64,000 nucleotides of DNA from Candidatus Magasanikiibacteriota bacterium. Its GTDB lineage: Bacteria > Patescibacteriota > Patescibacteriia > Magasanikbacterales > UBA922. The DNA is taken from positions 5,440 through 69,439 of the forward strand of contig JBAYJP010000006.1 of assembly GCA_041665025.1 (NCBI GenBank). Direction: 5' to 3'. The translations under genes were made by a program, and so were the position numbers. Below, one piece after another: positions 1 to 64,000 of the stretch. The notes beneath the pieces were generated by a model. That model was not told the origin of the DNA. It did not search any database and saw nothing but the letters and a program-made list of their open reading frames with translations. Each line of letters starts with the position of its first letter. The stretch's first letter is position 1.

Positions 1-1568
1 AAGATGACGACCCCCTTGATCGCGGTGTTGATTTTTGTGTAAAACAAATAAGCCCCTCTTACCCTCCCAACAATTCGGATACTATAAAATATCCTATTGA
101 CCATAAATTAAAAATTGGTGAAAAATGTGCAGGAGGCGTAGCCACGCCTGCAGCACCTGATCTAAACAAACAGTGCATTACCGGAGATTGCGAAGACAGC
201 GCTGTCGATGATCCATTTGACAACTATTGCGTTTGTCAGACTGCACAACATTGTTTTGACCAATATGGAGGCAGTGATCCCACTGACAAAGTTAGTAACT
301 GGGTATGCAGTGACGATGATGATGATGTGACACACAATGTATATTATTGCAAACAACTCTCAACTAACCACATGATAGACCCAACTGGACAAAAAAGTGA
401 CGCGGGATTCATGGAAGCACTCACCAATCCAGAAGCATACGTTCAAATGTTTACCCAAGAACTTGAGGACGTACTTCGAAAGCCAAATCCGAAAATAGCA
501 ATCCCGGGTCTCAAATTTAGCGAGATAGATGTAGCAAGCATGGTAACCAGTGAGAACGGCAAATCATATTTAAACATTCCTTTCATAGGAGAATACCTAA
601 CTGCGGTTTACAAATACGGCATGATTGCGGCGGGAATTTTGGCGGTATATTACCTTATAGATGCCGGCACGGGCATGATACTCGGCGGGAAAACTCAGGA
701 AGGTAGGCAGGGCGCTCAGAAAAAAATTATCAACGCGATCACCGGGCTTGTGATTGCCTTGTTATCATATATAATTCTCTATACGATCAACCCATATTTA
801 GTACAATTCAAAAATCTGAAAATATTATATGTAAATCAAGATACGTTTAATGAACTTATACTTGGAGGTGACAGAGAAATAAATATGCAAGGAAACAAAT
901 CTATGTCAAATACTGAATTTGACCGGATATTTAAATCATTTAGCAATTGTTTTAATATAGATTACCGAGTGGCAAAAGTAATATCATTGAACGCATCGGG
1001 GTTAGACCCAAATATACAAAATAAAAAAGGAGCAAACTATTTTGGATTATTCCAGACAAACTCAACTAACTGTAAATCAGGACTTAAGGAATATAGCCAA
1101 TGGCTTACCCTGTGTGATGATATCAGAAATCCATGGATAAATTCTGCAGTAGGAGTAAAAATGCTCGAAAAATCAACAAATACCATAAAAAAATACTGCG
1201 GAGGCAATATTTCAGCGCTTGACGCAGGGACATTGTTGCATGTAGGTTTAAATAGCGGACCCGGTGCTTTGAAGCACATTGTCTCAGAGGGACAAGCCTG
1301 CAAAGGAGGAGAATATATTAGGCAAGAACTTGTAAAATATTGGGGTCCAAGATGCGAATCGCTTTTGGGATTAAGCAACGGAAAAAAATGCGATGCACAA
1401 CAAAAACAAGAAGTCATACAACGTGCAGGAAGAAAATATGAATTTACCAGAAAAACTGGACAACAGCTTGTTGACTTGGGTGTAACTGATATGTTTAGCA
1501 ATGCAGCGAATGATGGCCTCCTATGTCCGTTGCACGGCAAACCCTCTGATTTTATTACTGCTCGCTAA
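1..1568 (+). CDS. C-terminal part of a large Cys/Asp-rich secreted protein, 5'-truncated by the window edge. It has a two-helix hydrophobic hairpin and a C-terminal SLT-like (lytic transglycosylase-like) domain.
   Basis: The frame of the listed ORF 327..1568 stays open back to position 3, so the gene enters from upstream. The hydrophobic pair is AAGILAVYYLIDAGTGMILGG...ITGLVIALLSYIILY. The C-terminal part has SLT motif II-like GLFQ and motif III-like LNSGPGAL, but Ile replaces the catalytic Glu in the ES motif (AKVISLNASG). Confidence 0.55.
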   Translation, partial: DDDPLDRGVDFCVKQISPSYPPNNSDTIKYPIDHKLKIGEKCAGGVATPAAPDLNKQCITGDCEDSAVDDPFDNYCVCQTAQHCFDQYGGSDPTDKVSNWVCSDDDDDVTHNVYYCKQLSTNHMIDPTGQKSDAGFMEALTNPEAYVQMFTQELEDVLRKPNPKIAIPGLKFSEIDVASMVTSENGKSYLNIPFIGEYLTAVYKYGMIAAGILAVYYLIDAGTGMILGGKTQEGRQGAQKKIINAITGLVIALLSYIILYTINPYLVQFKNLKILYVNQDTFNELILGGDREINMQGNKSMSNTEFDRIFKSFSNCFNIDYRVAKVISLNASGLDPNIQNKKGANYFGLFQTNSTNCKSGLKEYSQWLTLCDDIRNPWINSAVGVKMLEKSTNTIKKYCGGNISALDAGTLLHVGLNSGPGALKHIVSEGQACKGGEYIRQELVKYWGPRCESLLGLSNGKKCDAQQKQEVIQRAGRKYEFTRKTGQQLVDLGVTDMFSNAANDGLLCPLHGKPSDFITAR

Positions 1569-1584
1569 TAAAAAATCATTTTGA

Positions 1585-2973
1585 TTGGTTCTCAGTTATA
1601 TGGTAAAAAATAATATTATATTCACCTGTTCCAACTGTGGCGCCCAATTTAGTAAATGGACGGGACGTTGTTTGGATTGCGGAAAATGGGGAACAATTGA
1701 GCAAGAAACAAAATACATAGACAAAAATACAAAAATAGTAGGAGAATATAAGCCAGTACAAACTAAAACACTTGATGAAATAAAAGGTAATAATACACAA
1801 CGAACTAAGACAAACATTTCTGAACTCGACCGTGTACTCGGTGGTGGAATTGTCCCTGGCAGTCTGACATTACTTGGTGGCGAACCTGGCATTGGCAAAT
1901 CAACTCTTGCACTCCAACTCGCGCTGTCCATCTCCCCTGCTCTATACATTTCAGGCGAAGAATCAGTTGAACAAATCAAACTTCGTGCAGATCGTCTCGA
2001 GGTAAAGACGCAAAATTTTGCGTCTCTTGAGCTGGCCAACGAAACCAATATCGACTCAATCTGCGCTACTATAAAAAATGTAAAAACCCAGCATGCTGCG
2101 TCTATGGACTACCATCTTGCTATCATCGATTCGATCCAAACTATCTACTCAGACGAAGTCGAGGGCGAACCGGGAAACGTAACGCAAATAAAAGCATGCA
2201 CCATAAAACTTCTCGAATGTGCGAAAAGCACCCGAACACCAATTGTACTCATAGGCCACGTAACCAAAGATGGCGAAGTTGCAGGTCCAAAAACACTGGA
2301 ACATTTGGTAGACACTGTCCTTTATCTCGAGGGCGACCGTTATCATAACTATAGAATTTTACGTACCGCAAAAAACAGATTTGGCGCAACTGATGAAGTG
2401 GGTATTTTTGAAATGACTGGGGCAGGTCTTAAGCCAGTTGAAAATCCATCTGCAAGTTTTTTGCAAGAACGCGGAGAAAATATGCCTGGCTCTGTCGTTA
2501 CGTGTTTGTTGGAAGGTACACGTCCCCTGTTGGTCGAAATACAGGCGCTTGTAAATAAGACATCGTTTGGTTATCCAGTACGCAAAGCAAGTGGATTCGA
2601 CTTGAATCGCTTACATGTACTAACTGCAATATTGCAAAAACGCGCAGGTCTTAATCTCGCGCAATACGATATTTATTTAAACGTGGTCGGAGGAATAAAA
2701 ACATCTGAACCTGCCGCAGACCTCGCTGTGTGTCTTGCAATAGCAAGCTCATACAAAGACAAAGCACTGGGTAAAGATTTAGTTGTGTTTGGCGAAGTTG
2801 GTCTTGGCGGAGAAGTGCGTACTGTAGGTCAGACTGAAAAAAGAATAAAAGAAAGTATGGGATTGGGAATGAAAAGAGTGATAAGCCATTTCAGCAAAAC
2901 AACAGAACAACACAAAAACACATTAACATTGATTGATGTGAAAAATATTGCAGAGTTGATAAAGCATACGTAA
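1585..2973 (+). CDS. radA: DNA repair protein RadA/Sms
   Basis: N-terminal C4 zinc finger (CSNCGAQFSKWTGRCLDCGKWGT), RecA-like Walker A (GGEPGIGKST) and a Lon-protease-like C-terminal domain. Confidence 0.9.
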   Translation: MVLSYMVKNNIIFTCSNCGAQFSKWTGRCLDCGKWGTIEQETKYIDKNTKIVGEYKPVQTKTLDEIKGNNTQRTKTNISELDRVLGGGIVPGSLTLLGGEPGIGKSTLALQLALSISPALYISGEESVEQIKLRADRLEVKTQNFASLELANETNIDSICATIKNVKTQHAASMDYHLAIIDSIQTIYSDEVEGEPGNVTQIKACTIKLLECAKSTRTPIVLIGHVTKDGEVAGPKTLEHLVDTVLYLEGDRYHNYRILRTAKNRFGATDEVGIFEMTGAGLKPVENPSASFLQERGENMPGSVVTCLLEGTRPLLVEIQALVNKTSFGYPVRKASGFDLNRLHVLTAILQKRAGLNLAQYDIYLNVVGGIKTSEPAADLAVCLAIASSYKDKALGKDLVVFGEVGLGGEVRTVGQTEKRIKESMGLGMKRVISHFSKTTEQHKNTLTLIDVKNIAELIKHT

Positions 2974-3002
2974 GTGGTGACGAATTACAACCCATCACCT
3001 GT

Positions 3003-3105
3003 CCTCTTCCCTTAAAAAAGGAAGAGTAACCATCAGCGAACACAAAACTTCTCTACAACGTTCTCCCTCCCTTTTTAAGGGAGGGAGCCAGAGGGTGGGT
3101 TGCTC
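3003..3105. repeat. GC-rich REP-like hairpin cluster (family A): CTCTTCCCTTAAAAAAGGAAGAG, then CTCCCTCCCTTTTTAAGGGAGGGAG followed by CCAGAGGGTGGGTTGC.
   Basis: Perfect inverted repeats read directly. The same hairpin-plus-tail architecture recurs at 5397-5437, 6291-6330, 13586-13660, 14707-14737 and 34641-34802. Confidence 0.7.
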
Positions 3106-3122
3106 AGTCACCTTCAAACAAA

Positions 3123-3150
3123 AAACACCCTTTACAGGTGTTTCTTTTTA
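3123..3150 (+). terminator. Rho-independent terminator downstream of radA
   Basis: AAACACC / GGTGTTT 7-bp stem with a 7-nt loop, followed by CTTTTTA. Confidence 0.6.
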
Positions 3151-3339
3151 TAAACAAAAAACCGCCCAAAAATCCTCCTCGCTCTATCTCCCATTTGGTC
3201 ATCCCGAGCGAACGTAGTGAGAGAGGGATCTTTCTTACTAATAACTTTATTTATTTCTAAAGTTATTATTTCAAAGACACATGTCTTAGGAAAGATTCCT
3301 CGTCACTTTGTTCCTCGGAATGTAATGAGGAATACAGCG

Positions 3340-3740
3340 AGTCGTGGGCGGTCTTCTGTGGAGAAGTACTGGTGTAAAGAACGAGACCACTCGCGACTTG
3401 CCCGGCTGTGGCGGTGGGAGCCGGAAGGGCAGAGAGTCCGGGCCTAGAGGCCCGGCGAGGTCAGGCGCGGTTTCGCGCCTGCATCAGAGCGCGATAGTCG
3501 TTCGAGCCGATCCCGGACTGAACGCCCGAGAACGCGACATCGTAGGTGTTCTCCGAGCCGACCGGCTTGAAGCGAACACGGATGTCCAGTTCCGTGTTCA
3601 CACCCACGATGTGCCCACGCACGCCACGATCGCCTCGAACTTCGATGTGCTCTTCCAGAATCTTCACGAGTAAACTCCCTCAGGGATTTGCGCAAGGCCG
3701 CCTGCCCGACCCAATCGGGTATGGCCTCGCACGAGATGAC
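3340..3740. other. High-GC island 1, about 400 bp of GC-rich DNA in an AT-rich intergenic region. It carries one small ORF with its own RBS and terminator.
   Basis: Abrupt composition shift visible by eye. Long ORFs appear in several frames, which is typical of high-GC sequence. Confidence 0.6.
3461..3667 (-). CDS. Small (68 aa) protein encoded on high-GC island 1. It uses a GTG start and its function is unknown.
   Basis: GGGAG RBS lies 9 nt upstream of the GTG. A CCGGGCCTAGAGGCCCGG hairpin sits immediately after the stop at 3437-3456. Third codon positions are GC-rich. Confidence 0.4.
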   Translation of the reverse strand: MKILEEHIEVRGDRGVRGHIVGVNTELDIRVRFKPVGSENTYDVAFSGVQSGIGSNDYRALMQARNRA

Positions 3741-3824
3741 AACATAATACATAAAAAAAGTGAAAAAGTCAATCAACACAAAAAAACTGGGCAAAACCCA
3801 GTCTTATTCTATGTATGTTCTATG

Positions 3825-4499
3825 TCAGTCCAATCGCTTGATAACCAATTTTCTCTTATCTTTAGGATCCCATATTCCCTGTTCTTTCATCATCTGTTTA
3901 ATTCGAGCATCTTTTAATTCGGTAAAATTGTTTCCGCCTTCCTCTTTCACAAAAAAATCAAATGATCCTTGAGAAAATGCCTCTGCCACAATATAATCAA
4001 ACCCGAGCATCTGTGCCAATGCAATAAGCCTTTCTTTACATTCTGACCCCAAACCTTTGCCGTGATAATCTGCATTGATGTCAATAGTCTCTAAGACCAG
4101 AGCCTTTTGGTCTTTATTCAGCTTGCCAAGTTGTACATACAATACCGGCATTTTTTGTTCTTCATCCAAAAATAAATCAGTAACATCTCTACTTTCTTCA
4201 AAATGCAATTTTGTCCGTGCTGAAGTTCTATCATAACGTACCCTCTTATCTACAACAGCAAAATGCAGTGAGCGTGATGTCTTATCCGGCCCTATCCTAA
4301 GTTCAAATTGTCCTGCTTTGACTGCATCGGGCACGAGCAATGATACAGCTTCTGGGGGTAAATCAAGAGTATGGGCATCTCTCAACTCAGGATGGTTGGA
4401 AAAATAATCTTCAATCTTTTTTTTATGCCCACCAACTCTATCTCCTAATTCAAAGTTTGCAATGCGTGCTCTGCTATGTTGAGAATATTCCAAAGTCAT
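3825..4499 (-). CDS. GNAT family N-acetyltransferase
   Basis: C-terminal GNAT acetyl-CoA motif A: INADYHGKGLGSECKERLIALAQMLGFDYIV. Confidence 0.6.
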   Translation of the reverse strand: MTLEYSQHSRARIANFELGDRVGGHKKKIEDYFSNHPELRDAHTLDLPPEAVSLLVPDAVKAGQFELRIGPDKTSRSLHFAVVDKRVRYDRTSARTKLHFEESRDVTDLFLDEEQKMPVLYVQLGKLNKDQKALVLETIDINADYHGKGLGSECKERLIALAQMLGFDYIVAEAFSQGSFDFFVKEEGGNNFTELKDARIKQMMKEQGIWDPKDKRKLVIKRLD

Positions 4500-4521
4500 A
4501 TATTCAATATATTATTATTTT

Positions 4522-6735
4522 TTATTCAAGATGAACACTCGTTTCCCACTCCTCCACTTTCTCTCTCAAACTTGGATACTCTCCAAAATCAATACCTCTT
4601 GCCATATCTCGCGCTAGTTTAATCAAGTCATGATCTTTGAGCGTGGCTAATTTGAAATTCATCATACCACTCTGTGCTGTGCCATACACTTCTCCAGGCC
4701 CACGTTGGTCTAGATCATACTCTGCCACTTTGAATCCATCAGTTGTTTTTTCAAAATACGATAATCGTTCTTTTACTTTGTCTGTGTCACTGTCAGTAAA
4801 CAAAAAACAATACGACTGGTGAAAACTTCTGCCGACTCGTCCTCTAAACTGATGTAACTGAGCCAAACCAAACCTCTCAGCACCTTCTATCATCATCACA
4901 CTTGCATTGGGAATATTTACGCCAACTTCCACAACTGACGTAGAAACTAAAATGTCTAACTCCCCTGCTGCAAATTTTTTCATGGTCTCATCTTTTTCTT
5001 GTGATTTCATTTTTCCATGTAAATACCCAATTCTTAGATCAGGAAAAACATTCTTAGATAATTTCTCATATTCTGCGAGTACACTCTTTTTTTCAAATGT
5101 AATTGGTAATTGGTAATTGGTAATTGGAATTTTATTTGTATCTTGTCTCTTGGAATTTATTTCTTCTATTAGTGGGCATACAACAAATACTTGCTTTCTA
5201 CGCTTCACTTGTTCGCGTATAAACGCATACGCCTTGTCTCGATTGTGTGGATCTACGAGCCGTGTCATCACTGGCTTTCTATCTTTTGGCATTTCACGGA
5301 TAATAGACAAATCCAAATCACCATACAAAGTCAGAGCAAACGAACGTGGGATAGGTGTCGCAGTCATTGAAAGGAAATGGGGTGAAAGTCTGTCGTCCTC
5401 CCCTCTCTTCGTAAGAGAGGGGCCGGGGGTGAGTTGCGCCGCCGAAGAAATACTTTTCTCTTTTAAAATCTTCCTCTGCTCTACCCCGAACCGGTGCTGT
5501 TCGTCCACAATCACCAAACCCAAATTCTTAAACTGCACATCTTCGGTAAGTAAGGCATGCGTCCCCACAATAACATCAACCTCTCCTTTTGCGATTTGGT
5601 CTATCATTTCTTTTTTTTGAGAAATTTTAGAATTGTTTCGAAATTCGAAATTCGAAATTCGAAATTCATTACGCGTTTGAATCCCCAACCTAACTTTATC
5701 TCCCAACAACTTCACAAGCGACTCATAATGTTGCACCGCCAAAATCTCTGTCGGCGCCATGATGACTCCCTGATATCCATTAAGTGCGGTATTATAGAGC
5801 GCCATTGCCGCCACAACTGTTTTACCAGACCCAACGTCCCCTTCTAGCAAACGATTCATCGGCTCTTTCTTTTCCAAATCTTGCAAAATTTCCCATGCTG
5901 AAACTTTTTGATCTTTCGTGAGTGCAAAAGGAAGCGAATGTACAAATTCTTTAATGGCGTCTTCTTGAAATGAAAGTTGAGGAGCAACAGATCTTTTTAT
6001 ACTTTGGCGTATCATTTCAGCACGAAGTTGCATGACAAATAGTTCATCAAACTTAAGCCGTCTTTGCGCGTATTTCAATTCATCTTGGCTTTCAGGAAAA
6101 TGTATTGCTTTCAAGGCCTCTTGCAACGGCATAATATCTGCCTGCTCCAATAAGTCATCGGGCAACCATTCCTTTATTTCATTTCTAACCTCAATAATCT
6201 GGCTCATCAAAAATCTAATCTGCTTGTGCGTTATACCGGTTGTCAATGAATACATCGGCACTATTCGAGCTGTGTGCGTACTCAAGAGCGTTCCCTCTCC
6301 TTGTAGGAGAGGGTCAGGGTAAGGTCTCTGCTTCACCTTTTCATATCCAGGAGAAACCATCTCTAACCCAAACATATCTGACTTTACTTTCCCAGATAAA
6401 TACACACTATCACCCACATGCAGGGCTTTCGCAATAAACGGCTGACCAAACCAAATAATTCGTAATTGCCCTGAATCATCGGCAACTAAAGCTTCAGTTA
6501 TCATTTTCCGTTTCCGCGGACTTCGTTTATTTGAGATAAGTTCAATTTTTCCTTGTATCGTAACATCCATCCCCTCTTGCAAATCTTTAATTGAAACAAC
6601 GGAACTGTAATCTTCATAGCGAAAAGGAAAATAAAACAAAAGATCCTCGACTGTTTCCACACCGAGATGTTTTAGCCGCGTTGCAAGGATTTTCCCCACG
6701 CGGTTTAATTGTGTAATAGGGGTAGTCAAATTCAT
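4522..6735 (-). CDS. recG: ATP-dependent DNA helicase RecG
   Basis: Wedge/OB N-terminus; helicase motifs GDVGSGKT, DEQHRFGV and MTATPIPRS. It contains four in-frame repeat insertions, described in the findings. Confidence 0.9.
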   Translation of the reverse strand: MNLTTPITQLNRVGKILATRLKHLGVETVEDLLFYFPFRYEDYSSVVSIKDLQEGMDVTIQGKIELISNKRSPRKRKMITEALVADDSGQLRIIWFGQPFIAKALHVGDSVYLSGKVKSDMFGLEMVSPGYEKVKQRPYPDPLLQGEGTLLSTHTARIVPMYSLTTGITHKQIRFLMSQIIEVRNEIKEWLPDDLLEQADIMPLQEALKAIHFPESQDELKYAQRRLKFDELFVMQLRAEMIRQSIKRSVAPQLSFQEDAIKEFVHSLPFALTKDQKVSAWEILQDLEKKEPMNRLLEGDVGSGKTVVAAMALYNTALNGYQGVIMAPTEILAVQHYESLVKLLGDKVRLGIQTRNEFRISNFEFRNNSKISQKKEMIDQIAKGEVDVIVGTHALLTEDVQFKNLGLVIVDEQHRFGVEQRKILKEKSISSAAQLTPGPSLTKRGEDDRLSPHFLSMTATPIPRSFALTLYGDLDLSIIREMPKDRKPVMTRLVDPHNRDKAYAFIREQVKRRKQVFVVCPLIEEINSKRQDTNKIPITNYQLPITFEKKSVLAEYEKLSKNVFPDLRIGYLHGKMKSQEKDETMKKFAAGELDILVSTSVVEVGVNIPNASVMMIEGAERFGLAQLHQFRGRVGRSFHQSYCFLFTDSDTDKVKERLSYFEKTTDGFKVAEYDLDQRGPGEVYGTAQSGMMNFKLATLKDHDLIKLARDMARGIDFGEYPSLREKVEEWETSVHLE
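5397..5437. repeat. Family A GC-rich hairpin, in-frame inside recG: CCTCCCCTCTCTT CGTA AGAGAGGGG then CCGGGGGTGAGTTGC.
   Basis: It translates through on the minus strand as ...AAQLTPGPSLTKRGEDDRLS... in the variable region before MTATPIPRS. Confidence 0.65.
6291..6330. repeat. Family A GC-rich hairpin, in-frame inside recG: CCCTCTCC TTGTA GGAGAGGG then TCAGGGTAAGGTCTC.
   Basis: Translated as ...KQRPYPDPLLQGEGTLL... It contains a GTAG tetranucleotide. Confidence 0.65.
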
Positions 6736-6787
6736 GGCTTTATTCTAACACAAAACCTCCTATGTGAGGAGGTTTAATATCAAAGAG

Positions 6788-6861
6788 TGGATGATACTGG
6801 TTTCGAACCAGTGACCTCTGCAATGTGAATGCAGCGCTCTAACCAACTGAGCTAATCATCC
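6788..6861 (-). tRNA. tRNA-Val (anticodon CAC)
   Basis: The reverse complement folds as a cloverleaf: acceptor GGATGAT/ATCATCC, D-arm GCTCAGTTGGTTAGAGC, anticodon stem CTGCA/TGCAG with loop TTCACAT, and T-loop TTCGAAA. Confidence 0.8.
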
Positions 6862-6958
6862 TTTGCCAGCAACACTATATCACGGAAAAAATTCAAAATC
6901 AAGGCCATATTATTGACTTTCTTTACTTTTTTGTATATACTTCTTACGTTTTCATCAA

Positions 6959-7030
6959 GCGCTCGTCGTTCAACGGATAGGACATTGGCCTGCGAAGCCG
7001 AAAATCCAGGTTCGATTCCTGGCGGGCGCA
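6959..7030 (+). tRNA. tRNA-Arg with a GCG anticodon (unusual for bacteria)
   Basis: Manual fold: acceptor GCGCTCG/CGGGCGC with one G-U pair; anticodon stem TTGGC/GCCGA; loop CTGCGAA with U33 and A37; T-arm CCAGG TTCGATT CCTGG; discriminator A. Confidence 0.65.
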
Positions 7031-7097
7031 CACCTTTGGGGACTAATGTATACATACACACAGACGCATAAATGGTACGTCCCCACAAAATAATACA

Positions 7098-7124
7098 TAA
7101 AAACCCGCCGCGACGGGTTTTTAT
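7098..7124 (+). terminator. Rho-independent terminator after tRNA-Arg
   Basis: AAACCCG CCGCGA CGGGTTTTT. Confidence 0.6.
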
Positions 7125-7221
7125 GTATTATTTTGAAAAATCCGAATAAAAAAATATTGCTTAAACAACAGACAAACTAGAGGATTTGCTAAACAAATTC
7201 CATAGATTCTATATATAAAAT

Positions 7222-7250
7222 TTGAACCCGTTTACCAAATGTGCTATACT
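7222..7250 (+). promoter_or_regulatory. Sigma70-like promoter: TTGAAC, 17-nt spacer, TATACT
   Basis: Near-consensus -35 and -10 hexamers with a 17-bp spacer, 9 bp upstream of the ATG at 7259. Confidence 0.6.
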
Positions 7251-7258
7251 AGCCGTAT

Positions 7259-7762
7259 ATGCCAAAACAAATCTCACCAGATATTATCATCGGCGAGGTA
7301 CTTCATGAATGGAGCATACCCGAATACGAGCAATACCAGAGAAACAAAGCATGGTATATTATTATGTTTGTCCTCGGAGGATCTATGGTATTGTATGCTA
7401 TTTTAAGCAACAACTTTTTGTTTGCCTTGATTATCATATTGTTTGCCATAATTCTCTTCCTACAATCACACCAACAACCCATTGTCATACCATTCAAAAT
7501 CACTGAGATGGGAGTCGTGGTAAATAACCGCTTTTACTCATATATAGAGCTTGATTCGTTTTATCTCTTCTACAATCCTCCAGATGTCAAAACATTGTTT
7601 ATCGAAACCCGAAACGTAAGCCGCCCCAAATTGCGCGTACCACTTATGGACATGGATCCAAATGAAATTCGCGCGACATTGAAAGAATTTCTCGAAGAAG
7701 ACCTGGAAAAAGAAGAAGAACCCATAAGTGATATGATCGGACGCAAATGGCAAATACATTAA
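7259..7762 (+). CDS. Hypothetical small membrane protein with two predicted TM helices
   Basis: ORF with hydrophobic segments, preceded by a promoter and followed by a terminator. Confidence 0.5.
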   Translation: MPKQISPDIIIGEVLHEWSIPEYEQYQRNKAWYIIMFVLGGSMVLYAILSNNFLFALIIILFAIILFLQSHQQPIVIPFKITEMGVVVNNRFYSYIELDSFYLFYNPPDVKTLFIETRNVSRPKLRVPLMDMDPNEIRATLKEFLEEDLEKEEEPISDMIGRKWQIH

Positions 7763-7775
7763 CACCTTCGCCTAT

Positions 7776-7800
7776 AACCCTCTAATATAGAGGGTTTTTA
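7776..7800 (+). terminator. Rho-independent terminator
   Basis: AACCCTCT AATAT AGAGGGTT followed by TTTA. Confidence 0.65.
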
Positions 7801-7826
7801 AATTGTCAGCTTGTCCTGATGTTTTG

Positions 7827-7937
7827 ATAATTATTCTAATTATACTAAATTATGCTGGACAAATTATAGTTTGTTTTATTTTAAAAATTAAAAATTTTTT
7901 AGAATAATTAGGTCAATCAGGATAATTAGAATAATTA
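7827..7937. mobile_element. MITE-like element of about 110 bp with terminal inverted repeats: ATAATTATTCTAATTATACTAA ... TTAGGTCAATCAGGATAATTAGAATAATT.
   Basis: AATTATTCTAATT and AATTAGAATAATT form an inverted pair. A near-identical second copy lies at 28609-28720. Both are bounded by AATTGTCAG. Confidence 0.5.
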
Positions 7938-7948
7938 CCGATGATTGG

Positions 7949-7977
7949 TTGCATTTTGCGTTTTTTTGCTGTATAAT
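7949..7977 (+). promoter_or_regulatory. Sigma70-like promoter: TTGCAT, 17-nt spacer, TATAAT
   Basis: Near-consensus hexamers about 20 bp upstream of the LCP gene start. Confidence 0.6.
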
Positions 7978-7997
7978 CAACAAGAAAATAAATACAT

Positions 7998-9443
7998 ATG
8001 GATCCAACAGAAATCCGTCATATTAATTTTCTTCATGAAAACCCAGAACCAGAACCTCCCAAACGGAGACGCTCCGGCCGGTGGATTTTTGTGTTGATGC
8101 TTATTGGGCTTATTATTGCCGGCGGTATTGGATATGCGGCAAATCAAAAACAACCAGATCTCGATCCTCTTGATTATGACCCGGTAACGCTTGAACCAAA
8201 ACAGCCCGAAGGATTTCTGAAAAAATTGTCCTATTTAGTCTTCAAAAAAGAAGTGAAACTTGAAGGCGCAAAAAATGATCGGATCAATATACTGCTACTT
8301 GGCATGGGTGGGCCAGGCCACGATGGGCCATACCTTACTGACACTATGATGATTGCAAGCATCAAGCCATCTACCAATGAAGTTGCCCTTATTTCAATAC
8401 CTCGAGATTTAGGTGTTGCCATCCCTGGATATGGAACACGAAAAATAAACCACGCCAACGCATTTGGAGAGATGGAAAAAGAAAATTGGGGTGGGGCATT
8501 TGCGACGCAAGTTGTAGCTGATGCATTTGACATGGATATCCCCTATTATATACGCATGGATTTTGCCGCTTTTGAAGAAATCATAAATGAAGTCGGCGGG
8601 ATTCGCGTAAACGTTGATAAAGCATTTACTGATTATATGTTCCCCGCACCACGCGATCAATACCAGACAATATCGTTCAAACAAGGACCGCAAACCATGG
8701 ACGGAAAGATAGCTTTAAATTTTGTACGTTCTCGGCATGGCAATAACGGCGAGGGGTCAGACTTCGCGCGCGCTAGACGTCAACAAAAAGTTATTCTCGC
8801 GCTTAAAGAAAAAGTTTTGTCATTTTCCACGCTTACCAACCCGGTCCGCATCAAAAAAATTATGGATTCGCTCGAACGGCATATGACGACAAATATGAAT
8901 TTTGATGCAATCGTCGGACTCGTGCGCATGGCTCGATCGATAAACACCGACAACGTAAAGACGCTCGTATTGGATAATGCAACAAATGGATTTCTCATAA
9001 GTAGCAACCATCCTACCGCAGGCTTTTTATTGACGCCAAAGACAGGAAATTTTAATGAAATACAACAAGCAATCAGTACTATTTTTGAAAATAATGAATT
9101 AACAAAAAAAGACACAACGCCTGAACAAGAAAAACCACGCTACGATACTGCAGTGGTCGAAGTTCAAAATGGTACATGGAGGGCAGGAACTGCGGCCCGG
9201 CTAAAACAGCAGCTTACTGAAGCAAACTTCTATGTTGACGCGGTTGGAAATACAGACCCAGCCTATAAACCGATTACTATAAGCGGTATTTATAAAATCT
9301 CAGACAATGAATCGCTTGAAGTAATGCAGGCTCTGCAAAATTCTCTGCACATACCTATAAAACAAACCCCTCCAGAAGGGATAATACCAACAGCCACCAG
9401 CACTGATATATTGGTAATTGTGGGGGATGATTTTGTCGAATGA
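7998..9443 (+). CDS. LytR-CpsA-Psr (LCP) family cell-wall glycopolymer phosphotransferase
   Basis: N-terminal TM helix; LCP core motifs LLLGMGGPG...LTDTMMIASI...ALISIPRDL...KINHANAFG; LytR_C-like C-terminus. Confidence 0.85.
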   Translation: MDPTEIRHINFLHENPEPEPPKRRRSGRWIFVLMLIGLIIAGGIGYAANQKQPDLDPLDYDPVTLEPKQPEGFLKKLSYLVFKKEVKLEGAKNDRINILLLGMGGPGHDGPYLTDTMMIASIKPSTNEVALISIPRDLGVAIPGYGTRKINHANAFGEMEKENWGGAFATQVVADAFDMDIPYYIRMDFAAFEEIINEVGGIRVNVDKAFTDYMFPAPRDQYQTISFKQGPQTMDGKIALNFVRSRHGNNGEGSDFARARRQQKVILALKEKVLSFSTLTNPVRIKKIMDSLERHMTTNMNFDAIVGLVRMARSINTDNVKTLVLDNATNGFLISSNHPTAGFLLTPKTGNFNEIQQAISTIFENNELTKKDTTPEQEKPRYDTAVVEVQNGTWRAGTAARLKQQLTEANFYVDAVGNTDPAYKPITISGIYKISDNESLEVMQALQNSLHIPIKQTPPEGIIPTATSTDILVIVGDDFVE

Positions 9444-9530
9444 TGAAATCCGTTCATACAAAAAATATTTTAAATAAAACAGTTAGCCGTGCTTTGGTGC
9501 TCAAGTGCTAAAGTGCTTAAGTGAATTATT

Positions 9531-10925
9531 ATGGATTCAGAAAACAGACAAGCCCAGGAAACAAACCTCCCCATTATTACTCTTGTTGGGCGTGCAAACG
9601 TAGGTAAATCAACACTCTTCAATAAACTAGTAGAAGAACACAAGGCGCTTGTATCGATAATACCCGGCACAACACGCACCGTAAATGAAGGCGATATATT
9701 ATGGAGAGGCGTGTATATCCATACGATAGACACGGGGGGGATAGATAATCTCGAAAATGAACGATTTTCCAAAGAAATTGTAGAACAGTCCGAAGGTGCT
9801 CTCAAACGCGCAGACATCATTCTTATGGTTTTCGACGCGCAAGTAGGCATTCTCCCCCAAGAAAAAGAACTTGCCCGAACATTATTAAAAAAATATCGAG
9901 CAACAAAAAAAATTATACCCGTAGCAAACAAAATAGACAGCAAACGAATTGAAAATAAGCTTCATGCAGAAGAATTTTTGTCTCTGGGGTTGGGCCAGCC
10001 ATTATATATCTCAGCGACAAACGGAAGTGGTGTGGGTGACCTGCTTGATTATGTGTACAAAGAACTACGGAAGCTCGGCAAACGGCCTAAGCAAACTAAC
10101 AAAGCATTGACAACCGATGTGCGCGTGTCTATGTTTGGCAAACCAAATGTAGGAAAATCATCGCTCTTCAACAAAATTGTTGGTCTCGAGAAAGTTATTG
10201 TAAGTGATATTGCACACACAACCCGTGAACCATTTGATACGCAAGTGGAATATACCGAAGGCAAGAAAAAATATACTATTACATTTGTCGACACGGCAGG
10301 CATTCGTAGAAAAGCACATGTGAGCGGTATGCTTGAAGAACAGGGAATTAAAAAAAGTATCCAAAATATTGAAAAATCAGATATTATTTTACTTGTGCTT
10401 GATGGGAGCCAACCATTCTCTTCCCAAGATATGCAGCTTGGCGGACTTATTGAACGCAGAAGCAAAAGTGTTATAATTCTTATCAACAAATGGGATCTGA
10501 CCGAAGATAATAGCGACGCGTACCGCAACCAAGTAAAGGCAATGACGTATGCCCATTTCCCCCATCTCGATTTTGCACCTATTTTATTTGTAAGTGGCAA
10601 GACGGCATATCGTGTTCAACAGATATTTCCATTGATCGTCCAAATTGCGCAGGCCCGTACAACTGAAATTCCCACAGACAAATTGGATGACTTCCTAAAA
10701 CGCGCCATGAAAACACATAGGCCTACCAAGGGAAAAGGCAAAAGTATCCCCGTCATTTGGGGAATAAAACAAATCAATTCAAATCCTCCTGTGTTCGAGT
10801 TATTTTTAAAACCACGAACTTCAGTACATGGATCATACTTCAAATATTTGGAGCACAAACTTCGAGAAGAATTCAACTTTTTGGCAACTCCAATTGTCAT
10901 CAAAGTGACTAAGATGAAAAAATAA
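9531..10925 (+). CDS. der: Ribosome-biogenesis GTPase Der/EngA
   Basis: Two tandem GTPase domains (GRANVGKSTLFN, GKPNVGKSSLFN; DTGG/DTAG; NKxD) and a KH-like C-terminus. Confidence 0.9.
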   Translation: MDSENRQAQETNLPIITLVGRANVGKSTLFNKLVEEHKALVSIIPGTTRTVNEGDILWRGVYIHTIDTGGIDNLENERFSKEIVEQSEGALKRADIILMVFDAQVGILPQEKELARTLLKKYRATKKIIPVANKIDSKRIENKLHAEEFLSLGLGQPLYISATNGSGVGDLLDYVYKELRKLGKRPKQTNKALTTDVRVSMFGKPNVGKSSLFNKIVGLEKVIVSDIAHTTREPFDTQVEYTEGKKKYTITFVDTAGIRRKAHVSGMLEEQGIKKSIQNIEKSDIILLVLDGSQPFSSQDMQLGGLIERRSKSVIILINKWDLTEDNSDAYRNQVKAMTYAHFPHLDFAPILFVSGKTAYRVQQIFPLIVQIAQARTTEIPTDKLDDFLKRAMKTHRPTKGKGKSIPVIWGIKQINSNPPVFELFLKPRTSVHGSYFKYLEHKLREEFNFLATPIVIKVTKMKK

Positions 10926-10930
10926 TTACA

Positions 10931-10994
10931 AGTTCATAGCCAATAGCCAGTAGCTCATAGTATTGAACATTGTCCATTCTATTGGCTATGAACT
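10931..10994. repeat. Palindromic repeat, family E: AGTTCATAGCCAATAG ... CTATTGGCTATGAACT
   Basis: Perfect 16-bp inverted arms between der and pth. A related copy lies at 54321-54390. Confidence 0.6.
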
Positions 10995-11014
10995 ATTGGC
11001 TATCAACTAATTAT

Positions 11015-11560
11015 ATGAAACTCATCGTCGGTCTCGGAAACCCAGGCAAGCAATATGAAAAGACGCGCCACAACGTCGGTTTTATGATACTTGACGCCTT
11101 ACATGATGCACTTTCAGAATATAGTATAAACACATGGGAATTAAGCAAAAAATTTAATGCGTACGTTGCGGGATGCACTATGCATGGCGAAAAAATAATT
11201 TTAGCAAAGCCATTGACATTCATGAATGCATCAGGAGAAACAATCCAGCTCATTGCGCATTTTTATCAGCTTTCTCATGATGATCTTGTCATTGTACATG
11301 ATGATAAAGACATTAAACTGGGCGAAATAAAAATTCAAAAAGACCGCGGAGACGCAGGGCATAATGGCATAAAATCAGTTATCGAACACATTGGCAGTAA
11401 AAATTTTATGCGCGTACGTGTTGGCATTGCACCAGAAGATGAAAAAAGAATGAGAAAAGACGTACCAAAATTTGTATTGGGAAAATTTAGCATGTTTGAA
11501 AAGAAAAAAGTAGAGCAAACAATAGACAATGCGATCCAAAATATTATGAGTCTCCTATAG
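11015..11560 (+). CDS. pth: Peptidyl-tRNA hydrolase
   Basis: MKLIVGLGNPG...RHNVGF N-terminal signature. The start is placed at the ATG at 11015, because the longer ORF from 10970 merely translates the palindrome. Confidence 0.9.
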   Translation: MKLIVGLGNPGKQYEKTRHNVGFMILDALHDALSEYSINTWELSKKFNAYVAGCTMHGEKIILAKPLTFMNASGETIQLIAHFYQLSHDDLVIVHDDKDIKLGEIKIQKDRGDAGHNGIKSVIEHIGSKNFMRVRVGIAPEDEKRMRKDVPKFVLGKFSMFEKKKVEQTIDNAIQNIMSLL

Positions 11561-11565
11561 TTTAA

Positions 11566-11682
11566 CCTATCACATAACACATATCACGTATCACATTGAC
11601 GAAATCACAGAGAACGTCGAATCTGATGTTATGTGTTATGTGTTATGTGTTATATGTTATGTGTTACGTGCTACGTAATATC
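11566..11682. repeat. Imperfect inverted arrays of CACATAA/GTGTTAT heptamers flanking the dprA start
   Basis: TATCACATAACACATATCACGTATCAC ... GTTATGTGTTATGTGTTATATGTTATGTGTTACGTG. Confidence 0.5.
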
Positions 11683-12762
11683 ATGAACAAAGAAATTCTC
11701 CTCGCTCACTTCCCCAAAATTACTGTCAAACGATACCGAGATCTACTCGGTGTTTTTTCATCTATTGAAAACGTATGGAGAGCAGAATTTGATGAACTAA
11801 AAAAAACTAGATGGGATGATCAATTAGTTCATGAATTTCTTGTATGGAGAGAACATATCGACCAAAATAAAATTGAAGAACATCTCCAAAAAGAACATAT
11901 TCATTGTGTTACCAACGAAGACTCAGAATATCCTGAACTCTTAAAACAAATATATGACCCGCCATTTTGTTTATTTGTCCGCGGAAAATTAAAAACTGAT
12001 GCCTTCAATCTGGCCGTTGTAGGAACGCGCAAATATACTCCCTACGGCAAACAAGTTACTGAAGAGATAGTCGGCGAATTAGCACGCCAAGGTATTGTAA
12101 TTATCAGCGGACTTGCTTTTGGCATAGATAGTATTGCCCATGCTGTAACGATCAAAAATCAAGGTACGACAATAGGTATACTCGGTTCGGGTATAGACGA
12201 CGACCACATATACCCTGTAGCTCACAGAGAGCTCGCACAGACGATTATAGAGCGTGGTGGGGCAATTATATCTGAATACCCACCAGGCACACAGCCAAGT
12301 ACATTTACATTTCCTAGAAGAAATCGTATTATTGCGGGGATGTCCTTGGGTACTCTCGTTATTGAGGCCGGAGAACAGTCTGGCGCGCTTATTACAGCTC
12401 AAGTTGCACTAGATAGTGGACGAGAAGTTTTTGCCATACCCCAAAACATCACCTCGCGAACTGCAAAGGGTCCAAATAATTTGATAAAGATGGGAGCGCG
12501 TGCGGTGACATCTGTGCAAGATATCCTAGATGCTTTGAACTTGCAGAATATCTCACAATATGTTACTAATACAGAAGTTTTGCCTGATTCCCCGAGCGAA
12601 GCTCATATCCTCGCTCATGTATCAAAAGAACCCATCCACGTGGATGAACTCATCAAAAAGTCAGGATTAAATAGTCAAACAGTAAATAGCACACTGACAC
12701 TCATGGAAATGAAAGGTAAAGTGCGCAATGTAGGTGGGATGATGTATGTCTTAGCTCGATAA
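11683..12762 (+). CDS. dprA: DNA processing protein DprA/Smf
   Basis: Rossmann-like DprA core (GTRKYTPYG...ISGLAFGIDSIAH...GTLVIEAGEQSGALITA). The start is chosen at the in-frame ATG at 11683 (MNKEILLAHFP); the upstream 29 codons are repeat-derived. Confidence 0.8.
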   Translation: MNKEILLAHFPKITVKRYRDLLGVFSSIENVWRAEFDELKKTRWDDQLVHEFLVWREHIDQNKIEEHLQKEHIHCVTNEDSEYPELLKQIYDPPFCLFVRGKLKTDAFNLAVVGTRKYTPYGKQVTEEIVGELARQGIVIISGLAFGIDSIAHAVTIKNQGTTIGILGSGIDDDHIYPVAHRELAQTIIERGGAIISEYPPGTQPSTFTFPRRNRIIAGMSLGTLVIEAGEQSGALITAQVALDSGREVFAIPQNITSRTAKGPNNLIKMGARAVTSVQDILDALNLQNISQYVTNTEVLPDSPSEAHILAHVSKEPIHVDELIKKSGLNSQTVNSTLTLMEMKGKVRNVGGMMYVLAR

Positions 12763-12900
12763 ATCTCAATTTACAAATTTTCAATTTTCAAATATGTTAT
12801 AAAGTCAAAATTAATCTTTATCGTAAATTTATCCGGCGTAGTCCCGCCTTGGTCGGGACGAAGACGGAATCTTGATTCTTCAATTTTATATTTTATTCCT

Positions 12901-13581
12901 ATGTTCTCACCTATACGAATCAAACAGTCCATTGTCCTCACGCTGTTCATCTTCCTCGGCTTTCTCGCCATGCAAGTTCCTTTTTCACAAATCATTGGCT
13001 CCAGTGTTAAATTTAGTTTATTCGATTTTTACGGACCTATCGTAGGCGGATTTGTCGGATCAGTATGGGGGCTTATTACGGTCATAGCAATGCAGCTCAC
13101 AAACTGGGCATGGCATGGATTTACTATTGACGCCGCTACCGCTATTCGATTTTTTCCAGTCCTTTTTTCAGTTCTCTATTTTGCTCGCAAGTCAAAATCA
13201 ATACTCGCCGTTCCCATCCTCTGTATGATTGCATTTTGGATGCACCCAGAGGGACGTATTGCATGGACCTATGCGCTCTATTGGTTTATCCCTATCGTGG
13301 CATATTTTTTTCATGATTCACATATATTTGCTCGTGCGCTCGGCACGACGTTTACTGCGCATGCGGTTGGCGGCGCTCTATGGATTTGGGTGTTTAACAT
13401 GAAAGCAGGCATATGGATTAGTCTCATCCCAATAGTTTGGAAAGAACGCGGACTCATGTCAATAGGTATCATGCTTACATTTTTGCTCTTCAACTTTGTC
13501 TTACGTACCATCAATGAAAAGACAAATATCAAACTCCCCTTCCTCAAACTCCAACCAAAATTCAGCTTACATACAAAATAA
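12901..13581 (+). CDS. Polytopic membrane protein with about 6 TM helices. It may be an ECF-transporter S-component-like protein, lying upstream of the folC-like gene.
   Basis: Hydrophobicity pattern only. The functional guess rests on size, topology and neighbourhood. Confidence 0.35.
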   Translation: MFSPIRIKQSIVLTLFIFLGFLAMQVPFSQIIGSSVKFSLFDFYGPIVGGFVGSVWGLITVIAMQLTNWAWHGFTIDAATAIRFFPVLFSVLYFARKSKSILAVPILCMIAFWMHPEGRIAWTYALYWFIPIVAYFFHDSHIFARALGTTFTAHAVGGALWIWVFNMKAGIWISLIPIVWKERGLMSIGIMLTFLLFNFVLRTINEKTNIKLPFLKLQPKFSLHTK

Positions 13582-13585
13582 TTTT

Positions 13586-13660
13586 CCCTCCCCCTACAAG
13601 GGGGAGCCAGAGGGGGTCTTCTAAAATTAAGACCCCACCTCGCCTCCCCTTCTAGGGGAG
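13586..13660. repeat. Family A REP-like cluster of three hairpins (CTCCCCCTACAAGGGGGAG, GGGGTCTT..AAGACCCC, CTCCCCTTCTAGGGGAG)
   Basis: Intergenic, between the membrane protein and the folC-like gene; shares the CCAGAGGGGGTC tail. Confidence 0.65.
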
Positions 13661-13673
13661 TTTTCCTGTTACT

Positions 13674-15050
13674 ATGACATTTGACCAAGCATACAATTAC
13701 ATCCTCTCTCTCAACAATCTTCCGCGCAAAGAATACATGGCCGACCCTCGCCACTGCGGATGGTATCTTAAGCGCCTCCAGTTTTTCTTGGATATTTTAG
13801 GGAACCCCGAACGCAAAATTCCACACTATATTCACGTAACCGGCACAAGCGGCAAAGGATCGGTGACTGCCTATATGCATTCTATACTTCATGCAAGCGG
13901 GAAAAAGGTAGGCTCGACCTACTCCCCTCATCCTACTATTATCACTGAGCGATGGAAAATTGGGAACAAATTTATGACAAAAAAAGAGTTTGTCCAATTA
14001 GTGGAATATATCAAGCCAAAACTTGATGAATACACGGCAACTACTCCCTATGATGCGCTGTCCTTCTTTGAAATCACTGAAGCAATCGGTTTTTTGTATT
14101 TTGCAAAACATAATGTCAAATGGGCAGTTTTAGAAGTTGCCTGCGGAGGACGTTATGATGCAAGTAATATTATTCCGTGGAAAGATATCGCTGTTATTAC
14201 AAATATAGGGTTAGACCATGTCGGGCTTATTGGTAATAATAAATCAGAAATTGCATACGAAAAAGCTGGCATCATAAAACGTGGGTGTACATTTTTTTCT
14301 ACTGAAAAAGATAAGAGGATTATCAATGTATTAACTCGGGAAGCAAAAAAAATATTAAATATTAAAGATATTAGGATATTAAATGATATTAAATATCCCA
14401 ATATCACAATATCAAAATATCATAATATCCCAATATCTGGAACCAACTTTACATACAAAGATGCCATATATCACCTGCCCACAATAGGTACGCATCAAAT
14501 ACAAAATTCAATATTATGTATCGAAATTGCCAAACATCTTCATATTCCGCAACATGCTATCAAGCGCGGACTCTCACAAGTCAAACAGCCTCTTCGTATG
14601 GAAATCGTTTCTCACAATCCTCTCGTCATCCTTGACGGCGCACACAATCCAGACAAGATGAGGACGACTGTTGAGACTACAAAAACATTGCAAAAACAAA
14701 AAAATATCCTCCCCCTAGGGGGAGGCGAGAGGGGGTCAAAAAATATCCATCTGGTCGTCGGCTTCTCTGGTGACAAAAACATTCCCAACATGGTTAAACA
14801 ACTTGCCACTGTCAAACCAAAATCAATTGCGGTGACACGCAACACAACAAATCCATTTCGTAAAGTCGCAGACCTACAACTTGTTGCTAGGCAATTTAAA
14901 AAATTACTTCCAAAATCAAAAATTAAACTCTTCCTCGAACCATCTAAAGCATTATTGTGGACAAAAAAAATAGCCAAGACACATGATATCATCTTGGCTA
15001 CTGGATCAATATTTGTAAGTGGAGAACTACGAGGTCAAACAAATGGATAG
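13674..15050 (+). CDS. folC: Folylpolyglutamate synthase / dihydrofolate synthase (Mur ligase family)
   Basis: Mur-ligase P-loop HVTGTSGKGS and overall FolC-like layout. It carries an in-frame AT-rich low-complexity insert (14349-14438) and an in-frame family-A hairpin (14707-14737, PLGGGERGS). Confidence 0.7.
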   Translation: MTFDQAYNYILSLNNLPRKEYMADPRHCGWYLKRLQFFLDILGNPERKIPHYIHVTGTSGKGSVTAYMHSILHASGKKVGSTYSPHPTIITERWKIGNKFMTKKEFVQLVEYIKPKLDEYTATTPYDALSFFEITEAIGFLYFAKHNVKWAVLEVACGGRYDASNIIPWKDIAVITNIGLDHVGLIGNNKSEIAYEKAGIIKRGCTFFSTEKDKRIINVLTREAKKILNIKDIRILNDIKYPNITISKYHNIPISGTNFTYKDAIYHLPTIGTHQIQNSILCIEIAKHLHIPQHAIKRGLSQVKQPLRMEIVSHNPLVILDGAHNPDKMRTTVETTKTLQKQKNILPLGGGERGSKNIHLVVGFSGDKNIPNMVKQLATVKPKSIAVTRNTTNPFRKVADLQLVARQFKKLLPKSKIKLFLEPSKALLWTKKIAKTHDIILATGSIFVSGELRGQTNG

Positions 15051-15052
15051 GA

Positions 15053-18000
15053 CTACGGAAGCATTATTCGAGCTCCCGTATATCCATTTATATATACGTA
15101 TTCCCCATTTCTAACTTTCGTTACTTTCAAAACTGCGGAGTTATTATAGTGCTCTACACGAAGAGAACCAATAAACCAACTGAAAATACTGTACTCATAC
15201 ACTGCGTGGTCACTATACGTTACCTGGACTTTGCCAAACCATGTAGGTGTAACTGATACCATATAACGTTTGGCCAACTGTACATCAAACGGATCCAATT
15301 TAAATAAAAAAGGATGTGTACCGTTCTGGCTTATGGTATTGACTTCATCTACATATTTGTCTCCGTCATTATCTCTTTTATCGCCTTTAATCTCTATTCC
15401 TCGCGCCGGAATTTCATCATCAAAATCTAAATTATTATTTACGTAACCAGCTGGTGCAGAATTACTGCATACAGAGGTTAAAACAATTTTACTTCCGAGC
15501 CCATCGTCATCTCTATCTTCATAAAAATTCTTTAGCTGATATACATTAGGATCGTGATCATTACAGTCTGTAGACGCAGAGGCACCATCGTTGTCAGCAT
15601 CATTGTCATTATGATCATTACTATTGGTTACGTATCCCGCAGGTGTATGTGCCGAACACAAAGTCAGCGTGTCGTTTGGATTACCCAAGCCATCGTAATC
15701 TAAATCATGATAATATATGACAGGTGTTGAAATTTGTGGATTATAATCATCACAATCAGCGCTAGCATCTACTCCATCATTATCACGATCATACGCGTGT
15801 TCATCGCACGCGTCCCCTATTCCATCTTGGTCAGTATCATTTTGATCAGGGTTATATATTTCTAGACAATTGTCTACTGAATCAACAACAGCGTCATTAT
15901 CCTTGTCAAAATCATTTGCATCATCATGATTTGTGACAAATCCATCCAAAGGTACCTCTGAACATATTTCCATGATATCATGTATCGAGCCCAGCCCATC
16001 CTGATCATAATCCCGATAATAAGTAACAGGGCCTAAAACAGCCACGTCATGATCATCGCAATCAACACTCATTTCCACATTATCGTTATCATAATCATGG
16101 TCATTAACATCATCAGAATTGATTACGAAACCTTCAACCAACGTGCATGACTGCTGTAATGTATCAGATCCCCTACCATCACCATCTACATCTTGATAAT
16201 AGTTAATCGGTCCCAAAATAGCAGGATTATTATCATTGCAATCTGTGCCAGTATTAACATTGTCATTATCAAAATCATTGTCATTTCTATCATCGACGTT
16301 CGTAACATAACCAGGAACTACCATGCAGGACTGTCGCGCTGATCCAAAACCCAATCCATCTCCATCAACATCTGCATAATAAAATTGTGGACCTTTAACA
16401 TCAAAATCACGATCATTACAATCTAAAGCTGTGTCAATATTGTCATTGTCATAATCATTATCATTTGTGTCCAGTTCGCTTGAAGCAGTGAGAACATACG
16501 TACCAGAAGCGGAACACATGATCTGTGGTTCACCAAATCTTTTTCCATCGCCATCTGCATCACGATAATAATTAATGGGACCTAAAACAGTGTTATTGTT
16601 ATCATCACAATCAATACCCGTATTCACATTATCATTATCGTGGTCATTATCATTTTGATCACTAGAATTGGTAACACGACCAGAAACTACTGCGCAAGAC
16701 AGTACTGCTTCTCCAGATCCGAGTCCATCGCCGTCTAGATCAAGATAGTATGATTGTGGCCCACGAATATTGTAGTCACGGTCATTACAGTCTATGAGAG
16801 AAGAAATCGTATCATTATCAAAGTCATTGTCATCCACATCTTCTACATTGGTAACATGGCCCGCAAGTACAGTACATGACTGTCGTGCTTGGCCAAATCC
16901 CTTTCCGTCTCCATCAGCGTCAATATAATAATTTACCGGTCCTAAAACGGTATTATTAGCATCATTACAATCAACACCAATACTGATGCCATCATTATCG
17001 AAATCGTTGTCATTCACGTCATTTGAATTAGCAACATAGCCCGTCGGCGCTGCCAAGGTACTTATCATGCTTGAAACATGAGAACCAAGTCCGTCATTAT
17101 CTAAATCCTGATAATATACGGCGGTGTGCTTGCTTATATACGTGGCGGTAGAAGCGTCATGCGCAATATAAATAATTGATCCGCCAATCTCATCTCGTCT
17201 AATCAAAAATCCTTCACGTCCATCACCCGGAACATTCGTATACGCCCGTACAACTTTATTAGTTTTTGGATCGACCTCTATCAAAAGATTTACGCCGTCA
17301 TCATACAAAATAAAAAGAGTGCCGGTATCTTCATTGAAGAACATGTCAGAAATGTTTGAGTTTGCCAAGCCCGTGAAACCATTTGCATTCAATGTAATAT
17401 AACCTCTTGATGTAAAAATACCTGTATGATTTACATCAAGATCAAAAACATAAATAAGGCCATCATCTGTTGTAGTTGCTCCTCCAGGGGTAGGCGCTCT
17501 TTGCACGCCAACATAAAATAACCCGCCAGATCCGTAAATACTGTCAGGAACACTGGAAGGTAAAAAAGCATTTGGGACAAAAGCCGCGCCTTCAAGTCCG
17601 GAATTAGAAGGGGTATTCAAATGATAACTTAAATCCCATGATTTCCCTGTTTTTACTCCGCGTGACCAATCAAACTGAGAGATTGAGTCAGGATTTTCCT
17701 CACCTAAATATATAAAATTACTATGTGGATCAGTAATTACCAGGGCTTCAAGATCTGCATTAGCCGTAGCATTGGGTGGTTCTCTCTTTATATTTCTCCA
17801 TTCTGTTTCTACTACCCCATCTTTGTTCATCTTTGTCAAAACCCCTCCATCACTAATAGTAAATAATTTTTCCGATACACTATTCCACGCCATACCACTT
17901 GGTTCATAAGGCGCGGTTGGAGTGATGCGATCACTAAGGCTAGAAGAAGCTGGCCAATTCGTCGGACTTACGGCCAAAACAAAATTACTAGGGAACAATA

Positions 18001-18070
18001 GCACTCCAAGAGCCAGTGCGCCTAAGATAAACTTTTTCTGCATACGGAAATATATAGTATTAAAAACCAT
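15053..18070 (-). CDS. Secreted 1005-aa protein: signal peptide, YjiK/SdiA-regulated-like beta-propeller region, then about 10 tandem MopE-like (YYxDxDGDGxG ... DCxDxN) putative metal/Ca-binding repeats
   Basis: The N-terminus KKFILGALALGVLLFPSNFVLAVS is signal-like; the likely start is the second Met, near 18043. Repeat units of about 55 aa match NDNDFDNDxxxxxxDCNDxxxxxxGPxxYYxDxDGDGxGxG...C..xGYVTN. Confidence 0.7.
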   Translation of the reverse strand: MVFNTIYFRMQKKFILGALALGVLLFPSNFVLAVSPTNWPASSSLSDRITPTAPYEPSGMAWNSVSEKLFTISDGGVLTKMNKDGVVETEWRNIKREPPNATANADLEALVITDPHSNFIYLGEENPDSISQFDWSRGVKTGKSWDLSYHLNTPSNSGLEGAAFVPNAFLPSSVPDSIYGSGGLFYVGVQRAPTPGGATTTDDGLIYVFDLDVNHTGIFTSRGYITLNANGFTGLANSNISDMFFNEDTGTLFILYDDGVNLLIEVDPKTNKVVRAYTNVPGDGREGFLIRRDEIGGSIIYIAHDASTATYISKHTAVYYQDLDNDGLGSHVSSMISTLAAPTGYVANSNDVNDNDFDNDGISIGVDCNDANNTVLGPVNYYIDADGDGKGFGQARQSCTVLAGHVTNVEDVDDNDFDNDTISSLIDCNDRDYNIRGPQSYYLDLDGDGLGSGEAVLSCAVVSGRVTNSSDQNDNDHDNDNVNTGIDCDDNNNTVLGPINYYRDADGDGKRFGEPQIMCSASGTYVLTASSELDTNDNDYDNDNIDTALDCNDRDFDVKGPQFYYADVDGDGLGFGSARQSCMVVPGYVTNVDDRNDNDFDNDNVNTGTDCNDNNPAILGPINYYQDVDGDGRGSDTLQQSCTLVEGFVINSDDVNDHDYDNDNVEMSVDCDDHDVAVLGPVTYYRDYDQDGLGSIHDIMEICSEVPLDGFVTNHDDANDFDKDNDAVVDSVDNCLEIYNPDQNDTDQDGIGDACDEHAYDRDNDGVDASADCDDYNPQISTPVIYYHDLDYDGLGNPNDTLTLCSAHTPAGYVTNSNDHNDNDADNDGASASTDCNDHDPNVYQLKNFYEDRDDDGLGSKIVLTSVCSNSAPAGYVNNNLDFDDEIPARGIEIKGDKRDNDGDKYVDEVNTISQNGTHPFLFKLDPFDVQLAKRYMVSVTPTWFGKVQVTYSDHAVYEYSIFSWFIGSLRVEHYNNSAVLKVTKVRNGEYVYINGYTGARIMLP

Positions 18071-18156
18071 TTTATTATAACATAAAATGACATCTCAATC
18101 AAAACAAAAGTCGGTAATCAAACATGGCTGAAGTAAATTTACAAAACTCTATATGT

Positions 18157-18489
18157 CTAGGGTTCTTGTAAAGGTTCAAAAAATATTTTTGGCTGCTTTG
18201 TATTTCTATCTACACTCAAAAAAACCACCAATTGAATAGCTATCCATTTATTACCTATATAAACATTAAAAAATTCCTCCTCTCTATGCCCTGTCAATTT
18301 CTGATTGCTTCTTAAATTACCCAAAGGAACCGGTGACATGGGCATGCCACATGTTTTTTCATAATATTCTACCCATGCCATTCTCAAATCTGCTATGGTC
18401 GGAAAACCATTTTCTCTACAAAAATCAACAAACTGTCGACGAGCATCATGATCTCCTCCCCCTCTTCTCTTTTCTTCCTCTGTCGCCAT
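18157..18489 (-). CDS. Hypothetical protein (110 aa)
   Basis: ORF only; no recognisable motif. Confidence 0.3.
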   Translation of the reverse strand: MATEEEKRRGGGDHDARRQFVDFCRENGFPTIADLRMAWVEYYEKTCGMPMSPVPLGNLRSNQKLTGHREEEFFNVYIGNKWIAIQLVVFLSVDRNTKQPKIFFEPLQEP

Positions 18490-18533
18490 ATGTAATATAG
18501 CTAAATATGATTAAATCTAATTTTACTACATAT

Positions 18534-18562
18534 TTGACACCCTCGTCAATTTAGACTATGCT
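18534..18562 (+). promoter_or_regulatory. Sigma70-like promoter: TTGACA, 17-nt spacer, TATGCT, upstream of topA
   Basis: Consensus -35 with a plausible -10, about 20 bp before the topA start. Confidence 0.5.
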
Positions 18563-18583
18563 GTTTACCATTCAATACTACAT

Positions 18584-20866
18584 ATGAAATTAGTCATCGT
18601 CGAATCACCTACCAAAGCAAAAACCATTTCCAAATTCCTTGGTAAGGATTTTGTTGTAGAGTCATCATTTGGCCATGTACGCGATTTGCCCAAAAGCAAA
18701 ATGGGAATTGATATAGAAGGCGGGACGTTTGAACCAAGCTATATGGTAAGTAAAGATAAGACAAAGCACGTGACCAAGCTCAAACAGCTTGCCAAAAAAG
18801 CAGACGCCATCATATTTGCAACTGACGAAGACCGCGAGGGAGAAGCTATTTCCTGGCATCTTGCCTATCTATTTGACATCAAGCCAGAAAAGGCAGAGCG
18901 CATTGCATTTCATGAAATTACTAAATCTGCTATAGAAGATGCCCTGAAGCACCCACGCCATATTGATCAAAAATTAGTCGACGCACAGCAGGCACGTCGC
19001 GTCTTAGATAGGCTTGTCGGATATGAGCTTTCTCCATTTTTATGGAAAAAAGTAGCACGAGGCCTTTCTGCCGGACGCGTGCAATCGGTGGCTGTTCGCA
19101 TTATTGTAGAACGCGAACGAGAAATCCAAGCATTTATACCACAAGAATATTGGTCCTTAGAAGGTATTTTTATCCCCTCATCAAAAAAAGAAAACCAAAT
19201 TCTTGGAAAATTACATACGATTGATGACAAAAAGATTGACCGTCTAGAAATAAAAACAAAAGAGCAGATGGATGAAATTTTAAACGATCTGAAAGATGAG
19301 ACTTACCATATCAAAAATATTGACGAAAAAGAAACAAAGCGCAGTCCTTCTGCGCCATTTACCACATCAACGCTCCAACAACAATCGAACCAAAAACTTG
19401 GCTACTCGGCAAAACAAACCATGGTACTCGCGCAACAATTGTATGAAGGCGTCGAGCTCGGATCACAAGGTTCTATTGGTCTTATCACCTACATGCGTAC
19501 TGATTCAGTAAATTTGTCTGATAATTTTTTAAATAGTGCGTCTGATTATATCAAGAAAAATTTTAGTGAAAAATTTTTAGAAAAAAGAACATTCAAGACA
19601 AAATCAAAAGGCGCGCAAGAAGCGCATGAAGCAATCAGACCAACCGATGTATACAATACCCCAGATGCAGTTGCACCATATCTCAATCCGCAACAATTAA
19701 AATTGTATACGCTTATTTGGAAACGCTCAGTTGCAACACAAATGGCAGATGCACGCTTGCTCAATACAAACATTGATATAAACACGCAAAAGTCTAACAA
19801 TCATGCGTACTCATTTCGTGCGACAGGACAACGTATCACATTTAATGGATGGCTTGCCCTCTATCCTGAGACGATAAAAGAAGAAACTCTCCCTACCCTT
19901 CACATCGATGAAACGCTTGTATGTGAGAAATTGAATCCCGAGCAACACAGTACCGAGCCACCAGCTCGATATTCAGACGCAACACTCGTCAAAACGCTTG
20001 AAGAATATGGCATTGGCCGCCCTTCTACCTATGCGCCTACCATTGCCACAATTGAAGACCGCGGATACGTAGAACGCGACGACAACAAACGCCTTAGGCC
20101 AAAAGATATTGCATTTCTCGTAAATGATTTGTTAGTCCAGCATTTTAGCAACATTGTAGATTACCAATTTACTGCACAAATGGAAGGTAATCTTGATGCT
20201 ATTGCAGAAGGAGAAAAGGATTGGAAACCAATTATTGCGACATTTTATACTCCTTTTCATGAAAATGTTGTTCAAAAAACAGACAACCTCACCAAAGAAG
20301 ACACGGCAAGCATGCGCGAACTTGGTGCTGATCCAGAAAGCGGAAAACCTATCTTTGTTCGCATTGGACGCTATGGGCCATTTGTACAAAAAGGCAAAGC
20401 TGAGGATGAAGAAAAACCTCAATTTGCAAAACTTAAAAAAGAACAGTCAGTTGAAACTATTACGCTTGAGGACGCGCTTATACTCTTCACACTGCCCCGT
20501 ATTTTAGGTACAGACGAGGAGGGACACGACATTATTGCAAACACCGGACGGTTTGGACCGTATGTACAAATTGAAAAAAAATATTTTTCAATAAAAGGTG
20601 AAGACCCCTACACCATCACACTACAGCGCGCTCGAGAGATTATTGCTGAACAAAAAGAAAAGAAAGAAAAAGCTACTATTAAAAAATTTGAAAACTCAAC
20701 CGTAGAAATTCGTGATGGGCGCTATGGACCATACATTACTGATACGGCAACCAAAACTAACACAAAAATTCCAAAAGACAAAGCTCCTGCAGATTTGACG
20801 CTTGAGGAATGCACTAAACTTCTCATAGAACAACCGAGCAAAAAACGCTGGAGAAAAAAGAAATAA
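18584..20866 (+). CDS. topA: DNA topoisomerase I
   Basis: Toprim N-terminus (MKLVIVESPTKAKTI...DEDREGEAISWH), topoisomerase IA core and C-terminal repeats. Confidence 0.9.
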   Translation: MKLVIVESPTKAKTISKFLGKDFVVESSFGHVRDLPKSKMGIDIEGGTFEPSYMVSKDKTKHVTKLKQLAKKADAIIFATDEDREGEAISWHLAYLFDIKPEKAERIAFHEITKSAIEDALKHPRHIDQKLVDAQQARRVLDRLVGYELSPFLWKKVARGLSAGRVQSVAVRIIVEREREIQAFIPQEYWSLEGIFIPSSKKENQILGKLHTIDDKKIDRLEIKTKEQMDEILNDLKDETYHIKNIDEKETKRSPSAPFTTSTLQQQSNQKLGYSAKQTMVLAQQLYEGVELGSQGSIGLITYMRTDSVNLSDNFLNSASDYIKKNFSEKFLEKRTFKTKSKGAQEAHEAIRPTDVYNTPDAVAPYLNPQQLKLYTLIWKRSVATQMADARLLNTNIDINTQKSNNHAYSFRATGQRITFNGWLALYPETIKEETLPTLHIDETLVCEKLNPEQHSTEPPARYSDATLVKTLEEYGIGRPSTYAPTIATIEDRGYVERDDNKRLRPKDIAFLVNDLLVQHFSNIVDYQFTAQMEGNLDAIAEGEKDWKPIIATFYTPFHENVVQKTDNLTKEDTASMRELGADPESGKPIFVRIGRYGPFVQKGKAEDEEKPQFAKLKKEQSVETITLEDALILFTLPRILGTDEEGHDIIANTGRFGPYVQIEKKYFSIKGEDPYTITLQRAREIIAEQKEKKEKATIKKFENSTVEIRDGRYGPYITDTATKTNTKIPKDKAPADLTLEECTKLLIEQPSKKRWRKKK

Positions 20867-20966
20867 AGGATCTTCACAACAAGCTAACGAGGTATTACGA
20901 GCTTAATTGAAGAGCTATTTTCTTGGCAAGCCACGAGGTATTGATCCTATAGTTACTCCTCGGCTC

Positions 20967-20993
20967 GGAAAAGCAAAATCGCTTTTGCTTTCC
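20967..20993 (+). terminator. Stable hairpin GGAAAAGCAAAA-TCGC-TTTTGCTTTCC downstream of topA; a possible terminator or part of an ncRNA
   Basis: 9-bp perfect stem read from sequence. A weaker hairpin with a T-tract lies at 21033-21064. Confidence 0.4.
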
Positions 20994-21451
20994 TCTCGCC
21001 TGCGTCGTAAATAAAACAAATTCCACAACAAAAAAACGCCCATTATTACGATGCGCGTTTTTTATGTAGCAGGAGAGTGTGACCTCAATGCCTATGGTGA
21101 TAGTAAGGTTCTCTACCCGCTACGCAAAATAGTATAGCAGGCTGAACAAAAAAAGACAAGCGTAGAGACACTAATTACACTAATTTTGTCGGATTCTACA
21201 GTGTTCTTAATTATACTCAGCGTAATCCTTAAAAAACAGTATAATCAATGTTAAATAAGCTAAAAAAAGAGAAAACCCCAACCTTACGATTGGGGTTTCC
21301 TTTCGGCGTTTAGGCCTCTACCTTATTATCACCAAAAGTATTATATCATAAATATAGCCTTTTGTCAAGGTTTTGGTCGATATACAGCAAATTAACTTGC
21401 AAAATAAGCCAATAAATGATACAAATATAAAGACGTCAAATTAATTATTAT

Positions 21452-22951
21452 ATGCCTGCTACGCAAAAAAACATCACTATAGAGCAATTACTTGAAAAAA
21501 TTAAGTCTTATGACCCTAAGGCTGATTTAGATTTGGTCAGACTTGCCTACGATTTTGCAGCGCACGCGCATGAAGGACAGACGCGAAAATCAGGAGAACC
21601 TTATATAATCCATCCACTTGCTGCGGCAGACATACTCGTTGACATGCACATAGATCCCATTATTGTTGTGGCCGCCCTTTTGCATGATGTTCCAGAAGAC
21701 ACAAAATATACACTAGACGACATTGAAAAAAATTTTGGCGGTGAAGTGGCGTCTATGGTACGAGGCATTACTAAATTGGGTAAATTAAAATACCGCGGGG
21801 TAGAACGCTACATAGAAAATTTACGTAAAATGTTTATTGCCATGGCCGAGGATGTCCGCGTGATGATTATCAAATTTGCCGACCGGATACACAATCTCAC
21901 TACGCTTGATGCTCTACCTCCCCAAAAACGATATCGAATTGCATTAGAAAGTCTAGAAATTTATGCTCCCATTGCCAACCGCCTTGGCATGGATGAAATC
22001 AAAGGGCAACTCGAAGACCTGTCATTTAAGTATGTATATCCCAAAGAATATGAACGCATAAAAGATGAACGCGATGAAAAACTAAAAGGAAAAGAAGGAT
22101 ATTTTGCCCAACTCATCCTACGCACAAAACAAGAATTAGAAAAAGCAGGTATACATCCGATATCCATACATGGAAGAGATAAACGCCTGTATAGTCTGTA
22201 TCGGAAACTTTTGCGCAAAGAAAATGACATAAATAAAATATACGACATCGTCGCTATACGTATTATCGTAAATAATTTAGCTGAATGTTACGCCACACTG
22301 GGAATTTTACATACATGTTGGAAACCGGTAAAAGGAAGAATAAAAGACTATATTTCACAACCAAAACCAAACGGTTATCAATCATTGCACACTACGGTGT
22401 TTGATCAAAGTGGCGAACTTATAGAATTTCAAATACGGACATTATCCATGCATGAAAATGCTGAATTTGGTATTGCCGCGCATTGGCACTATGATGAGAA
22501 TGGAAGTCATATGCCTGCCAAACAAATAAAATGGATAAAGGAACTGGCAGAAATACAAAAAGAAATCTTGAGCAAACTGTCTGATCTTGAAGAAATAAAG
22601 GTGGATTTCCTTCAATCACGGATATTTGTATTTACTCCAAAAGGCGACGTCATAGATTTGCCGGAAGACGCCACGCCTATTGATTTTGCCTACCACATAC
22701 ACTCGGACGTCGGAAATAAATGCGTGGCTGCTCGTGTAAATGACAAAATGGTAAGTCTAGATACGGGGCTCAACAATGGCGATGTTGTAGAGATAATAAC
22801 TGACAAAAATAGAAAAGGACCAAGCGACGACTGGATTAATATTGCAAAAACTCATACTGCCAAAATACATATACGAACGGCAATGAAAAAAAGCGGAGGT
22901 ATGTCTATTACAAAATTATTCAAATCCGTATTACCGAAAAAACAAGGATGA
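21452..22951 (+). CDS. rel: Bifunctional (p)ppGpp synthetase/hydrolase Rel/SpoT, short form: HD, synthetase and TGS domains, with no ACT/RIS C-terminus
   Basis: HD motif HDVPEDT, synthetase motif GYQSLHTTV, TGS motif VFTPKGDVIDLPEDATPIDFAYHIHSDVG. It is 499 aa. Confidence 0.85.
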   Translation: MPATQKNITIEQLLEKIKSYDPKADLDLVRLAYDFAAHAHEGQTRKSGEPYIIHPLAAADILVDMHIDPIIVVAALLHDVPEDTKYTLDDIEKNFGGEVASMVRGITKLGKLKYRGVERYIENLRKMFIAMAEDVRVMIIKFADRIHNLTTLDALPPQKRYRIALESLEIYAPIANRLGMDEIKGQLEDLSFKYVYPKEYERIKDERDEKLKGKEGYFAQLILRTKQELEKAGIHPISIHGRDKRLYSLYRKLLRKENDINKIYDIVAIRIIVNNLAECYATLGILHTCWKPVKGRIKDYISQPKPNGYQSLHTTVFDQSGELIEFQIRTLSMHENAEFGIAAHWHYDENGSHMPAKQIKWIKELAEIQKEILSKLSDLEEIKVDFLQSRIFVFTPKGDVIDLPEDATPIDFAYHIHSDVGNKCVAARVNDKMVSLDTGLNNGDVVEIITDKNRKGPSDDWINIAKTHTAKIHIRTAMKKSGGMSITKLFKSVLPKKQG

Positions 22952-23012
22952 TTTCCTCCCTAAGTTTACTAAGTACCTACGTTACCTAAGTAAAATCATA
23001 AACGCCATATCA

Positions 23013-23046
23013 TAAAAATCTGTGTTTAATACACAGATTTTTTTAA
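23013..23046. terminator. Bidirectional rho-independent terminator between the convergent rel and parB genes
   Basis: AAAAATCTGTGT TTAAT ACACAGATTTTTTT, a perfect 9-bp stem flanked by an A-tract and a T-tract. It sits at the centre of a symmetric CTAAGT x3 / ACTTAG x3 array. Confidence 0.7.
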
Positions 23047-23067
23047 AATTAGCTTAGTCAACTTAGA

Positions 23068-23931
23068 CTAACTTAGTTCCTGAACTAACCGTTTGAGTTC
23101 TTCGCGAGAATGATATGCAATGACAATAGTCCCCTTTTCTCCTTTTTGGGTAATGCTCACGCGTGTACCAAGGCGTTCCTCAATCATTTCTTCTTGTGCT
23201 CGAATATTTGGATCTCTTCGAACTGATCCTTTACGGGATGTTTCTGGCTTTTGAGATACCAAATGTTCCACATCACGCACACTCATCTGTTGTCCCATCA
23301 TACTTTTGAACACTTCAAGCTGTTCTTCTGAATTTTTGAGTGTAAGCAATGCTTTGGCCTTGCCAGCACTCAGTGTGCCATCTGCCAAAGATTTTTGTAT
23401 TGCGTCTGGCAAATCAAGCAAACGTATGGTATTTGCTACTGCAGGTCTGCTTTTTCCAACACGCTGTGCAACCTGTTCTTGAGTCAGATTGAATTCTTCC
23501 ATAAGCCGGCTATATGCAAACGCCTCTTCTATCGGATTCAAATTCTGTCTTTGAACATTTTCAATAAGGGCTAATTCGAGTTTCTGCTGTTCTGTTGCGC
23601 TACGCACCAACACAGGGACAGTTGCAAGCCCTGCGATTTGTGCTGAACGAAGACGCCGTTCTCCGGCAATAAGCTCATATCCTCCGTCTTCTTTTTCTGT
23701 TGCAATAAGAGGCTGTAAAATTCCATGTTCTTTTATCGAACTCACCAAATCTTCCAGTCCCTGGTGATCAAAATATTGACGCGGCTGATGTGCATTGGGC
23801 GTGATCTCAGAAATTGGCACATGCCAAATTTTATCATCTTGTCGCTGTGCTATACCTGTTTCATGGCGAATAATATGCAAAACTTTTTTTTGCTGGGGAA
23901 TAAGAGAATTGAGTCCTTTGCCTAAAGCCAT
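23068..23931 (-). CDS. parB: Chromosome partitioning protein ParB/Spo0J
   Basis: ParB box GERRLRSAQIAGL plus an HTH region. Confidence 0.9.
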   Translation of the reverse strand: MALGKGLNSLIPQQKKVLHIIRHETGIAQRQDDKIWHVPISEITPNAHQPRQYFDHQGLEDLVSSIKEHGILQPLIATEKEDGGYELIAGERRLRSAQIAGLATVPVLVRSATEQQKLELALIENVQRQNLNPIEEAFAYSRLMEEFNLTQEQVAQRVGKSRPAVANTIRLLDLPDAIQKSLADGTLSAGKAKALLTLKNSEEQLEVFKSMMGQQMSVRDVEHLVSQKPETSRKGSVRRDPNIRAQEEMIEERLGTRVSITQKGEKGTIVIAYHSREELKRLVQELS

Positions 23932-23998
23932 AAAAAAATTTAGAATTTCAAATTTTAAATTTCGAATTGTTTCAAAATTTAGAATTCAAAACTAATAA

Positions 23999-24766
23999 TT
24001 AAATCTGGTGTCTTTCAATAACTTCTCTTGCTAACCGCTCATATGCTTTTGCACCTTTGCCGTTTGGTTCATAATGAACAATAGATTTTCCAAAACTAGG
24101 CGCTTCGGCAAGACGTACGGTGCGCGGAATTACGGAACGAAATATATTATTGGGAAAATATTTATATAATTCATTCATGACCTCGGTCGACAACCGTGTC
24201 CGCTGGTCAAACATGGTCAATACTGCGCCCAACACCTTGAGGTCTGGGTGGATGTGCGTTTTGACAAGCTCAATGGTGTGCAATAACTGTCCCAATCCTT
24301 CAAGCGCGTAATACTCAGCTTGAACTGGAATTAGTAATTCATCCGCAGCAACCAGACTATTTATGGTGAGCAAACCAAGTGATGGTGGACAATCAATAAT
24401 AATATAATCATATCCATGCCTTACTTCGCTCAATAAATCACGCAATTGAAATTCTCGACGCTCGACGTCCACAAGCTCGACAGATGCACCTGCAAGATTT
24501 GAGGTGGCTGGGGCAATGCGCAAGCCTTCGTGACCCGTATTTACAACCACGTCATGCATCCTTTTTTGACGCGCCAATGCTTCATAAATGCCATGCGTAA
24601 GCTGTTCGCGATTAATGCCAAGACCGCTTGTAGCATTTCCCTGTGGATCCATATCCACAAGCAAGACAAACTTGCCCAGTTCAGCAAGAAAAGCGGCAAG
24701 ATTTACCGCCGTTGTAGTTTTCCCTACTCCGCCTTTTTGATTGACAACAGAAACAATTTTTGGCAT
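23999..24766 (-). CDS. parA: Chromosome partitioning ATPase ParA/Soj
   Basis: Deviant Walker A KGGVGKTTTAVNLAA. Confidence 0.9.
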   Translation of the reverse strand: MPKIVSVVNQKGGVGKTTTAVNLAAFLAELGKFVLLVDMDPQGNATSGLGINREQLTHGIYEALARQKRMHDVVVNTGHEGLRIAPATSNLAGASVELVDVERREFQLRDLLSEVRHGYDYIIIDCPPSLGLLTINSLVAADELLIPVQAEYYALEGLGQLLHTIELVKTHIHPDLKVLGAVLTMFDQRTRLSTEVMNELYKYFPNNIFRSVIPRTVRLAEAPSFGKSIVHYEPNGKGAKAYERLAREVIERHQI

Positions 24767-24951
24767 ACGATAATATGTACATACAGTATATCAAATATTG
24801 ACATAGGCTACAATATTTTATATACTTCTTTTCGTCTAAAAAGCTCGGGTGGCGGAATTAGCCTGCCCGCCGTCGCTACGCTCAGGCATTGCAGGCGGGT
24901 AGACGCAACAACATTTTTGATCTCAACAACATATCTTAAAAAGTAAGCAAA

Positions 24952-25035
24952 GCCGAAGTGGTGGAATTGGTAGACGCAACGGACTCAAAATCCGTCGGGG
25001 GCAACCCCATGAGGGTTCAAGTCCCTCCTTCGGTA
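24952..25035 (+). tRNA. tRNA-Leu (anticodon CAA)
   Basis: Acceptor GCCGAAG, D-arm GGTGGAATTGGTAGACGC, anticodon stem ACGGA/TCCGT with loop CTCAAAA, long variable arm, T-arm GAGGG TTCAAGT CCCTC. Confidence 0.8.
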
Positions 25036-25042
25036 CTAATAT

Positions 25043-26017
25043 ATGAACATATTTTTTGACTTGCTTATTGCGATAGGTATGATAATAACTGCTTTTCCAG
25101 CGGTTATTTTATTGTATAGTAGTTTTAAGCGGCCAGAAAGTTGGGAATATACTCATAAAAAAATCACATATATATTTTCGTCTCTACTATTTGCTTGTAC
25201 ACTAACTTTAATCTGGGGAAGTTTTATCGAGCCTCGTATACTTGTGGTCAAGGAATATACACAGGATATACAACAAATTAAAAAACCAGTGAGAATTGCT
25301 TTTGTTTCAGACATCCACATGGGTATATACAAACAAACTGAATGGATGAAAAAAATTATTGAAAAAATTAAAACACTCAATCCAGACATGGTCATCCTTG
25401 GAGGTGATCAAATAGACAATGATATCTACAATCCCGCAGAACTCATTTACTTGGAACCATTGCGCGAACTTGCAAAAGATTACCCTGTCTATACTATACA
25501 TGGCAACCATGAATATGGCATTCGCGGAGGTAAATCTGTAAGTGATCCAAAATATCGCGCAGCAGATATTTCCAAAGAAGCCAGAAAAAGAATGGAAGAT
25601 ATCGGGGTTATTTATCTCGTAAATCAAGTAGAGCTTGTCACCGTCGAGGAACAGACGTTCTATCTATTTGGGGGCGATGAATATTGGAACCACACACTTG
25701 ATTTCTCTACAATACAAAATCGTGAAAAGAAAGATATCCCCGTCATAGGTGTTGTACATAACCCCTCATTTATTACAGAGACATATCCGTATGATGTGCC
25801 ACTATGGCTTTCTGGACATACACACGGTGGACAAATAAGGTTGCCTTTTGTGGGGCCGATAGGTCGTGCTGATTCTGTCTTGTCGACACGATATTACAAA
25901 GGACTGCAAGAACTGCCCAATACCCAACATATTCTTATAAGCTCTGGCGCTGGCGAAACAGGTGCACGAGCACGACTGTTTAATCCGCCAGAAATTGTTT
26001 TCCTTACCATATACTAA
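25043..26017 (+). CDS. Membrane-anchored metallophosphoesterase (calcineurin-like)
   Basis: N-terminal TM helices; motifs FVSDIHMG, GGDQ, GNHEY and GHTHGGQ. Confidence 0.8.
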   Translation: MNIFFDLLIAIGMIITAFPAVILLYSSFKRPESWEYTHKKITYIFSSLLFACTLTLIWGSFIEPRILVVKEYTQDIQQIKKPVRIAFVSDIHMGIYKQTEWMKKIIEKIKTLNPDMVILGGDQIDNDIYNPAELIYLEPLRELAKDYPVYTIHGNHEYGIRGGKSVSDPKYRAADISKEARKRMEDIGVIYLVNQVELVTVEEQTFYLFGGDEYWNHTLDFSTIQNREKKDIPVIGVVHNPSFITETYPYDVPLWLSGHTHGGQIRLPFVGPIGRADSVLSTRYYKGLQELPNTQHILISSGAGETGARARLFNPPEIVFLTIY

Positions 26018-26042
26018 AAAGATCCTATACGTACGGGATCTT

Positions 26043-26534
26043 TTATATTAGTTTTTGACGTAGCAGCTCAGACACTGGCGGTCCATCTTGGACTTTAAAC
26101 TCAACTTCATTCTCCCCCGACAATACATACGCGATTCTCTCCTTTTTGTAAGGCGAAGTATTGCGGGGTAATTCATCATACGAAAACCACTTGCAATCAT
26201 TTACTTCTTCTTTTTGAAGTTTTAATTTTCCCCCGATAACATGGCCTACAAAATTAAACACCATACCATTGTTGTGAGGACGTATATATATTCCCGAAAG
26301 CCGATCTATCTCAATATCATATCCTGTCTCTTCTTTTACTTCTCGAACGGCTGCATCGTAGGGAGTTTCACCAGGCTCAAGCCCTCCACCAGGTGTTTCC
26401 CATAAGTCACGGTCTGCGCGATGAATATACAAAATCTCTTTTTTATCATTTAAAATAGTTACAAATACTCCTATAGCATATTTTGTTTTCTTTTTCTTAT
26501 GCATAATTACCATAGCCATTGAAAAGCCTCCCAA
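26043..26534 (-). CDS. NUDIX hydrolase
   Basis: Nudix box GGGLEPGETPYDAAVREVKEETG. Confidence 0.85.
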   Translation of the reverse strand: MGGFSMAMVIMHKKKKTKYAIGVFVTILNDKKEILYIHRADRDLWETPGGGLEPGETPYDAAVREVKEETGYDIEIDRLSGIYIRPHNNGMVFNFVGHVIGGKLKLQKEEVNDCKWFSYDELPRNTSPYKKERIAYVLSGENEVEFKVQDGPPVSELLRQKLI

Positions 26535-27079
26535 GCAAAAAGCGTAATGAGCGTAACAATAATACCAGCTAATGCAACGCCTGCAAAAATAAGCGGAAAG
26601 GATTTACGAAATGGGATGTTGAAAATAAATGCGATGAGAGACCCTGTCCATGCACCCGTCATAGGCAAAGGAATACCTACAAAAATAACAAGGGCGATGG
26701 CTCCATATTTTGAAAATTTTCCAGAAAATACACGCTCAGCTTTTTCGAGCCTATGTTTAAATAGCTTTCCAATGAGTGGTTGATGAAGTAGCCACGTATG
26801 CAGTTTTGGGATAATGAGGAGTAATACTGCAACAGGCACCATATTCCCCAATACAGTCAAAATGAAAGCCTCCCACACCGGAAGTTTATACACGGTAAGT
26901 GCAATCGGCAATGAAGCACGCAATTCAGTCAAGGGCAACATGGAAAGCAAAAAGGTCGCCCACTCATGCGACACGCCACTAAACCATATAGATGTATCTA
27001 ACATACGTATATTAATTCCACGTATAATTATCAAAAGCCCACTGTGCCAAATCTCGAGCTTCATTAAAACGAGATTCAT
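26507..27079 (-). CDS. Small polytopic membrane protein, possibly of the small multidrug-export family
   Basis: About four TM helices; the family assignment is tentative. Confidence 0.4.
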   Translation of the reverse strand: MNLVLMKLEIWHSGLLIIIRGINIRMLDTSIWFSGVSHEWATFLLSMLPLTELRASLPIALTVYKLPVWEAFILTVLGNMVPVAVLLLIIPKLHTWLLHQPLIGKLFKHRLEKAERVFSGKFSKYGAIALVIFVGIPLPMTGAWTGSLIAFIFNIPFRKSFPLIFAGVALAGIIVTLITLFAWEAFQWLW

Positions 27080-28040
27080 TGCTTTGTGAACCTAATACCA
27101 CCACATCAACCGCATGGCCATTCTCATCAGCCACTTCCATAGTAAAATTATATCCAGACGAAGGTATAAAACCTGTCTTGCCTCCTCTAAAATCAGCAAA
27201 ATTATGAGTGACCCACCCAAGCAAGAGCCAATCAGTATTCCACATCTGATGCTCGTTATCTCGTTCATGCGAGTACAACGTGTATTCTTTTACATGAAGA
27301 GCTGAGGCTATTTCTGATTTTTGCAAAGCTTCATGAACCAACAAAGCAACATCTGACGCGTTTGAAACATTTCCACTATCTAATCCTGTAGGCTCTACAA
27401 ATACAGTCTGGGTTAGACCAATTTCTTGGGCTTTTTCATTCATACGGGCCACAAATTGCTCGCGCGTCCAGCCAGTCGCATCAACCAATGTTAAAACTGC
27501 TTTATTTGATGAACCAACATACGCGGCATTCCAAAGCTGTTCAAGCGTATAGGTATCCCCTGCATACATATGCGTATCAACAACGGCATCATCTACAACC
27601 ACGGTAGATGTTGTCCATTCAACATCATGTTCGAGCAAGACAAGAGCGCTCATCAATTTGGTAATGCTTGCAAGCGGACGGCTCATATATTCATTTTGTG
27701 AAAATAAAACAGTACCGCTCTGAATATCTTTTACCATTGTACAGCAGGCACTAAGTCCAGATGCGTCATAGGGCGACGAAGAAGTATTGAGGACAGGAGT
27801 AGGAATAATGACGCGCGCAAAAGTTACATCCCCGCCAATGTCTGATATATTATCCTGCGAATCAATGTTGCGTACCACGTGCCGGTACAATTCTCCAAAT
27901 GAAATATCTTCGTTTTCGCTTCTGCTATAGAACACAAGAGATCCCGCAGCCACTATAAGAAGTATAAGAGCTATTCCATTTCTTACTCGATTTGAAGCAA
28001 TCGTGACACCCTGTGTGTTTTGTTTTAAAAAATTTATCAT
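27012..28040 (-). CDS. D-alanyl-D-alanine carboxypeptidase (serine peptidase S11, PBP5-like)
   Basis: N-terminal TM helix; SxxK motif (ASITK), SxN motif (SSNK) and KTG motif (GGKTGF). Confidence 0.8.
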   Translation of the reverse strand: MINFLKQNTQGVTIASNRVRNGIALILLIVAAGSLVFYSRSENEDISFGELYRHVVRNIDSQDNISDIGGDVTFARVIIPTPVLNTSSSPYDASGLSACCTMVKDIQSGTVLFSQNEYMSRPLASITKLMSALVLLEHDVEWTTSTVVVDDAVVDTHMYAGDTYTLEQLWNAAYVGSSNKAVLTLVDATGWTREQFVARMNEKAQEIGLTQTVFVEPTGLDSGNVSNASDVALLVHEALQKSEIASALHVKEYTLYSHERDNEHQMWNTDWLLLGWVTHNFADFRGGKTGFIPSSGYNFTMEVADENGHAVDVVVLGSQSNESRFNEARDLAQWAFDNYTWN

Positions 28041-28597
28041 AAGGTTTTTTCATTTTCAGACGATGTATTATCAGACTCCTGTTCTAAATGTGCATGATGA
28101 CGCAATGCGTCATAATCGGGAAGCTCTTTAACCTCCGAAATGCCCAAGAAACGCAATGCATCGATAGATAATTCGTATGTGGAAAGGACACTTTCCTTTT
28201 GTTCTTTTTCCTCCACCAAACCGCGCATGAGCAAATTACGTAAAATAATAGAACAATTAACACCACGAATTTCTTCAAGTTCAGGACGCGTCATCGGACC
28301 ACGATAGGCGACAACCGTAAGTGTTTCCAACTGTGCACGCGTTAATTCCCCTACTATTTCATTCTTGGTAAATTGTTCTACAGATGACGTATATAACGGG
28401 TTAGTAATCATTTGTACTGTCTCACCAGAACGCACAACCCACAAACCACGCTCATTTGAATATATATGTATGAGATCCTGTACCACCTGCTCAACTTCTT
28501 CGTCTGAAACAGATAACGCCTTTGCAATTTTTTGTATAGACAAAGGCTTTGACGCAACAAAGAGAATAGATTCAACAATAGAAACAAAATTATTCAT
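28037..28597 (-). CDS. scpB: Segregation and condensation protein B
   Basis: ScpB winged-helix N-terminus SIVESILFVASKPLSIQKIA. Confidence 0.85.
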   Translation of the reverse strand: MNNFVSIVESILFVASKPLSIQKIAKALSVSDEEVEQVVQDLIHIYSNERGLWVVRSGETVQMITNPLYTSSVEQFTKNEIVGELTRAQLETLTVVAYRGPMTRPELEEIRGVNCSIILRNLLMRGLVEEKEQKESVLSTYELSIDALRFLGISEVKELPDYDALRHHAHLEQESDNTSSENEKTL

Positions 28598-28608
28598 AAA
28601 GAATAAAA

Positions 28609-28720
28609 AATTATTCTAATTATACTAACTATTCTAATTATTCTAAACAAATTCTAATTTCAAAAAATAATTTGTGTATTCCTTAGGTCAATTAGAATAA
28701 TTAGCACAATTAGAACAATT
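28609..28720. mobile_element. Second copy of the MITE-like element (AAAAATTATTCTAATTATACTAA ... TTAGGTCAATTAGAATAATTAGCACAATTAGAACAATTG), between scpA and scpB
   Basis: Same terminal inverted repeats as 7827-7937; about 110 bp. Confidence 0.5.
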
Positions 28721-28721
28721 G

Positions 28722-29435
28722 TCAGATACCTTTAATAACAATATTCCCAAAGCTCGCATCCTGTTCAACATAGACCATCTTTTGTTTTACCAGCTCGAGC
28801 AAGGCGAGAAAACTTATGATTATTTCTGTGCGCGATGTAGTATCTGCAAGCAATTCATTGAAACTCAATGTCTTTCTTTTTGAAATAAGTGATCGTAATA
28901 TGTCAACTTTTTCTTTCAATGAAACAGTCTTGTCAATACGCGTCTCAGGCAATGGTTTGGGAGGCGCAAGTCGCGACACCAATTGTACCATACTTTCATA
29001 TAGCGCGTCAGTGGACAAATTATCAGGTTTCACTAATTCCTTTGGGGGAGACAGGGGTTCAATACGCTCATATCCTTTGTCTGGAGAAAGCCACATCTCA
29101 TTTAATTTTTTACTTACTGCTACAAAATGCCGATACAGACGCAATTGTTCCTCAAGCGACATCCCTTCTTCGTCTGGCTGACCTATTTCTGGCAACAGCG
29201 TCTTTGATTTGAGCAAAAGCAATTTTGCGGCAATAACCAAAAAATCAGCTAAATCATGAGGGTTTATCTCTTCCAAAGAATCAAGATATATCAAATATTG
29301 TTCGGTAACGGCAGAAAGCGAAATCTCGCTCAACTCCATTTTTTCTTGTTCAATAAGAGAAAGCAAGAGATCCAAAGGACCTTCAAATTTTCTACTTTTA
29401 AAACTAATTGCGTTCATACACTCCTTGTTTATCAT
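28722..29435 (-). CDS. scpA: Segregation and condensation protein A
   Basis: FEGPLDLLLSLIEQEKMELSEISLSAVTEQYL N-terminal signature. Confidence 0.85.
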   Translation of the reverse strand: MINKECMNAISFKSRKFEGPLDLLLSLIEQEKMELSEISLSAVTEQYLIYLDSLEEINPHDLADFLVIAAKLLLLKSKTLLPEIGQPDEEGMSLEEQLRLYRHFVAVSKKLNEMWLSPDKGYERIEPLSPPKELVKPDNLSTDALYESMVQLVSRLAPPKPLPETRIDKTVSLKEKVDILRSLISKRKTLSFNELLADTTSRTEIIISFLALLELVKQKMVYVEQDASFGNIVIKGI

Positions 29436-30177
29436 TGCGATAAATAGTTATGACATCTTTTATAATCTGCAAACCATGGCGCAATGCCGATACTCCCCCG
29501 CGCGTATTGCATGGTTGCTTCAATGCAACAGGAATTTGGAGTATATCCACGTTATTGCGGATTGCGATAATAAATAATTCAACATCAAAAACCCACCGGT
29601 ATGTCTTTATGTTTGAAAACAAAATATGTGCCGCCTCCCGCGTAAATATTTTCAATCCGCACTGTGTGTCTTCGTACGCACGCACCTCTCTTGGTAATAT
29701 GAGATGAAAAATTTTGGTAAAAAAACCACGGTATCTATTATACTGCGGATGAAGTGTTTTGACTATATGCCTGTTGCCTACAATCATACCAATTTCTTTG
29801 TCTTGCAACAACATCATACTGTCTTTCAAAACTTCTAAACCGTAGGGTAACTCTACATCAGTAAAAGCAACAAGACCATTTGGATGAACATGTTCAAACG
29901 CAAACTTAATAGCATGACCTTTTCCTTTATTTTCTCTATAGCCTAAAATTTTGAATTTAAAACTTTTATTTTGAGTATAATCTTCCATGCGTTTTCGCGT
30001 TTCATCGGTGCTTCCATCGTCCACAAATACAATGGTATCAATAAAATTATTCTGAACACAAAAAGTATGCAATTCATTGCACGTCTTTTCAATATACTGC
30101 TCGCCATTGTAGACCGGAATAATAAGGGTCAAAATTTGTGGGAATTGCATAAGAATATAGAAGAGTAAGTATAACAC
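29404..30177 (-). CDS. Family 2 glycosyltransferase (dolichyl/polyprenyl-phosphate sugar transferase-like)
   Basis: GT-A signature LIIPVYNGE...FVDDGSTDET; the DxD region is present. Confidence 0.8.
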   Translation of the reverse strand: MLYLLFYILMQFPQILTLIIPVYNGEQYIEKTCNELHTFCVQNNFIDTIVFVDDGSTDETRKRMEDYTQNKSFKFKILGYRENKGKGHAIKFAFEHVHPNGLVAFTDVELPYGLEVLKDSMMLLQDKEIGMIVGNRHIVKTLHPQYNRYRGFFTKIFHLILPREVRAYEDTQCGLKIFTREAAHILFSNIKTYRWVFDVELFIIAIRNNVDILQIPVALKQPCNTRGGVSALRHGLQIIKDVITIYRNDKQGVYERN

Positions 30178-30187
30178 ACATCGTTCA

Positions 30188-31846
30188 TCACTTCACCTCA
30201 AAAAAGTTCATCTTCTCTCCATCAAAAAAAGCTAAAATTATTTGCTTCTCCTGCTCTGTATATGTTTTTAAGACATCATCTCTAACATCAATAGTAATGC
30301 CCTCTCCCTTAAATCCCAATCGGACAAAATTCTCCATACTAAAATTTGCTAATTCATGTTTGTATGTCGCAAACCCAGTGAAAATACTTTTATCTAAATT
30401 ATTAATCGGCACAAGTTGATAGCTATATTCATTTTGTTCTAATGCGAGAATATTCTTACCCACTCTTGATTTGCCGAGTTCTGTATATAGCGGTATTCTC
30501 TCGCCAAGAAAGAAGCCTCTGTCTGAAGTCAAATACACTGCCTCTTTTATGGCGTTACGAAATACAGGAGCTCCAGCCACGTTGTCTGGCAACCCGACAA
30601 TAAGCGTATAGTAATTATTTTTAAAATTAAATGATCTAAAATCATCTAAAATCTGATCACGAACACGGGATGCGAGCGTATAATCATGTAATTTGGAAGG
30701 AATCTGATATAACAAAAATATACTTGCAACGGCAACAATACCCCATGTTATCCACTTTCCATATGTTACTCGTATGAATACTCCATACAAAACTACCCCT
30801 ACCCACATCACAAAAAATATAGATACAAAATATCCATACCGTTCACCTTCATTATTTACAGGGTTTAATTGCAAAGATAAAAATGGATAACTCAAAATAA
30901 CATATGCACCCAGTAAAAACCACGCTATTTTTCTATATTCTTTGTGCATTACAAAAATCATTATTCCCAAAATTGCCAGGATACTTAATACAAACAACAT
31001 ATCATGTCTAAAAAACCACTCCGAAACCGACTGCCTATATGGATAAGAAATAACATGTGAAGTTGCAATTTCTACAAAAGTTTTCAGCTTTGCAACAAGT
31101 CCTATTGATTCACCTTGCCCTGCGTAATACCCAAATACATACCCGACAATACGATAACGCAACCATACGAACAACAGGGTAAAAAGGCCAAAAGGCAACA
31201 AACGAATCACCAGGCGTTTGAACGTACCCAAAATTCCATCCCATCTGCCAAAGAAGCATTCCATAAGCAAGACAACGAATGGAAGCATAATGGCTGTTTC
31301 TTTGGTAAAGACTGACAGAACATACGCACATACAGAAACAAACAAAAGATTTTTTTTCTTGGTCTCAATAAATTCGTAATAAAAATATAATGCCAGAACC
31401 GCAAAGAACGTGGCAAATACATGCGGTTGTACGGCAATCCACGATACGGACTCAATATGGCCGGGCAATATAATAAACAGAACACTAGAAATAAAACCTA
31501 TTATTTTTGAATGAGACAATTTCGTTAACCACAGATATATAATAAAAGCCGTTAGTGTATACAAGATAAGTGACACCAAGTGGTAAAAAACAGCATTGAG
31601 ATGAAACAAAAGATACTCAATCGTAAACAACACATTCCACACAGGTCCATATGACCCTCCGGAGGCTTCGCCGACATTATTTGTATTGAAGTATTTCAAT
31701 ACTGAATCCTGAAGTGATGTAATATACAAAAAATGATAATCATCGCTCAGAAAGCCGAAAAATAATGAACGGTAATATAAACTAAAAACAACTCCCAGAA
31801 GGAGGAGAAAGACAAGGATATTTTTTCGGGTTGAAGTCATGTGCAT
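30188..31846 (-). CDS. Polytopic membrane protein, putative GT-C fold (ArnT/PMT-like) glycosyltransferase
   Basis: Twelve or more TM helices, with an extracytoplasmic loop near the N-terminus; placed directly downstream of the GT2 gene. Confidence 0.45.
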   Translation of the reverse strand: MHMTSTRKNILVFLLLLGVVFSLYYRSLFFGFLSDDYHFLYITSLQDSVLKYFNTNNVGEASGGSYGPVWNVLFTIEYLLFHLNAVFYHLVSLILYTLTAFIIYLWLTKLSHSKIIGFISSVLFIILPGHIESVSWIAVQPHVFATFFAVLALYFYYEFIETKKKNLLFVSVCAYVLSVFTKETAIMLPFVVLLMECFFGRWDGILGTFKRLVIRLLPFGLFTLLFVWLRYRIVGYVFGYYAGQGESIGLVAKLKTFVEIATSHVISYPYRQSVSEWFFRHDMLFVLSILAILGIMIFVMHKEYRKIAWFLLGAYVILSYPFLSLQLNPVNNEGERYGYFVSIFFVMWVGVVLYGVFIRVTYGKWITWGIVAVASIFLLYQIPSKLHDYTLASRVRDQILDDFRSFNFKNNYYTLIVGLPDNVAGAPVFRNAIKEAVYLTSDRGFFLGERIPLYTELGKSRVGKNILALEQNEYSYQLVPINNLDKSIFTGFATYKHELANFSMENFVRLGFKGEGITIDVRDDVLKTYTEQEKQIILAFFDGEKMNFFEVK

Positions 31847-31849
31847 GCA

Positions 31850-32152
31850 TTAACGACGAAACGGTAATTTCCGCTGTCGTCGCTGATATATTTCTTTCAC
31901 TATCTTCGCACCCACCAGGGTTAGCCCCACATGCGTGATAAACCATTTGTGCGGCGTTCGCCTACCAAATCCGGTCAGAAGCTCTCTGTCGATTAGGCGT
32001 TCGATGCTTTGGGTAATAATGTGTTCTAGGTATTCTTGTTTGGGTTTTTTATTTTGAGTTTCGTAAAATGTCCGAAATATTTTTCGATCTACGCGCCCTC
32101 CCTTTTGTGATAACTCAAGCAAAATATATTCTTGTAAGCGGGAAAGAAGCAT
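31850..32152 (-). CDS. Hypothetical small basic protein
   Basis: ORF only. Confidence 0.35.
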   Translation of the reverse strand: MLLSRLQEYILLELSQKGGRVDRKIFRTFYETQNKKPKQEYLEHIITQSIERLIDRELLTGFGRRTPHKWFITHVGLTLVGAKIVKEIYQRRQRKLPFRR

Positions 32153-32195
32153 ATGAAACCAACAACGAAATTTACTGCACCAAATGGCTTTTAAT

Positions 32196-32741
32196 TTAAT
32201 TATCTTCTTTCAATATAGGTGGTTCATTATCTTCATGCACAACGCCTTGTCGAAGTAATCCGGGGTGCACTCGTTCAGCCATATCTATAAACCTCTCTTT
32301 TTCTGACACTTGTAATCCCGCTAACACCTCAGCAGGAATTTGCTGTCCTCCCGGGTAAACAGATGAATATGCGATTTTCGCACTTAAAATTTCAGCAAGA
32401 TCAGCATCTGTTGCAGGCCTTAAACTTTGCGGAAGAGGTTCGCCACTTTCAAAGTAAGGTACGGAAGCACCACCTCCAAGACCATATTGGAAGCGTCGTT
32501 CCCCGTCAATGACCGCACCTGGCTTTGTACTGGTTATTCCTTGCCACGCGCCATCCGGCGTAGAAGGGCTGACAACTAGTTCCTTCTTCACCCTATCTGC
32601 AGAGTTTGTTACTGTATTTATATACAAGCTACCAGGGACAAATTCCCTTTTACCGAGTTCCGTCTTAGCGCGATCCTCCTGTACAGGTACTGAAAACCCA
32701 GATACTTCTGCGCCATGACGTAATATTTCTGATTCATTCAT
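32196..32741 (-). CDS. Hypothetical protein
   Basis: ORF only; slightly GC-richer than its neighbours. Confidence 0.35.
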   Translation of the reverse strand: MNESEILRHGAEVSGFSVPVQEDRAKTELGKREFVPGSLYINTVTNSADRVKKELVVSPSTPDGAWQGITSTKPGAVIDGERRFQYGLGGGASVPYFESGEPLPQSLRPATDADLAEILSAKIAYSSVYPGGQQIPAEVLAGLQVSEKERFIDMAERVHPGLLRQGVVHEDNEPPILKEDN

Positions 32742-32778
32742 AAGAAATTTGATTAAAACAAATTAAATATTAAAACTC

Positions 32779-34551
32779 TTATTTTCTATCTATAATCTTC
32801 AGTCCCAGTTCACCAAGCTGTTTTTTATCAACTTCAGATGGGCTTCCCATCATCGGCTCTTGTGCTTTTTGATTTTTGGGGAATGCGACAACAGCACGGA
32901 TATTCTTTTCGCCTTTCAAAACCATGGTAAGTCGTTCAATGCCCGGTGCAAAACCGCAGTGTGGAGGCGCACCGTATTCAAACGCGTCAATCATGTGTCC
33001 AAATTTTGCGTCAACATCTTTTTTGCTGTATCCGGCAATTTCAAATGCTTTGTACATTATTTTTGGATCCTTATTTCGAACCGCGCCAGAAGAAAGTTCA
33101 AATCCGTTGGCGATAATGTCGTATTGGTATGCGAGAATATCCAGAGGATCTCGGGTTTCAAGAGCTTTCATACCCCCTTGCGGCATTGAGAATGGATTGT
33201 GTCCAAAGTCTATTTTTTTCTGATCATCATTGTATTCATACATGGGAAAGTCCACAATCCACGCCCACGCAATCACACTTTCATCAATCAAATGTAATTT
33301 ATTGGCTGCAAGTTCTCGTACTGGTCCTAGTGATTTGCATGATACATCCCATCTATCTGCAGAGAAAAATAATATGGCATTACCAAACTTAGATAATGTA
33401 GCTAACTCGGTCAACTTAGATAGCTTTTTATCGTCAAAAAATTTACTCACTCCCCCATCAAATTTTCCATCTGTATATTTCATCCACGCCAATCCTTTGG
33501 CCCCGGTGCGTTTTGCTTTATCAGTAAATTCGTCATCAATTTCTTTTCGGGTAAACACGTCCCCACCTGGTACGACAAGCACGCGCACATAAGGTGCTTG
33601 TTTGAATACATTGAAATCTGAAGAATGTGCCCAGTCGGTAACATCGGTTAATTTCAAATCATAACGCAAATCCGGCCTATCACTGCCATATTCTTCCATA
33701 ACTTGTTTGAAGGGAATGCGTGGGAATGGTGTTTTCAATACTTTTTTTCCTGCAAGCTTCTCGGTCAATTCTACAAACAATGGTTCAACTACATCAAAAA
33801 ATTCATCCTGAGTAAGAAAACTTGTCTCCACATCAAGCTGATAAAATTCTCCTGGAGAACGGTCTGCACGTGCGTCCTCGTCGCGCATACACGCCGCTAT
33901 TTGGTAATACCTGTCAAACCCCGCAACCATTAATAATTGCTTGTATTGTTGAGGAGCTTGTGGCAAAGCATAAAATTTTCCTGGATGGAGTCGTGACGGC
34001 ACAAGAAAATCACGAGCGCCTTCGGGAGAAGACACAGTTAAAATGGGTGTAGCAATATCTACAAAATTTCTATCTTCCATGAATTTGCGAATGTGCTGTA
34101 CGACTTTTGCGCGAAATAAAATATTGTCTCTCAATTTTTCACGGCGCAATTCCAAATAACGGTATTTGAGGCGCAGTTCTTCGTCTTCTTCTTCTTTGTG
34201 CGCGTCAAAAATTTCAAATGGCAATGTCTTTGCTTCGCTTAATATTTCGATCTCGTTTGCAATTATTTCAATCTCACCTGTAGATAATTTATTATTCACG
34301 CTTTTTGCCTCTCGCTCACCTACTTCGCCCTCAACTCTAATAACATATTCATATTTCAGTTTTTCTACAACATCAAAATGTTTCACCGTGTCGGGATGAA
34401 ATACGACTTGGGTCAAGCCATATTTGTCACGCAGGTCTACAAACACAAGTCCGCCTAAATCACGCCGTTTGTGCACCCAGCCGGATAACATTACCTTTTT
34501 TCCAACATGTTTTTTGGTTAATTCACCACAGGTGTGTGTACGATAGGTCAT
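32779..34551 (-). CDS. aspS: Aspartyl-tRNA synthetase (bacterial type with GAD insertion)
   Basis: N-terminal OB fold (GWVHKRRDLGGLVFVDLRD) and class II motifs (FRDED-like, GFDRYYQIAACMRDED, GGGIERL). Confidence 0.9.
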   Translation of the reverse strand: MTYRTHTCGELTKKHVGKKVMLSGWVHKRRDLGGLVFVDLRDKYGLTQVVFHPDTVKHFDVVEKLKYEYVIRVEGEVGEREAKSVNNKLSTGEIEIIANEIEILSEAKTLPFEIFDAHKEEEDEELRLKYRYLELRREKLRDNILFRAKVVQHIRKFMEDRNFVDIATPILTVSSPEGARDFLVPSRLHPGKFYALPQAPQQYKQLLMVAGFDRYYQIAACMRDEDARADRSPGEFYQLDVETSFLTQDEFFDVVEPLFVELTEKLAGKKVLKTPFPRIPFKQVMEEYGSDRPDLRYDLKLTDVTDWAHSSDFNVFKQAPYVRVLVVPGGDVFTRKEIDDEFTDKAKRTGAKGLAWMKYTDGKFDGGVSKFFDDKKLSKLTELATLSKFGNAILFFSADRWDVSCKSLGPVRELAANKLHLIDESVIAWAWIVDFPMYEYNDDQKKIDFGHNPFSMPQGGMKALETRDPLDILAYQYDIIANGFELSSGAVRNKDPKIMYKAFEIAGYSKKDVDAKFGHMIDAFEYGAPPHCGFAPGIERLTMVLKGEKNIRAVVAFPKNQKAQEPMMGSPSEVDKKQLGELGLKIIDRK

Positions 34552-34640
34552 ATTTTTTTGCTTAAATTACGTACGTATCTTAGCAAAAAAACCTTGGTAA
34601 GACAAGGGTGATAATAGGTTATCCCGAAGACTTAATCTCT

Positions 34641-34802
34641 GCCCCTCTGAGTTTGTTCGAGCAACCCACCCTTAATCCCTCCTTTAAAAAGGGAGGGAAA
34701 GACGATTTAACAAACTCCTCCTCCCTTTTTAAGGGAGGAGGTTGGGAGGTGGGTTGCACGGACAATGCAAGGGAAAATAAAAAGAAGATAGGTTGCTCGA
34801 AC
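34641..34802. repeat. Family A REP-like cluster: two oppositely oriented CTCC(T)CCCTTTTTAAGGGAGG hairpins nested inside a GTTCGAGCAACCCACCC ... GGGTGGGTTGC ... GGTTGCTCGAAC outer inverted repeat
   Basis: Intergenic, between aspS and the M23/LTD gene; read directly from sequence. Confidence 0.65.
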
Positions 34803-34816
34803 TGTTAACCCAAGAC

Positions 34817-37800
34817 TCAAAACGGAAACAACTCCGCCGGATGCCAATTTTTTAATCCCTGATGAAAAAACATATCAGCAAAACTATCAGCCGACATGTT
34901 ATTATGAGAAAATATGTAATCGCCTTCTGCATGCACAGCAAAATCCATTCTGTTGAACTGCACCGCATCCAAATTCAATGAACCTCCATCAAAATATATA
35001 CCATTGTCATACCATGATGAATATATTTTATCATATGGCTCATCCCAGCCTATCGAACTGTTTGAAATATTCAACTGGCTATTTTTTGCATATATATTTC
35101 CTCCTGGCCGTCGAGAATTTGATATTTCGACTCCATTTAAAATGACTTCTGAATCTCGCAACCACAATGCTGCGCTCTCCGGCGCGCCTACTATTGGATA
35201 TGATGAAACATTTGGAAATGATCCTCCTCTTATTATATCTACATGATTTAACTGTGATATTGAATTATTAAAATATATTCCTCCAAACCAACTATTATCT
35301 GCTCCGGAAATAATCACAGGAAATTCAACTGTCCCTTGCGCGTTAAGCGTACCATCCACCGTCAATAGGCTATATGGAGTAAACAAAAGCGTTGCGCCAG
35401 GCATAAGAGTAAGTGTACTTGAAGCAGAGACTGTCGCGCTTGAAAAAATAAAAGGTGTTTGAGCTTGTATGGTTGTGTCATAGTCAAATACAACTGAACT
35501 GCCATACATTGCACTGGTTGAATTCCCTATAAATGTATTGCCTGAACTTGAATGAGGAAAATTTCCTGCAAAGACTGCAGGGTATGTATGGGGAAATATA
35601 AAATCAGAAAAAATTGAATTATTCACCATAGCATGTGGAACATCTTTTATATAAACACCCTGGTAACCTCCACTCAAATGTATATTCTCCAATGAAACTT
35701 GTCCGCCATTGCTCCATATATATGCATCATTATCAGACGTACGAGATCCCGCGTCATAACTATTGTGAACACTCACGTGATCTAAATCTAGAATTCCTCC
35801 GTCATTTCGTACAAGCTCCGAAACTGATTGGGATGTAGGAAAAAAGCGATTTCCGCCATAGTACATATCAGCATATTGGGCTTTAAATAAACCTCCGCTT
35901 TGCACGTGTATTCCCTGCCAGTCTCCTGCAGCAGGTTCACCTTCACATGAGGCAAGAGTCATAAATGCTTCACACACCTGTACTGTTTGAGGATCTCTAC
36001 GGGACGTCATAATAATATGATGGTCCTGCGCACCTGAAAAGATTAAAGAACCACTGACACTAAATCCTCCAGCATCAAATATGCTAATAATGTTTGAACC
36101 TTGTGCAAATTCAACTGTGTATCCCGTTGGAATAACTACATTATCAATAATATAAGGACTATGCTCTTTTGAAAATACTATGGTAGAAGTATTGGCAAGC
36201 AGATTATTATAATATAACGTAACATTACTTGGAATGTACCAATCTGTTTTGTTGTCTGACTCGGGACTTCCATATACGTCTCCACAATTATTGCTTCTAA
36301 CTCCATAACGCAGAGATTCACTCGTACGCCAATTCGTTGGCCAATTGCCAGGCAAAGCAGAATTCACGCGTTCCATAGGACGAAATACTCCTATTGATTG
36401 ACCACCAAACCAACCAGCTTGTTGATCTGTTTCATCTACAATATTACTTTCACTATCTTTTAACGTGAGATGCGCGCCGCTATCGGACAATGAAACACCT
36501 GGAGGAAATAAGGAGTTAGACTGTTTGCTTGTGATTACTTTTTCATTGCGCTCGACAAGATAATATCCATGTCCTGCAATACTGCCCGCAAGCGGCATAC
36601 TAAACTCTTCATTTTCATATTGTACCTGTAGGGTCCACCCGGATACATCCATAGGTACATCGCTCGGGTTATACAATTCAATCCATTCATCTTGCGCACA
36701 TTTGTTAATAGATGCCACACCCATCCACGCTATCTCATTTATAACCACTGTCTTTGGCCAGTCAACTGCTACGCTTTGATCTTCCCCACTCCACAAAGAC
36801 TCATTGCCTGCCTTATCATATGCTTTTACGCGCATATAATATGATACATAGCGATCTACGTCTGTCATTTCATAACTCGTACTTGTCGTGTGAGATAGGA
36901 GTTTCTGCCACTCTGAACCTGAACCATTTTTGTATTCAATATCAAAATATGCAATACCAGTCCCCGAGTCAGTACTTGTCCATTCACTGTGCAATGTAGG
37001 AGTAGCAAAATCACTTTGTACAAGCTGGACAATAGGCTGCGTTGGTGGCGTACTATCAAGATTGATAACAATATTTGCTCCGGATATTGGTTTCCCTTCT
37101 CCATCCTCAATATGCAATGAAAATACATTTTCACCTTCTGTCAAAACGACCTCTTTGCGCCATGTTGTGCTTGACGCGTATTCCACTCCGTCTGAACTGC
37201 CATTGATAAAAATCTTTTCAACACTCACTGATTTGTCACCTTCAAATGTAGTTGTTGCAGAATTGGTTATCCACGGCGTTTCAGTTGGGAATGAAATACT
37301 AAACCACGGCTCTTCTTCACCAGATTCTGCATTACTAGATTCCTGTGTAGAATCTGACGAAGAATTCGGCGTAGATGAGCCGCCCCCACCGCCATATGAA
37401 GGTGAAACAAATGGTGAAATAATAGTATGCACTACTTCTTCAACTTTTTCCTGAATAATTTTTATACCATGCACGATATCATCCAATGCTCTCTGGTCTT
37501 TTTCAACTATTGTTTCTGGTTTCCACTCCTCTTCAACTTTTTTATCTGCAATAGCTAGATTCAATCTATATATCTCATTTCCAATTTGTTCATATGTGCT
37601 GCCCGTGTATCTCACAATCATCAATTGTAATCCGTAATTCCCTACAACATCTGGAGTATGAACAATGAAGGAAAAAGACGCTGTTTGACCACTAATAACC
37701 ATAGCTTGGTCCATGAGTGCTGGACGCAAGCTTGTAAGCCAGGTCGCGTGTTTGAACTGTACGTTTTTTTCCACTCCCCCAATTACATTTAGAGAAACCT

Positions 37801-38764
37801 GATCAGACCTGTTCCACGCAGTCTTTCCTGTATTTTTTACACTGATTTTTAGTGCGACATCTTTGCCTGGTTCAGAAGTAATATGTTCTGGCGTATTCAA
37901 AATATCTGCATTATACACAGACAGATTGTTTGCTTCTTCTTTCTTCTCCTCCGGTTTTTGTTCTGGTATATTTTCTATTTTTTCTCCCTCAACGTTTTGT
38001 TGTTCTGAAGAAAAGAGTGAAGAAAAAAAGATTTTTACATTGTTCCAGAGAGAGGGCGACGGAGATTGAGATTGCGATTGAGAATTTTGGATTGGTTGGT
38101 TTTCCTGAACACCTAAATTTTTATTGAGTTCGATAAATTTGGATGGGGAGTAACGGTGAGGGGCGTAGCCGGTGGTGCCGGAGTAACCTTTACCGACGCC
38201 ACCTAAAATATCATCCTGAAAAGCTTTAGCATCTTTTACCTCAAAGTGTAGATGTGCATCATAAATACACAACTTAGCAACATCAGCTATGATATCTCCC
38301 TTCTTCACAATGTCTCCATCTTCTACTTTTATATTTGTTAAATGCCCGTAAAGACTATACACAACAGTAGGATTATTTTCAGTCGATGCGGTAATGATAG
38401 TACCATCGGAAGAAAAGACGTCAGGATTTACAACCTCATGCTTTATGATAACCACGCCTCCCCACCCGTGTGAATCTTCTACCTTTTTTCTAACACCATC
38501 GATTATTTCCACCTTATCACATAGTGCCCAGCGAACGCTTTTAACTACTTCGCCGTTAGCAATCGATTTTACCTGAGTACCCGCATCTACCGCAAAGTCC
38601 TCACCTAAGTGTCCCACATACTTATCTGTATATTTTGCGCCAAATCCGTTAGACAAATAATAATCACTAAGTGGCAATAGCATGCCACTGTCAACAACAG
38701 AAAATACTAAAACTGGAATAAAAACAAATAGACCAACAAAGAAAAATATATCCCTCCTAAACAT
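34817..38764 (-). CDS. Secreted 1315-aa protein: N-terminal TM/signal, M23 (LytM-type) peptidase domain, Ig/FN3-like regions, Lamin-tail domain (LTD) and a beta-helix-like C-terminal region
   Basis: M23 motifs HLGEDF...YGHL...HLHFEV; LTD signature NEIAWMG...EWIELYNPSD..VSGWTL. Confidence 0.7.
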   Translation of the reverse strand: MFRRDIFFFVGLFVFIPVLVFSVVDSGMLLPLSDYYLSNGFGAKYTDKYVGHLGEDFAVDAGTQVKSIANGEVVKSVRWALCDKVEIIDGVRKKVEDSHGWGGVVIIKHEVVNPDVFSSDGTIITASTENNPTVVYSLYGHLTNIKVEDGDIVKKGDIIADVAKLCIYDAHLHFEVKDAKAFQDDILGGVGKGYSGTTGYAPHRYSPSKFIELNKNLGVQENQPIQNSQSQSQSPSPSLWNNVKIFFSSLFSSEQQNVEGEKIENIPEQKPEEKKEEANNLSVYNADILNTPEHITSEPGKDVALKISVKNTGKTAWNRSDQVSLNVIGGVEKNVQFKHATWLTSLRPALMDQAMVISGQTASFSFIVHTPDVVGNYGLQLMIVRYTGSTYEQIGNEIYRLNLAIADKKVEEEWKPETIVEKDQRALDDIVHGIKIIQEKVEEVVHTIISPFVSPSYGGGGGSSTPNSSSDSTQESSNAESGEEEPWFSISFPTETPWITNSATTTFEGDKSVSVEKIFINGSSDGVEYASSTTWRKEVVLTEGENVFSLHIEDGEGKPISGANIVINLDSTPPTQPIVQLVQSDFATPTLHSEWTSTDSGTGIAYFDIEYKNGSGSEWQKLLSHTTSTSYEMTDVDRYVSYYMRVKAYDKAGNESLWSGEDQSVAVDWPKTVVINEIAWMGVASINKCAQDEWIELYNPSDVPMDVSGWTLQVQYENEEFSMPLAGSIAGHGYYLVERNEKVITSKQSNSLFPPGVSLSDSGAHLTLKDSESNIVDETDQQAGWFGGQSIGVFRPMERVNSALPGNWPTNWRTSESLRYGVRSNNCGDVYGSPESDNKTDWYIPSNVTLYYNNLLANTSTIVFSKEHSPYIIDNVVIPTGYTVEFAQGSNIISIFDAGGFSVSGSLIFSGAQDHHIIMTSRRDPQTVQVCEAFMTLASCEGEPAAGDWQGIHVQSGGLFKAQYADMYYGGNRFFPTSQSVSELVRNDGGILDLDHVSVHNSYDAGSRTSDNDAYIWSNGGQVSLENIHLSGGYQGVYIKDVPHAMVNNSIFSDFIFPHTYPAVFAGNFPHSSSGNTFIGNSTSAMYGSSVVFDYDTTIQAQTPFIFSSATVSASSTLTLMPGATLLFTPYSLLTVDGTLNAQGTVEFPVIISGADNSWFGGIYFNNSISQLNHVDIIRGGSFPNVSSYPIVGAPESAALWLRDSEVILNGVEISNSRRPGGNIYAKNSQLNISNSSIGWDEPYDKIYSSWYDNGIYFDGGSLNLDAVQFNRMDFAVHAEGDYIFSHNNMSADSFADMFFHQGLKNWHPAELFPF

Positions 38765-38769
38765 ATATT

Positions 38770-39348
38770 TTATCTAAAAGTCATGTTATTAAAAATTTCC
38801 ATAGGGTTTCCAAATATGGAATCAACGAATACAACTTTATTCTCATACTTATAAATCAAAATTTTTTCATTATCTGCATATGAGGGAACATTAATTATAT
38901 ACACTTCTTTGTCTCCTATTAATTTTTTCTCATAAGAATAATCGTCACCGTATTCTTGTTGACTAATCCATGACAATACCCAATCTTCTAAAGAAGAATT
39001 TTTTAAATCTAACAAACTGATATTGTAAGATTCCCTATAATCTAATTCGTTATTATCCGAAATAGCTTGATTAGTTACTACTAACAAGCCATTTTTATAT
39101 TCGATTGATTTAAAATCTGATTCTAATCTGACAGAATAATTATCGATGTTATTGACCAATTTTTTATTACCATCTTCTTCAATAATGCTCACCCCCTCTG
39201 GCAACGATACTTCTTGCCCACCATTCGTTTCTTGGTCCTTATCAACTACAGAATTATTTTGTCTTACAAAAAATAAATAACCCCCGACACCGAGGGCTAC
39301 AACCAAAATAATTGCCCCCCACAACATAAAATATGTTTTGTTTCGCAT
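38770..39348 (-). CDS. Hypothetical membrane-anchored protein (single N-terminal TM helix), co-directional with and 6 bp downstream of the 1315-aa gene
   Basis: ORF with an N-terminal hydrophobic helix. Confidence 0.45.
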   Translation of the reverse strand: MRNKTYFMLWGAIILVVALGVGGYLFFVRQNNSVVDKDQETNGGQEVSLPEGVSIIEEDGNKKLVNNIDNYSVRLESDFKSIEYKNGLLVVTNQAISDNNELDYRESYNISLLDLKNSSLEDWVLSWISQQEYGDDYSYEKKLIGDKEVYIINVPSYADNEKILIYKYENKVVFVDSIFGNPMEIFNNMTFR

Positions 39349-39427
39349 AGAAAAAATTAATGTATATTAATAATATAAAAATTATACTACACAGCGTGGC
39401 TAAAGACAATATGTGTATGTTGTATGT

Positions 39428-40144
39428 TTATAAACGTGGACGATTGTTCCGATCACGATTCCACATGGGTGGATTATATATAATATAACGTTGTATATTA
39501 TGAAACGCCGTTTCATTTCGGATAATATTATCATAAAACGACCGTTGCCATTTGAATTGTGGAAAACCAATTTCGTGGATACGTTTCGACGTGGTCGTTT
39601 TCAATGCGCCGATAATATTTGATAATGATAATATGTTGTATGAACCCGGTGCATGTAGGGACAGGTCTAGACCTGTCCCTACACCACGTTCCATGTCAAT
39701 CATCATATTGAGGTCATTGCCGCGACCTGCCCCTACGGACCCCGCATTATCCAAATCCATTGCAATACCACCGGCATGACCCACCCCTACACCATCGGCA
39801 CAATCCATATCAATATCATTATTCAAATCCATTGTAATATTATTTCCATTGACGACCGTATCGTCACATATTTCCAATATCCCATGCACATGGTTCGGCA
39901 TAACCACAAACCCGTGTGATCGTATATACGAATATTGGTGCGACAACCATTCCCATTGGCGATATAGGACCGTGCCCACACGATTCACGCACATTACACC
40001 ATTATATACACCACCAAAAAATGAAATCCTACCCTCTACACAGATCGTAATAAAATAACACCTATTATTTTTATAATCAAAACCCCGTAAACGATTATTT
40101 TTTCTATTATTCCTCCTATACATATACGCATAGTATACATGCAA
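39428..40144 (-). mobile_element. REP-associated tyrosine transposase (RAYT, IS200/IS605-like Y1/HuH family) carrying an in-frame insertion of about 85 aa
   Basis: YFITICVEGR...VVMPNHVHGIL (HuH) ... FKWQRSFYDNIIRNE (catalytic Tyr helix) ... YIIYNPPMW. The order and spacing match E. coli YafM-type RAYTs, apart from the insert between the HuH motif and the Tyr helix. Confidence 0.75.
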
Positions 40145-40559
40145 AATTCTATGATTTAAATCTATCTAACTTAGACGAACTTAGATAACTTAGGTACTTA
40201 GCAAACTCAAGTTTATCCCCACTCTATCCCCAAAAGCGCTCTTGACTTGACAAAAAGGCTAAAAAGTGGTCTAATAGGTATGTATTTAGGGAAAAATGTC
40301 TCATACCACATACCACACAACAACTCGCTTGTTACGCGGTATGTGTCATGTGACCACGAGGCGAAGCTTTTCGTGGCGCATACACTATGCATAGTGAGCC
40401 CAATACCACTCTGGTATAGGACAAACTTCCGTAAACAAAATGTTCTGTTCTTTCCATTTGTCACACTATTCCTCTGATCAAGGAGTAGTACGACAATACA
40501 ATTAAGTGCGCGAGGCAATTTATCACGTGTCCGCCCAAGGCGGATTTACGTGAGACAAA

Positions 40560-41300
40560 CTCGTCCGTTTTAAAATTTAGAAACCACGTCGTCAACCAGC
40601 AAGAGTGCGATGTGGATATTGAGAAGTAAATTTACTCCTTAGTACCCACATCACATCTCTCGACCGCGAGAAGTTTTTCGGGGGCACTCGCTCCCGACTC
40701 GCGGTCAAGCCGCAAGCGCCGCGTTTCGCGGTAAGGAAAGGGGGACTCATGTCCCACCTGCGGCTCGCGCTGTTCGCCGCGATCGCGGCGCTGGCACTCG
40801 TCCTCTCGGGCTGCGTCGAGCCCGAGGACGAGACGAATGAGTCTCCCGACACGACGCAACAGCCGTCGGGAGATGTGCAGGCGCCCCTCTGCCAGAAGAA
40901 GGCGGACGGGACCTGCCGCGACGACGTCGCCCCCTCCCCGGGCGACGAGATCGTCGGTGACGACACCGACGGGGAGACGGACGAGGACGTCCTCCAGCCG
41001 AACGGCTGCGAGGCGGTGGAGTGGACCGAGATCACGATCGGCCACGACATCGCCCTCTGCCACGCCGAGAACGGCATGGGCAGCGAGGGCGAGTGCGAGT
41101 TCGCCATGTACGAGCAAGATGGGCAGTGCGTCACCGACTGCATGCCCAACTTCTCGGGGCGACCGACGAACGAGATGGAGGCGGTCCCTGGTGGATTCGC
41201 CTACAACCACCCGTTCCTCGGGCGGGTCATCTGCATCATGCAGTGACCCGACCACACCCGACTGAGCTCGTCCGTGGACTGGGATGCGTCGCGCACCGGT
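40560..41300. other. High-GC island 2, about 740 bp, immediately upstream of the RAYT and 3' of the giant gene
   Basis: Abrupt compositional shift. Contains the inverted repeats GACCGCGAG..CTCGCGGTC and GATGTGG..CCACATC. Confidence 0.6.
40749..41246 (+). CDS. Lipoprotein (165 aa) encoded on high-GC island 2
   Basis: Signal peptide with lipobox LVLSGC; a GGGGG RBS; strongly GC-biased third codon positions. Overlapping ORFs in other frames are GC artefacts. Confidence 0.55.
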   Translation: MSHLRLALFAAIAALALVLSGCVEPEDETNESPDTTQQPSGDVQAPLCQKKADGTCRDDVAPSPGDEIVGDDTDGETDEDVLQPNGCEAVEWTEITIGHDIALCHAENGMGSEGECEFAMYEQDGQCVTDCMPNFSGRPTNEMEAVPGGFAYNHPFLGRVICIMQ

Positions 41301-41333
41301 CCCTAGAGAATAACAAAATGGTATTATCTAGAG

Positions 41334-41366
41334 AAAAAAAATCTCCCAAATTGGGAGATTTTTTTG
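41334..41366. terminator. Bidirectional terminator AAAAAAATCTCCCAA-ATT-GGGAGATTTTTTT directly 3' of the giant gene
   Basis: Perfect 9-bp stem flanked by an A-tract and a T-tract. Confidence 0.75.
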
Positions 41367-41377
41367 TTTTGGAATCT

Positions 41378-44300
41378 TTACGGAATGACAATAATTGCAC
41401 CTTTATATTTTGTAAAATGATAATCATGCATGGTTGAATCATCACATTGATGATCAGTAGTATCATTAAAAAATGCGGTCGGATTGCCATTACCATCTAC
41501 CCCATTACACCACCCCCAATTATCAAGCACCTGAACGCCGGGTTTGAAGATACAGATACCAGTCTCTTCGGTAATTTCACTGCGTTCCATGAGACGAGCG
41601 TATGCTTCGTCTGCGTATGAGAGATTATCACCAAAATATTTTCTCTTTATGGTGTCATTTCTCAAATCACCTACTTCAATATCTGTCGTGTTGCAATAAT
41701 AGGTATGCTCGAATTCAAAATAATTTTCCTGGCACGCACGCGGTGCATCTCCAAAGATTGGATCCTCAATGTTATCATCACAAAAGTAGCCATCCCCAAA
41801 TATCTGGACGCATTCCTCATCTTTTTTACATGTAATGGGAGGCTCGCCCTGAGCCCAGTTACGTTCACGTTCATCTCCTGTACATCTACCTACTGTTTTA
41901 TTACCGTCTGTATCATCACAATAAGGCTTGTGATTCCGATACATGCCCTTTACATCTTTGTTTTGCACGTCCGTGCCGTCGTCCCAATTCACCATCACTC
42001 TGCGTATAGGCATGCGATTATCATCCGCAAACGCAAAGAACCGAGCATTGACCGTAACACTTCCCTGCTGGATAAATGGATCGGGCGTACCTCTTCCGAA
42101 ATCGCTTTTATCTTCATCCCCGTCTTTCCCATCGTCATCATAATCTTTCATTGTATAATTTTTCATGTTAATCGTGATATTGTCTGCTTCTCCTGGAATA
42201 CAATCTTTGTCTCTCCTCGAACATAGGCTCGGGTTGATAGAGAAAATTTGTGGAGGTTTGGTATCGCCAATAAAATCTTGACCTCCTAAATTACTGCTAT
42301 AATCTTCTCCGACATATTCACCTCCTACATAGTCTCCAAGTGTGTCCACTACTGCATCATCTCCAAAAAGATGATTTTGCGACTTAATACTAAAATACTT
42401 CAAAAATAAATCATTCAAACTCAGGTAATACAGATTTGCGTCTTGATATGAAAAATTATCATCCTGTTCTTGTTCTTGCCTATCTACTGCGTGAGTATTT
42501 ATTCCTTTAAGCGTGGCATAACTACCTCCTGTGGTTTTTATTTCTTCACATATAGTTGGAACTCCTCCCAGACGATGGCTATCTGTTTCGTCGCAACTAT
42601 AAGGGAACCCATCGAATACGAGATTGGTGAATGTGTATGAAAGCCAATAAGGATTTCCAATCCCAAGCCATGGATCAAGAGGGCTCGTTCCGCGAAGTGA
42701 GAGAGAAGCATAAGGTTGGAGTTGAGTGGTTTTGAAAATCTGACTAAAAAACCCTGATGACGCTAGATATTCACCGTGTTCCCAGATGCGATCTGTCCAT
42801 GCCTTATTTGTAGTATCTCCAATGTCTCCGCTTTCGTCATATACCTTTACAAATTCATTACAGCTCTCATTCAACTCGACAATAACCGCAAATCGGATGC
42901 CGTGTCCTTCTCCATCATCATTTTCATATCCATTACACCAGCGAGATACATATCCAAGAAATTCACCATTTTTATTAAAGTCAAGGCCAATGGCAATCCA
43001 ACTACCTTCTTTTTTGCCGTCATTTTCATCCTGATGAAGATTAAATTTACATTCAGCCTGCAGAGGATCGGAGTCAGCATTACTGGGTAGACTTACTTCC
43101 TGGCCAGCTATTCCATTCACCAGATCTGTGTTAGGCAAAAACTCAGGCGTTTGCTTTTCAGTATTAGTCAATGGGTAGTATTCATGATATACACCCATAT
43201 ATCTATGCTCTATCTCATTGAGTGTTTGTAAAGCAGGATACCTTTTATACACTTCAAGTATCTTACCGGAAAACTCATATGGACTTGAATCATCATATCC
43301 CTGAAACGACACTAATCCATTTTCATTATCCTTATCCAAAAGATATGTGTACAAGCCTGCGTCCGCAGCACCATCGTCATTAAAAAAATCTATATACCCT
43401 CCATCACTATTACCTCTAATATAATGATATGTTAATGGAACTCTCTCATGAAAGGCAATTTTATCAGGTTCTCTTCCACCTGGGCCTGCAATTCCTCTCA
43501 AACCATTAAAATCAATTCTAAACGCATCTGTCAACAAAGGAACAGGTGCTCCGCCCTCGAGCTTACCTGGATAAGCAACAGGAACAAAATAAATGGCCTT
43601 TATATCTTTTTCTCTTATTTTTTCTTCAAGCGTCGAGCGATATATCTTTGGATAGCTATCGGAAAATGCTAATTTAGTCATCGAAGCTAGTGTCATCGAT
43701 TCTCCTAACACTCTGTCCACGGTTAAAAACGAAGTTTCAACCTTATAATCTATTCCATGCTCTAACTCCATGCCTATAAGAGTCCTGTCTCGAGATGTTT
43801 CATCGCTGTTTTCTATTCCATCGAGGTCACTCATGAAAAAATTCTTGGCATCTGTATCTGGGAGATCTCGAGCTTCTGCAGCCTTATCCCACAAACGCGG
43901 AGGATGCATAAATGTTCCCAGCTCGACAGTATCATACAGCTCAGCATATGTGCCCTCATTTTTTTCAAAAATAGAAGGAGCAAAAATCTCAGGTACGAGT
44001 AATGATGCATCATCTTTGGCCACTTGGCTCTCCAAACTTGTGATATAATCTACACTATTAAAAGCTAGATAGGGATATAATTCTCCTCCTCTTGGATTCA
44101 TGTCCATTCGCAGTACTGTCGCGTTTGTGCCTATTTTCCTCCACGCCCATATATTCATAAGTGCAATAGGAGTGTTTTCTTCATATGGTCCTCGCCATGC
44201 ATCCCTATTGAGATCATCAGCCCAACACATAATATATCTATACATCCCCGTATGACCACAACTTTCTCCGTCATCAAGATTGAGAGGACAAATGCCGCCT

Positions 44301-47300
44301 GCATTTGTTTTAACATTGGGACAATTTTCAGCTAGGCCAGCACTACCCCATGGCAAATTTTCTGAATCCATAAACCGGGTGTAATCTCTATTCATCACTA
44401 TCTGGTGGGCCGGGGGTGCATCTGGATTTGTCTTTAGAGTAAAATTTCCATCTGCAGGTCCTGTTCCTCCGGGCTCAAAACTATATGTACCACCAAAATC
44501 TACTTCTGAATACGCACCTCCGACATTATTACTCAAACTGCAATAATATTCGCCGCCATTGCTTTCACTATCGAGTGTGGGAAAATATCCGGCATCCTGG
44601 TAGGCATTGTAGTTGTCAACAGTAGAAGCAGATGATTGTATAGGAAACCAGGTAAGGCACGCATACTGTTCATCCATACGAACCATGCTCCCGGCTGGCC
44701 CAAGTGGTCGGCTCAGATCATATTCAAGACATAGCCCTTTAAGCCCAAAATATGATGCCTGTTGTTTGATCATACTACATGTTCCTGTGCTACCGCATTC
44801 ATCATTGGTCATACAAGGGAACCCATTTATTGCGCCATCTCCTACACAAACTCCCCCGGTACTTACATGTGCCGGCGTGTCTCGTACTGGCCAATAATCA
44901 ATAGTGCCGTCTTTATATTCTATTTTTCTATATTCACACGAACATTCTTCAACTATAGAGCCATCCTCTTTTACTACTCGTTGACATACATTCGCTTGCG
45001 AATATATTGGTTTTTTTGTCGAGTAATCCCAACGATAATACTGATTGTCCTCCCCTGACGTTTTTTTGTCTCTTTGTTCCGGCTGTTGAGTTAGCGCCAT
45101 TTGAGTAGAAAAAGGACTGCCTTGCTCCGGGTATGCTTTACATATGCCTGTTTCCAAATAAATAGTCATCTCTTCAACTGAATTAACCTCATCGGGAAAC
45201 ATTCCACCGAGTGGATATGTACACCGTTGTTTATAACATCTACCCCCATCATCAAAACCGCACGCATCGCCGTCTTCTTTTTTAAATTTGCTGTCGCTAT
45301 CCACCTCACTGCAGCCTACGTCTGGAAAATCTGCGTCCCCGTCGCCATCTTTATCTGCCATAAAAAATGAATCATTCATCAGATAGGTCAGGTAGACTTC
45401 GTTATCCAAGACAACAGACTTGTAATTTCCAATATTATACTTGTTGAATAAAGAATATCCCGAATATTCAAAACTACCCCAACCTACATTGCGAATGACA
45501 TATTCTTCCTCTGATAACAATGTGTTGTTAAGTGATATGTCTGCCCAACCATCATCGGCGCACGCCCCGTTGCTATTGAGTTTATTACATGTTCCGTAGT
45601 CTTGACATATCCGCTGAGGCACATTATTTTCATCATATACGGTCATCGATGTCCGGCACGCCAACCACTCACTACACTCACGATCACGTTCTACTTTGAG
45701 AAGTACATTGGTATCACGCGTTCCTGCGGTGGCAATAGGAACAAGCGCGTACTTTTTGCTCATACTATCTGCATACGTCAGTACGCTATTATATATCTTG
45801 TTTGGATTTTCAGTCATGTTGAAGAGCACGCATCCTTCTTTTTGGCTCGCTTTGCTATCGCATTCTCCGGTACGTTCAAACAAGCGATCATTATTTATCA
45901 CATAATAAGGTTCACCATCCATATTCCCCGACGTATCTGCTGGATCTATGAGCTCAGTACACCCACTGTATTCTGTTTCGCACATCCCCACATACCCTTG
46001 GTATCCAGGGGTGCCCTGGGACAAAAGTCCATATTCTCCGCTTCCCGAGAGCTGATTTGGATAGCACGCTGTGAGGCCTTTTTTGCATGTTTCGCCTGAA
46101 ACGGTACACTCATTGTCACTGCTACAATAGGTATTAGTACCTCCGCCTGCTTCAGTTTGGCACTGTCCAACGTTATCCATAAACCAGCCACTATATTGTA
46201 TACCACTTATTTCGACATTATCGCGATATGTGCATGATTTAGCACCAATAACAGCCGGATCTTTGAAATAAGTGAGATTATTTCCATTTCTATACTCAGA
46301 ACACCCGACCAAATCTTCACTGCATAATGTCTGGTCATAGTGATCCGGATTATTGAGGACCATAGTATCTGAAAAACTATACGCGGTGTTACTCTGCGCG
46401 TCTGGATTTGTCTGCTGTTGTAATCCTACTTTCTCGCATCCCACATGTTCATCGCTACATACAAATTCAGAACGATGAGTAAGGTAAATCGTATTGGAAT
46501 CAGCAGGAACAACAATAGTAGACGTCACTACATACAAATCGTCAGTATTACCCGTACAAAGACCTACCATGCCAGTTCTCTCTATACACCCACTGGGGAG
46601 ATACACCTTATTGTGAAATTCAGTTGCTCCTGGATCATCGCTATAACTGGGTACGACAACCGCAGTATCTATATAACAACTTGTTTCTCCTTTTCGTATC
46701 GTACAACTATATGTTTCAAAATTAGTAGCGTCAGAATATATTTTTGCCTCGCATTTCGATGCATCACCTGGATACGTAGGACTTGTCGTACCCCGTTTAC
46801 ATAATACATTGTACGCATTCATTTGCATGGCATCTTCACCTGATACAGTATTGTATGTATCTACCATCGCCTTACACCCAACTGCCTCGACACGGCACAA
46901 ACGGTCAAAACCAGACAAAGCAACAGGCTCATTATCTCGTGTCGTGTATGCACGACAGCCCAATGCTTCGCCAGGAAATGCGTCAAGCGGTGTAGAATCG
47001 CATAAAAGTGGCACATCATACCCTTCGCGTGTTTTCCATGAATTTTTTATCAGATAAAGATGGTCATCATTTTCCTGTCCAATACGAACAATGCGGACAT
47101 TATCAATAAAGTACGAGGCAGATTCATTGGTGTCCAAAAACAATGACGCCGTGCCACTCGCCATACCCGTAAACTGTACAGGGCCCAATGTATATTCCTG
47201 CCAATCATTGCCAATAGGCGCTTGTATCGAAGTATTGGTAAGCGGATCAAGCGTAAATGTTCCTTTTGTTGCTCCGTCTTGTCTAAACGAAATGTCCAAT

Positions 47301-50300
47301 GCCTGAGTCTGTCCGCGCGCCCAGAAACTCAACTCATACCATGCACCCGACTGCATACGCTCGGCATTAAATGTATATGAGGCGTCACCGGTAATGCGCA
47401 AAGAATGAAGGCCGACTTGCGTTGCCTCTGCTTCAATAGAAGTATTGCCTGGCCACCCTTCCTTTGCCCGTGTCAACGCATCTGTATCATCCCCATCCGG
47501 TTCAAAATTCATGGAATGAACTTCAATATTATTCCCCTGATTGCCAATATATGAACGGCATCCATTTGCTGTCGCAGGGCATGAATCTGCTTCGCTTTTT
47601 ATGGAATAATATACGCATGCGCCTTGCGCGGGATTACTCGGATCTGTTTGATATGTTCCGCCATTATAACAACGATTGCACACGCTATTCACACTATCCC
47701 ATGTACCACCTTTCTGCGCACATAACGTATTTTTTGCAACCCCTCCGACAGACCCTGATCCGGATAAATATTCATCCTCGTACAAATTTGAAATGCTTTT
47801 ACGCAATGGACGGCAGTCCAAAGACACTGACACGGTATCATTTTTCAAACGATAATATACGCCTCCGGAAGCATCATAATACGCGCGGCAGTCAGGACTT
47901 GTATTAGAAGCATATGGATTTTGCAAATGCAGATTATATTGTGCTGCATTACAAATTGCATAATTATTTTCCAAGGAAGTTTTACTATCATCGGCGTATG
48001 CCGGAGAGTTACTCGCAAACTCAGCAACCGCACCACTTGCCAGACCAAGTCCTGAAATATAAAGTGCCTGAGCCGCGTCAATTTTTGCAAGCGTGTGTTT
48101 TTGCAATATAAATCCCTGACTTGCAGAACCTTCCCACGTATAAAATACTTTTGCATTTTCACCTTCGGGTCGTTCACAATATTTCAAATTACTATAATAT
48201 TCTAGTGACTCGCCTCCGCCGGTGAGCGCATCAATATTGGTAAATTCATCACACCCTACATACTGAGCTGCGCACGTCTGACCGCCTGAAGGACCTGTAG
48301 GAATAAAATACATGGGAAATTGAGATTGTTCGAAATTGGATTCTTCTTGTTTAAACGTGTCATATCCAATACACTGCTCATTGCATAAATTTTCTGTGGT
48401 TGCAATGCCCGGAATTTCTATACCCCCTTGCGCCGGAGTATACCCTTTGCATCCCACTTCGTCTTGTACACACACTTGCGCAAAATTACTGCAACTTTCC
48501 GGTTTATCTTCAAATCCAACAAGATCCGCGCGAGTCTGCGGCCAATCTATGGCAGGCGTACCAATATTTTTATCATAACAACCCAGATACTCTGGAGCTT
48601 TTTTCAATCGAATTGATTCTCCATTCAAAGCATCTTTGAAAACACTACATCCTTCTGCGTTACCGGGACATGAAGCGTAGGAAGATAATTTGTCATTAAA
48701 ATAAAGCATTTGCTCTCTGCCAAGAAGTTTATCCTCGATATTTACTTGGCCACTATTCTTCCATGTACCATCTTCATTTTGTTCACTACTATATGCACGG
48801 CATCCTTTTGATTCCACACTGCATGCGCCATAGTCGAGGGTGCGTGAAAGATACGATGATACAGAGCCCGAGACTGAATTGACATATGTTTTGCATGTGT
48901 TGTAATACGCCGGACAACTGTCTCCCGGCATATGCCATACATTTTTTTCTTTTGTACAATATCCATACGAAATGCACTGGCCTTTGTCGTCTTCTTTGAG
49001 ACATGTTGAAAAATCTACGCACTCCTGCGTTCGCAGGGCTGTACCTTCTTGTTGCAATTGGGGACCCCACACGCGCGCTTCACAGCGAGCCTCAGGAGCT
49101 TTGATAATCCAATTGGGATCAATGAGGTGACAATATGGGAAAGCAGCACTTGGTCTTCCTGAGGGATCGCACTCGGTAAATCCGTCTACGACCTTCTTTA
49201 GTGTCACGGGGTTATCTGGATCAGATTTAAGTGCAGCAATTTCAAACCCAAGCGGTAAAATACGTGCTTTTCTAAGTTTTTGAATATTTGAATAACAATA
49301 TGCCTGACTATAGCAATAGGGCAAATTCGTATTATCTACATCACGACCTGGCGGTATGAGTAGCCAATTTTCATGAAGCTGTCCACTCTTCATTGCTTCA
49401 TCTATGGTAAGAGGATCCCCTGTTTGTGCCAAATTGACTGCTTCTACAAGCTTACCATCCATAACACAATTATTGAGTCCTGGCGCCGGCGTTTGCGGAC
49501 ATGCACTGAATTCAGTTACCAAATCATAGGTGTCGAGGCTGCGCTGAGGAACCGTTGCAATAAGATATGAAAAAGCTTTTTCTGCCGCCTGACGATTGTA
49601 ACTAATATTTGAAGCAAAAAAATCAGTAACTCCTGAGGATTCGCTATCACCACCTGAAGGAAATAATCCCCCATCCATTATATTTTGTAAAAGAGAAGAC
49701 ACGAGCGTATTAGCAAAGACTGACAGCGCCATGGGCAAAATCTGTAAAGATCCTGAACCATAGATACCTGCGATTTGACCGGCCGTCATGTCTCCTTGAT
49801 TTTTTGCAGTCACTGACTTTGTTTCTTCTTGGATTACTTGGGCTGGCGTTCGAATCTTACCTGAGATAATGTCAGCAACTGGTTTGAAGCCATTTCCCTC
49901 TTGACGCGCTTGAGTTGCGTCTATCTGCGATTGGGTCACCACACGATCCAACTTCCCCATCAGTCCAAGCGCCGCTCCAAAATCTGAGTCTGAAACACTT
50001 AGAGAGGCAGTGAAACGCTCGGAAATAGCGTCCTTACTTCCGTACATATCATCAACTTGCTCCCAATTACTCGTGAATTCAGACCAATTACAACGAGGAG
50101 CTGGACCGCCTTCGTTTCCATATTCTGAATCATATATTCTCTGCAATCCAACCTGTAGCCCCACTTGCACCCGAAGATCCGGTGGTTTACACAAATCAAG
50201 TCCGAGAGGCTCCCCAAACTGCTGAATGGCTCCCGCAGCACTATCCAATGCAGTATTTCCAAGATATGAACCAAAACCATCTTGAAATGCGAGTGCGCTT

Positions 50301-50599
50301 TGACCCTTCCCACCGGAGGCAACATACTTGGCAGAATCATAAGCCAACTTACGCATAAAATATGATGCGCCATTGACCAGAGCGCCGAGAGCTGCACCCA
50401 CAAGAGTATTTTGAACTTGTTCCCACGTCCATTTCCCGGAAAAAGCTGCAGTAATCGCGGCATCCATCTGCGCGTGTGCTCTTTGTGGCAACGCAAAAAA
50501 ACCGAGCAATTGCACTCCCAAAAATAATGATATAACAAAAGAGATAGACAATTTACGGGAACGATTGGAGGAAAACCACATACATCTTTTAAGTAACAA
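41378..50599 (-). CDS. Giant (3073 aa) secreted Cys-rich protein with a signal peptide and a galactose-binding/CBM-like domain among many Cys-rich modules
   Basis: Uninterrupted 9.2-kb ORF. The N-terminal hydrophobic segment FVISLFLGVQLLGFFALPQRAHA is signal-like. The CBM-like segment is (...WYELSFWARGQ...FIDNVRIV). Cysteines are frequent and patterned. Confidence 0.75.
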   Translation of the reverse strand: MLLKRCMWFSSNRSRKLSISFVISLFLGVQLLGFFALPQRAHAQMDAAITAAFSGKWTWEQVQNTLVGAALGALVNGASYFMRKLAYDSAKYVASGGKGQSALAFQDGFGSYLGNTALDSAAGAIQQFGEPLGLDLCKPPDLRVQVGLQVGLQRIYDSEYGNEGGPAPRCNWSEFTSNWEQVDDMYGSKDAISERFTASLSVSDSDFGAALGLMGKLDRVVTQSQIDATQARQEGNGFKPVADIISGKIRTPAQVIQEETKSVTAKNQGDMTAGQIAGIYGSGSLQILPMALSVFANTLVSSLLQNIMDGGLFPSGGDSESSGVTDFFASNISYNRQAAEKAFSYLIATVPQRSLDTYDLVTEFSACPQTPAPGLNNCVMDGKLVEAVNLAQTGDPLTIDEAMKSGQLHENWLLIPPGRDVDNTNLPYCYSQAYCYSNIQKLRKARILPLGFEIAALKSDPDNPVTLKKVVDGFTECDPSGRPSAAFPYCHLIDPNWIIKAPEARCEARVWGPQLQQEGTALRTQECVDFSTCLKEDDKGQCISYGYCTKEKNVWHMPGDSCPAYYNTCKTYVNSVSGSVSSYLSRTLDYGACSVESKGCRAYSSEQNEDGTWKNSGQVNIEDKLLGREQMLYFNDKLSSYASCPGNAEGCSVFKDALNGESIRLKKAPEYLGCYDKNIGTPAIDWPQTRADLVGFEDKPESCSNFAQVCVQDEVGCKGYTPAQGGIEIPGIATTENLCNEQCIGYDTFKQEESNFEQSQFPMYFIPTGPSGGQTCAAQYVGCDEFTNIDALTGGGESLEYYSNLKYCERPEGENAKVFYTWEGSASQGFILQKHTLAKIDAAQALYISGLGLASGAVAEFASNSPAYADDSKTSLENNYAICNAAQYNLHLQNPYASNTSPDCRAYYDASGGVYYRLKNDTVSVSLDCRPLRKSISNLYEDEYLSGSGSVGGVAKNTLCAQKGGTWDSVNSVCNRCYNGGTYQTDPSNPAQGACVYYSIKSEADSCPATANGCRSYIGNQGNNIEVHSMNFEPDGDDTDALTRAKEGWPGNTSIEAEATQVGLHSLRITGDASYTFNAERMQSGAWYELSFWARGQTQALDISFRQDGATKGTFTLDPLTNTSIQAPIGNDWQEYTLGPVQFTGMASGTASLFLDTNESASYFIDNVRIVRIGQENDDHLYLIKNSWKTREGYDVPLLCDSTPLDAFPGEALGCRAYTTRDNEPVALSGFDRLCRVEAVGCKAMVDTYNTVSGEDAMQMNAYNVLCKRGTTSPTYPGDASKCEAKIYSDATNFETYSCTIRKGETSCYIDTAVVVPSYSDDPGATEFHNKVYLPSGCIERTGMVGLCTGNTDDLYVVTSTIVVPADSNTIYLTHRSEFVCSDEHVGCEKVGLQQQTNPDAQSNTAYSFSDTMVLNNPDHYDQTLCSEDLVGCSEYRNGNNLTYFKDPAVIGAKSCTYRDNVEISGIQYSGWFMDNVGQCQTEAGGGTNTYCSSDNECTVSGETCKKGLTACYPNQLSGSGEYGLLSQGTPGYQGYVGMCETEYSGCTELIDPADTSGNMDGEPYYVINNDRLFERTGECDSKASQKEGCVLFNMTENPNKIYNSVLTYADSMSKKYALVPIATAGTRDTNVLLKVERDRECSEWLACRTSMTVYDENNVPQRICQDYGTCNKLNSNGACADDGWADISLNNTLLSEEEYVIRNVGWGSFEYSGYSLFNKYNIGNYKSVVLDNEVYLTYLMNDSFFMADKDGDGDADFPDVGCSEVDSDSKFKKEDGDACGFDDGGRCYKQRCTYPLGGMFPDEVNSVEEMTIYLETGICKAYPEQGSPFSTQMALTQQPEQRDKKTSGEDNQYYRWDYSTKKPIYSQANVCQRVVKEDGSIVEECSCEYRKIEYKDGTIDYWPVRDTPAHVSTGGVCVGDGAINGFPCMTNDECGSTGTCSMIKQQASYFGLKGLCLEYDLSRPLGPAGSMVRMDEQYACLTWFPIQSSASTVDNYNAYQDAGYFPTLDSESNGGEYYCSLSNNVGGAYSEVDFGGTYSFEPGGTGPADGNFTLKTNPDAPPAHQIVMNRDYTRFMDSENLPWGSAGLAENCPNVKTNAGGICPLNLDDGESCGHTGMYRYIMCWADDLNRDAWRGPYEENTPIALMNIWAWRKIGTNATVLRMDMNPRGGELYPYLAFNSVDYITSLESQVAKDDASLLVPEIFAPSIFEKNEGTYAELYDTVELGTFMHPPRLWDKAAEARDLPDTDAKNFFMSDLDGIENSDETSRDRTLIGMELEHGIDYKVETSFLTVDRVLGESMTLASMTKLAFSDSYPKIYRSTLEEKIREKDIKAIYFVPVAYPGKLEGGAPVPLLTDAFRIDFNGLRGIAGPGGREPDKIAFHERVPLTYHYIRGNSDGGYIDFFNDDGAADAGLYTYLLDKDNENGLVSFQGYDDSSPYEFSGKILEVYKRYPALQTLNEIEHRYMGVYHEYYPLTNTEKQTPEFLPNTDLVNGIAGQEVSLPSNADSDPLQAECKFNLHQDENDGKKEGSWIAIGLDFNKNGEFLGYVSRWCNGYENDDGEGHGIRFAVIVELNESCNEFVKVYDESGDIGDTTNKAWTDRIWEHGEYLASSGFFSQIFKTTQLQPYASLSLRGTSPLDPWLGIGNPYWLSYTFTNLVFDGFPYSCDETDSHRLGGVPTICEEIKTTGGSYATLKGINTHAVDRQEQEQDDNFSYQDANLYYLSLNDLFLKYFSIKSQNHLFGDDAVVDTLGDYVGGEYVGEDYSSNLGGQDFIGDTKPPQIFSINPSLCSRRDKDCIPGEADNITINMKNYTMKDYDDDGKDGDEDKSDFGRGTPDPFIQQGSVTVNARFFAFADDNRMPIRRVMVNWDDGTDVQNKDVKGMYRNHKPYCDDTDGNKTVGRCTGDERERNWAQGEPPITCKKDEECVQIFGDGYFCDDNIEDPIFGDAPRACQENYFEFEHTYYCNTTDIEVGDLRNDTIKRKYFGDNLSYADEAYARLMERSEITEETGICIFKPGVQVLDNWGWCNGVDGNGNPTAFFNDTTDHQCDDSTMHDYHFTKYKGAIIVIP

Positions 50600-50698
50600 A
50601 GTTATAATGTTATAAAGTTCCGAGTTATAAAGTTCCGAGTTATAAATATATAAATTTTTCTATAACTTTATAACATTATAACTTTCAACTTTACAACC

Positions 50699-51394
50699 CT
50701 ACATTTGTGGCGTACTTGAAGTCTGTCCATCTGTATTCGTCGGCATGGATTGTTTTTGCATAATGCTTTCAACCATAGACATAAGTTCTGCATCGCTTAT
50801 GCTATTTAATTTTTCTTGTGATATCTGCCCAGTTTGCAAAAGTAATTGTCGTACGTACTCTGGATTTGAAGTAAGCGCGGACATGTCTAGACTACCACCA
50901 GATACCGTAGATGACGTGGAACCCTGATTTAATTCTCCCATACTGCCCATAACCACATCAGCCACAGTCCCTACCCCGCTTACCAAAGGAGAAATCAGTG
51001 AGGCAGGAGTGCTACTCGGGCTCGTGTCGCTTGTCTGCGAACATATTTTTCCCTCTGCACATAGTGGATCCTTGCCCTGGTCTATTTCCACTTTGTCTTG
51101 CAATCCATCTGAGTCTGTGTCAGGAAGATAAGGACTTGTCTGATAAAAATTCAATTCTTCATAATCATTTATCCCATCGCGATCTGTGTCTATCTGTTGA
51201 AGCCTAATTTCTTCGTCAAATTGAAAGGAAAGGTCGACCTCTTTGGCTACACGGCGTGAAGCAAATGGTCCATAAATAGAATTGCGCATTTGAAGAAACC
51301 CCAGCGCAACGGTCGTAATAGCAAAAATGAGCAATAAAACAAAACCTGTCTTTTGCCCATTTGACAATTGTTTGTAGTAGCCTAATTTTGACAT
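50699..51394 (-). CDS. Membrane-anchored protein with two EF-hand/thrombospondin-type-3-like Asp loops (DTDRDGINDYEE, DTDSDGLQDKVE) and a Ser/Thr-rich tail; first gene of the giant-protein operon
   Basis: Single N-terminal TM helix plus the sequence motifs; 100 bp upstream of, and co-directional with, the 3073-aa gene. Confidence 0.55.
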   Translation of the reverse strand: MSKLGYYKQLSNGQKTGFVLLLIFAITTVALGFLQMRNSIYGPFASRRVAKEVDLSFQFDEEIRLQQIDTDRDGINDYEELNFYQTSPYLPDTDSDGLQDKVEIDQGKDPLCAEGKICSQTSDTSPSSTPASLISPLVSGVGTVADVVMGSMGELNQGSTSSTVSGGSLDMSALTSNPEYVRQLLLQTGQISQEKLNSISDAELMSMVESIMQKQSMPTNTDGQTSSTPQM

Positions 51395-51520
51395 CTTGCT
51401 AAGTTTTCTAAGTATCTAAGTTTTCTAAGTATCTAAGTTACAAGTCTATAGTAATAACTTAGTCAACTTAGCGAACTTAGTAAACTTAATTAACTTAGTC
51501 TAGTATACCAAAAAATAAGA
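51395..51520. promoter_or_regulatory. Symmetric heptamer array upstream of the giant-protein operon: CTAAGT x5, a central spacer, then ACTTAG x5
   Basis: Read directly from sequence. The same heptamer family occurs at 22965-23080 and 40165-40205. Confidence 0.5.
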
Positions 51521-51533
51521 AAACTCACAAAGA

Positions 51534-52388
51534 TTATGTGAGTTTTTTGGCCAAAGTTATCCACTGTTGCACATTGAGTTCCTGCGCCCGTGCTTTTTCA
51601 TTGTCTATTATCTCTTTTAAGAAGCTTTCCATTTGTAATTTATCTCTTTTCAACCCATCTGCTAAGTTTTTTGCCAACTGTTTTCGTTTGTTGGCAAATC
51701 CAATTCTTGCAATTTCAAAAAATCTCTGATTAAAATCTCTGTTCCCTGTTCCTTGTTCCCTAATCAATATATGTACCACAGCTGAATCAACCGCGGGCAT
51801 TGGCCAAAAATTACCTTTAGGAACTTTGCATACAATTTTTGGCTCACCATAGTATTGGACTGACAAGGACAACAAACTCATATCTCCTGGTTTGGCAACT
51901 ATTCTTTCAGCAACTTCTTTTTGAACCATGACCGTAATGCTTTCTGGTTTGTGTTCAAGCTCGAGCAAAACGCGCAGGATATGTGAGGTGATTTGATAAG
52001 GTAAATTAGCAATCACTTTATAATTTTTGATACGTGATACGTGATACGTGATGAGTGATAAAACATCTCCCCAAATAATTTCAATATCTCCTGTCTCATT
52101 GTCTAATCTTGTAATCTTAAAATCTTTTAATCTTTCGTCCCAATACTGTTCCAACCGTCGTTCAATCTCAAACGCTTTCACATGTGCACCTCTCTGTGCT
52201 AATTCAAACGTCAGCACGCCAAAACCTGGTCCTATTTCAATAACTGTGTCCCCTTTCCTGACATCCGCTGCTTCAATCATTTTGTGAATAGGCGCATCTG
52301 AAATCAAAAAATTCTGGCCATACTTTTTGGAAGGGATAAGACCACATTCTTTGCAGAGTTGTTTCAGTTTAGTTGGCGTGAGTTGCAT
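51534..52388 (-). CDS. rsmA: 16S rRNA (adenine1518/1519-N6) dimethyltransferase RsmA/KsgA
   Basis: YGQNFL...IEIGPGFG...NLPYQITS motifs. It contains an in-frame GTGATAC x3 tandem at 52028-52060. Confidence 0.9.
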   Translation of the reverse strand: MQLTPTKLKQLCKECGLIPSKKYGQNFLISDAPIHKMIEAADVRKGDTVIEIGPGFGVLTFELAQRGAHVKAFEIERRLEQYWDERLKDFKITRLDNETGDIEIIWGDVLSLITYHVSRIKNYKVIANLPYQITSHILRVLLELEHKPESITVMVQKEVAERIVAKPGDMSLLSLSVQYYGEPKIVCKVPKGNFWPMPAVDSAVVHILIREQGTGNRDFNQRFFEIARIGFANKRKQLAKNLADGLKRDKLQMESFLKEIIDNEKARAQELNVQQWITLAKKLT

Positions 52389-52486
52389 AAAAAAATAATT
52401 TCTAATTTTAAATTTTCAATTTAGAAACAATTTACAATTTTAGAATTTTTTAATTCGAAATTGTTTTAAAATTTGAAATTAAAAAT

Positions 52487-53659
52487 TTAAAATTCTAAAC
52501 CAGATTTTAGTCCATCAGACGTGTAACGATTAGCGGCATTCCACAACAACCACCCTGCATCAGTGTATTTCTCAATGGTATCAATCTGGGCACGAATTTT
52601 CTGTGCATCATATACCGCTCCGATATTAAATGCCTGTATCCATGGACGAAATTCTGCACGCTTGTCTATAAATGCATCAATCCCCTTTTTTGTGCTATAT
52701 GCTAAAACTTGAGATGGATATTGCGCTGGATTTTCATACCCCGCATAGCCATGTGCATAGTGCGACGGATACATCATCGGACAAATATAATCTACCTCAT
52801 CAACGCTATCTACAAGTCGCTGGCCAATATTCATATCACTTCCAGTCGGGACCGTATCCATAATCATGCCAAACAAATCAAGGGAAATAAGTGCTGGTCG
52901 GGGCGTAAGTTCAGTGTTCAAAAAATGATAAAATTCTTTCATGACCTCATGCTTGGCTTTTTCCGGAACGGTATAGACCACATCTGACATATTTCCATCA
53001 GAAGGAAAGCGGACATAATCAAAATTAATTTCATCAAACCCAAGACGTATTGCTTCTTTTGCAATAGCTACGTTATAACTCCATACCGATGTTTGCGTAG
53101 GGTCGACCCATGACAATCCATTTCGGTCACGCCATATTCCTCCTCGTTTACTTTTTACCGCCCACTCGGGCTTGGCACCTGCTAGCACAGGATCTTGAAA
53201 CACCGTCTGGCGCGCAATGACGTAAATAGTATGTTCGTGTAATTTTTTTATTAATGCTTTTGCATCGCCTATCCTGTTATCCTCTGCGCCGATATCCTGA
53301 ACCATAGCAAGATCACTATCATACAGCACACGTCCGCTGTAATCTTTTATATCAATAACAACTGCGTTCAATTCTGTCGTATCAATAAGTCTAATAATCT
53401 CATCAATTTTTTTCTCACTACCTGCTGAGTATGCCGTCACATACAACCCCTTTACGGTTTGGCGTGCGGGTTTTTCTCTCCTTTGTTTAGCAATAACTTC
53501 AGGGTCATTTTGTGCAGAAGATGAATTTGTCTCAGCCGCATATGCATACATGGTGTTTTGATATTCTGACGTTGACGACCCTGAGTACCAGACAAGCATA
53601 AAAATAATACAACCGAATGCTATACACAACGGGAGATAGAAGCGATGATGATTATTCAT
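52487..53659 (-). CDS. Putative glycoside hydrolase of the DUF4015/GHL TIM-barrel family, with an N-terminal TM anchor
   Basis: NAVVIDIKD...IYVIARQTVFQDP...WVDP...EINFDYVRFP pattern. Confidence 0.55.
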   Translation of the reverse strand: MNNHHRFYLPLCIAFGCIIFMLVWYSGSSTSEYQNTMYAYAAETNSSSAQNDPEVIAKQRREKPARQTVKGLYVTAYSAGSEKKIDEIIRLIDTTELNAVVIDIKDYSGRVLYDSDLAMVQDIGAEDNRIGDAKALIKKLHEHTIYVIARQTVFQDPVLAGAKPEWAVKSKRGGIWRDRNGLSWVDPTQTSVWSYNVAIAKEAIRLGFDEINFDYVRFPSDGNMSDVVYTVPEKAKHEVMKEFYHFLNTELTPRPALISLDLFGMIMDTVPTGSDMNIGQRLVDSVDEVDYICPMMYPSHYAHGYAGYENPAQYPSQVLAYSTKKGIDAFIDKRAEFRPWIQAFNIGAVYDAQKIRAQIDTIEKYTDAGWLLWNAANRYTSDGLKSGLEF

Positions 53660-53707
53660 ACAAATTATGAAAAAAAATGTCCGTTATTAACTTTATGACT
53701 GTCAACG

Positions 53708-54328
53708 TTACAGATGTTCAATTATCACGCTGCCTTGCCTCACTATTTCTATGTTTCCATTTTTTATTGCAATAATAGTGGATGGCTTTTGGACAGGCAG
53801 TTCCCCCGCGTCGATACATATGTCAGGCTGTACTAATTCGTGTTCAAATGTTTTTATAACATCAATAGGTGTATACGCATTATCTCCTCCACTGATATTT
53901 GCCGAGGTAGAAACAAGTGGTGCTCTTAGCTCACTGCAAATTTTTTGTGCAATTGGATGAGAGGTTATTCTAAATGCAACTGTTCCTTCACTACTTACAA
54001 TTCCTTTGGGTAAAATTACACCCTGTTTTATGGGCACGACAACTGTCAGAGGCCCTGGCCAATATTTTTTTGCGACCATATCGAGCGTTTGATTCCACTC
54101 GACATATCCCTTCATCATTTCAATATCTGAAGTAACAACAAGTAGAGATTTTGAGACTGGCCTTTGTTTTATGTTGTATATATGTTCAACGGCCGTTACA
54201 TGTGTTGCATCGCAACCCAATCCATAACAGGTTTCTGTGGGATAGATAATTGTCTTGCCATCATGCAAAGAGTCTACAATACTCTGAATGTTAAGTTGTG
54301 AAGATTTAATAATCTGCATATAGTTCAT
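53708..54328 (-). CDS. tsaC: L-threonylcarbamoyladenylate synthase (TsaC/YrdC/Sua5 family)
   Basis: IYPTETCYGLGCDA signature. The start is trimmed to the Met at 54328/54319, because the longer ORF to 54358 translates the family-E palindrome. Confidence 0.8.
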   Translation of the reverse strand: MNYMQIIKSSQLNIQSIVDSLHDGKTIIYPTETCYGLGCDATHVTAVEHIYNIKQRPVSKSLLVVTSDIEMMKGYVEWNQTLDMVAKKYWPGPLTVVVPIKQGVILPKGIVSSEGTVAFRITSHPIAQKICSELRAPLVSTSANISGGDNAYTPIDVIKTFEHELVQPDICIDAGELPVQKPSTIIAIKNGNIEIVRQGSVIIEHL

Positions 54329-54390
54329 AGCCAATAGTTCATAGCCAACAAACACCAAAACTATTGGCTAATGGCTGTTGGCTACGAACT
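54321..54390. repeat. Family E palindrome: TAGTTCATAGCCAATAGTTCATAGCCAAC ... CTATTGGCTAATGGCTGTTGGCTACGAACT
   Basis: Related to 10931-10994; it overlaps the apparent 5' end of tsaC. Confidence 0.55.
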
Positions 54391-54536
54391 AAAGATATTG
54401 TAGCTAAAATAAGCTAAATTTGCAATTATTCAACCTATTTTTCTGGGATACTTGATTTTTATCTAAATTTAGACTATAATATGTCCATTATTATTTATTC
54501 ACCATTCATAATTCAAAATTCATAATTCTACACTAT

Positions 54537-54755
54537 ATGGGACTCCCCGCAAAACGAAGAACATCACGATCACGCGACGACCGTCGTTCACATTTCGCAC
54601 TCAAAACTACTACTGTCACAAAATGCGTATCTTGTGGTGCGAATGTATTACCACACCGTGCATGCGCGGCATGTGGCACATACAAGGGCAAAAAAATAGT
54701 AGGAACTGAAAAACGAGCCACTCGTCTTGCACGCAGAACGAAAAAAATTAGCTAA
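54537..54755 (+). CDS. rpmF: 50S ribosomal protein L32
   Basis: MGLPAKRRTSRSRDDRRSHFAL..., with a Cys pair and a CAACG zinc-ribbon-like region. Confidence 0.8.
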   Translation: MGLPAKRRTSRSRDDRRSHFALKTTTVTKCVSCGANVLPHRACAACGTYKGKKIVGTEKRATRLARRTKKIS

Positions 54756-54830
54756 GATAAAAATGTACGAAATTCGAAAACTGCGAAATATCCGAAATTC
54801 GTTTTTTTCGTACCTTTCGTAGTTTTCGAA
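54755..54830 (+). repeat. Hairpin element F of about 75 nt: GTACGAAATTCGAAAACTGCGAAA ... TTTCGTAGTTTTCGAATTTCGTAC, a 24-bp stem with one G-U pair
   Basis: A near-identical copy lies at 56241-56312, so the pair flanks nusB and rnc. Confidence 0.65.
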
Positions 54831-54846
54831 TTTCGTACATAAAAAT

Positions 54847-55317
54847 ATGTCTAAACGCCATCTCGCCCGTTCTATTGTCATGCAATCATTGTATCAGTGG
54901 GATTTTCGCGGCAACCCAACAGCTGCTATTCCTGCTATTATTGATGAAATCATGGAAGAGTTTGGCGTAGGACTTGAAGATACAAAAGAATACGTAGAAA
55001 AAACAGTTAACGGTGTCATTGACCACAAAGACGAAATAGACAAACTCATGGCAGAGTATGCCCCCCATTGGCCGCTTGCACAGATGACGCTTATTGATCG
55101 AAATATTTTGCGCATTGGAATATATGAACTTTCATATAATACAGAAGAAATCCCTCCGCGTGTGGCTATCAATGAAGCAATCGAGCTTGCCAAAACATAT
55201 GGCGGTCCAAGCTCTGGAAAATTCGTAAACGGAATATTGGGAGCGATGTACAAAAAAATTGAAGGGAATATAAACAATAAAACAAAGTCCAGTCAATTAA
55301 ATAAAAAAACAGAATAA
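54847..55317 (+). CDS. nusB: Transcription antitermination factor NusB
   Basis: [18 protein letters not shown]-terminus and an all-helical NusB fold. Confidence 0.85.
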
Positions 55318-55323
55318 AATTAT

Positions 55324-55436
55324 AACTCAAAAATCAAATCTCAAAACTCAAATAAAAAACTTAAAACTAAAACCGCTCTGAATATTCATTTTTGAGTTTA
55401 GAGTTTATGTTTTGACTTTTGACCTTTGAGTTTTGA
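55324..55436. repeat. Long AT-rich hairpin built from CAAAACT/AGTTTTG-type repeats (family G)
   Basis: AACTCAAAAATCAAATCTCAAAACTCAAA ... TTTGAGTTTAGAGTTTATGTTTTGACTTTTGACCTTTGAGTTTTG. A second copy of the family lies at 56399-56490. Confidence 0.5.
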
Positions 55437-55475
55437 AATTCTGCATCCCATTTTGGATTTCGAAATTCAATATAT

Positions 55476-56237
55476 ATGTCTATACCATTCTACGAAGAAA
55501 AAAACTTCACAAAAATAGAGGAAAAAATTGGTGTATCATTCAACAACAAAGATATTTTGGTCCAAGCCCTTGTTCACCGATCATACCTCAACGAACACCG
55601 AGACTTTCCTTTGGCTCATAACGAACGTCTGGAATTCTTGGGAGATGCGGTGCTTGAACTGATCGTAACAGAATTCCTCTTTGAAAATTACTTAAATCCC
55701 GAAGGAGAACTTACCAATTGGCGTGCGGCTTTGGTAAATGGCACCAACTGCGCATTAGTATCGCATGAAATAGGACTTGATGAATTTTTGTTCTTGAGTC
55801 ATGGGGAATCAAAAGATGCAAATACCAAGGCGCGGGACTATATACTTGCCAATGCGCTTGAAGCACTTATTGGCGCGATTTATATAGATCAAGGCTGGGA
55901 CATTACGGAGCAATTTGTTATACGCTGGGTAGTAACCAAACTTCCCGAGGTACTCGAACAAGGACTCTGGATGGATCCAAAATCTCGGTTCCAGGAAGCG
56001 GCCCAAGAGATTGTCGGCGTCACACCGACATACAAAGTAGTAAAAGAAGAAGGGCCTGATCATGCAAAACAATTTGTCATTGCGGTATATCTCGATAAAG
56101 AACAAATAGCAACCGGTGAAGGGACAAGTAAGCAAGAAGCACAGACTTCCGCTGCAGAAGCAGGGCTCAAGGCGAAGGGATGGAAAGGACCAAAAATACA
56201 GATACTTACACGAAAACCAGAAGATCCAATTGGATAA
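55476..56237 (+). CDS. rnc: Ribonuclease III
   Basis: RNase III signature ERLEFLGDAVLEL plus a C-terminal dsRBD. Confidence 0.9.
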   Translation: MSIPFYEEKNFTKIEEKIGVSFNNKDILVQALVHRSYLNEHRDFPLAHNERLEFLGDAVLELIVTEFLFENYLNPEGELTNWRAALVNGTNCALVSHEIGLDEFLFLSHGESKDANTKARDYILANALEALIGAIYIDQGWDITEQFVIRWVVTKLPEVLEQGLWMDPKSRFQEAAQEIVGVTPTYKVVKEEGPDHAKQFVIAVYLDKEQIATGEGTSKQEAQTSAAEAGLKAKGWKGPKIQILTRKPEDPIG

Positions 56238-56240
56238 CGT

Positions 56241-56312
56241 GTACGAAATACGAAAACTGCGAAATATTCGAAATTCGTTTTTCGTACCTTTCGTAGTTTT
56301 CGTATTTCGTAT
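56241..56312 (+). repeat. Second copy of hairpin element F, between rnc and tRNA-Lys
   Basis: GTACGAAATACGAAAACTGCGAAATATTCGAAATTCGTTTTTCGTACCTTTCGTAGTTTTCGTATTTCGTATAT. Confidence 0.65.
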
Positions 56313-56318
56313 ATAGAT

Positions 56319-56394
56319 GGGTCGCTAGCTCAGTTGGTAGAGCAGTTGCCTCTTAAGCAAACGGTCCAGGGTTCGATCCCCTGGCGACCCACCA
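56319..56394 (+). tRNA. tRNA-Lys (anticodon CTT) with an encoded CCA
   Basis: GGGTCGC acceptor, GCTCAGTTGGTAGAGC D-arm, anticodon loop CTCTTAA, T-arm CAGGG TTCGATC CCCTG, then ACCA. Confidence 0.85.
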
Positions 56395-56495
56395 ATATAA
56401 AACTCAAAACACAAAATTCAAAATGCAAAACTGAGATAATGCATACATAAAAATAAGTTTTGAATTTTGAGCTTTGACTTTTGAGTTTTTTTATT

Positions 56496-56567
56496 GCCTC
56501 TGTCGTTCAACGGATAGGACAACAGCCTTCGAAGCTGTATATGCGGGTTCGATTCCTGCCGGGGGCA
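56496..56567 (+). tRNA. tRNA-Arg (anticodon TCG)
   Basis: Acceptor GCCTCTG/CGGGGGC with two G-U pairs; D-arm identical to the other Arg tRNA; anticodon stem ACAGC/GCTGT with loop CTTCGAA; T-arm GCGGG TTCGATT CCTGC. Confidence 0.7.
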
Positions 56568-56630
56568 CGCGTAAAAAATTTCGAATTTTAAATTTCGAAT
56601 TTCGAAACAATCAATTTAGAATTCAATCCT

Positions 56631-56701
56631 GGGCTTATAGTACAGCGGTAGTACGGGGCATTCGCATTGCTCAGACCCGGGTTCGATTCCCGGTAAGTCC
56701 A
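56631..56701 (+). tRNA. tRNA-Ala (anticodon CGC)
   Basis: A G3-U70 pair in the acceptor stem (GGGCTTA/TAAGTCC); anticodon loop TTCGCAT; T-arm CCGGG TTCGATT CCCGG. Confidence 0.8.
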
Positions 56702-56787
56702 CTGTATTCGCACTTGCCCGCAGTAGCTTTCTTGACCGCCATAGCTTTAGCGAAGGCGGTAGTGAAGGTGGGTTAATAATAACGCCT

Positions 56788-57822
56788 ATGAAAACGCTAA
56801 TGCTGAGTAGCAATAACATCAAATCTATCATTAAACAGGTAGGCATTGATGAATTCATGGATGCCTCAATAAATAACATAGAAAATTATTTTTTATACCT
56901 AGGAAAAAAATACGAAAGAAGACAACGAATCGGCTTTTTCTTTAGGAATGGAAGAACTGTCGAAAGTATGCCTTGCAGAAAAATTGGATCTAAAATTCTT
57001 TTCAAGACAGTAAACTTTCATGAGACAAATTGCTTAAGAGGACTTCCGACTGTTATGTCCTCTACAATACTATGCGATGAAAAAACAGGATTTCAAGAAG
57101 TTATCACTGACTCAACTCTTCTTACGTATATTAGAACGGGAGCTGCCACTGCAATTGCCACTAAATATTTAGCACGTAAAGAAAGTTCGAAAGTTGGGGT
57201 AATAGGTGCAGGCAGCGTAGGCCAAGCATGTCTACATGCTATATCGAGGATCTACAATCTCACAAAAATCTATATATGGGACACAGATAACAACGCACTG
57301 GAAACATTTCGAAAAAGAATGGAAAAAATTATAAAAAAACCAATTGAAATTGAACACCCTAAAAAATTTGTTCCCGATATCGATATCTTGACAACAACTA
57401 CTTATGGTAATAAAAAAATTGTAAAAAACTTATGGGTCCCAAAAGGAATTCATATAAATGCAATAGGTGGTGATGCCCCAGGAAAACAGGAATTGGATGG
57501 GAATATCTTAAAAAGAGCCAAAATTGTTGTTGATTACAAAGAACAAGCTATTACGGAAGGAGAAATTAATGTGCCAATTACTAAAGGTATTATCTCTATT
57601 GAGGATGTTCACGCTGAACTCTCGGATGTTGTAAAAAAGAAAAAAAATAGTAGAAAAAATTCCTCGGAAATCACTTTATTTGATTCAACCGGCGATCCTC
57701 TTGAGGATCTTGCAATTATAGAACTTCTTCTAAAATATAATAAAAGATTTAATCTAGGAAAGAAAACAAATTTTATATACAGCCCATCACACACCAAGGA
57801 TCCCTACAAAGACCTCCGTTGA
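56788..57822 (+). CDS. Ornithine cyclodeaminase / mu-crystallin family protein
   Basis: LLTYIRTGAATAIATKYLARKESSKVGVIGAGSVGQ, the OCD-family Rossmann signature. Confidence 0.6.
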   Translation: MKTLMLSSNNIKSIIKQVGIDEFMDASINNIENYFLYLGKKYERRQRIGFFFRNGRTVESMPCRKIGSKILFKTVNFHETNCLRGLPTVMSSTILCDEKTGFQEVITDSTLLTYIRTGAATAIATKYLARKESSKVGVIGAGSVGQACLHAISRIYNLTKIYIWDTDNNALETFRKRMEKIIKKPIEIEHPKKFVPDIDILTTTTYGNKKIVKNLWVPKGIHINAIGGDAPGKQELDGNILKRAKIVVDYKEQAITEGEINVPITKGIISIEDVHAELSDVVKKKKNSRKNSSEITLFDSTGDPLEDLAIIELLLKYNKRFNLGKKTNFIYSPSHTKDPYKDLR

Positions 57823-57881
57823 CACAATAAAACTCTCCGTTATCCCGGAGAGTTTTATAATCTGTAATATCTGTCGGCAAA

Positions 57882-59891
57882 TTATTTCAACAATATCTCC
57901 TCCCCTTCTCCCGTTATCTGTTGATTTAAAACAGTATCAAGCGCTTGAACTTTTACTTTTGAAGTAAGATTGGTCTGGGTTGGATTGTCAGTAACTATTT
58001 CAACGTCAAACTGCATAGCCAATACATCACTACTAAGGGGTATCTCGGGTATGGTCCAAACAAGTTTTTTTGTCTTTTCATCAAATTGAGCCGTGCCCCC
58101 CGTCACTTGTTCATCATCCAACAATACCTTTACGTCTCCGTAAATATCTGCAGTAAGTTTAACATCTTTTAGCGGATGAAATGAATTGGATAAAAGCCAG
58201 ATAACGGTATGTACGGCATTTCCTTCTGCGTTTGTTGTGATTTCGTTACGGACTTCAACTCCCATATCAGAAGCGACAGTCAAAAGGACTTCATTACTGC
58301 GCACGATAAATGAATCACTACCATGTTGTAGTTCGACGACCTGCGTAATGCGAGATGCACTATAATTTGAAAGCGTCGTTTCAGTGCCATTTTTAATAGG
58401 CAAACTTACATCAATCAAAACTTCTTGCCCTGGATCAAGGCGTCCTAGCTCTGGAATATATCTCTTATCCCAGGTAATAACACCTCTACGAACATCTTCT
58501 GAAATTTGTTCGCCATTTATATCCGCATCATAGAGCGAATCGAGTCTCGGCCAGGCGAGCATACTTTTGTTTGAGTATGACGGAGCGTCGATAAAAAGAC
58601 GAACCTGAGCATTTTCAATAGGTGTATTGCCAGAATTTTTAACTACAATACTTGTGTTTAATGACTGGCCGGGCATAACAGACAAACCACTCATCCCTCC
58701 GTTAACTGCAAGGGTTAATACGGTATCAGTCTTTTGTATGGCAAATTCTTTTTCAACTTCTGAAAGTACTACCCCATCGCCTGTTCGATCTGCCGAATTC
58801 CAGCCAAGCAACTTCACCTTAAGCGTTGAAGAAGAATCCTGTTCACCGCTAAATGAGCCCGTTAATGTAAAGACACGCTCTTGGTCAAGCTTATCAAATG
58901 TCCACAAACAGCCTTTTCCTGCATCAGGAGATGGAGAAGAATGTTCTGCCTTTAGAGAAAACTCTCCAGATTCGCATGACAGCGCCAAATTTTCAATTGT
59001 CTTACCATCTATAGGAGCTACTTTTACAGAAAAAGATACCTCAGAACCAAATGAAATTTGTGCGGGCGATTCAATTGAAATTGAAGCCACCGGATCAGCC
59101 AACGACAACGCTATGTGAGAAACTTTTTGAAATTCTGAACTAAAGTTTGCGGGAGTATAGTTCAAAAATACACGTATAGATTGATCTGTGTTCAAATCTC
59201 CATATGCTTTCCCCGTAATATCTATAAAGCCACTGGCCTGAGGTTCAATGCTCCCCAAACGCCAGACATCATGAGTGTCATTGCTTGCAGGCAAGGTGCT
59301 TGTACTAAACAAAAAACCTTTTGGATATTTCACTTCAAGCACCACATTTGAAAGGGCAACATTTTGTGCATTGCGATACCGCACACGATAGACCACCTCC
59401 TGTCCTACTTTTATTTTTTCTTCACCTGAAATTGAGAGGATTACATCTTCCTGAGAAAAATGACTACGCGGTTGAACCACAAAAAAACCTACCCATGCAA
59501 TTACTGCTAACAATGCACACGACAATAACAAAACTAAAAGAGCACTCATCACCCGGTGTCGTTTGCGGCCGTCAAATTTTTTCATGTCAGGCATTGAACC
59601 ATCACCATTTTCATAAATCTCTGTCAATTGTTTTTCTATATGATCCTCATTTTGAAGAGGACTAAATTCATTTTCTGGTTGTTCTTTTCTTGGAGAAACT
59701 AGTAATTTTTTCTTTTTAATAATTCTCTTTGGCTTCTTTACTTTTTCAACTTTATCAACTTTATCAACTACAGAATCAAAAGGTACTTGGGTACTATCTA
59801 CCTTATCCTCTAGATTTTTGGTGACAAATTCATGATCTTCCAAAATAGAAGTGGGTTCCTTTTCGTCAATATTTTTTTTCTTTTTAGGCAT
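57882..59891 (-). CDS. Membrane-anchored surface protein (669 aa): basic cytoplasmic N-terminus, one TM helix, then repeated beta-rich (DUF11/CARDB-like) extracellular domains
   Basis: TM helix VMSALLVLLLSCALLAVIAWVGFFVV. No catalytic motif recognised. Confidence 0.5.
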   Translation of the reverse strand: MPKKKKNIDEKEPTSILEDHEFVTKNLEDKVDSTQVPFDSVVDKVDKVEKVKKPKRIIKKKKLLVSPRKEQPENEFSPLQNEDHIEKQLTEIYENGDGSMPDMKKFDGRKRHRVMSALLVLLLSCALLAVIAWVGFFVVQPRSHFSQEDVILSISGEEKIKVGQEVVYRVRYRNAQNVALSNVVLEVKYPKGFLFSTSTLPASNDTHDVWRLGSIEPQASGFIDITGKAYGDLNTDQSIRVFLNYTPANFSSEFQKVSHIALSLADPVASISIESPAQISFGSEVSFSVKVAPIDGKTIENLALSCESGEFSLKAEHSSPSPDAGKGCLWTFDKLDQERVFTLTGSFSGEQDSSSTLKVKLLGWNSADRTGDGVVLSEVEKEFAIQKTDTVLTLAVNGGMSGLSVMPGQSLNTSIVVKNSGNTPIENAQVRLFIDAPSYSNKSMLAWPRLDSLYDADINGEQISEDVRRGVITWDKRYIPELGRLDPGQEVLIDVSLPIKNGTETTLSNYSASRITQVVELQHGSDSFIVRSNEVLLTVASDMGVEVRNEITTNAEGNAVHTVIWLLSNSFHPLKDVKLTADIYGDVKVLLDDEQVTGGTAQFDEKTKKLVWTIPEIPLSSDVLAMQFDVEIVTDNPTQTNLTSKVKVQALDTVLNQQITGEGEEILLK

Positions 59892-59987
59892 AATATGTTC
59901 GAGAAAGTAACGAATAAGTTATAATGTTCCAAATTATAAAACCTCAAAACCGTTAAAACTTTATAACTTCTAACTTTATAACTTCGT

Positions 59988-62591
59988 TTAATATTTCTTC
60001 ATCACCACACCCGCAATAATATCCTCAGTAAATGGTTTTTCAAATGATTCTCCATTCACAGACACATTGACACCATCCCCTGTCTTCCATACAGGCCTCC
60101 AATTTGGGGGATAAATAACTGTGTGTTTTATTGTACTATCTGATCCAGATTGTTTCTGAAAAATAACATTATAGGTAGATAGTTGTTCATCTCCGCTAGC
60201 TCTTTCAAGCAATGAAGCAACCGATACAAATGATTGCTCAGAAATCGTTTTGGCAGAAACAGTAAAGGGAAGCTTGTACGTAAAATACACACGAGCATCT
60301 TCTTCCGGCTTGGTAACAATCCAATTGCCAAATGCGGTTTTGCCAAATTCTGTTGTGATACGCGTGCCTGTCTTTACATGTATCGACTCTTCTTTTTCAT
60401 ATGCACTCAAATCAATATCTTCCTTATATTCTCGAGGTGGCACACTAAATGATGCTTCGTCTGGATAGGTAAATCCTCCGGCATCAAGCAATTCAGACCC
60501 TTCCGGCACATACATGCGGATATAACTACTGTTGAATTCATCATACAAAAGAGCAGGGTTGTCTCCTTCGTGTGAACGTGTAATCCAAACCGTATCAATA
60601 ATAGAACCATCCTCTTGCACAACAGCTTGATGTTCAATAATTTGTTTCAACTGTGCATTGCTCTTTCCTCCCCCAATGTTTGCATCCACAAGCATGAAAT
60701 AGTCCTGATTTTGCTTGGTGTCAATAATATCACCTGTCCAACCATAATTTCCGACAAGCGACTGAATGCGTTCGTCTGAAAAATATAATTGTATTTCTTT
60801 TTCATCCAAAGCACCGCTGAGCTCGCCGAGCAACAAGACAACCTGCTTCGCGTCTATACGTGAGACTCCATTCAAAAGCTGGTCCAGTAAAACTGACAGA
60901 ATTGCTTTGGGCTTATTTTCTTCCTTATTATCATAATTTTGGATTTGATATTCTAATTGTGATAATGCGTTATCCGCGTCAAATACCACATTACTTTGTG
61001 CATCATACGTAGGTCCAAGCACGCGCAATAGACGCTCGAGTACGCTTGCATTTATCGCGATAACGCCATCGACCGTGCTATTTCTGCTATGCTGATAAAA
61101 CCACGCCATTTTTTGTGCAGAAGCAGGGAAATCAGGAAACCAGTTGCTATCTTGAAATTCCCATCGCTTATTGAGAAGCTGGAGAGGAAGCGGAGGCTTC
61201 ACAAATGTATCCAGTTGTCCTTGTACATCATACGTACCGCCTCCTGGAATCTCCATATTTAATACTTTTCCATTTTGGACATCTACAACCGCAAAACTTC
61301 CTGCAAAACCACCAGTTGGGCGCAATTCATATTGATTTTGAAATATAACTAGATATCGTTTAAACCCTTCACCGCCCATCATGAGCTGAATAGATTCAAT
61401 AATATCATCCATTTCATGCATATCAGAAACAAAGGCGCCAAACAATGTCTTGAAATCCTCAAATGATTCTTGGTGTTCAGCAGGTACTGCGGTCGACTGC
61501 ACTGTCTGTAAATAAGCCACGGCTTGTTCATACTGCGGAATAGCACTGCGCAAATGTTGCTTGATAATGCCAAGCCTACTAATAAGCGTACCCTCGCCAT
61601 CTTGTGTTGCTTCGCTGAGACCCTTTACTAAATACGTATTTCCAAGTGCCAAACTATGTCCCGCAAGAAGCAAAGACTGGCGGCTCTTGATTTGCGTCCC
61701 AACTATCGGCAACATCTCTCCGACATACACGAGCGCCTTATACTCTTTATCAAGCAATTCTTCCGCGCTATGAAAAGACTGGAGCGCGGAAGTAAGATCA
61801 AACTGTGCTTGACCAATGTTGTTATGAAATACAGCAACGGTGGAAGATTGCAAAGATAAAAATGCATTCGTACTATTTTCTATAATTTTGTTTGTATCGC
61901 TCTGGACCTTGCGATACAATCCAAGTGCGGGATATGGAATTGCAGCAATGAGGACAAACACAAGTGTACTTAAAGCAAATTTCTTGATATGAATATGATC
62001 TAAACACGAAATACATGCATCTTGTACATGCCGTAATACGCCAATGATAGCACCATACATGCTTCGAAATGGATTGAACTTGGGTACTTTAAATCCGTTT
62101 GACTTTTTCTTTTTCAAAAGAGCAGGATCAGAATAACGAAATATTGCTTCAGGAGAATTCTCGACAGGTGCAAAAGTCTGTTCATTTTGGTATTCAGCAA
62201 TTTCTTTCAAAATATCCACGCCGACAGTCTTGTCTGCATAAGTATCTTCAACCTGTGCAGTATTGACGACACCTTTGTTTGCCGTCCTCACCAAATGTGC
62301 AAAATCTATTTTTTTTCGTTCCATATTTCGTGGACGCGCGTCCTCGTATACGGGAATTTCATAAGATGGTTTCGTCTGTTTTTCACCACCAGGCAATTCC
62401 ATACGGTGTGGGGACAAAGACCACGAAGGCAAAACTCGAACAACCACGCTTTGAGGTGGTTTTTTATTTTCTTGTTTCGGTGACCCTTGTGCATGGGCAG
62501 GGCCACTTGAAATGCATGTTCGTGCGTTATGACCAAAACGTCCGCACGTGGAACATGCACGGGGTTCTACCCTCCTCTTTTGGTTCTTCAT
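59988..62591 (-). CDS. DUF4012 domain membrane protein with an N-terminal CCHC zinc knuckle
   Basis: CSTCGRFGHNARTC (CX2CX4HX4C), a TM helix, then the DUF4012 core RYLVIFQNQYELRPTGGFAGSFAVVDVQNGK. The start is placed at MKNQKRR (62591), which has an AGGT RBS. The 45 upstream codons of the listed ORF look like translated spacer. Confidence 0.6.
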   Translation of the reverse strand: MKNQKRRVEPRACSTCGRFGHNARTCISSGPAHAQGSPKQENKKPPQSVVVRVLPSWSLSPHRMELPGGEKQTKPSYEIPVYEDARPRNMERKKIDFAHLVRTANKGVVNTAQVEDTYADKTVGVDILKEIAEYQNEQTFAPVENSPEAIFRYSDPALLKKKKSNGFKVPKFNPFRSMYGAIIGVLRHVQDACISCLDHIHIKKFALSTLVFVLIAAIPYPALGLYRKVQSDTNKIIENSTNAFLSLQSSTVAVFHNNIGQAQFDLTSALQSFHSAEELLDKEYKALVYVGEMLPIVGTQIKSRQSLLLAGHSLALGNTYLVKGLSEATQDGEGTLISRLGIIKQHLRSAIPQYEQAVAYLQTVQSTAVPAEHQESFEDFKTLFGAFVSDMHEMDDIIESIQLMMGGEGFKRYLVIFQNQYELRPTGGFAGSFAVVDVQNGKVLNMEIPGGGTYDVQGQLDTFVKPPLPLQLLNKRWEFQDSNWFPDFPASAQKMAWFYQHSRNSTVDGVIAINASVLERLLRVLGPTYDAQSNVVFDADNALSQLEYQIQNYDNKEENKPKAILSVLLDQLLNGVSRIDAKQVVLLLGELSGALDEKEIQLYFSDERIQSLVGNYGWTGDIIDTKQNQDYFMLVDANIGGGKSNAQLKQIIEHQAVVQEDGSIIDTVWITRSHEGDNPALLYDEFNSSYIRMYVPEGSELLDAGGFTYPDEASFSVPPREYKEDIDLSAYEKEESIHVKTGTRITTEFGKTAFGNWIVTKPEEDARVYFTYKLPFTVSAKTISEQSFVSVASLLERASGDEQLSTYNVIFQKQSGSDSTIKHTVIYPPNWRPVWKTGDGVNVSVNGESFEKPFTEDIIAGVVMKKY

Positions 62592-62722
62592 TTTACCTAG
62601 ACTATGTATGAAGTAATATGATACAAGTATACCATATATACACAAACAAAAAAATGCCTCTCGGCGATTGTTTGTGTGTACAACTCTCGACCCAAAAACA
62701 AAAAAACCACCTATCATGGTGG

Positions 62723-63874
62723 TCAATGTTTGTCTGATGTTTTTTCATATATTTCCAACGTCTCTCTCGCCAATTTATTCCATGAAAATTGCTTGAGATG
62801 CTGTCGGGCATTTTCATGAAGTTCCATTTGAATATCTTTGTTAGATAATACCCCATACATTACGTCAGCAATTTGCTCTACGTTTTCTGGATCAAAATAC
62901 ATAGCCGCCTCCCCCAAAATCTCGGGCAAACAACTCGCGTTGGACGAGACAACAGGCGTACCACAACTCATTGCTTCAAGCGGAGGCAAACCAAATCCTT
63001 CATACAAGCTAGGAAACACATACAAGTGGGCATTTTCATATAAACCGATCAACGTTTCGTCATCGACAAATCCTGTGAAAACCACTGACTGATGATGGTT
63101 GATTGTTGATTTCAATCTTTTGTAGAAATAGTCTTCCTTGCCTACCAAGACGAGCTGATAATTTTTTCCATATTTTTCCTCAAACATTTTCCACGCTTCA
63201 ACCAACTTCTCTAAGTTCTTGTGCGGATACGCGGCTCCAACATATAAAATATATGGCTTATTAATATTATATGTTTTTAACATTTTTTCTTCTTTTTTGC
63301 TTTCTTGCTCCCTTTCCCGTGTCTCTTGTTCTCTATCTCTCAGTTCAAATGGAGCCTGATATGTCACCACGATTTTTTCTTTTGAGACACCTAGAGTTTT
63401 GACTATATCGTGCAACGTAAACTGGCTCGTTGTGATAATGCAATGGGATTTTTTCACTGCACGCCGAACAACAAAACGATGAATTTTGTCTTTCATCCAA
63501 AAAATAACCGGCCCAAGTGTGGTGGCTTCTGCACGCGGGTAGTGAAACATAATAAGATCATGGATAGTCACTACAAACGGTCCGCGATATAAAATAGGTA
63601 CATTGAAATGAGGAAAATGCATGAGATCCAGATTTTGCTTTCGTATGACAGAAGGCAAAATCAACTGCTCTTGAAACGAATACCAGGGTATATCTACTTT
63701 TACTTTTTGAAAATTACCTGCCTTTGGATTGTACGTATCCCAATTTTCAGAACGTAAAAAAATAAAGTATTGATTGACAGTATCAATCTGTTCTAAATAT
63801 GCTATAAGTTGTTCAATGTAGCGCCCTATCCCAAATGAGGGCCCCAGCATGCGTGCGTCTATCCCTATCTTCAT
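62723..63874 (-). CDS. Family 4 (GT-B) glycosyltransferase
   Basis: C-terminal EX7E-type region FVFPSLYEGFGLPPLEAMSCGTPVVSS. Confidence 0.8.
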   Translation of the reverse strand: MKIGIDARMLGPSFGIGRYIEQLIAYLEQIDTVNQYFIFLRSENWDTYNPKAGNFQKVKVDIPWYSFQEQLILPSVIRKQNLDLMHFPHFNVPILYRGPFVVTIHDLIMFHYPRAEATTLGPVIFWMKDKIHRFVVRRAVKKSHCIITTSQFTLHDIVKTLGVSKEKIVVTYQAPFELRDREQETREREQESKKEEKMLKTYNINKPYILYVGAAYPHKNLEKLVEAWKMFEEKYGKNYQLVLVGKEDYFYKRLKSTINHHQSVVFTGFVDDETLIGLYENAHLYVFPSLYEGFGLPPLEAMSCGTPVVSSNASCLPEILGEAAMYFDPENVEQIADVMYGVLSNKDIQMELHENARQHLKQFSWNKLARETLEIYEKTSDKH

Positions 63875-64000
63875 ACCAAATTTCTTATAAGAAGTTACCT
63901 AATACACCTCTGTCGATGGTATTGTAACAAACTGAAGGACTAGAAACAAGCTCTGTGCAACATATATAGTCCATCGCGTTTTTATTATATTGATACCCTT

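Follow-up and report, generated by a model that had tools for sequence, protein, structure and literature searches.

The 64-kb stretch of DNA analysed here (the window) carries an intact folC-like gene (Table 1). Its 458-aa product scores 261 bits against TIGR01499 (folC; cut-off 162.65), in agreement with the preliminary description of the gene as folC-like, and contains the Pfam domains Mur_ligase_M and Mur_ligase_C. The P-loop GTSGKGS and the DGAHNP motif are both present in the orthologue alignment, and the best solved relative is PDB 1O5Z (E = 3e-45). The AF2 model of the protein has a mean pLDDT of 84.9, with values below 50 at 347-353 and 249-252 only. The sequence is identical, with 0 mismatches, in two assemblies made independently from one sample (21.3 kb compared for ENA k141_30512 and 7.8 kb for Logan SRR6484324_138094).

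Two segments within this frame (13674..15050, + strand) are considered below: an AT-rich tract (14349-14438), read as ...KNILPLGGGERGSKNIH..., and a GC-rich motif of 30 bases (14708-14737), read as ...KKILNIKDIRILNDIKYPNITISKYHNIPISGTNF...

Table 1. Positions of the folC features and of the three-arm (triplex) motifs in the window.
Feature	Position	Strand	Details
folC-like gene (folylpolyglutamate/dihydrofolate synthase, Mur ligase fold)	13674..15050	+	458 aa, ORF intact
Imperfect inverted repeat in folC	14366..14438	+	left GATATT-type units pair with right AATATC units
Coding tandem repeat in folC, six 8-nt units AATATCNN	14392..14437	+	encodes YPNITISKYHNIPIS; TRF period 8, 5.8 copies
11-nt direct repeat AAAAAATATCC, upstream copy	14699..14709	+
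Pyrimidine arm CCTCCCCCT of folC triplex motif	14708..14716	+
Purine arm AGGGGGAGG of folC triplex motif	14717..14725	+	Watson-Crick partner of pyrimidine arm
Linker CGA (second loop) of folC triplex motif	14726..14728	+	3 nt
Reverse-Hoogsteen (third) arm GAGGGGGT of folC triplex motif	14729..14736	+
11-nt direct repeat AAAAAATATCC, downstream copy	14738..14748	+	39 nt after the first; encodes native ...KNIH...
Intergenic triplex motif (CTCTTCC stem)	2992..3026	-	7/7 triads
Intergenic triplex motif CTCCCTCCCTT-TTT-AAGGGAGGGAG-CCA-GAGGGTGGGTT	3063..3101	+	11/11 triads
Triplex motif in recG, antisense to gene	5400..5435	+	10/10 triads; part of 17-aa in-frame insertion
Triplex motif in recG, antisense to gene	6293..6325	+	8/9 triads; part of 13-aa in-frame insertion
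Intergenic triplex motif CTCCCCCT-ACA-AGGGGGAG-CCA-GAGGGGGT	13588..13617	+	8/8 triads
Second intergenic triplex motif, inverted, CTCCCCT-AGA-AGGGGAG-GCGAG-GTGGGGT	13632..13660	-	7/7 triads
Intergenic triplex motif, half of divergent pair	34666..34698	-	7/7 triads
Intergenic triplex motif, other half of divergent pair	34717..34755	+	11/11 triads

Two segments within folC

The AT-rich tract had been described as a repetitive insert. The tandem repeat is real, and TRF reports a further repeat of period 7-10 at 14350-14394, but the tract is an insert only in part, its first half being common to the closest orthologues. Nor is it an inserted element of the same family as the GC-rich hairpin; the 7/8-nt repeat pre-exists in the two closest relatives. 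Repeat units are seen in two of the related Magasanikbacteria loci (given here as L numbers): two of 8 nt, two of 7 nt and one more in L001, and three of 7 nt and one more in L004. The tract is a phenomenon separate from the GC-rich motif: a coding tandem repeat of 7/8-nt units, at the tip of a beta-hairpin, that has expanded in this lineage, probably by a slippage-type process. Folded as DNA, 14366..14438 reaches -12.3 kcal/mol (z = -3.8), with 0/200 shuffles as good. Within the window, the 8-nt array is found in folC only. The idea that AATATCC marks a target or an end of the element throughout the genome found no support; the + strand holds 16 occurrences vs ~8 expected.

The GC-rich motif consists of a perfect palindrome of 18 nt, CCTCCCCCTAGGGGGAGG (14708-14725; 0.02 matches expected in shuffles), followed by CGAGAGGGGGTC (14726-14737), and is translated in frame within FolC as ILPLGGGERGS. 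The preliminary description had placed a hairpin at 14707-14737; the palindrome is genuine but starts one base further right. It had also reported a shared tail, which does recur in the window (CCAGAGGGGGTC at 13607-13618; three near-matches vs 0.12 expected, a number reached in 0/100 shuffles). The tail is more than an appendix, however; it corresponds to a third, reverse-Hoogsteen arm. The folC copy thereby follows the order of class II motifs (pyrimidine arm, purine arm, 3' reverse-Hoogsteen arm; Holder et al. 2015, NAR 43:10126, PMC4666352), reading CCTCCCCCT / AGGGGGAGG / cga / GAGGGGGT at 14708-14736. Its third arm is a mirror image of the purine arm, with G facing G and either T or A facing A, at 8/9 positions counted from 14728, or 8/8 without the outermost position, so a single DNA strand would be able to fold into a purine-motif intrastrand triplex.

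The canonical unit measures 9+3+9+3+9 = 33 nt, which for the folC stem would be CCTCCCCCT-TAT-AGGGGGAGG-CGA-GGAGGGGGT. The folC copy is degenerate: the separate first loop is missing (0 nt as written, leaving 18 nt fully palindromic) and the third arm is one base short (8/9). When the motif is folded as DNA, the central CTAG opens to give a 7-bp stem with a 4-nt loop (-7.1 kcal/mol), and in this opened form, though not as written, the motif would fit the ITxF search criteria (stem 6-15 nt, loops 1-6 nt). As a plain hairpin the motif is unremarkable, with z = -1.4 and 18/200 shuffles folding equally well. The cga linker also occurs in the L012 and L014 copies.

A three-arm repeat in the window and in related genomes

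The window contains nine pyrimidine/purine hairpins with stems of at least 7 nt, and a mirror third arm accompanies all nine; 60 dinucleotide shuffles of the window gave a mean of 0.03 hairpins and 0 motifs. Three of the nine copies are intragenic, the one in folC and two in recG. The GC-rich segment had been recognised in the preliminary description as a copy of a dispersed repeat that is read through in frame, which holds, with the 458-aa frame intact. The intergenic cluster at 13586-13660 had likewise been correctly assigned to the same family, but it is actually two inverted triplex motifs. Their third arms pair with each other, which accounts for the doublet's apparent second hairpin, rejected here as a hairpin of its own; the fold of 13580-13665 reaches -22.8 kcal/mol (z = -5.3). 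A second downstream hairpin ending in CACCT was likewise rejected as a general part of the element, being present in some copies only (3063, 6293, L004). No further motif was found in the 9 kb of contig past the window end, nor at 52.7-64 kb within the window. A scan of 20 window ORFs, together with precomputed Pfam annotation of the remaining genes, revealed neither a transposase-like domain nor a RAYT (Y1 transposase) gene in the 64 kb.

We extended the census to the window plus 83 related Magasanikbacteria loci (1.40 Mb), which yielded 43 motifs; among the 42 distinct copies there are 31 different 5' arms. Of 134 hairpin strand-views, 33 had a best third-arm match with 0 mismatches and 10 had one with 1 mismatch, and the distribution shows another mode at 4-5. 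When tails were swapped between copies, a perfect fit resulted in only 2.8% of trials. The triads in the 42 distinct copies are G·G (253), T·A (70), A·A (44) and other (10), and an A in the purine arm faces T or A at the mirror position in 114/118 cases. A third arm that tracks 31 stems in 42 copies makes an unusually clean comparative case for conservation of the three-stranded fold itself. Together with what has been published on the related motif of E. coli, this covariation suggests that these motifs fold as triplexes, and they presumably do so in vivo.

About 22 of the 43 motifs lie within long ORFs, 11 in sense and 11 in antisense orientation, where ORF membership was judged by stop-free frames rather than gene annotation and some GC-richer loci offer two candidate frames. 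Genes with intragenic copies include folC, recG and an ORF at the topA position. The 9-mer arm of the folC copy, CCTCCCCCT, is identical in L012, L014, L035, L042 and L057, and its stem type is shared by five other Magasanikbacteria genomes and by metagenome contigs, at least 120 of them, with a GC content of 36-70%.

The motif in the FolC loop and its possible origins

In the FolC protein, the insert falls in the C-terminal Mur-ligase domain, in a loop between helix 326-341 and strand 358-362, and the alignment with 1O5Z is gapped at this point. It measures 39 nt, the 11-nt direct repeat included. Removing these 39 nt leaves TLQKQKNIHLVVGF and restores ...QKNIHLVVGF, which equals the basal loop length of the orthologues. 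From DGAHN to GFSxDK, the loop spans 32-38 aa in ~60/80 orthologues and 48 aa here. An alignment of FolC orthologues had been proposed as a check in the preliminary description, and the GC-rich segment indeed proves to be missing from most of them. At least four triplex motifs, putatively independent, have been counted in the FolC loop across the phylum.

The loop is also a hotspot for insertions. Elements other than the present one occupy it in ~20/80 orthologues, and triplex motifs lie in the same loop in L004, L042, L044 and L057. Among three genomes with FolC proteins of 82-84% identity, the loop holds three different elements, each of the two closest relatives having one that differs from ours. 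The L004 and L042 motifs have subtype and position in common, and intermediate lineages carry no motif at this site; the motifs of the window, L004 and L042 could reflect independent gain as well as repeated loss.

We consider it probable that the folC segment at 14708-14737 is a copy of a short dispersed class II intrastrand triplex repeat, fixed as a 39-nt in-frame addition, and that the AT-rich tract is separate from it. Such a repeat would be defined by structure, with a polypyrimidine arm, a polypurine arm that forms Watson-Crick pairs with it and a third arm rich in G and T, from which one DNA strand could form a purine-motif triplex (G·G-C, T/A·A-T; class II of Holder et al.). Its fixation in folC would have been accompanied by an 11-nt direct repeat of the target. 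The insert may be tolerated because it sits in a surface loop, because arms made of pyrimidines alone or purines alone cannot include a stop codon and because the canonical unit (33 nt) is a multiple of three. We infer that the peptide LPLGGGERG is a functionless by-product and the insertion neutral, and that the element, if it acts at all, would do so at the level of DNA, by stalling forks or polymerases or through local instability, rather than on RNA or protein.

A flank match of at least 11 nt is found in ~0.1% of mismatched flank pairs used as a control, and the folC copy is the only one of the 43 with a long (11-nt) flanking direct repeat, which hence tells little about how the family moves. 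A target-site duplication as a family trait was rejected, the longest shared flank words of the 43 copies being equal to those of shuffled-pair controls. Terminal inverted repeats with a fixed-length target-site duplication at every copy, the mark of a MITE, are not what these copies show.

One possibility, though less likely than not, is local copy-paste: the folC copy may have been templated from the intergenic doublet 1.1 kb upstream, through template switching or gene conversion in repair, with the 11-nt repeat as its footprint. The copy at 13588 is the most similar one found, as the preliminary description had anticipated in asking whether the intergenic and intragenic copies are closest relatives; the two have in common the 9-nt pyrimidine arm, 8/9 bases in the purine arm, and also the string AGAGGGGGTC. 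In both, an A precedes GAGGGGGTC, and this A is replaced by G in 89/89 metagenome copies with the same stem type and in 5/5 copies of that stem type from Magasanikbacteria loci. The 11-nt flanking repeat would arise by chance at ~0.1% per site, or ~4% after 43 tests. However, only 73 kb of the genome has been seen, so other copies of this subtype may exist. The two copies also differ in the first loop (ACA at 13588 vs none in folC) and the linker (CCA vs CGA), and their flanks are alike nowhere outside the motif. Moreover, different elements in the FolC loop of the two closest relatives, and unrelated ones in ~20/80 orthologues, imply that the site attracts or tolerates insertions regardless of where the donor lies. 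Local spread from the upstream copy into folC is thus plausible but unproven.

The G-rich arms might form G-quadruplexes instead of a triplex, and it is conceivable, though improbable, that the third arm is kept merely as a G-run beside a quadruplex or a plain hairpin. The purine and third arms do supply at least four G-runs in many copies, such as GGGAGGGAGCCAGAGGGTGGG at 3063. But a quadruplex has no need of the complementary pyrimidine arm, nor does it explain the T or A at the mirror of the purine-arm A in all but four of 118 cases. Copies lacking four G-runs, such as 5400 (AAGAGAGGGG / GGGGTGAGTT), still keep the mirror, and the related E. coli motif is a triplex by CD and NMR (PMC4666352).

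Still less probable is that selection keeps the folC hairpin as an RNA or translation signal (ribosome pause, mRNA stabiliser, attenuator). The motif does lie in the sense orientation in folC, and its transcript would form a hairpin, but intragenic copies as a whole are split evenly between the two orientations, and the element is missing from most FolC orthologues. True terminators, found at 7778, 41342 and 57833, have a T-run after the stem, which the folC motif lacks. Rfam has no match at the folC element; the sole match in 12800-15200 is a miRNA model at the upstream intergenic doublet (E = 0.84, 21 bits vs a gathering score of 99). Purine-motif triplexes also do not form in RNA (PMC4666352).

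Least credible of all is coincidental palindromy, either in a Gly-rich loop that is ancestral and selected at the protein level or in an artefact of assembly: the loop does vary in every orthologue, and assemblers can be misled by short palindromes, but the 18-nt palindrome is hardly expected in shuffles, eight more copies of the motif lie in the window, the segment is missing in basal orthologues and 1O5Z, two assemblers agree base for base, and in-frame motifs occur in the same loop in independent MAGs.

Relation to known repeats

The triplex repeat proposed here has its nearest counterparts in the BoxC / PIT / TM motifs, which have been linked to genome instability and are described as intergenic, in E. 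coli and some other bacteria. We know of no function, means of spread or transposase for them. They resemble our motifs in the order of the three arms, in arms of ~9 nt and loops of ~3 nt, in G/C-rich arms of the CCCTCTCC type, and in having many copies per genome, inverted pairs and no associated transposase. The E. coli motif forms inverted pairs without a transposase and folds into a triplex in vitro; its pattern, TM_ECO, is CCCTCNCCC N3-6 GGGNGAGGG N3 GGGNGAGGG, and all 23 copies in E. coli K-12 are intergenic (PMC4666352). An earlier source on BoxC / PIT / TM_ECO elements is Hoyne et al. 2000, as cited in PMC4666352.

Near-matches to TM_ECO occur at 6293 in the window and in L004 and L038, with L057 also coming close, and the second loops here include CCG (5400) and TTA (34698), both types reported in E. 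coli. The host differs, however, being Magasanikbacteria (candidate phyla radiation) rather than Proteobacteria or Cyanobacteria. So do the stems, with 31 arms in 42 copies as opposed to a near-identical TM_ECO consensus, and the location, about half of our copies being intragenic whereas those of E. coli K-12 are exclusively intergenic. The folC copy itself (CCTCCCCCT / AGGGGGAGG / GAGGGGGT) falls outside the strict TM_ECO consensus because of its stem CCTCCCCCT, its missing first loop and its shortened third arm.

REP/REPIN sequences are also short GC-rich palindromes of high copy number that form inverted doublets, as seen here at 13588/13660 and 34698/34717. REPs are extragenic, bear GTAG as a conserved 5' sequence and are accompanied by a RAYT transposase gene (PMC3116915, PMC2817692). 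They lack the mirror third arm, and the copies inspected here have no GTAG at the hairpin foot (flanks ...atat/CC, ...cgtt/C and ...cgtc/C). Fungal mitochondria contain mobile GC clusters and double-hairpin elements, which are GC-rich hairpins in an AT-richer genome and sometimes lie in frame. These differ in being organellar, in belonging to unrelated sequence families and in lacking the triplex architecture.

Closer in their effect on proteins are the Rickettsia palindromic elements (RPEs), reportedly described by Ogata et al. in 2000 as selfish palindromic repeats found in frame in protein-coding genes. RPEs are ~100-150 bp long and conserved in sequence. Both they and our motifs are dispersed palindromic repeats that sit in frame in housekeeping genes, leave the ORF intact, add a surface peptide, and occupy intergenic as well as intragenic sites of a reduced genome. 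RPEs are set apart by their described size and sequence family and have no triplex third arm; our motifs are ~30-36 nt and conserved in architecture rather than sequence, the folC element being ~30 nt with a footprint of 39 nt. RPEs are also mentioned in passages of PMC10969869 and PMC1779305.

A literature search for such motifs within genes of the candidate phyla radiation found nothing relevant. The class II triplex architecture occurs here in an ultra-small uncultured lineage, with about half of the copies inside genes. It is perhaps tempting, but remains speculative and on balance unlikely, to regard the intrastrand-triplex repeats of Magasanikbacteria as an active, structure-driven source of protein-loop variation, entering and being replaced at permissive loops of essential enzymes. 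If so, a non-B DNA structure would direct recurrent in-frame remodelling of coding sequences without a transposase.

Essential enzymes of reduced genomes absorb these motifs in surface loops, like Rickettsia proteins with RPEs, and the loci, with both filled and empty sites, offer natural material for studying how triplex motifs arise. Lineage-specific Gly/Pro-rich loop inserts of this kind can also mislead alignments and gene calls in MAGs of the candidate phyla radiation.

The folC repeat and its three-arm architecture

The folC gene of the window is intact (458 aa, with the Pfam domains Mur_ligase_M and Mur_ligase_C). It scores 261 bits against NCBIfam TIGR01499 folC (cut-off 163), and the closest solved structure to its product is Thermotoga FPGS/DHFS (1O5Z, E = 3e-45). 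Within it lies an 18-nt perfect palindrome, for which shuffles expect 0.02 matches, directly followed by a tail; the repeat is translated in frame as ILPLGGGERGS. Homologues place the organism in Candidatus Magasanikbacteria, within the candidate phyla radiation (Patescibacteria). The preliminary description had this hairpin and tail read through in folC, which is borne out, and the sequence of the region is supported by two assemblies built independently from the sample that yielded the window: ENA k141_30512 (identical over 21.3 kb) and a Logan contig (identical over 7.8 kb). As a plain DNA hairpin, this copy is unremarkable (-7.1 kcal/mol, z = -1.4).

What all copies in the window have in common is architecture, not sequence: a C/T-only 5' arm, a short loop, the complementary A/G arm, a linker (1-5 nt) and a third stretch rich in G and T. 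This third stretch is the purine arm mirrored, with G remaining G and A becoming T or A (see table). In a purine-motif (reverse-Hoogsteen) triplex, a strand antiparallel to the purine arm forms G·G-C and T/A·A-T triads. A motif finder written for the three-arm pattern found the mirror arm in 9/9 pyrimidine/purine hairpins of the window (stems of at least 7 nt), while 60 dinucleotide shuffles of the window gave a mean of 0.03 hairpins and 0 motifs. A comparison set of 1.40 Mb was made up of the window, three non-duplicate loci obtained earlier and 80 folC loci of Magasanikbacteria together with their 10-kb flanks. Over its 134 strand-views, the best third-arm fit was bimodal: 33 views had no mismatch and 10 had one, and a further peak stood at 4-5. 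Among the 42 distinct motifs the 5' arm takes 31 different forms, and tails swapped between copies fitted perfectly in only 2.8% of trials, so the third arm covaries with the stem. The earlier reading of a hairpin with a shared tail thus stands for the hairpin and the tail, but the tail is a covarying mirror arm rather than merely shared. The commonest geometry has 9-nt arms and 3-nt first and second loops (33 nt in total). By its sequence, the folC repeat belongs to the class II intrastrand triplex motifs of the BoxC / PIT / TM kind; it may well fold as a triplex, and is perhaps neutral.

Features of the folC region and of other repeats (window numbering)
Feature	Position	Strand	Detail
folC ORF	13674..15050	+	
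Palindrome in folC	14708-14725		CCTCCCCCTAGGGGGAGG
Tail in folC	14726-14737		CGAGAGGGGGTC
Upstream counterpart of tail	13607-13618		CCAGAGGGGGTC
Direct repeat flanking folC element	14699-14709, 14738-14748		AAAAAATATCC; 11 nt, 39 nt apart
Copy 3063	3063		purine arm AAGGGAGGGAG; third stretch GAGGGTGGGTT
Copy 5400	5400		purine arm AAGAGAGGGG; third stretch GGGGTGAGTT
Copy 13588	13588		purine arm AGGGGGAG; third stretch GAGGGGGT
folC copy	14708		purine arm AGGGGGAGG; third stretch (A)GAGGGGGT
Copy 34717	34717		purine arm AAGGGAGGAGG; third stretch GGAGGTGGGTT
Intergenic cluster	13586-13660		two inverted motifs; third arms pair with each other
Second pair	34666-34755		divergent orientation
recG	4522..6735	-	two in-frame triplex motifs
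recG motif	5400-5435	antisense to recG	within 17-aa insertion absent from L001 and L004 orthologues
recG motif	6293-6325	antisense to recG	within 13-aa insertion absent from L001 and L004 orthologues
AT-rich tract, first part	14350-14394		period 7-10
AT-rich tract, tandem repeat	14392-14437		period 8, 5.8 copies
Imperfect palindrome	14366-14438		z = -3.8
Terminator-like hairpins	7778-7794, 41342-41358, 57833-57852		A-run, stem, T-run; both strands readable
AT-rich long hairpin	7086-7135		intergenic; 22-bp perfect stem (CAAAATAATACATAAAAACCCG...)
Perfect palindrome, 30 nt	39654-39683		TGTAGGGACAGGTCTAGACCTGTCCCTACA; in ORF 39428..40144 (-), no Pfam match; unrelated to triplex family

The terminator-like hairpins are set apart from the triplex family because they lack a third arm.

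Known relatives and copies in other genes and genomes

In the scheme of Holder et al. (2015; PMC4666352), an intrastrand triplex belongs to class II if its pyrimidine arm is followed by the purine arm and, on the 3' side, by the reverse-Hoogsteen arm. K-12 carries 23 copies of the E. coli BoxC / PIT / TM_ECO pattern, CCCTCNCCC N3-6 GGGNGAGGG N3 GGGNGAGGG with TTA or CCG as second loop. All of them lie between genes, they frequently form inverted pairs and are associated with rearranged loci, and no transposase is linked to them; the triplex is stable in vitro (PMC4666352). Window copy 6293 (CCCTCTCCT-TGT-AGGAGAGGG-TCA-GGGTAAGGT) nearly fits this pattern, as do the folC copy of L004 and copies in L038 and L057 (related Magasanikbacteria folC loci), and second loops in the window include CCG (5400) and TTA (34698). 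The folC element is not a strict TM_ECO member.

Its stem, CCTCCCCCT/AGGGGGAGG, recurs with a 3-nt first loop in the related loci L012, L014, L035, L042 and L057, together with the third arm GGAGGGGGT in all of these except L042 and with the linker cga in L012 and L014. Relative to the canonical form, the folC copy is without the first loop and one third-arm G. In metagenomes (loci L091-L170), at least 120 contigs carry exactly the arms CCTCCCCCT, AGGGGGAGG and GGAGGGGGT; their span of 36-70% GC indicates that the stem type occurs in many phyla. Flanks and loops vary among these copies, gaa being the most frequent first loop. The window's own motifs (9/9) lie between 3 and 35 kb; the stretch from 35 to 64 kb and the 9 kb of contig past the window end (L211) contain none.

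Like Rickettsia palindromic elements, the window element is also found in frame in housekeeping genes. Counting as intragenic any motif in a stop-free frame that continues for 50 codons or more in each direction, about 22 of 43 motifs lie within such frames, 11 sense and 11 antisense. Such a balance speaks against a role at the RNA level; RNA does not form purine-motif triplexes (PMC4666352). In-frame triplex motifs are common in the Magasanikbacteria phylum, their survival within genes being partly explained by pyrimidine-only and purine-only arms, which cannot hold stop codons, and by the canonical unit of 33 nt. The folC middle domain of L045 holds two inverted in-frame CCCCCCTC/GAGGGGGG triplex motifs (10702-10730, +; 10778-10804, -), and a folC-stem-type motif in L035 (10218-10250) is read in frame as FLPLLGGGQEGV in an ORF of ~760 codons, putatively topA by position matching the window.

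The FolC loop and the spread of the element

Thirty aligned FolC orthologues are hypervariable in the segment that follows DGAHNPDKM..T.K.L. Between DGAHN and GFSxDK, ~60/80 loci have 32-38 residues and the window FolC has 48; when it is aligned with 1O5Z, gaps fall precisely at the insert. If 39 nt are taken out of folC, the basal form ...TLQKQKNIHLVVGF remains. An AlphaFold model of the protein has a mean pLDDT of 84.9, and just two stretches score under 50: residues 347-353, which belong to the insert (itself between helix 326-341 and strand 358-362), and 249-252, the tip of a beta-hairpin encoded by the AT-rich tract. The same loop is expanded in ~20 orthologues in three ways: by triplex motifs (L004, L042, L044, L057 and, in decayed form, L008), by other GC-rich hairpins (L001/L011, L010, L009, L035) and by AT-rich tandem repeats (L038, L048, L013, L016, L012/L014, L074, L082, L008). 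These repeats mostly have an 8-nt period (e.g. CAATTCAA, CACTACAT, CTTACACA, GCACAAAA), so that three units preserve the reading frame. In the three closest genomes, whose FolC proteins are 82-84% identical, this loop holds a different element each time. The folC element was thus inserted into a loop that tolerates insertions and has received them repeatedly.

A distinct GC-rich two-tier hairpin family (CGCCTGCC...GCGTTGC...GGGCAGGC) occupies the loop in L001 (10995-11070, flanked by the 12-nt direct repeat AATATCCCAATA, 55 nt apart), identically in L011, and also in L010. The window genome shares its metagenome sample (ERZ27249449; L004, L006) with L004, whose FolC is ~84% identical to that of the window when gapped columns are left out; one sample thus contains two related Magasanikbacteria whose elements in this loop differ.

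No transposase-like domain was found within the 64-kb window. When the flanks of 43 copies were compared, target-site duplications were no more frequent than chance predicts, the folC 11-mer being the sole outlier (~0.1% per site in control). A possible local spread into folC from the upstream intergenic copy, as first proposed, has some support: although the 13588 and folC copies differ in both loops, and the genome portion compared for other copies is 73 kb, the two share the pyrimidine arm, 8/9 purine-arm bases, AGAGGGGGTC, and an A where 89/89 metagenome copies and the same-stem Magasanikbacteria copies have G.

The AT-rich tract in folC

The AT-rich tract is a separate matter from the triplex element. 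It had been described as a low-complexity insert; the tandem repeat is real, but the first half (KKILNIKDIRILN) is common to the window, L001 and L004, so not all of it is insert. In the second half, AATATCNN units form an array: six of 8 nt in the window, 8+8+7+7+8 nt in L001 and 7+7+7+8 nt in L004. As a coding microsatellite, the tract keeps only those combinations of units that preserve the frame, and it adds ~4-9 residues relative to FolC orthologues. Because the GATATT units on its left are the reverse complement of the AATATC units on its right, it also forms an imperfect palindrome.

What the first reader, a model, noticed from the sequence alone, without database searches (positions are those of the whole stretch)
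39428..40144. RAYT transposase carrying a perfect 30-bp GTAG...CTAC palindrome and an insert of about 85 aa inside its own reading frame
The protein has the RAYT hallmarks in canonical order: an HuH motif (MPNHVHGIL), then the catalytic-Tyr helix (WQRSFYDNIIRNE), then YIIYNP. Between the HuH motif and the Tyr helix there are about 125 residues instead of the roughly 35 seen in E. coli YafM. The extra stretch is D/N/G/M-rich low complexity with internal repeats (MDLNNDIDMD, AMDLDNAGSVGAG, MIDMERGVGTG). At 39653-39682 it contains TGTAGGGACAGGTCTAGACCTGTCCCTACA, a perfect palindrome that begins with GTAG, the tetranucleotide classic REPs use as the RAYT recognition site. This looks like a REP-like element inserted into its own transposase without breaking the frame. 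RAYTs are mainly documented in Proteobacteria, so one in this CPR-like background, coexisting with a large REP-like repertoire, would be new.
Basis: partly seen in the sequence, partly recalled or inferred. Interest (0 to 1): 0.8.

Follow-up and report, generated by a model that had tools for sequence, protein, structure and literature searches.

The report
RAYT gene with in-frame REP hairpin
This is a REP-associated tyrosine transposase gene from a Magasanikbacteria (CPR) genome that carries its own GTAG...CTAC palindrome in frame inside a surface loop, an arrangement already described in 2018 for this RAYT subclass, so it is a new example rather than a new phenomenon.

Summary
ORF 39428..40144(-), probably starting at the ATG at 40123, encodes an intact HUH/Y1 enzyme. 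It sits in frame in a ~77-aa variable loop between the HuH motif and helix alphaC.

The arrangement is already published. Quentin et al. 2018 (PMC6006769) describe TnpA_REP subclass 2.4 (Bertels RAYT group 4). Its marks are NH[IFV]H, WQ and YIxNNP motifs, a variable beta3-alphaC insertion, "double-foot" GT[AG]G...C[TC]AC REPs, and REPs inserted in frame in the tnpA gene. This gene fits all but one tested marks.

In 78 related loci, footed hairpins reach 6.1/kb in the variable region against 0.13/kb in the flanks. Only the two stop-free frames are used.

- The catalytic Tyr is in YIIYNP, not WQRSFYD.
- The 64-kb window holds no other REP of this family.
- Group 4 RAYTs are not mainly proteobacterial.
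- CPR homologues are common in databases.

Verdict: new member of a known kind, low interest. The loop also holds two degenerate 5' half-REPs. A syntenic ortholog shares the palindrome, which rules out misassembly.

The parts
39428..40123 (-). RAYT / TnpA_REP coding sequence, 231 aa from the ATG. The open frame extends to a TTG at 40144. The NCBI annotation of the source MAG calls only the last 157 aa.
   Evidence: ORF list. Homologue N-termini. P0001 is 100% identical over 157 aa. NF047646 E 1e-14.
39884..39895 (-). HuH motif N77-H78-V79-H80 (metal ligands), at the end of strand beta3.
   Evidence: H78 and H80 are invariant in alignment A1. The motif aligns with E. coli PEHMH. Coordinates.
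39635..39868 (-). Variable loop, residues 86-163, between beta3 and helix alphaC. It is made of an A/T-rich D/N/M-coding spacer plus three REP-derived modules.
   Evidence: Alignment A1 shows this as the only large indel region. pLDDT is below 50 for residues 94-156. GC rises to 0.46-0.50 here.
39767..39838 (-). Module A (ITMDLNNDIDMDCADGVGVGHAGG). It contains a degenerate 5' half-REP, GTAGGGGTGGGTC, at 39778-39790.
   Evidence: The ortholog L081 has an intact 5' arm, GTAGGGACAGGTCGCGA, at the aligned place.
39707..39766 (-). Module B (IAMDLDNAGSVGAGRGNDLN). It contains a 5' half-REP, GTAGGGGCAGGTC, at 39724-39736 (1 mismatch), followed by a remnant GACCTC. The module is absent from the ortholog. 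Its start repeats the start of module A at a 72-nt spacing.
   Evidence: (repeat D2, 91% over 23 nt).
39653..39706 (-). Module C (MMIDMERGVGTGLDLSLH), which carries the intact REP.
39654..39683 (.). Perfect 30-bp palindrome TGTAGGGACAGGTCTAGACCTGTCCCTACA. This is a 'double-foot' REP (GTAG...CTAC) read in frame as VGTGLDLSL.
   Evidence: The same 28-nt core is found in other RAYT genes (L001, L006, L081) and in 48 metagenome stretches.
39575..39634 (-). Helix alphaC (ILSLSNIIGALKTTTSKRIH), the conserved restart of the core after the loop.
   Evidence: Conserved block in A1. Helix 167-184 in the model.
39518..39550 (-). WQRSFYDNIIR (W192-R202). This is the counterpart of the E. coli W94/Q95/E100/H101/R104 segment implicated in GTAG recognition. 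It is not the catalytic Tyr helix.
   Evidence: Profile alignment to 4ER8. Residue roles from PMC6006769.
39470..39487 (-). Y motif Y213-I-I-Y-N217-P218. Y213 is the predicted catalytic nucleophile and N217 the predicted third metal ligand.
   Evidence: Aligns with E. coli Y115...N119-P120. Y213, N217 and P218 are invariant in A1.

Best explanation
The gene encodes a REP-associated tyrosine transposase (RAYT / TnpA_REP) of subclass 2.4 (RAYT group 4). By homology it is a single-domain HUH/Y1 enzyme. Such enzymes bind a single-stranded DNA hairpin with a 5' GTAG foot, then cut and rejoin the strand through a 5'-phosphotyrosine intermediate.

Its cognate REP is a 'double-foot' palindrome, GTAGGGACAGGTC-TA-GACCTGTCCCTAC. 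This REP has been inserted into the part of the gene that codes for the loop between strand beta3 (HuH) and helix alphaC. The loop tolerates extra residues. Two of the three reading frames of the palindrome are stop-free, so copies in those frames survive as a disordered peptide (here VGTGLDLSL).

The loop also holds two 5' half-REPs with A/T-rich spacers. They are products of earlier partial duplication or insertion followed by decay, and together they stretch the loop to about 77 aa.

Shown here:
- the anatomy of the gene and loop;
- family membership;
- the family-wide co-location of REPs with this loop;
- the frame filter;
- intact catalytic residues;
- synteny with an ortholog.

Inferred:
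- enzymatic activity;
- that the RAYT itself put the REP there;
- that the insert is functionally neutral.
For: Family membership:
- NF047646 REP_Tyr_transpos is the top hit, at E 1e-14.
- With residues 90-159 removed in silico, PF01797 scores 24.3 bits against a GA threshold of 23, in one stretch from HuH to Y. NF047646 then scores 62.5 bits in one stretch.
- The AF2 core has pLDDT above 90. Foldseek matches ISDra2, IS608 and IS200 TnpA and 4ER8 at E 2e-6 to 2e-4.
- The motifs NHVH, WQ and YIIYNP fit the subclass 2.4 signature NH[IFV]H / WQ / YIxNNP.

Prior description:
- PMC6006769 reports double-foot REPs and REPs inserted in frame within subclass 2.4 genes between HuH and Y.

My own survey of 78 GTDB loci:
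- 79 footed hairpins lie in 13.0 kb of variable region (6.1/kb). The flanks hold 147 in 1.12 Mb (0.13/kb), and the rest of the gene holds 4.
- Frame use is GTA-GGG 25, xGT-AGG 8 and TAG 0.
- The internal hairpin matches the REPs that flank the same gene in L018, L033, L061, L051, L005, L012, L030 and L078.
- Among 19 distinct hairpins the foot is invariant and 8 of 13 stem pairs show double changes.

The REP as an independent dispersed element:
- 33 of 48 metagenome stretches with the exact palindrome have no RAYT nearby.

Ortholog:
- L081 is syntenic and shares an identical 31-nt palindrome block.

Insert:
- It is predicted to be disordered.
Against: - The window has no flanking or other extragenic REP of this family in 64 kb. 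Most subclass 2.4 genes have REPs within 1 kb (PMC6006769).
- Full-length scores are below the curated cut-offs: PF01797 18.9 against 23, and NF047646 54.7 against 80.
- No group 4 RAYT has been tested biochemically. Published assays cover groups 2 and 3 only.
- The 28-nt core is 100% identical in RAYT genes whose proteins are only 38-49% identical to the window protein (L001, L006). Simple neutral residence does not explain this unless there is re-insertion or selection on the DNA.
- My hairpin detector requires pairing and a foot near the stem end. Counts are therefore lower bounds, and the covariation set is ascertained for pairing.
Confidence: 0.85

Rival explanations
1. The internal REP is not a neutral passenger but a selected cis-acting site. 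One version is that the RAYT binds the hairpin in its own gene or mRNA and so regulates its own expression. Another is that a 'home' copy of the REP is kept inside the gene, so that enzyme and substrate are always inherited or transferred together.
For: - About 72% of 78 family loci keep at least one detectable footed hairpin in this loop, mostly with perfect stems.
- The 28-nt core is identical across RAYTs that are 38-49% identical in protein, in both CPR and Bacteroidota hosts.
- Several CPR loci, the 64-kb window and L081 (20 kb) show the REP only inside the gene.
- Within the window, one copy is perfect while the neighbouring half-copies have decayed.
Against: - 22 of 78 loci have no detectable hairpin in the loop, and some family members have almost no loop (P0020, L037).
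- Position, copy number and frame vary freely.
- Identity can equally be maintained by repeated re-insertion from an extragenic REP pool, and such a pool exists.
- Only 10-64 kb per genome could be inspected, so 'gene-only' REPs are not proven.
- There are no expression or binding data.
Confidence: 0.1
2. The insert is ordinary low-complexity expansion by replication slippage in a tolerant loop. The palindrome is a by-product unrelated to REP elements.
For: - The loop contains partial repeats at 72-nt spacing.
- Homologues show tandem repeats of single hairpin arms (P0022, P0119, L113), which slippage could produce.
Against: - The same 28-nt palindrome occurs as a stand-alone element in intergenic DNA and in other genes.
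- In other genomes the internal hairpin equals the REPs flanking the gene.
- The GTAG/CTAC foot is invariant while the inner stem covaries.
- TRF finds no tandem array in the loop.
Confidence: 0.03
3. The gene is a decaying pseudogene or an assembly artefact. The deposited annotation calls only the C-terminal 157 aa.
For: - NCBI calls a 157-aa hypothetical protein starting at MPNHVHG (P0001).
- The full-length Pfam score is below threshold.
- The loop is unusually long. By the same measure it is 72 aa against a median of about 43 in the 78 loci.
Against: - The frame is open over 231-238 codons.
- Every column that is invariant in the 28-sequence alignment is kept.
- The N-terminal half is 72% identical to the ortholog and lies in the same frame.
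- The ortholog with the same palindrome was assembled independently at least four times (L081-L084) and also appears in L094 and L115.
Confidence: 0.02

Closest known systems
TnpA_REP subclass 2.4 of Quentin, Siguier, Chandler & Fichant 2018 (BMC Genomics 19:475), equal to RAYT group 4 of Bertels et al. 2017
   Same: - NH[IFV]H, WQ and YIxNNP-type motifs.
- No C-terminal tail domain.
- Variable-length insertion between beta3 and alphaC.
- 'Double-foot' REP with 5' GT[AG]G and 3' C[TC]AC.
- REP copies inserted in frame inside the tnpA gene between HuH and Y.
- Short DNA repeats in the insertion.
   Different: - The host is a Candidatus Magasanikbacteria (CPR/Patescibacteria) MAG. That survey used complete genomes and names Cyanobacteria, Bacteroidetes and 'various phyla'.
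- No flanking REPs within 1 kb, and none in 64 kb.
- The loop is at the long end of the family range.
- The Y motif reads YIIYNP.
E. coli TnpA_REP / RayT (YafM), PDB 4ER8 (RAYT group 2, subclass 2.2)
   Same: - HUH/Y1 fold.
- HuH, W-Q...R and Y...N-P motifs in the same order.
- GTAG-footed hairpin substrate.
- Single-copy, chromosomal, vertically inherited gene.
   Different: - E. coli has 33 residues from HuH to W, against 112 here.
- E. coli REPs are bulged, single-foot and extragenic, and they flank the gene as a REPtron.
- Sequence similarity is weak: the profile E-value is 2e-4.
IS200/IS605 TnpA (IS608, ISDra2; subclass 1.1)
   Same: The same fold (best Foldseek hits) and the same ssDNA hairpin-guided cut-and-rejoin chemistry.
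   Different: - The IS enzymes have DH[VI]H and Y...Q motifs and are about 150 aa.
- They are multicopy and are bounded by subterminal hairpins that move the gene itself.
- Here the motifs are NHVH and Y...N-P, there is one copy in the window, and no IS ends or tnpB are present.
In-frame palindromic elements in coding genes: Rickettsia palindromic elements, and intragenic GTAG/CGTC REPs (Di Nocera et al. 2013, PMC3733652)
   Same: Small palindromic repeats survive inside ORFs when they preserve the frame and fall in permissive loops. Here the same REP is also seen inside other long ORFs in metagenome contigs.
   Different: Here the host gene is the element's own presumed mobilising enzyme, and the insertion site recurs across the whole enzyme subclass.

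Membership tests
TnpA_REP subclass 2.4 / RAYT group 4 | HuH motif NH[IFV]H | tested here: met
   N77-H-V-H80. Signature taken from Table 1 of PMC6006769.
TnpA_REP subclass 2.4 / RAYT group 4 | Conserved WQ upstream of the Y motif | tested here: met
   W192-Q193. W is invariant and Q at least 90% conserved in A1. They align with E. coli W94-Q95.
TnpA_REP subclass 2.4 / RAYT group 4 | Y motif YIxNNP | tested here: inconclusive
   The motif here is YIIYNP. Y, N217 and P218 are kept, but the fourth position is Y instead of N. Close homologues read YIINNP, YIIQNP, YVIYNP and YIIYNP.
TnpA_REP subclass 2.4 / RAYT group 4 | Variable-length, variable-sequence insertion between beta3 and alphaC | tested here: met
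   Residues 86-163. It is the only large indel region in A1. The equivalent region spans 10-107 aa in 78 loci. pLDDT is below 50.
TnpA_REP subclass 2.4 / RAYT group 4 | Cognate REP with a 5' GT[AG]G foot, including the 'double-foot' type GT[AG]G...C[TC]AC | tested here: met
   GTAGGGACAGGTC TA GACCTGTCCCTAC at 39655-39682.
TnpA_REP subclass 2.4 / RAYT group 4 | REP inserted within the tnpA gene, between HuH and Y, without breaking the frame | tested here: met
   The palindrome is read as VGTGLDLSL in the open frame. The same holds in 56 of 78 related loci.
TnpA_REP subclass 2.4 / RAYT group 4 | REP copies flanking the gene within about 1 kb (REPtron-like); true of 'the large majority' of members | tested here: not met
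   No other GTAGGGACAGGTC-type sequence (up to 2 mismatches) and no double-foot hairpin with a stem of 8 or more anywhere else in the 64-kb window. The ortholog locus L081 also has none in 20 kb.
TnpA_REP subclass 2.4 / RAYT group 4 | No conserved C-terminal tail domain; median length about 194 aa | tested here: met
   The protein ends 13 residues after the Y motif. It is 231 aa, of which about 77 are loop.
TnpA_REP subclass 2.4 / RAYT group 4 | Assignment by the authors' subclass HMM or phylogeny; 8-aa insertion at the end of alphaB | not testable with these tools
   The subclass HMMs are not available here. As indirect support, tblastn relatives include Planktothrix, Nostoc, Bacteroidota and Chloroflexota genes with the same architecture.
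Pfam PF01797 Y1_Tnp | Score at or above the gathering threshold (23 bits) | tested here: inconclusive
   Full length scores 18.9 bits, on the C-terminal half only. With the loop removed in silico it scores 24.3 bits, with one stretch spanning HuH to Y.
NCBIfam NF047646 REP-associated tyrosine transposase (equivalog) | Score at or above the curated cut-off (80 bits) | tested here: not met
   54.7 bits full length and 62.5 bits without the loop. It is by far the best family, but below the equivalog cut-off.
HUH/Y1 endonuclease fold | The fold seen in IS200/IS605 TnpA and TnpA_REP, with HuH on a strand and Tyr on a C-terminal helix | tested here: met
   Core pLDDT is above 90 in the AF2 model. 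Foldseek hits are 2XMA, 2VJU, 2F4F and 4ER8, probability 1.00, TM (target-normalised) 0.59-0.71.
IS200/IS605 transposase (subclass 1.1) | DH[VI]H and Y...Q motifs; gene bounded by subterminal hairpins; multicopy | tested here: not met
   The motifs are NHVH and Y...N-P. There is a single copy in the window and no terminal hairpins flank the gene.
RAYT (any group) | Sequence-specific binding and cleavage of REP single-stranded DNA | not testable with these tools
   Biochemistry exists only for groups 2 and 3 (PMC3333891, PMC3479197, PMC8266576).

The most novel reading that the evidence does not exclude
In small CPR genomes the only copy of the REP may be the one inside the RAYT gene. It would then be kept perfect by selection on the DNA or RNA hairpin rather than on the peptide. 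In that reading the internal REP is the enzyme's obligatory cis partner. It could be an autoregulatory site. It could be a 'seed' that travels with the gene between phyla, since the same 28-nt core occurs in CPR and Bacteroidota. The arrays of half-REPs in the loop would then be footprints of the enzyme cutting and rejoining its own gene.
Probability: 0.12. Interest if true: 0.55.

Novelty: new member of a known kind. Interest (0 to 1): 0.25.

Why it matters
It matters little as a discovery. The arrangement was published in 2018 for exactly this RAYT subclass.

The instance does add three modest points:
- Group 4 RAYTs with in-frame REPs are common in Patescibacteria. These are tiny genomes, whereas the published survey linked non-IS tnpA_Y1 genes to large genomes.
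- In several CPR loci, including this 64-kb window, no extragenic REP is visible near the gene. This raises the question of what such a RAYT acts on.
- The deposited annotation truncates the gene to a 157-aa hypothetical protein, because the insert splits the domain and pushes HMM scores below threshold. That is a practical warning for annotating this family.

The open question is why REPs accumulate in this one loop of their own enzyme. It is still unanswered experimentally, because no group 4 RAYT has been characterised.

Tried and rejected
- phmmer of the protein against PDB sequences found nothing. A profile of 28 homologues was needed to reach 4ER8.
- Rfam (gathering threshold) and ARAGORN found only six tRNAs in the window and nothing near the gene, so the 40145-40600 spacer is not a known RNA.
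- TRF found no tandem array in the loop. The three modules are too diverged.
- My first scan for double-foot hairpins in the window used a regex anchored at the stem end and missed even the known palindrome. It was discarded and redone. The same limitation hid the L081 palindrome, because its stem extends 3 nt beyond the foot. Hairpin counts are therefore lower bounds.
- I considered whether the high-GC island next to the gene is cargo or part of a mobile unit with the RAYT. I found no repeats or REPs bounding it, and the ortholog has an unrelated sequence in the same place. I left this as a side observation.
- I considered a misassembly or pseudogene and rejected it.
- Papers mentioning both RAYT or REPIN and Patescibacteria or CPR: none relevant in the held library.
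Full report
**1. What is in the sequence**

The minus strand of 39428-40144 is one open frame of 238 codons from a TTG. The ATG at 40123 gives MYRRNNRKNNRL..., 231 aa, which matches the N-termini of the closest homologues. I use this numbering throughout.

The palindrome is not a chance feature:
- The window holds only three perfect stems of 15 bp or more. The other two are A/T-flanked terminator-like hairpins.
- The segment folds as ssDNA at -18.2 kcal/mol, z = -5.75 against shuffles.

The window is 40% GC. The top protein hit, P0001, is 100% identical and is named as a hypothetical protein of a Candidatus Magasanikbacteria MAG (WCW16_05205). It is annotated only from the internal Met of MPNHVHG, at 157 aa.

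**2. What the protein is**

Full-length HMM scores are weak because the insert splits the domain:
- PF01797 scores 18.9 bits against a GA threshold of 23, on the C-terminal half only.
- NCBIfam NF047646 'REP-associated tyrosine transposase' scores 54.7 bits, E 1e-14, in two stretches. Its cut-off is 80.

After removing residues 90-159 in silico:
- PF01797 scores 24.3 bits in one stretch from HuH to Y.
- NF047646 scores 62.5 bits over profile positions 6-131 of 146.

Structure prediction agrees with this:
- An AlphaFold2 model built on 28 homologues has a confident core, with pLDDT mostly above 90.
- Residues 94-156 form a low-confidence segment with pLDDT below 50.
- Foldseek places the core with ISDra2, IS608 and IS200 TnpA and with E. 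coli TnpA_REP (4ER8), at E 2e-6 to 2e-4.

A profile alignment to 4ER8 maps the residues as follows:
- N77-H78-V79-H80 corresponds to E. coli H59-M60-H61.
- W192-Q193...D198-N199...R202 corresponds to W94-Q95...E100-H101...R104. PMC6006769 links this segment to GTAG recognition.
- Y213...N217-P218 corresponds to the catalytic Y115...N119-P120.

The catalytic tyrosine is therefore in RYIIYNP. Every column that is invariant across the 28-sequence alignment is kept in the window protein, so the enzyme looks intact.

**3. The insert**

- From H80 to W192 is 112 residues, against 33 in E. coli (H61 to W94). The excess is about 79 residues.
- Against the shortest close relative (P0020, 163 aa) the excess is about 60.

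Read on the coding strand, the loop has an A/T-rich D/N-coding lead followed by three modules:
- Module A (39767-39838) ends in GTAGGGGTGGGTC.
- Module B (39707-39766) contains GTAGGGGCAGGTC plus a GACCTC remnant.
- Module C (39653-39706) carries the perfect REP, read as VGTGLDLSL.

The starts of modules A and B repeat at a 72-nt spacing, 91% identical over 23 nt.

The syntenic ortholog is P0002 at L081, where the order is giant 3091-aa gene, GC-rich island, RAYT. It compares as follows:
- It has an identical 31-nt block around the palindrome.
- It has an intact 5' half-REP where module A lies.
- It has no module B.

So the window's loop grew by partial duplication and its older half-copies have drifted. 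The ortholog was assembled independently at least four times (L081-L084). Misassembly is therefore excluded.

**4. The family picture**

The search for homologous proteins returned 1806 relatives. At the same place in the alignment they carry one of two kinds of peptide:
- VGTGRDLSLQ or VGTGLDLSLP;
- CRDRSRPVPT or GRDRSRPVPT.

These are the two stop-free reading frames of one and the same palindrome. The third frame begins with TAG. Others carry tandem repeats of single hairpin arms, for example P0022, P0039, P0072, P0099 and P0113/116/119.

I fetched 80 loci from GTDB genomes. Hosts were Bacteroidota, Chloroflexota, Cyanobacteria, several CPR lineages and others. In the 78 loci that could be analysed I scanned for GT[AG]G / C[TC]AC-footed hairpins. 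The counts were:

| Region | Hairpins | Sequence scanned | Density |
|---|---|---|---|
| Variable region | 79 | 13.0 kb | 6.1/kb |
| Rest of the gene | 4 | not given | not given |
| Flanks | 147 | 1.12 Mb | 0.13/kb |

- 56 of the 78 loci have at least one hairpin in the variable region.
- Frame use is 25 (GTA-GGG), 8 (xGT-AGG) and 0 (TAG).
- In many genomes the internal hairpin equals the REPs that flank the same gene (L018, L033, L061, L051, L005, L012, L030, L078).
- Across 19 distinct internal hairpins the GTAG/CTAC foot is invariant, and 8 of 13 stem pairs show changes on both sides.

Two caveats apply. The hairpins were selected for pairing, so the percentage paired is not independent evidence. 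My foot test also misses palindromes that extend 2 nt or more beyond the foot, so the counts are lower bounds.

**5. Is the palindrome an element in its own right?**

The exact 28-nt core occurs in 48 stretches of the JGI metagenome collection, once per stretch. Their contexts are:
- 10 lie inside RAYT genes.
- 5 lie beside partial RAYT matches.
- 33 have no RAYT in the stretch. Most of these are intergenic, and about nine lie inside long ORFs of other genes.

So it is a genuine dispersed REP, but a low-copy one.

In the window itself, no other copy with up to 2 mismatches exists in 64 kb. With 3 mismatches the only additional related hit is module A. No other double-foot hairpin with a stem of 8 or more is present. 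The other palindromes in the window are terminator-like.

**6. Comparison with the literature**

Quentin, Siguier, Chandler and Fichant (BMC Genomics 2018; PMC6006769) define TnpA_REP subclass 2.4, which equals Bertels' RAYT group 4. Its features are:
- motifs NH[IFV]H, WQ and YIxNNP;
- median length of 194 aa;
- no tail domain;
- 'double foot' REPs with 5' GT[AG]G and 3' C[TC]AC.

They also name, as 'a remarkable and unique feature', REP sequences inserted within the tnpA_REP genes between HuH and Y without disrupting the frame. [quoted passage not shown]

Other relevant papers:
- Bertels et al. 2017 (PMC5581495) note that group 4 is rare in Proteobacteria and common in Cyanobacteria, Chlorobia and Caldilineae.
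- Di Nocera et al. 2013 (PMC3733652) describe GTAG REPs inside other genes.
- Biochemistry exists only for groups 2 and 3.
- I found no paper in the held library that links RAYTs with CPR/Patescibacteria. JGI already labels several of these proteins 'REP element-mobilizing transposase RayT'.

**7. Mechanism**

- *Shown here:* anatomy, family assignment, intact catalytic residues, a disordered loop, the frame filter, and the co-identity of internal and flanking REPs in relatives.
- *From established knowledge of HUH/Y1 enzymes and E. coli and Marinomonas TnpA_REP:* the enzyme binds a single-stranded hairpin with a GTAG foot. It cuts at a nearby CT or CA through a 5'-phosphotyrosine and can rejoin strands.
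- *Inferred:* REPs mobilised by the enzyme, or copied locally, land in the gene. Only copies in the tolerant beta3-alphaC loop, in one of the two stop-free frames, survive. Partial duplications of arms and later decay then build a hypervariable loop.

The main alternative is that the internal hairpin is itself selected, either as an autoregulatory site or as a guaranteed co-inherited substrate. It is not excluded. In its favour:
- The core is identical in RAYTs that are only 38-49% identical in protein.
- Several CPR loci show the REP only in the gene.

Against it:
- 22 of 78 loci lack a detectable hairpin.
- Copy number and position vary.
- Only 10-64 kb per genome could be examined.

**8. 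Verdict**

It is wrong on novelty, on the catalytic Tyr, on taxonomy and on the surrounding REP repertoire.
- This is a new member of a known kind, in a CPR host. Interest is low (0.25).
- The most novel reading still open is an internal REP acting as a selected cis partner in REP-poor CPR genomes. I put it at about 0.12 probability.

Noticed in passing
window 40600-41300 (ORF 40749..41246 +); L081 8900-9500: A 650-bp island of 60-71% GC sits in a 40% GC genome, between the giant gene and the RAYT. It encodes a lipoprotein-like ORF with a signal peptide, an LVLSGC lipobox, an acidic low-complexity region and a Cys-rich C-terminus. It has no Pfam hit. The syntenic locus of the ortholog genome has a 65-72% GC island in the same place, with a different lipoprotein-like ORF (…FIFSGC…) and no detectable sequence similarity. 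The position is conserved, the sequence is unrelated, and I have no explanation.
   Followed up: partly
window 40166-40193: A 10-nt tandem repeat, CTAACTTAGA x2.9, lies directly upstream of the RAYT open frame. A weak promoter-like site is at 40160-40132 on the minus strand. Its function is unknown.
   Followed up: no
window 39428-39898 (P0001): The deposited annotation of the source MAG calls only the C-terminal 157 aa, from the Met of MPNHVHG, as a hypothetical protein. The N-terminal half of the domain is in the same open frame and is conserved, so the annotated start is very probably wrong.
   Followed up: yes
window 41378-50599 (-) and 34817-38764 (-): Very large ORFs of 3073 aa and 1315 aa flank the locus. 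The 3073-aa gene is syntenic with a 3091-aa gene that has no Pfam hit in the ortholog genome (L081 1-8737).
   Followed up: no
L085 7960-8070, L092 60-170, L111 3155-3265: REP-in-REP nesting. The exact 28-nt palindrome sits in the middle of another GTAGGGAC...GTCCCTAC hairpin, inside a larger palindromic composite flanked by A and T runs. This suggests that REPs of this family insert into one another.
   Followed up: no
L088, L099, L108, L114, L120, L095/L123, L105/L127 (palindrome positions as): The same 28-nt palindrome lies within long stop-free frames (262-575 codons) that have no RAYT similarity. These look like in-frame REP insertions in other genes. The host genes were not identified.
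   Followed up: no
L113 1725-1800; proteins P0022, P0113, P0116, P0119: Single hairpin arms are repeated in tandem inside RAYT genes. Examples are the 3' arm ACCTGTCCCTAC x3 in L113, VGAGS x4 followed by EPAPT x4 in P0119, and VGTGRDAAS x3 in P0022. The unit boundaries fall at the GTAG/CTAC foot and at the loop apex. This is compatible with slippage or with enzyme-mediated cutting at the foot.
   Followed up: partly
proteins P0080 and P0084 (N-terminal part): Some homologues carry additional REP-derived peptides (VGTARVGTARVGTAR..., VGAGRDLPV...VGAGHDQSLQ) at a second site early in the protein, between the first strand and the following elements. The beta3-alphaC loop is therefore not the only tolerated site.
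   Followed up: no
window 7086-7135: A 50-nt perfect hairpin with a 22-bp stem lies just downstream of tRNA-Arg (6959-7031). It is terminator-like, and it is the longest palindrome in the window.
   Followed up: no

Follow-up and report, generated by a model that had tools for sequence, protein, structure and literature searches.

A giant cysteine-rich exported protein and its small membrane-anchored partner in Magasanikbacteria: a possible two-component complex of the cell envelope

The window analysed here, a stretch of 64,000 nucleotides of bacterial DNA, carries on its minus strand a short gene followed by one of more than 9 kb, and this locus raises the question of what the two products do together and whether the repeated words that surround the genes take part in their control. 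The initial annotation had suggested a CPR host, which proved right (Candidatus Magasanikbacteria), and had read the locus as adhesin-type surface machinery under a regulatory array of its own. Here we examine the gene pair, the architecture of its products and the repeats, and weigh the functions that these features would fit.

The gene pair and its setting

The genes and their flanking signals are as follows.

41335..41365, minus strand: intrinsic terminator hairpin 3' of the giant gene (A run, 14-bp stem, U run), from folding
41378..50581, minus strand: giant gene (3,067 aa plus stop), start ATG 50581, product 100% identical to P0001
50699..51394, minus strand: small partner gene (231 aa), directly upstream of the giant gene
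51502-51530, minus strand: promoter-like site TTGTGA-17-TG-TATACT, overlapping the rsmA/ksgA hairpin, a consensus match only
51520-51546, within 51502..51546, minus strand: terminator-like hairpin of the upstream rsmA/ksgA gene, a consensus-type match

The longest frame of the giant ORF spans 41378..50599 on the minus strand, and translation had originally been taken to begin at 50599, giving 3073 aa. That codon, a TTG, falls within a repeat array; the product from ATG 50581 is exactly the 3,067-aa database protein P0001, and this start agrees with the family consensus M-x8-K. Judged from these sequence comparisons, ATG 50581 is the most likely start. The minus-strand orientation of both ORFs and the two-gene operon layout stand, with the spacer between the genes becoming 117 nt rather than 100 bp because of the moved start. 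The strong terminator ascribed to the end of the giant gene is also present (-16.3 kcal/mol, z -3.68, with a 14-bp hairpin and U run).

That so long a frame is an artefact or a decaying pseudogene has next to no probability. The 9.2-kb frame is unbroken and 100% identical in the ENA contig and in the Logan contig of SRR6484324 (two assemblies, possibly of the same reads), its codon-position GC resembles that of other host genes, and the protein shares 87 conserved cysteines with its relatives. Being intact and colinear with more than 1,000 of these relatives, the gene is not a pseudogene, an outcome for which the initial annotation had allowed. The sole caution concerning the ORF is that assembly contig L088 stops inside the spacer array, at window position 50692.

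The pairing of the small and giant genes is genuine and strictly conserved in related genomes: in 81 of 86 loci the small gene immediately precedes the giant in the same orientation, and four of the other five have too little upstream sequence to tell. The spacer is 117 nt here, against a median over 54 orthologous loci of 6 nt; counted by locus, a single copy of the pair was seen in every one examined. Relatives of the giant are broadly distributed, being present in 474 species-representative genomes and forming 1,254 clusters at 50% identity, all colinear and of ~2,500-3,500 aa, and each named record belongs to Magasanikbacteria, an uncultured lineage, or to Patescibacteria. A profile search returned at least 1,426 relatives of the small protein (206-330 aa), and the two families are alike in size and taxonomy. 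The neighbourhood Sua5 - DUF4015 - RsmA - small - giant recurs whole or partly in five distinct annotated orthologous loci; the gene for DUF4015, a putative glycosyl hydrolase, is found at a distance of one to four genes upstream both here and in three of those five, with RsmA sitting between it and the pair.

Domain architecture of the giant protein and its partner

Along the giant protein, and then the small one, we distinguish the following regions.

50471..50581, minus strand: signal peptide or signal anchor (aa 1-37, boundary between ...FFALPQRAHA and Q), from hydrophobicity
49535..50464, minus strand: conserved N-terminal region with two Cys only, predicted helical (aa 40-349), 44% mean identity to relatives
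47537..49534, minus strand: Cys-rich conserved core I (aa 350-1015), from conservation and AF2
47027..47536, minus strand: CBM22/CBM4-type beta-jelly-roll module (~aa 1016-1185), a fold-level match
44537..47026, minus strand: Cys-rich conserved core II (aa 1186-2015), 36% mean identity, many invariant Cys
43082..44536, minus strand: hypervariable insert (aa 2016-2500), from low alignment occupancy
41381..43081, minus strand: conserved C-terminal region (aa 2501-3067), from the family consensus
51284..51346, minus strand: membrane helix of the small protein (aa 17-37, GFVLLLIFAITTVALGFLQMR), from sequence, conserved and hydrophobic in six orthologues
51086..51190, minus strand: two DxDxDGxxDxxE loops of the small protein (aa 69-80 and aa 92-103), thrombospondin type 3 motif, from invariant residues

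The N-terminal signal, which had been recognised from the outset, is the only membrane-grade hydrophobic segment of the giant, as it is in the family average; two further peaks (aa 58-76 and aa 272-290) stay below membrane grade, and there are no others. For aa 40-349 AF2 predicts helices at pLDDT 25-60, mostly 30-50. Cysteine content is 3.33% in the giant and 0.77% in the 40 other ORFs of the window; of the 102 cysteines of the giant, 87 recur in 90% or more of 58 full-length sequences, and the description of cysteines patterned throughout was apt. Those that are not conserved fall in pairs (1332/1342, 2087/2098, 2108/2119), as is expected of local disulfides. Core I contains four copies of C-x5-G-C-x2-[YF], and a fifth, at aa 1001-1011, adjoins the jelly roll; AF2 is confident for aa 350-540 and from ~aa 770 on, and no PDB match ranked above the CBM matches. 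Within core II, modelling covered aa 1868-2015, with low confidence.

The carbohydrate-binding or galactose-binding-like module of the initial annotation holds at the level of fold, at ~aa 1016-1185 rather than 1000-1130. It may be likened to CBM22 and CBM4_9 (PF02018; PDB 4xuo, 1h6x, 8xmz), the likeness being judged from the fold, and unlike typical members it lies within a 3,067-aa protein that has no recognisable glycoside hydrolase. The giant reached no Pfam threshold, CBM families included. Among 57 relatives the hypervariable insert varies from 102 to 547 aa at a mean identity of 12%, and it has no Cys except two non-conserved pairs at its start; the scaffold around it keeps 34-46% identity, with 21% for aa 2501-2776. 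The C-terminal region has motifs that look PKD-like by eye (FFA.ADDN..PI..V.VDWGDG ... H.Y.C ... VQVLDNWGWC) and a conserved extreme end, WT.Y.G.IIV.P. Its last 290 aa were modelled at pLDDT ~45-85 and gave no significant match to the PDB (best E 0.048).

The giant family has no match in Pfam, NCBIfam or PHROG, every source labels it 'hypothetical' and we found no paper on it, in keeping with the view that the pair is uncharacterised. The Pfam and NCBIfam searches likewise bear out the statement that the giant has no recognisable catalytic motif. One might nonetheless suppose a secreted or surface enzyme, or a toxin machine, that attacks or harvests polymers (e.g., polysaccharide or cell wall) with a catalytic domain too divergent to recognise, its CBM-like module targeting the substrate and its N-terminal helical region perhaps acting on membranes. 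Glycoside hydrolases are the usual carriers of CBM22/CBM4 modules, the DUF4015 gene lies nearby here and in three of the five annotated orthologous loci, and large stretches of the giant lack a fold assignment; with ~55-60% of what was modelled at low confidence, there is room for hidden domains, catalytic or other. We consider this reading improbable, since Pfam, NCBIfam and PDB profile searches gave no catalytic family, no conserved acidic or nucleophile motif was identified, the DUF4015 linkage may be mere synteny given the intervening RsmA, and single-copy, universal, full-length conservation is rare in toxins.

The small protein is membrane-anchored and carries two Asp loops, as had been proposed. 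These, DTDRDGINDYEE and then DTDSDGLQDKVE, lie C-terminal of the membrane helix, with Asp and Glu positions invariant across six orthologues; their sequence suggests that they bind calcium. PF18884 (TSP3_bac) just missed its cut-off of 25 with 24.0 bits (E 3.5e-5), is precomputed for many homologues of the protein, and is accompanied by weak NCBIfam matches to CglD and MtsD. The protein also has an invariant C-x5-C pair, a Ser/Thr/Pro-rich linker and a conserved C-terminal helical segment. It thus resembles TSP3_bac proteins such as CglD and MtsD of Myxococcus in being an envelope protein with DxDxDGxxDxxE loops, and departs from them in its sub-threshold score, its two loops only, its 231-aa bitopic form and a C-terminal segment of its own.

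A possible role at the cell envelope

Giant membrane proteins of 1,392-4,163 aa have been proposed to act in host recognition and attachment in the CPR bacterium Vampirococcus lugosii (PMC8080830). Like the giant described here they are very large, exported and encoded in a small CPR genome, with a host role that is proposed, not shown (PMC8080830). They carry WD40, PKD and other interaction domains (PMC8080830), whereas the giant family is without Pfam domains or repeats and differs further in its 87 conserved cysteines, its fixed architecture across the lineage and its obligately linked small partner. The pair is like RTX/BAP/LapA/SiiE-class and LPXTG-anchored Gram-positive adhesins in size and export, and in having calcium-binding motifs and possibly a carbohydrate-binding module, but here the calcium loops are on a separate small protein. 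In the giant itself we found no tandem repeats (Ig-like or cadherin-like), no LPXTG or C-terminal hydrophobic anchor and no Pfam adhesin domains, and Pfam and NCBIfam showed neither RTX nonapeptides nor a T1SS signal. Classification of the giant as a repeat-type, LPXTG or S-layer protein was rejected, the defining features of each being missing.

We tentatively favour the reading that the giant and small proteins form a lineage-specific, two-component ectoprotein complex of the Magasanikbacterial cell envelope, tethered and ligand-recognising. The giant would be exported by Sec through its N-terminal signal and, outside the cell, would fold into a non-repetitive multi-domain body with roughly 45-50 disulfides. 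The small protein would be bitopic, its outer part comprising the two putative calcium-binding loops, a Cys pair that could form a disulfide, a flexible linker rich in Ser/Thr and the conserved helical end, and may tether or organise the giant at the membrane, the probable contact being the first 350 residues of the giant, which are conserved and predicted helical. The CBM-type jelly roll and the hypervariable insert (aa 2016-2500) could then recognise a glycan or surface ligand borne by a partner or host cell or by the wall of the cell itself; the jelly roll is a generic fold that serves protein binding too. An anchored surface-recognition complex is plausible from these features, and the earlier label of adhesin-type machinery was a reasonable guess. 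The giant is, however, unusually conserved along most of its length, and such strong full-length conservation, together with a housekeeping neighbourhood, suits a structural role in the envelope at least as well as it does a host-specific adhesin.

The giant might accordingly be a lineage-specific wall, S-layer-like or spacer scaffold, shaping or stabilising the envelope, with the calcium-binding partner as its membrane tether and no recognition of another cell. The pair occurs in 474 species representatives at one copy per locus examined, and lies in a recurrent neighbourhood of housekeeping and envelope genes, and the giant keeps its architecture and size and is conserved along most of its length; TSP3-type calcium loops, moreover, are common in envelope-associated proteins (the weak CglD and MtsD matches). 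We hold a purely structural role to be rather unlikely all the same: the giant lacks an SLH or any other S-layer or wall-binding Pfam domain, known S-layer proteins are cysteine-poor and much smaller, and one would sooner expect a single hypervariable insert and a carbohydrate-binding-type fold in a recognition protein.

Mirrored word arrays around the small gene

Two arrays of short words flank the small gene.

51396..51500, no strand: mirrored array, 5 x CTAAGT and 5 x ACTTAG (one degenerate), from sequence and folding
50598..50697, no strand: second mirrored array, made of AAGTTATAA words, with a perfect inverted repeat of 22 nt, filling the spacer of the gene pair

The first array stands between the promoter-like site and the ATG of the small gene. 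Its proximal arm has five CTAAGT words 8-9 nt apart and its distal arm five words at 9-nt spacing; the mirror arrangement reported upstream of the operon is therefore present, with the qualification that one distal word is degenerate (TTAAGT). The whole folds as a segmented hairpin (-33.1 kcal/mol, z -4.05). The second array had not been mentioned before; it folds at -29 kcal/mol (z -3.76).

The initial annotation took the CTAAGT array to be the operon's own regulatory element, i.e., a set of iterons bound by a dedicated regulator. The word is indeed strongly over-represented (20 occurrences of AACTTAG in the window against 7.75 +/- 2.8 expected) and clustered by the start codon just downstream of the promoter-like site, and the words are kept while the spacers between them vary, as in binding-site clusters. 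Yet CTAAGT-word arrays also occur at 22951-23086, downstream of relA/parB, and at 40167-40201, upstream of a transposase-like gene, and mirrored arrays of other 7-9-nt words occupy many intergenic regions, among them gaps between tRNA genes and the gap from scpA to scpB. Arrays cover 10.3% of the window's intergenic bases against ~0.03% in shuffles. No array lies near the small gene in 66 of 86 orthologous loci, the other 20 having different words, at some loci as direct repeats only; among five orthologous loci inspected the placement relative to terminator and promoter differs. The 8-9-nt period, moreover, puts the words on differing faces of the DNA helix. A dedicated iteron system is accordingly very improbable, and the idea of a private regulatory array falls. 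The two arrays flanking the small gene are local members of a genome-wide class of hairpin-forming intergenic repeats and here at most modulate transcript stability or processing.

Direct-repeat arrays of the heptamer TAACTGA are known from intergenic regions of Beggiatoaceae, Cyanobacteria and Bacteroidetes (PMC4679880). The arrays of the window resemble these and REP/BIME elements in being built of short words, intergenic only and often just upstream of start codons (PMC4679880), and also in forming hairpins and being inserted even within operons. They differ in using many words, one per locus with some re-use, which mostly form mirrored pairs separated by spacers of varying length. TAACTGA arrays, by contrast, are direct repeats of one word (PMC4679880), and REPs have one conserved palindrome per family. 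A RAYT/IS200-like gene with an HUH motif adjoins one array of the window, recalling by its position only the association of the palindromic REP/BIME elements with RAYT transposases, and the AAGTTATAA word of the intergenic spacer recurs at 59916-59984.

The linked gene pair and its distribution

ORF calling on the window returns two minus-strand ORFs in tandem, a long ORF at 41378..50599 and a 231-aa ORF at 50699..51394, both as described in the initial annotation, although the start assigned to the longer one has to be moved. The TTG at 50599 is the earliest possible start of the long ORF and falls within a repeat array. The ATG at 50581 yields a 3,067-aa product (hereafter the giant) that opens with a classic signal sequence (MWFSSNRSRKLSISFVISLFLGVQLLGFFALPQRAHA/Q). 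The giant has an identical counterpart among database proteins of Candidatus Magasanikbacteria and agrees at its N-terminus with the family consensus. Because the giant starts at ATG 50581, the spacer between the two genes measures 117 nt rather than the 100 bp first reported. The features of the locus, in order of transcription, are as follows.

51396-51500, upstream array of mirrored CTAAGT/ACTTAG words
50699..51394 (-), small gene, encoding a 231-aa membrane protein
50598-50697, second mirrored array, in the small-giant spacer
41378..50581 (-), giant gene, encoding a 3,067-aa secreted Cys-rich protein
41335-41365, terminator 3′ of the giant gene

The terminator consists of a 14-bp hairpin followed by a U run, as had been proposed from the sequence. 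The giant ORF is uninterrupted and 100% identical across two assemblies of the source material, which may share reads, and on these grounds we reject the reading of the ORF as a pseudogene or assembly artefact, to which we attach practically no weight.

An initial search recovered 311 relatives of the giant. All of the 120 listed are called hypothetical and come from Magasanikbacteria or Patescibacteria, and nearly all of them are ~2,700-3,250 aa long (a few being partial), with 33-49% identity. When aa 350-1200 were compared with 1.84 billion cluster representatives, 1,254 clusters matched (1,077 at E ≤ 1e-30); the best 150 of these are colinear at about positions 350-1200, and full-length members measure ~2,500-3,500 aa. 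When each GTDB species was represented by a single genome, 474 genomes proved to carry relatives, the named ones being Magasanikbacteria. Many of the 474 records are titled “uncultured Gammaproteobacteria bacterium”, which looks like a submitter placeholder or mislabel. The small-protein family is similar to the giant family in size and taxonomy.

Synteny in related genomes, suggested at the outset as a check on the pair, is close to complete: the small gene lies directly upstream of the giant gene on the same strand at 81 of 86 loci, and of the five exceptions four have too little upstream sequence to be tested, leaving one (L060) in which the upstream sequence is present. The stop-to-start distance between the two genes has a median of 6 nt (n = 54 loci). 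This linkage and spacing identify an obligately linked two-gene module, probably translationally coupled, that characterises a whole CPR lineage. The Magasanikbacteria, a widespread group of CPR bacteria, are uncultured. Our literature search on the protein family found nothing specific, and the family appears to be undescribed. Annotated loci preserve all or part of the order Sua5 - DUF4015 - RsmA/KsgA - small - giant. Such a housekeeping neighbourhood, together with conservation across the lineage, would suit a purely structural envelope scaffold, a reading that we consider unlikely.

Architecture of the two proteins

The signal is the sole membrane-grade hydrophobic segment of the giant; additional membrane helices in its N-terminal region were considered and rejected, the family-averaged hydrophobicity peaks there (0.98 and 1.16) being below membrane grade. 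Cysteine makes up 3.33% of the protein (102 residues) compared with 0.77% for the other 40 ORFs of the window, and 87 of the 102 are shared by 90% or more of 58 full-length sequences. The six poorly conserved cysteines form three close pairs, as would be expected if they were joined in local disulfides. The motif C-x5-G-C-x2-[YF/hydrophobic] occurs in nine copies, with one additional C-x8-G-C variant. Region boundaries were drawn from conservation among relatives.

Regions of the giant, with mean identity to relatives
aa 1-37: signal
aa 40-349: helical conserved region with two Cys only; 44%
aa 350-1015: Cys-rich core; 46%
aa 1016-1185: beta-sandwich; 37%
aa 1186-2015: second Cys-rich core; 36%
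aa 2016-2500: hypervariable insert, 102-547 aa in relatives; 12%
aa 2501-3067: conserved C-terminal part; 21% (2501-2776) and 34% (2777-3067)

The hypervariable insert has two non-conserved Cys pairs at its start and is otherwise Cys-free. A shorter giant subfamily of ~2,500-2,600 aa (~33% identity; loci L062-L064, L070-L074, L082 and L085) is shorter mainly in the C-terminal part and in the insert, which at 102-206 aa in these members is evidently dispensable in length. The C-terminal part ends in a conserved WT.Y.G.IIV.P and carries, in the family consensus, the PKD-like motifs VDWGDG, H.Y and DNWG, in a region with no Pfam hit and a model that is moderately confident at most.

The domain scan proposed along with the initial annotation leaves the giant unassigned, with no hits in Pfam (at E ≤ 0.1), NCBIfam or PHROGs; self-BLAST of all 3,067 aa found no internal repeats, and a profile of 33 full-length relatives searched against all PDB sequences retrieved a xylanase CBM only (E 0.54). 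An AlphaFold2 model of aa 1-1200 (26 sequences, mean pLDDT 61) is confident at aa 350-540 and 770-1185 and poor at aa 1-349 and 540-770. Foldseek matched this model in the PDB to CBM22, CBM4, CBM16 and porphyran-binding modules (E ~5e-7, target TM-score 0.65-0.68), in rankings that are whole-model and CBM-dominated and so do not speak for aa 350-540 or ~770-1015. A beta-jelly-roll fold of CBM4_9/CBM22 type (~150 aa) is thus present, and the CBM/galactose-binding-like module recognised earlier stands at the level of fold, with its position shifted to about aa 1016-1185. The model supports a fold shared with CBM22/CBM4, and sugar binding by the module is putative; one homologue (P0015) carries PF02018, and the giant of the window has no Pfam hit. 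The model of aa 1868-3067 has a mean pLDDT of 49.6 and its best Foldseek PDB match (E 0.048) is not significant, hence we draw no conclusion from it.

The company that CBMs usually keep and the nearby DUF4015 gene would favour an enzyme or toxin machine that has escaped recognition, a reading that we regard as quite improbable. No catalytic domain was recognised in the giant, the reliable model covering less than half of the protein, in agreement with the earlier statement that it bears no recognisable catalytic motif.

The small protein consists of an N-terminal membrane helix, the two segments DTDRDGINDYEE and DTDSDGLQDKVE, a G-x-DP-x-C-x5-C motif, a Ser/Thr/Pro-rich linker and a conserved helical C-terminal segment. 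Both segments, at aa 69-80 and 92-103, follow the pattern DxDxDGxxDxxE, the calcium-loop motif that the protein shares with thrombospondin type 3 (TSP3) repeats, and their Asp/Glu positions are invariant in 6 orthologues. The membrane anchor and paired Asp loops seen at first inspection are thereby borne out. The Pfam family TSP3_bac (PF18884) scores 24.0 bits on the small protein against a cut-off of 25, and many orthologues have a precomputed PF18884 hit. From these motifs we infer that the small protein binds calcium.

Possible roles at the cell surface

Comparison with known classes of surface protein leaves the giant outside each of them. The tandem Ig-like, cadherin-like or BIg repeats of RTX/BAP/LapA-like adhesins were not found by self-BLAST or by Pfam at E ≤ 0.1. 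Neither RTX nonapeptides nor a T1SS signal was detected (no RTX/HemolysinCabind hit), an N-terminal Sec-type signal being present instead, and the neighbouring genes encode Sua5, DUF4015, RsmA and AspRS, with no ABC, MFP or TolC genes. The C-terminus (...HFTKYKGAIIVIP*) is not of the LPXTG type, and no hydrophobic segment occurs beyond the signal peptide. S-layer proteins are typically cysteine-poor; the giant, at 3.33% Cys, has no SLH or other Pfam/NCBIfam hit. RTX-type, LPXTG-type and S-layer membership are accordingly all rejected, and homology to a characterised adhesin or S-layer family, which was named initially as an outcome that would overturn the interpretation, did not emerge from Pfam or NCBIfam. 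The pair resembles the known adhesin classes in how it would work and is not a member of any. The idea that CPR bacteria attach to hosts by giant surface proteins is already in the literature for Vampirococcus (PMC8080830).

The reading that we tentatively favour is that of an ectoprotein equipped for recognition. The giant would be exported by the Sec route and mature into a disulfide-stapled, non-repetitive ectoprotein; the bitopic small protein with its calcium loops would hold or organise it at the membrane; and recognition of a ligand or cell would fall to the CBM-type module and the single hypervariable insert. A bolder extension, which we think rather doubtful, is that the pair forms the core of an undescribed host-contact apparatus that defines the Magasanikbacteria, in which a rigid, non-repetitive 330-kDa ectoprotein, stapled by disulfides and kept at the membrane by a calcium-dependent partner, has its target (a partner cell or a glycan) set by the insert and the CBM-like module. 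It would be the counterpart, in cells, of a phage receptor-binding protein, and the hypervariable insert would then be a host-range marker readable in an uncultured lineage.

The functional evidence is indirect; the pair is striking, lineage-defining and uncharacterised. A typical CPR genome measures ~1 Mb, which puts the giant gene at about 1% of the DNA of the present genome. Hundreds of species retain the giant in full, with almost all of its cysteines and next to the small protein. Such retention singles it out as an envelope structure that is central to the lineage, defines it and has no relative described so far. Should it prove to be a contact or recognition device, it would offer a target for cryo-ET, proteomics and antibody-based cell enrichment, a candidate host-range determinant in the hypervariable insert, and a large new set of disulfide-rich folds.

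Mirrored intergenic word arrays and other features of the window

The symmetric array reported upstream of the small gene is real, with five ACTTAG/CTAAGT words per arm spaced 8-9 nt apart, except that one distal word is degenerate. AACTTAG has 20 matches in the window against 7.75 expected. The array folds into a segmented hairpin (-33.1 kcal/mol, z -4.05), lies 3′ of a sequence that is promoter-like by consensus match (TTGTGA-17-TG-TATACT) and stops 2 nt short of the small-gene ATG; any transcript covering it would carry a hairpin in its 5′ leader. The small-giant spacer holds a second mirrored array, missed at first, of AAGTTATAA words with a 22-nt perfect inverted repeat (-29 kcal/mol, z -3.76), and since no U tract follows it, this hairpin is unlikely to terminate transcription. 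The upstream array may affect how stable the mRNA is or how it is processed. An RNase III gene is present in the window at 55476..56237.

Many intergenic regions of the window contain tandem arrays of 7-9-nt words, most loci having a word of their own and mirrored pairs being common. They are found between tRNA genes, between scpA and scpB, beside a terminator between relA and parB and upstream of a transposase-like gene, and include the following examples.

7828-7937, 11568-11670, 22951-23086, 28598-28721, 40167-40201
52404-52499, 54361-54828, 55316-55436, 56280-56748, 59916-59985

Arrays occupy 722 of 6,982 intergenic bases (10.3%) and 0.9% of coding bases; first-order shuffles of the intergenic sequence give ~2 bases (~0.03%). 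Against shuffles, the intergenic regions have a mean fold z of -3.5, with 15 of 23 below -2. The CTAAGT word appears again at 22951-23086 and 40167-40201, and the TTATAACTT word at 59916-59984.

Comparison with orthologous loci shows how labile these arrays are. Spacers that carry arrays in this genome are short in relatives. The small-giant spacer of 117 nt contrasts with the 6-nt median, and the scpA-scpB spacer (28598-28721) measures 124 nt here and 3 nt in the related locus L001. The scpA-scpB spacer here consists of mirrored TTCTAATT/AATTAGAA words and folds most strongly of all the array-filled spacers (z -9.0), which indicates that arrays insert inside operons. Near the small gene, 66 of 86 orthologous loci have no array and the other 20 use other words; in the five of these loci that were inspected, arrays are in some cases mirrored and in others direct only, and their place relative to the upstream gene's terminator varies, on either side of it. 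As its word recurs elsewhere and 66 of the 86 loci are array-free, the upstream array is no conserved operator of the operon. The initial annotation took it for the regulatory array of the pair, a view that fails on the two unrelated window loci with CTAAGT and on the absent or differing words in relatives. We reject an operon-specific operator or iteron array, the CTAAGT word being neither conserved at orthologous loci nor confined to the operon, and consider a CTAAGT iteron system dedicated to this operon very improbable. The upstream array is a local case of a repeat habit of the genome and lineage, one that is intergenic, evolves fast and forms hairpins. The eye-catching array is thus a property of the genome and not of the operon, a wrong regulatory inference is averted, and attention turns to the mirrored word arrays in the intergenic DNA of this lineage as a class that awaits explanation.

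Rfam searches of the window and of the GC-rich island described below gave tRNAs and sub-threshold noise only, and a literature search on such arrays in Patescibacteria found nothing specific. REP/BIME elements are one of the two closest described phenomena: they repeat a single conserved imperfect palindrome genome-wide in association with a RAYT gene, whereas the window arrays use many words and variable spacers. The other is the TAACTGA heptamer intergenic arrays of Beggiatoaceae and Cyanobacteria (PMC4679880). The window encodes a RAYT/IS200-like homologue of tyrosine transposases at 39428..40144 (-), with the HUH motif MPNHVHGI, a C-terminal WQRSFYD... and a match to NF047646 (E 1e-14) that is below cut-off. 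A low-complexity insert rich in Gly, Asp and Met interrupts it, and a CTAAGT x4 array stands directly 5′ of its start; any causal tie between this gene and the arrays would be conjectural.

Several other envelope-type genes and one compositional island were noted.

34817..38764 (-), second large exported protein, 1,315 aa, with Peptidase_M23, FN3-like and Lamin Tail Domain matches
15053..18070 (-), protein of 1,005 aa with a signal, 18 Cys and no hit in Pfam
57882..59891 (-), 669-aa DUF11-containing protein
59988..62726 (-), 912-aa DUF4012 protein
40690-41300, GC-rich island
40749..41246 (+), island ORF

The 1,315-aa protein is a candidate secreted peptidoglycan endopeptidase by its domains; its gene lies between the giant gene and aspS, a position from which it is missing in the related loci L001 and L005. 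The island, 600 bp of ~65-70% GC in a 40% GC genome, sits between the giant's terminator and the transposase-like gene. Its ORF, found in both assemblies, codes for an acidic protein of 165 aa that has 9 Cys and a lipoprotein signal (…LALVLSGC); the homologue search retrieved only the protein itself. The GC content of its codon positions (0.66/0.44/0.92, versus 0.51/0.43/0.34 for the giant) is the signature of a high-GC donor, and the ORF is a candidate for recent horizontal acquisition, possibly from a high-GC neighbour or host.
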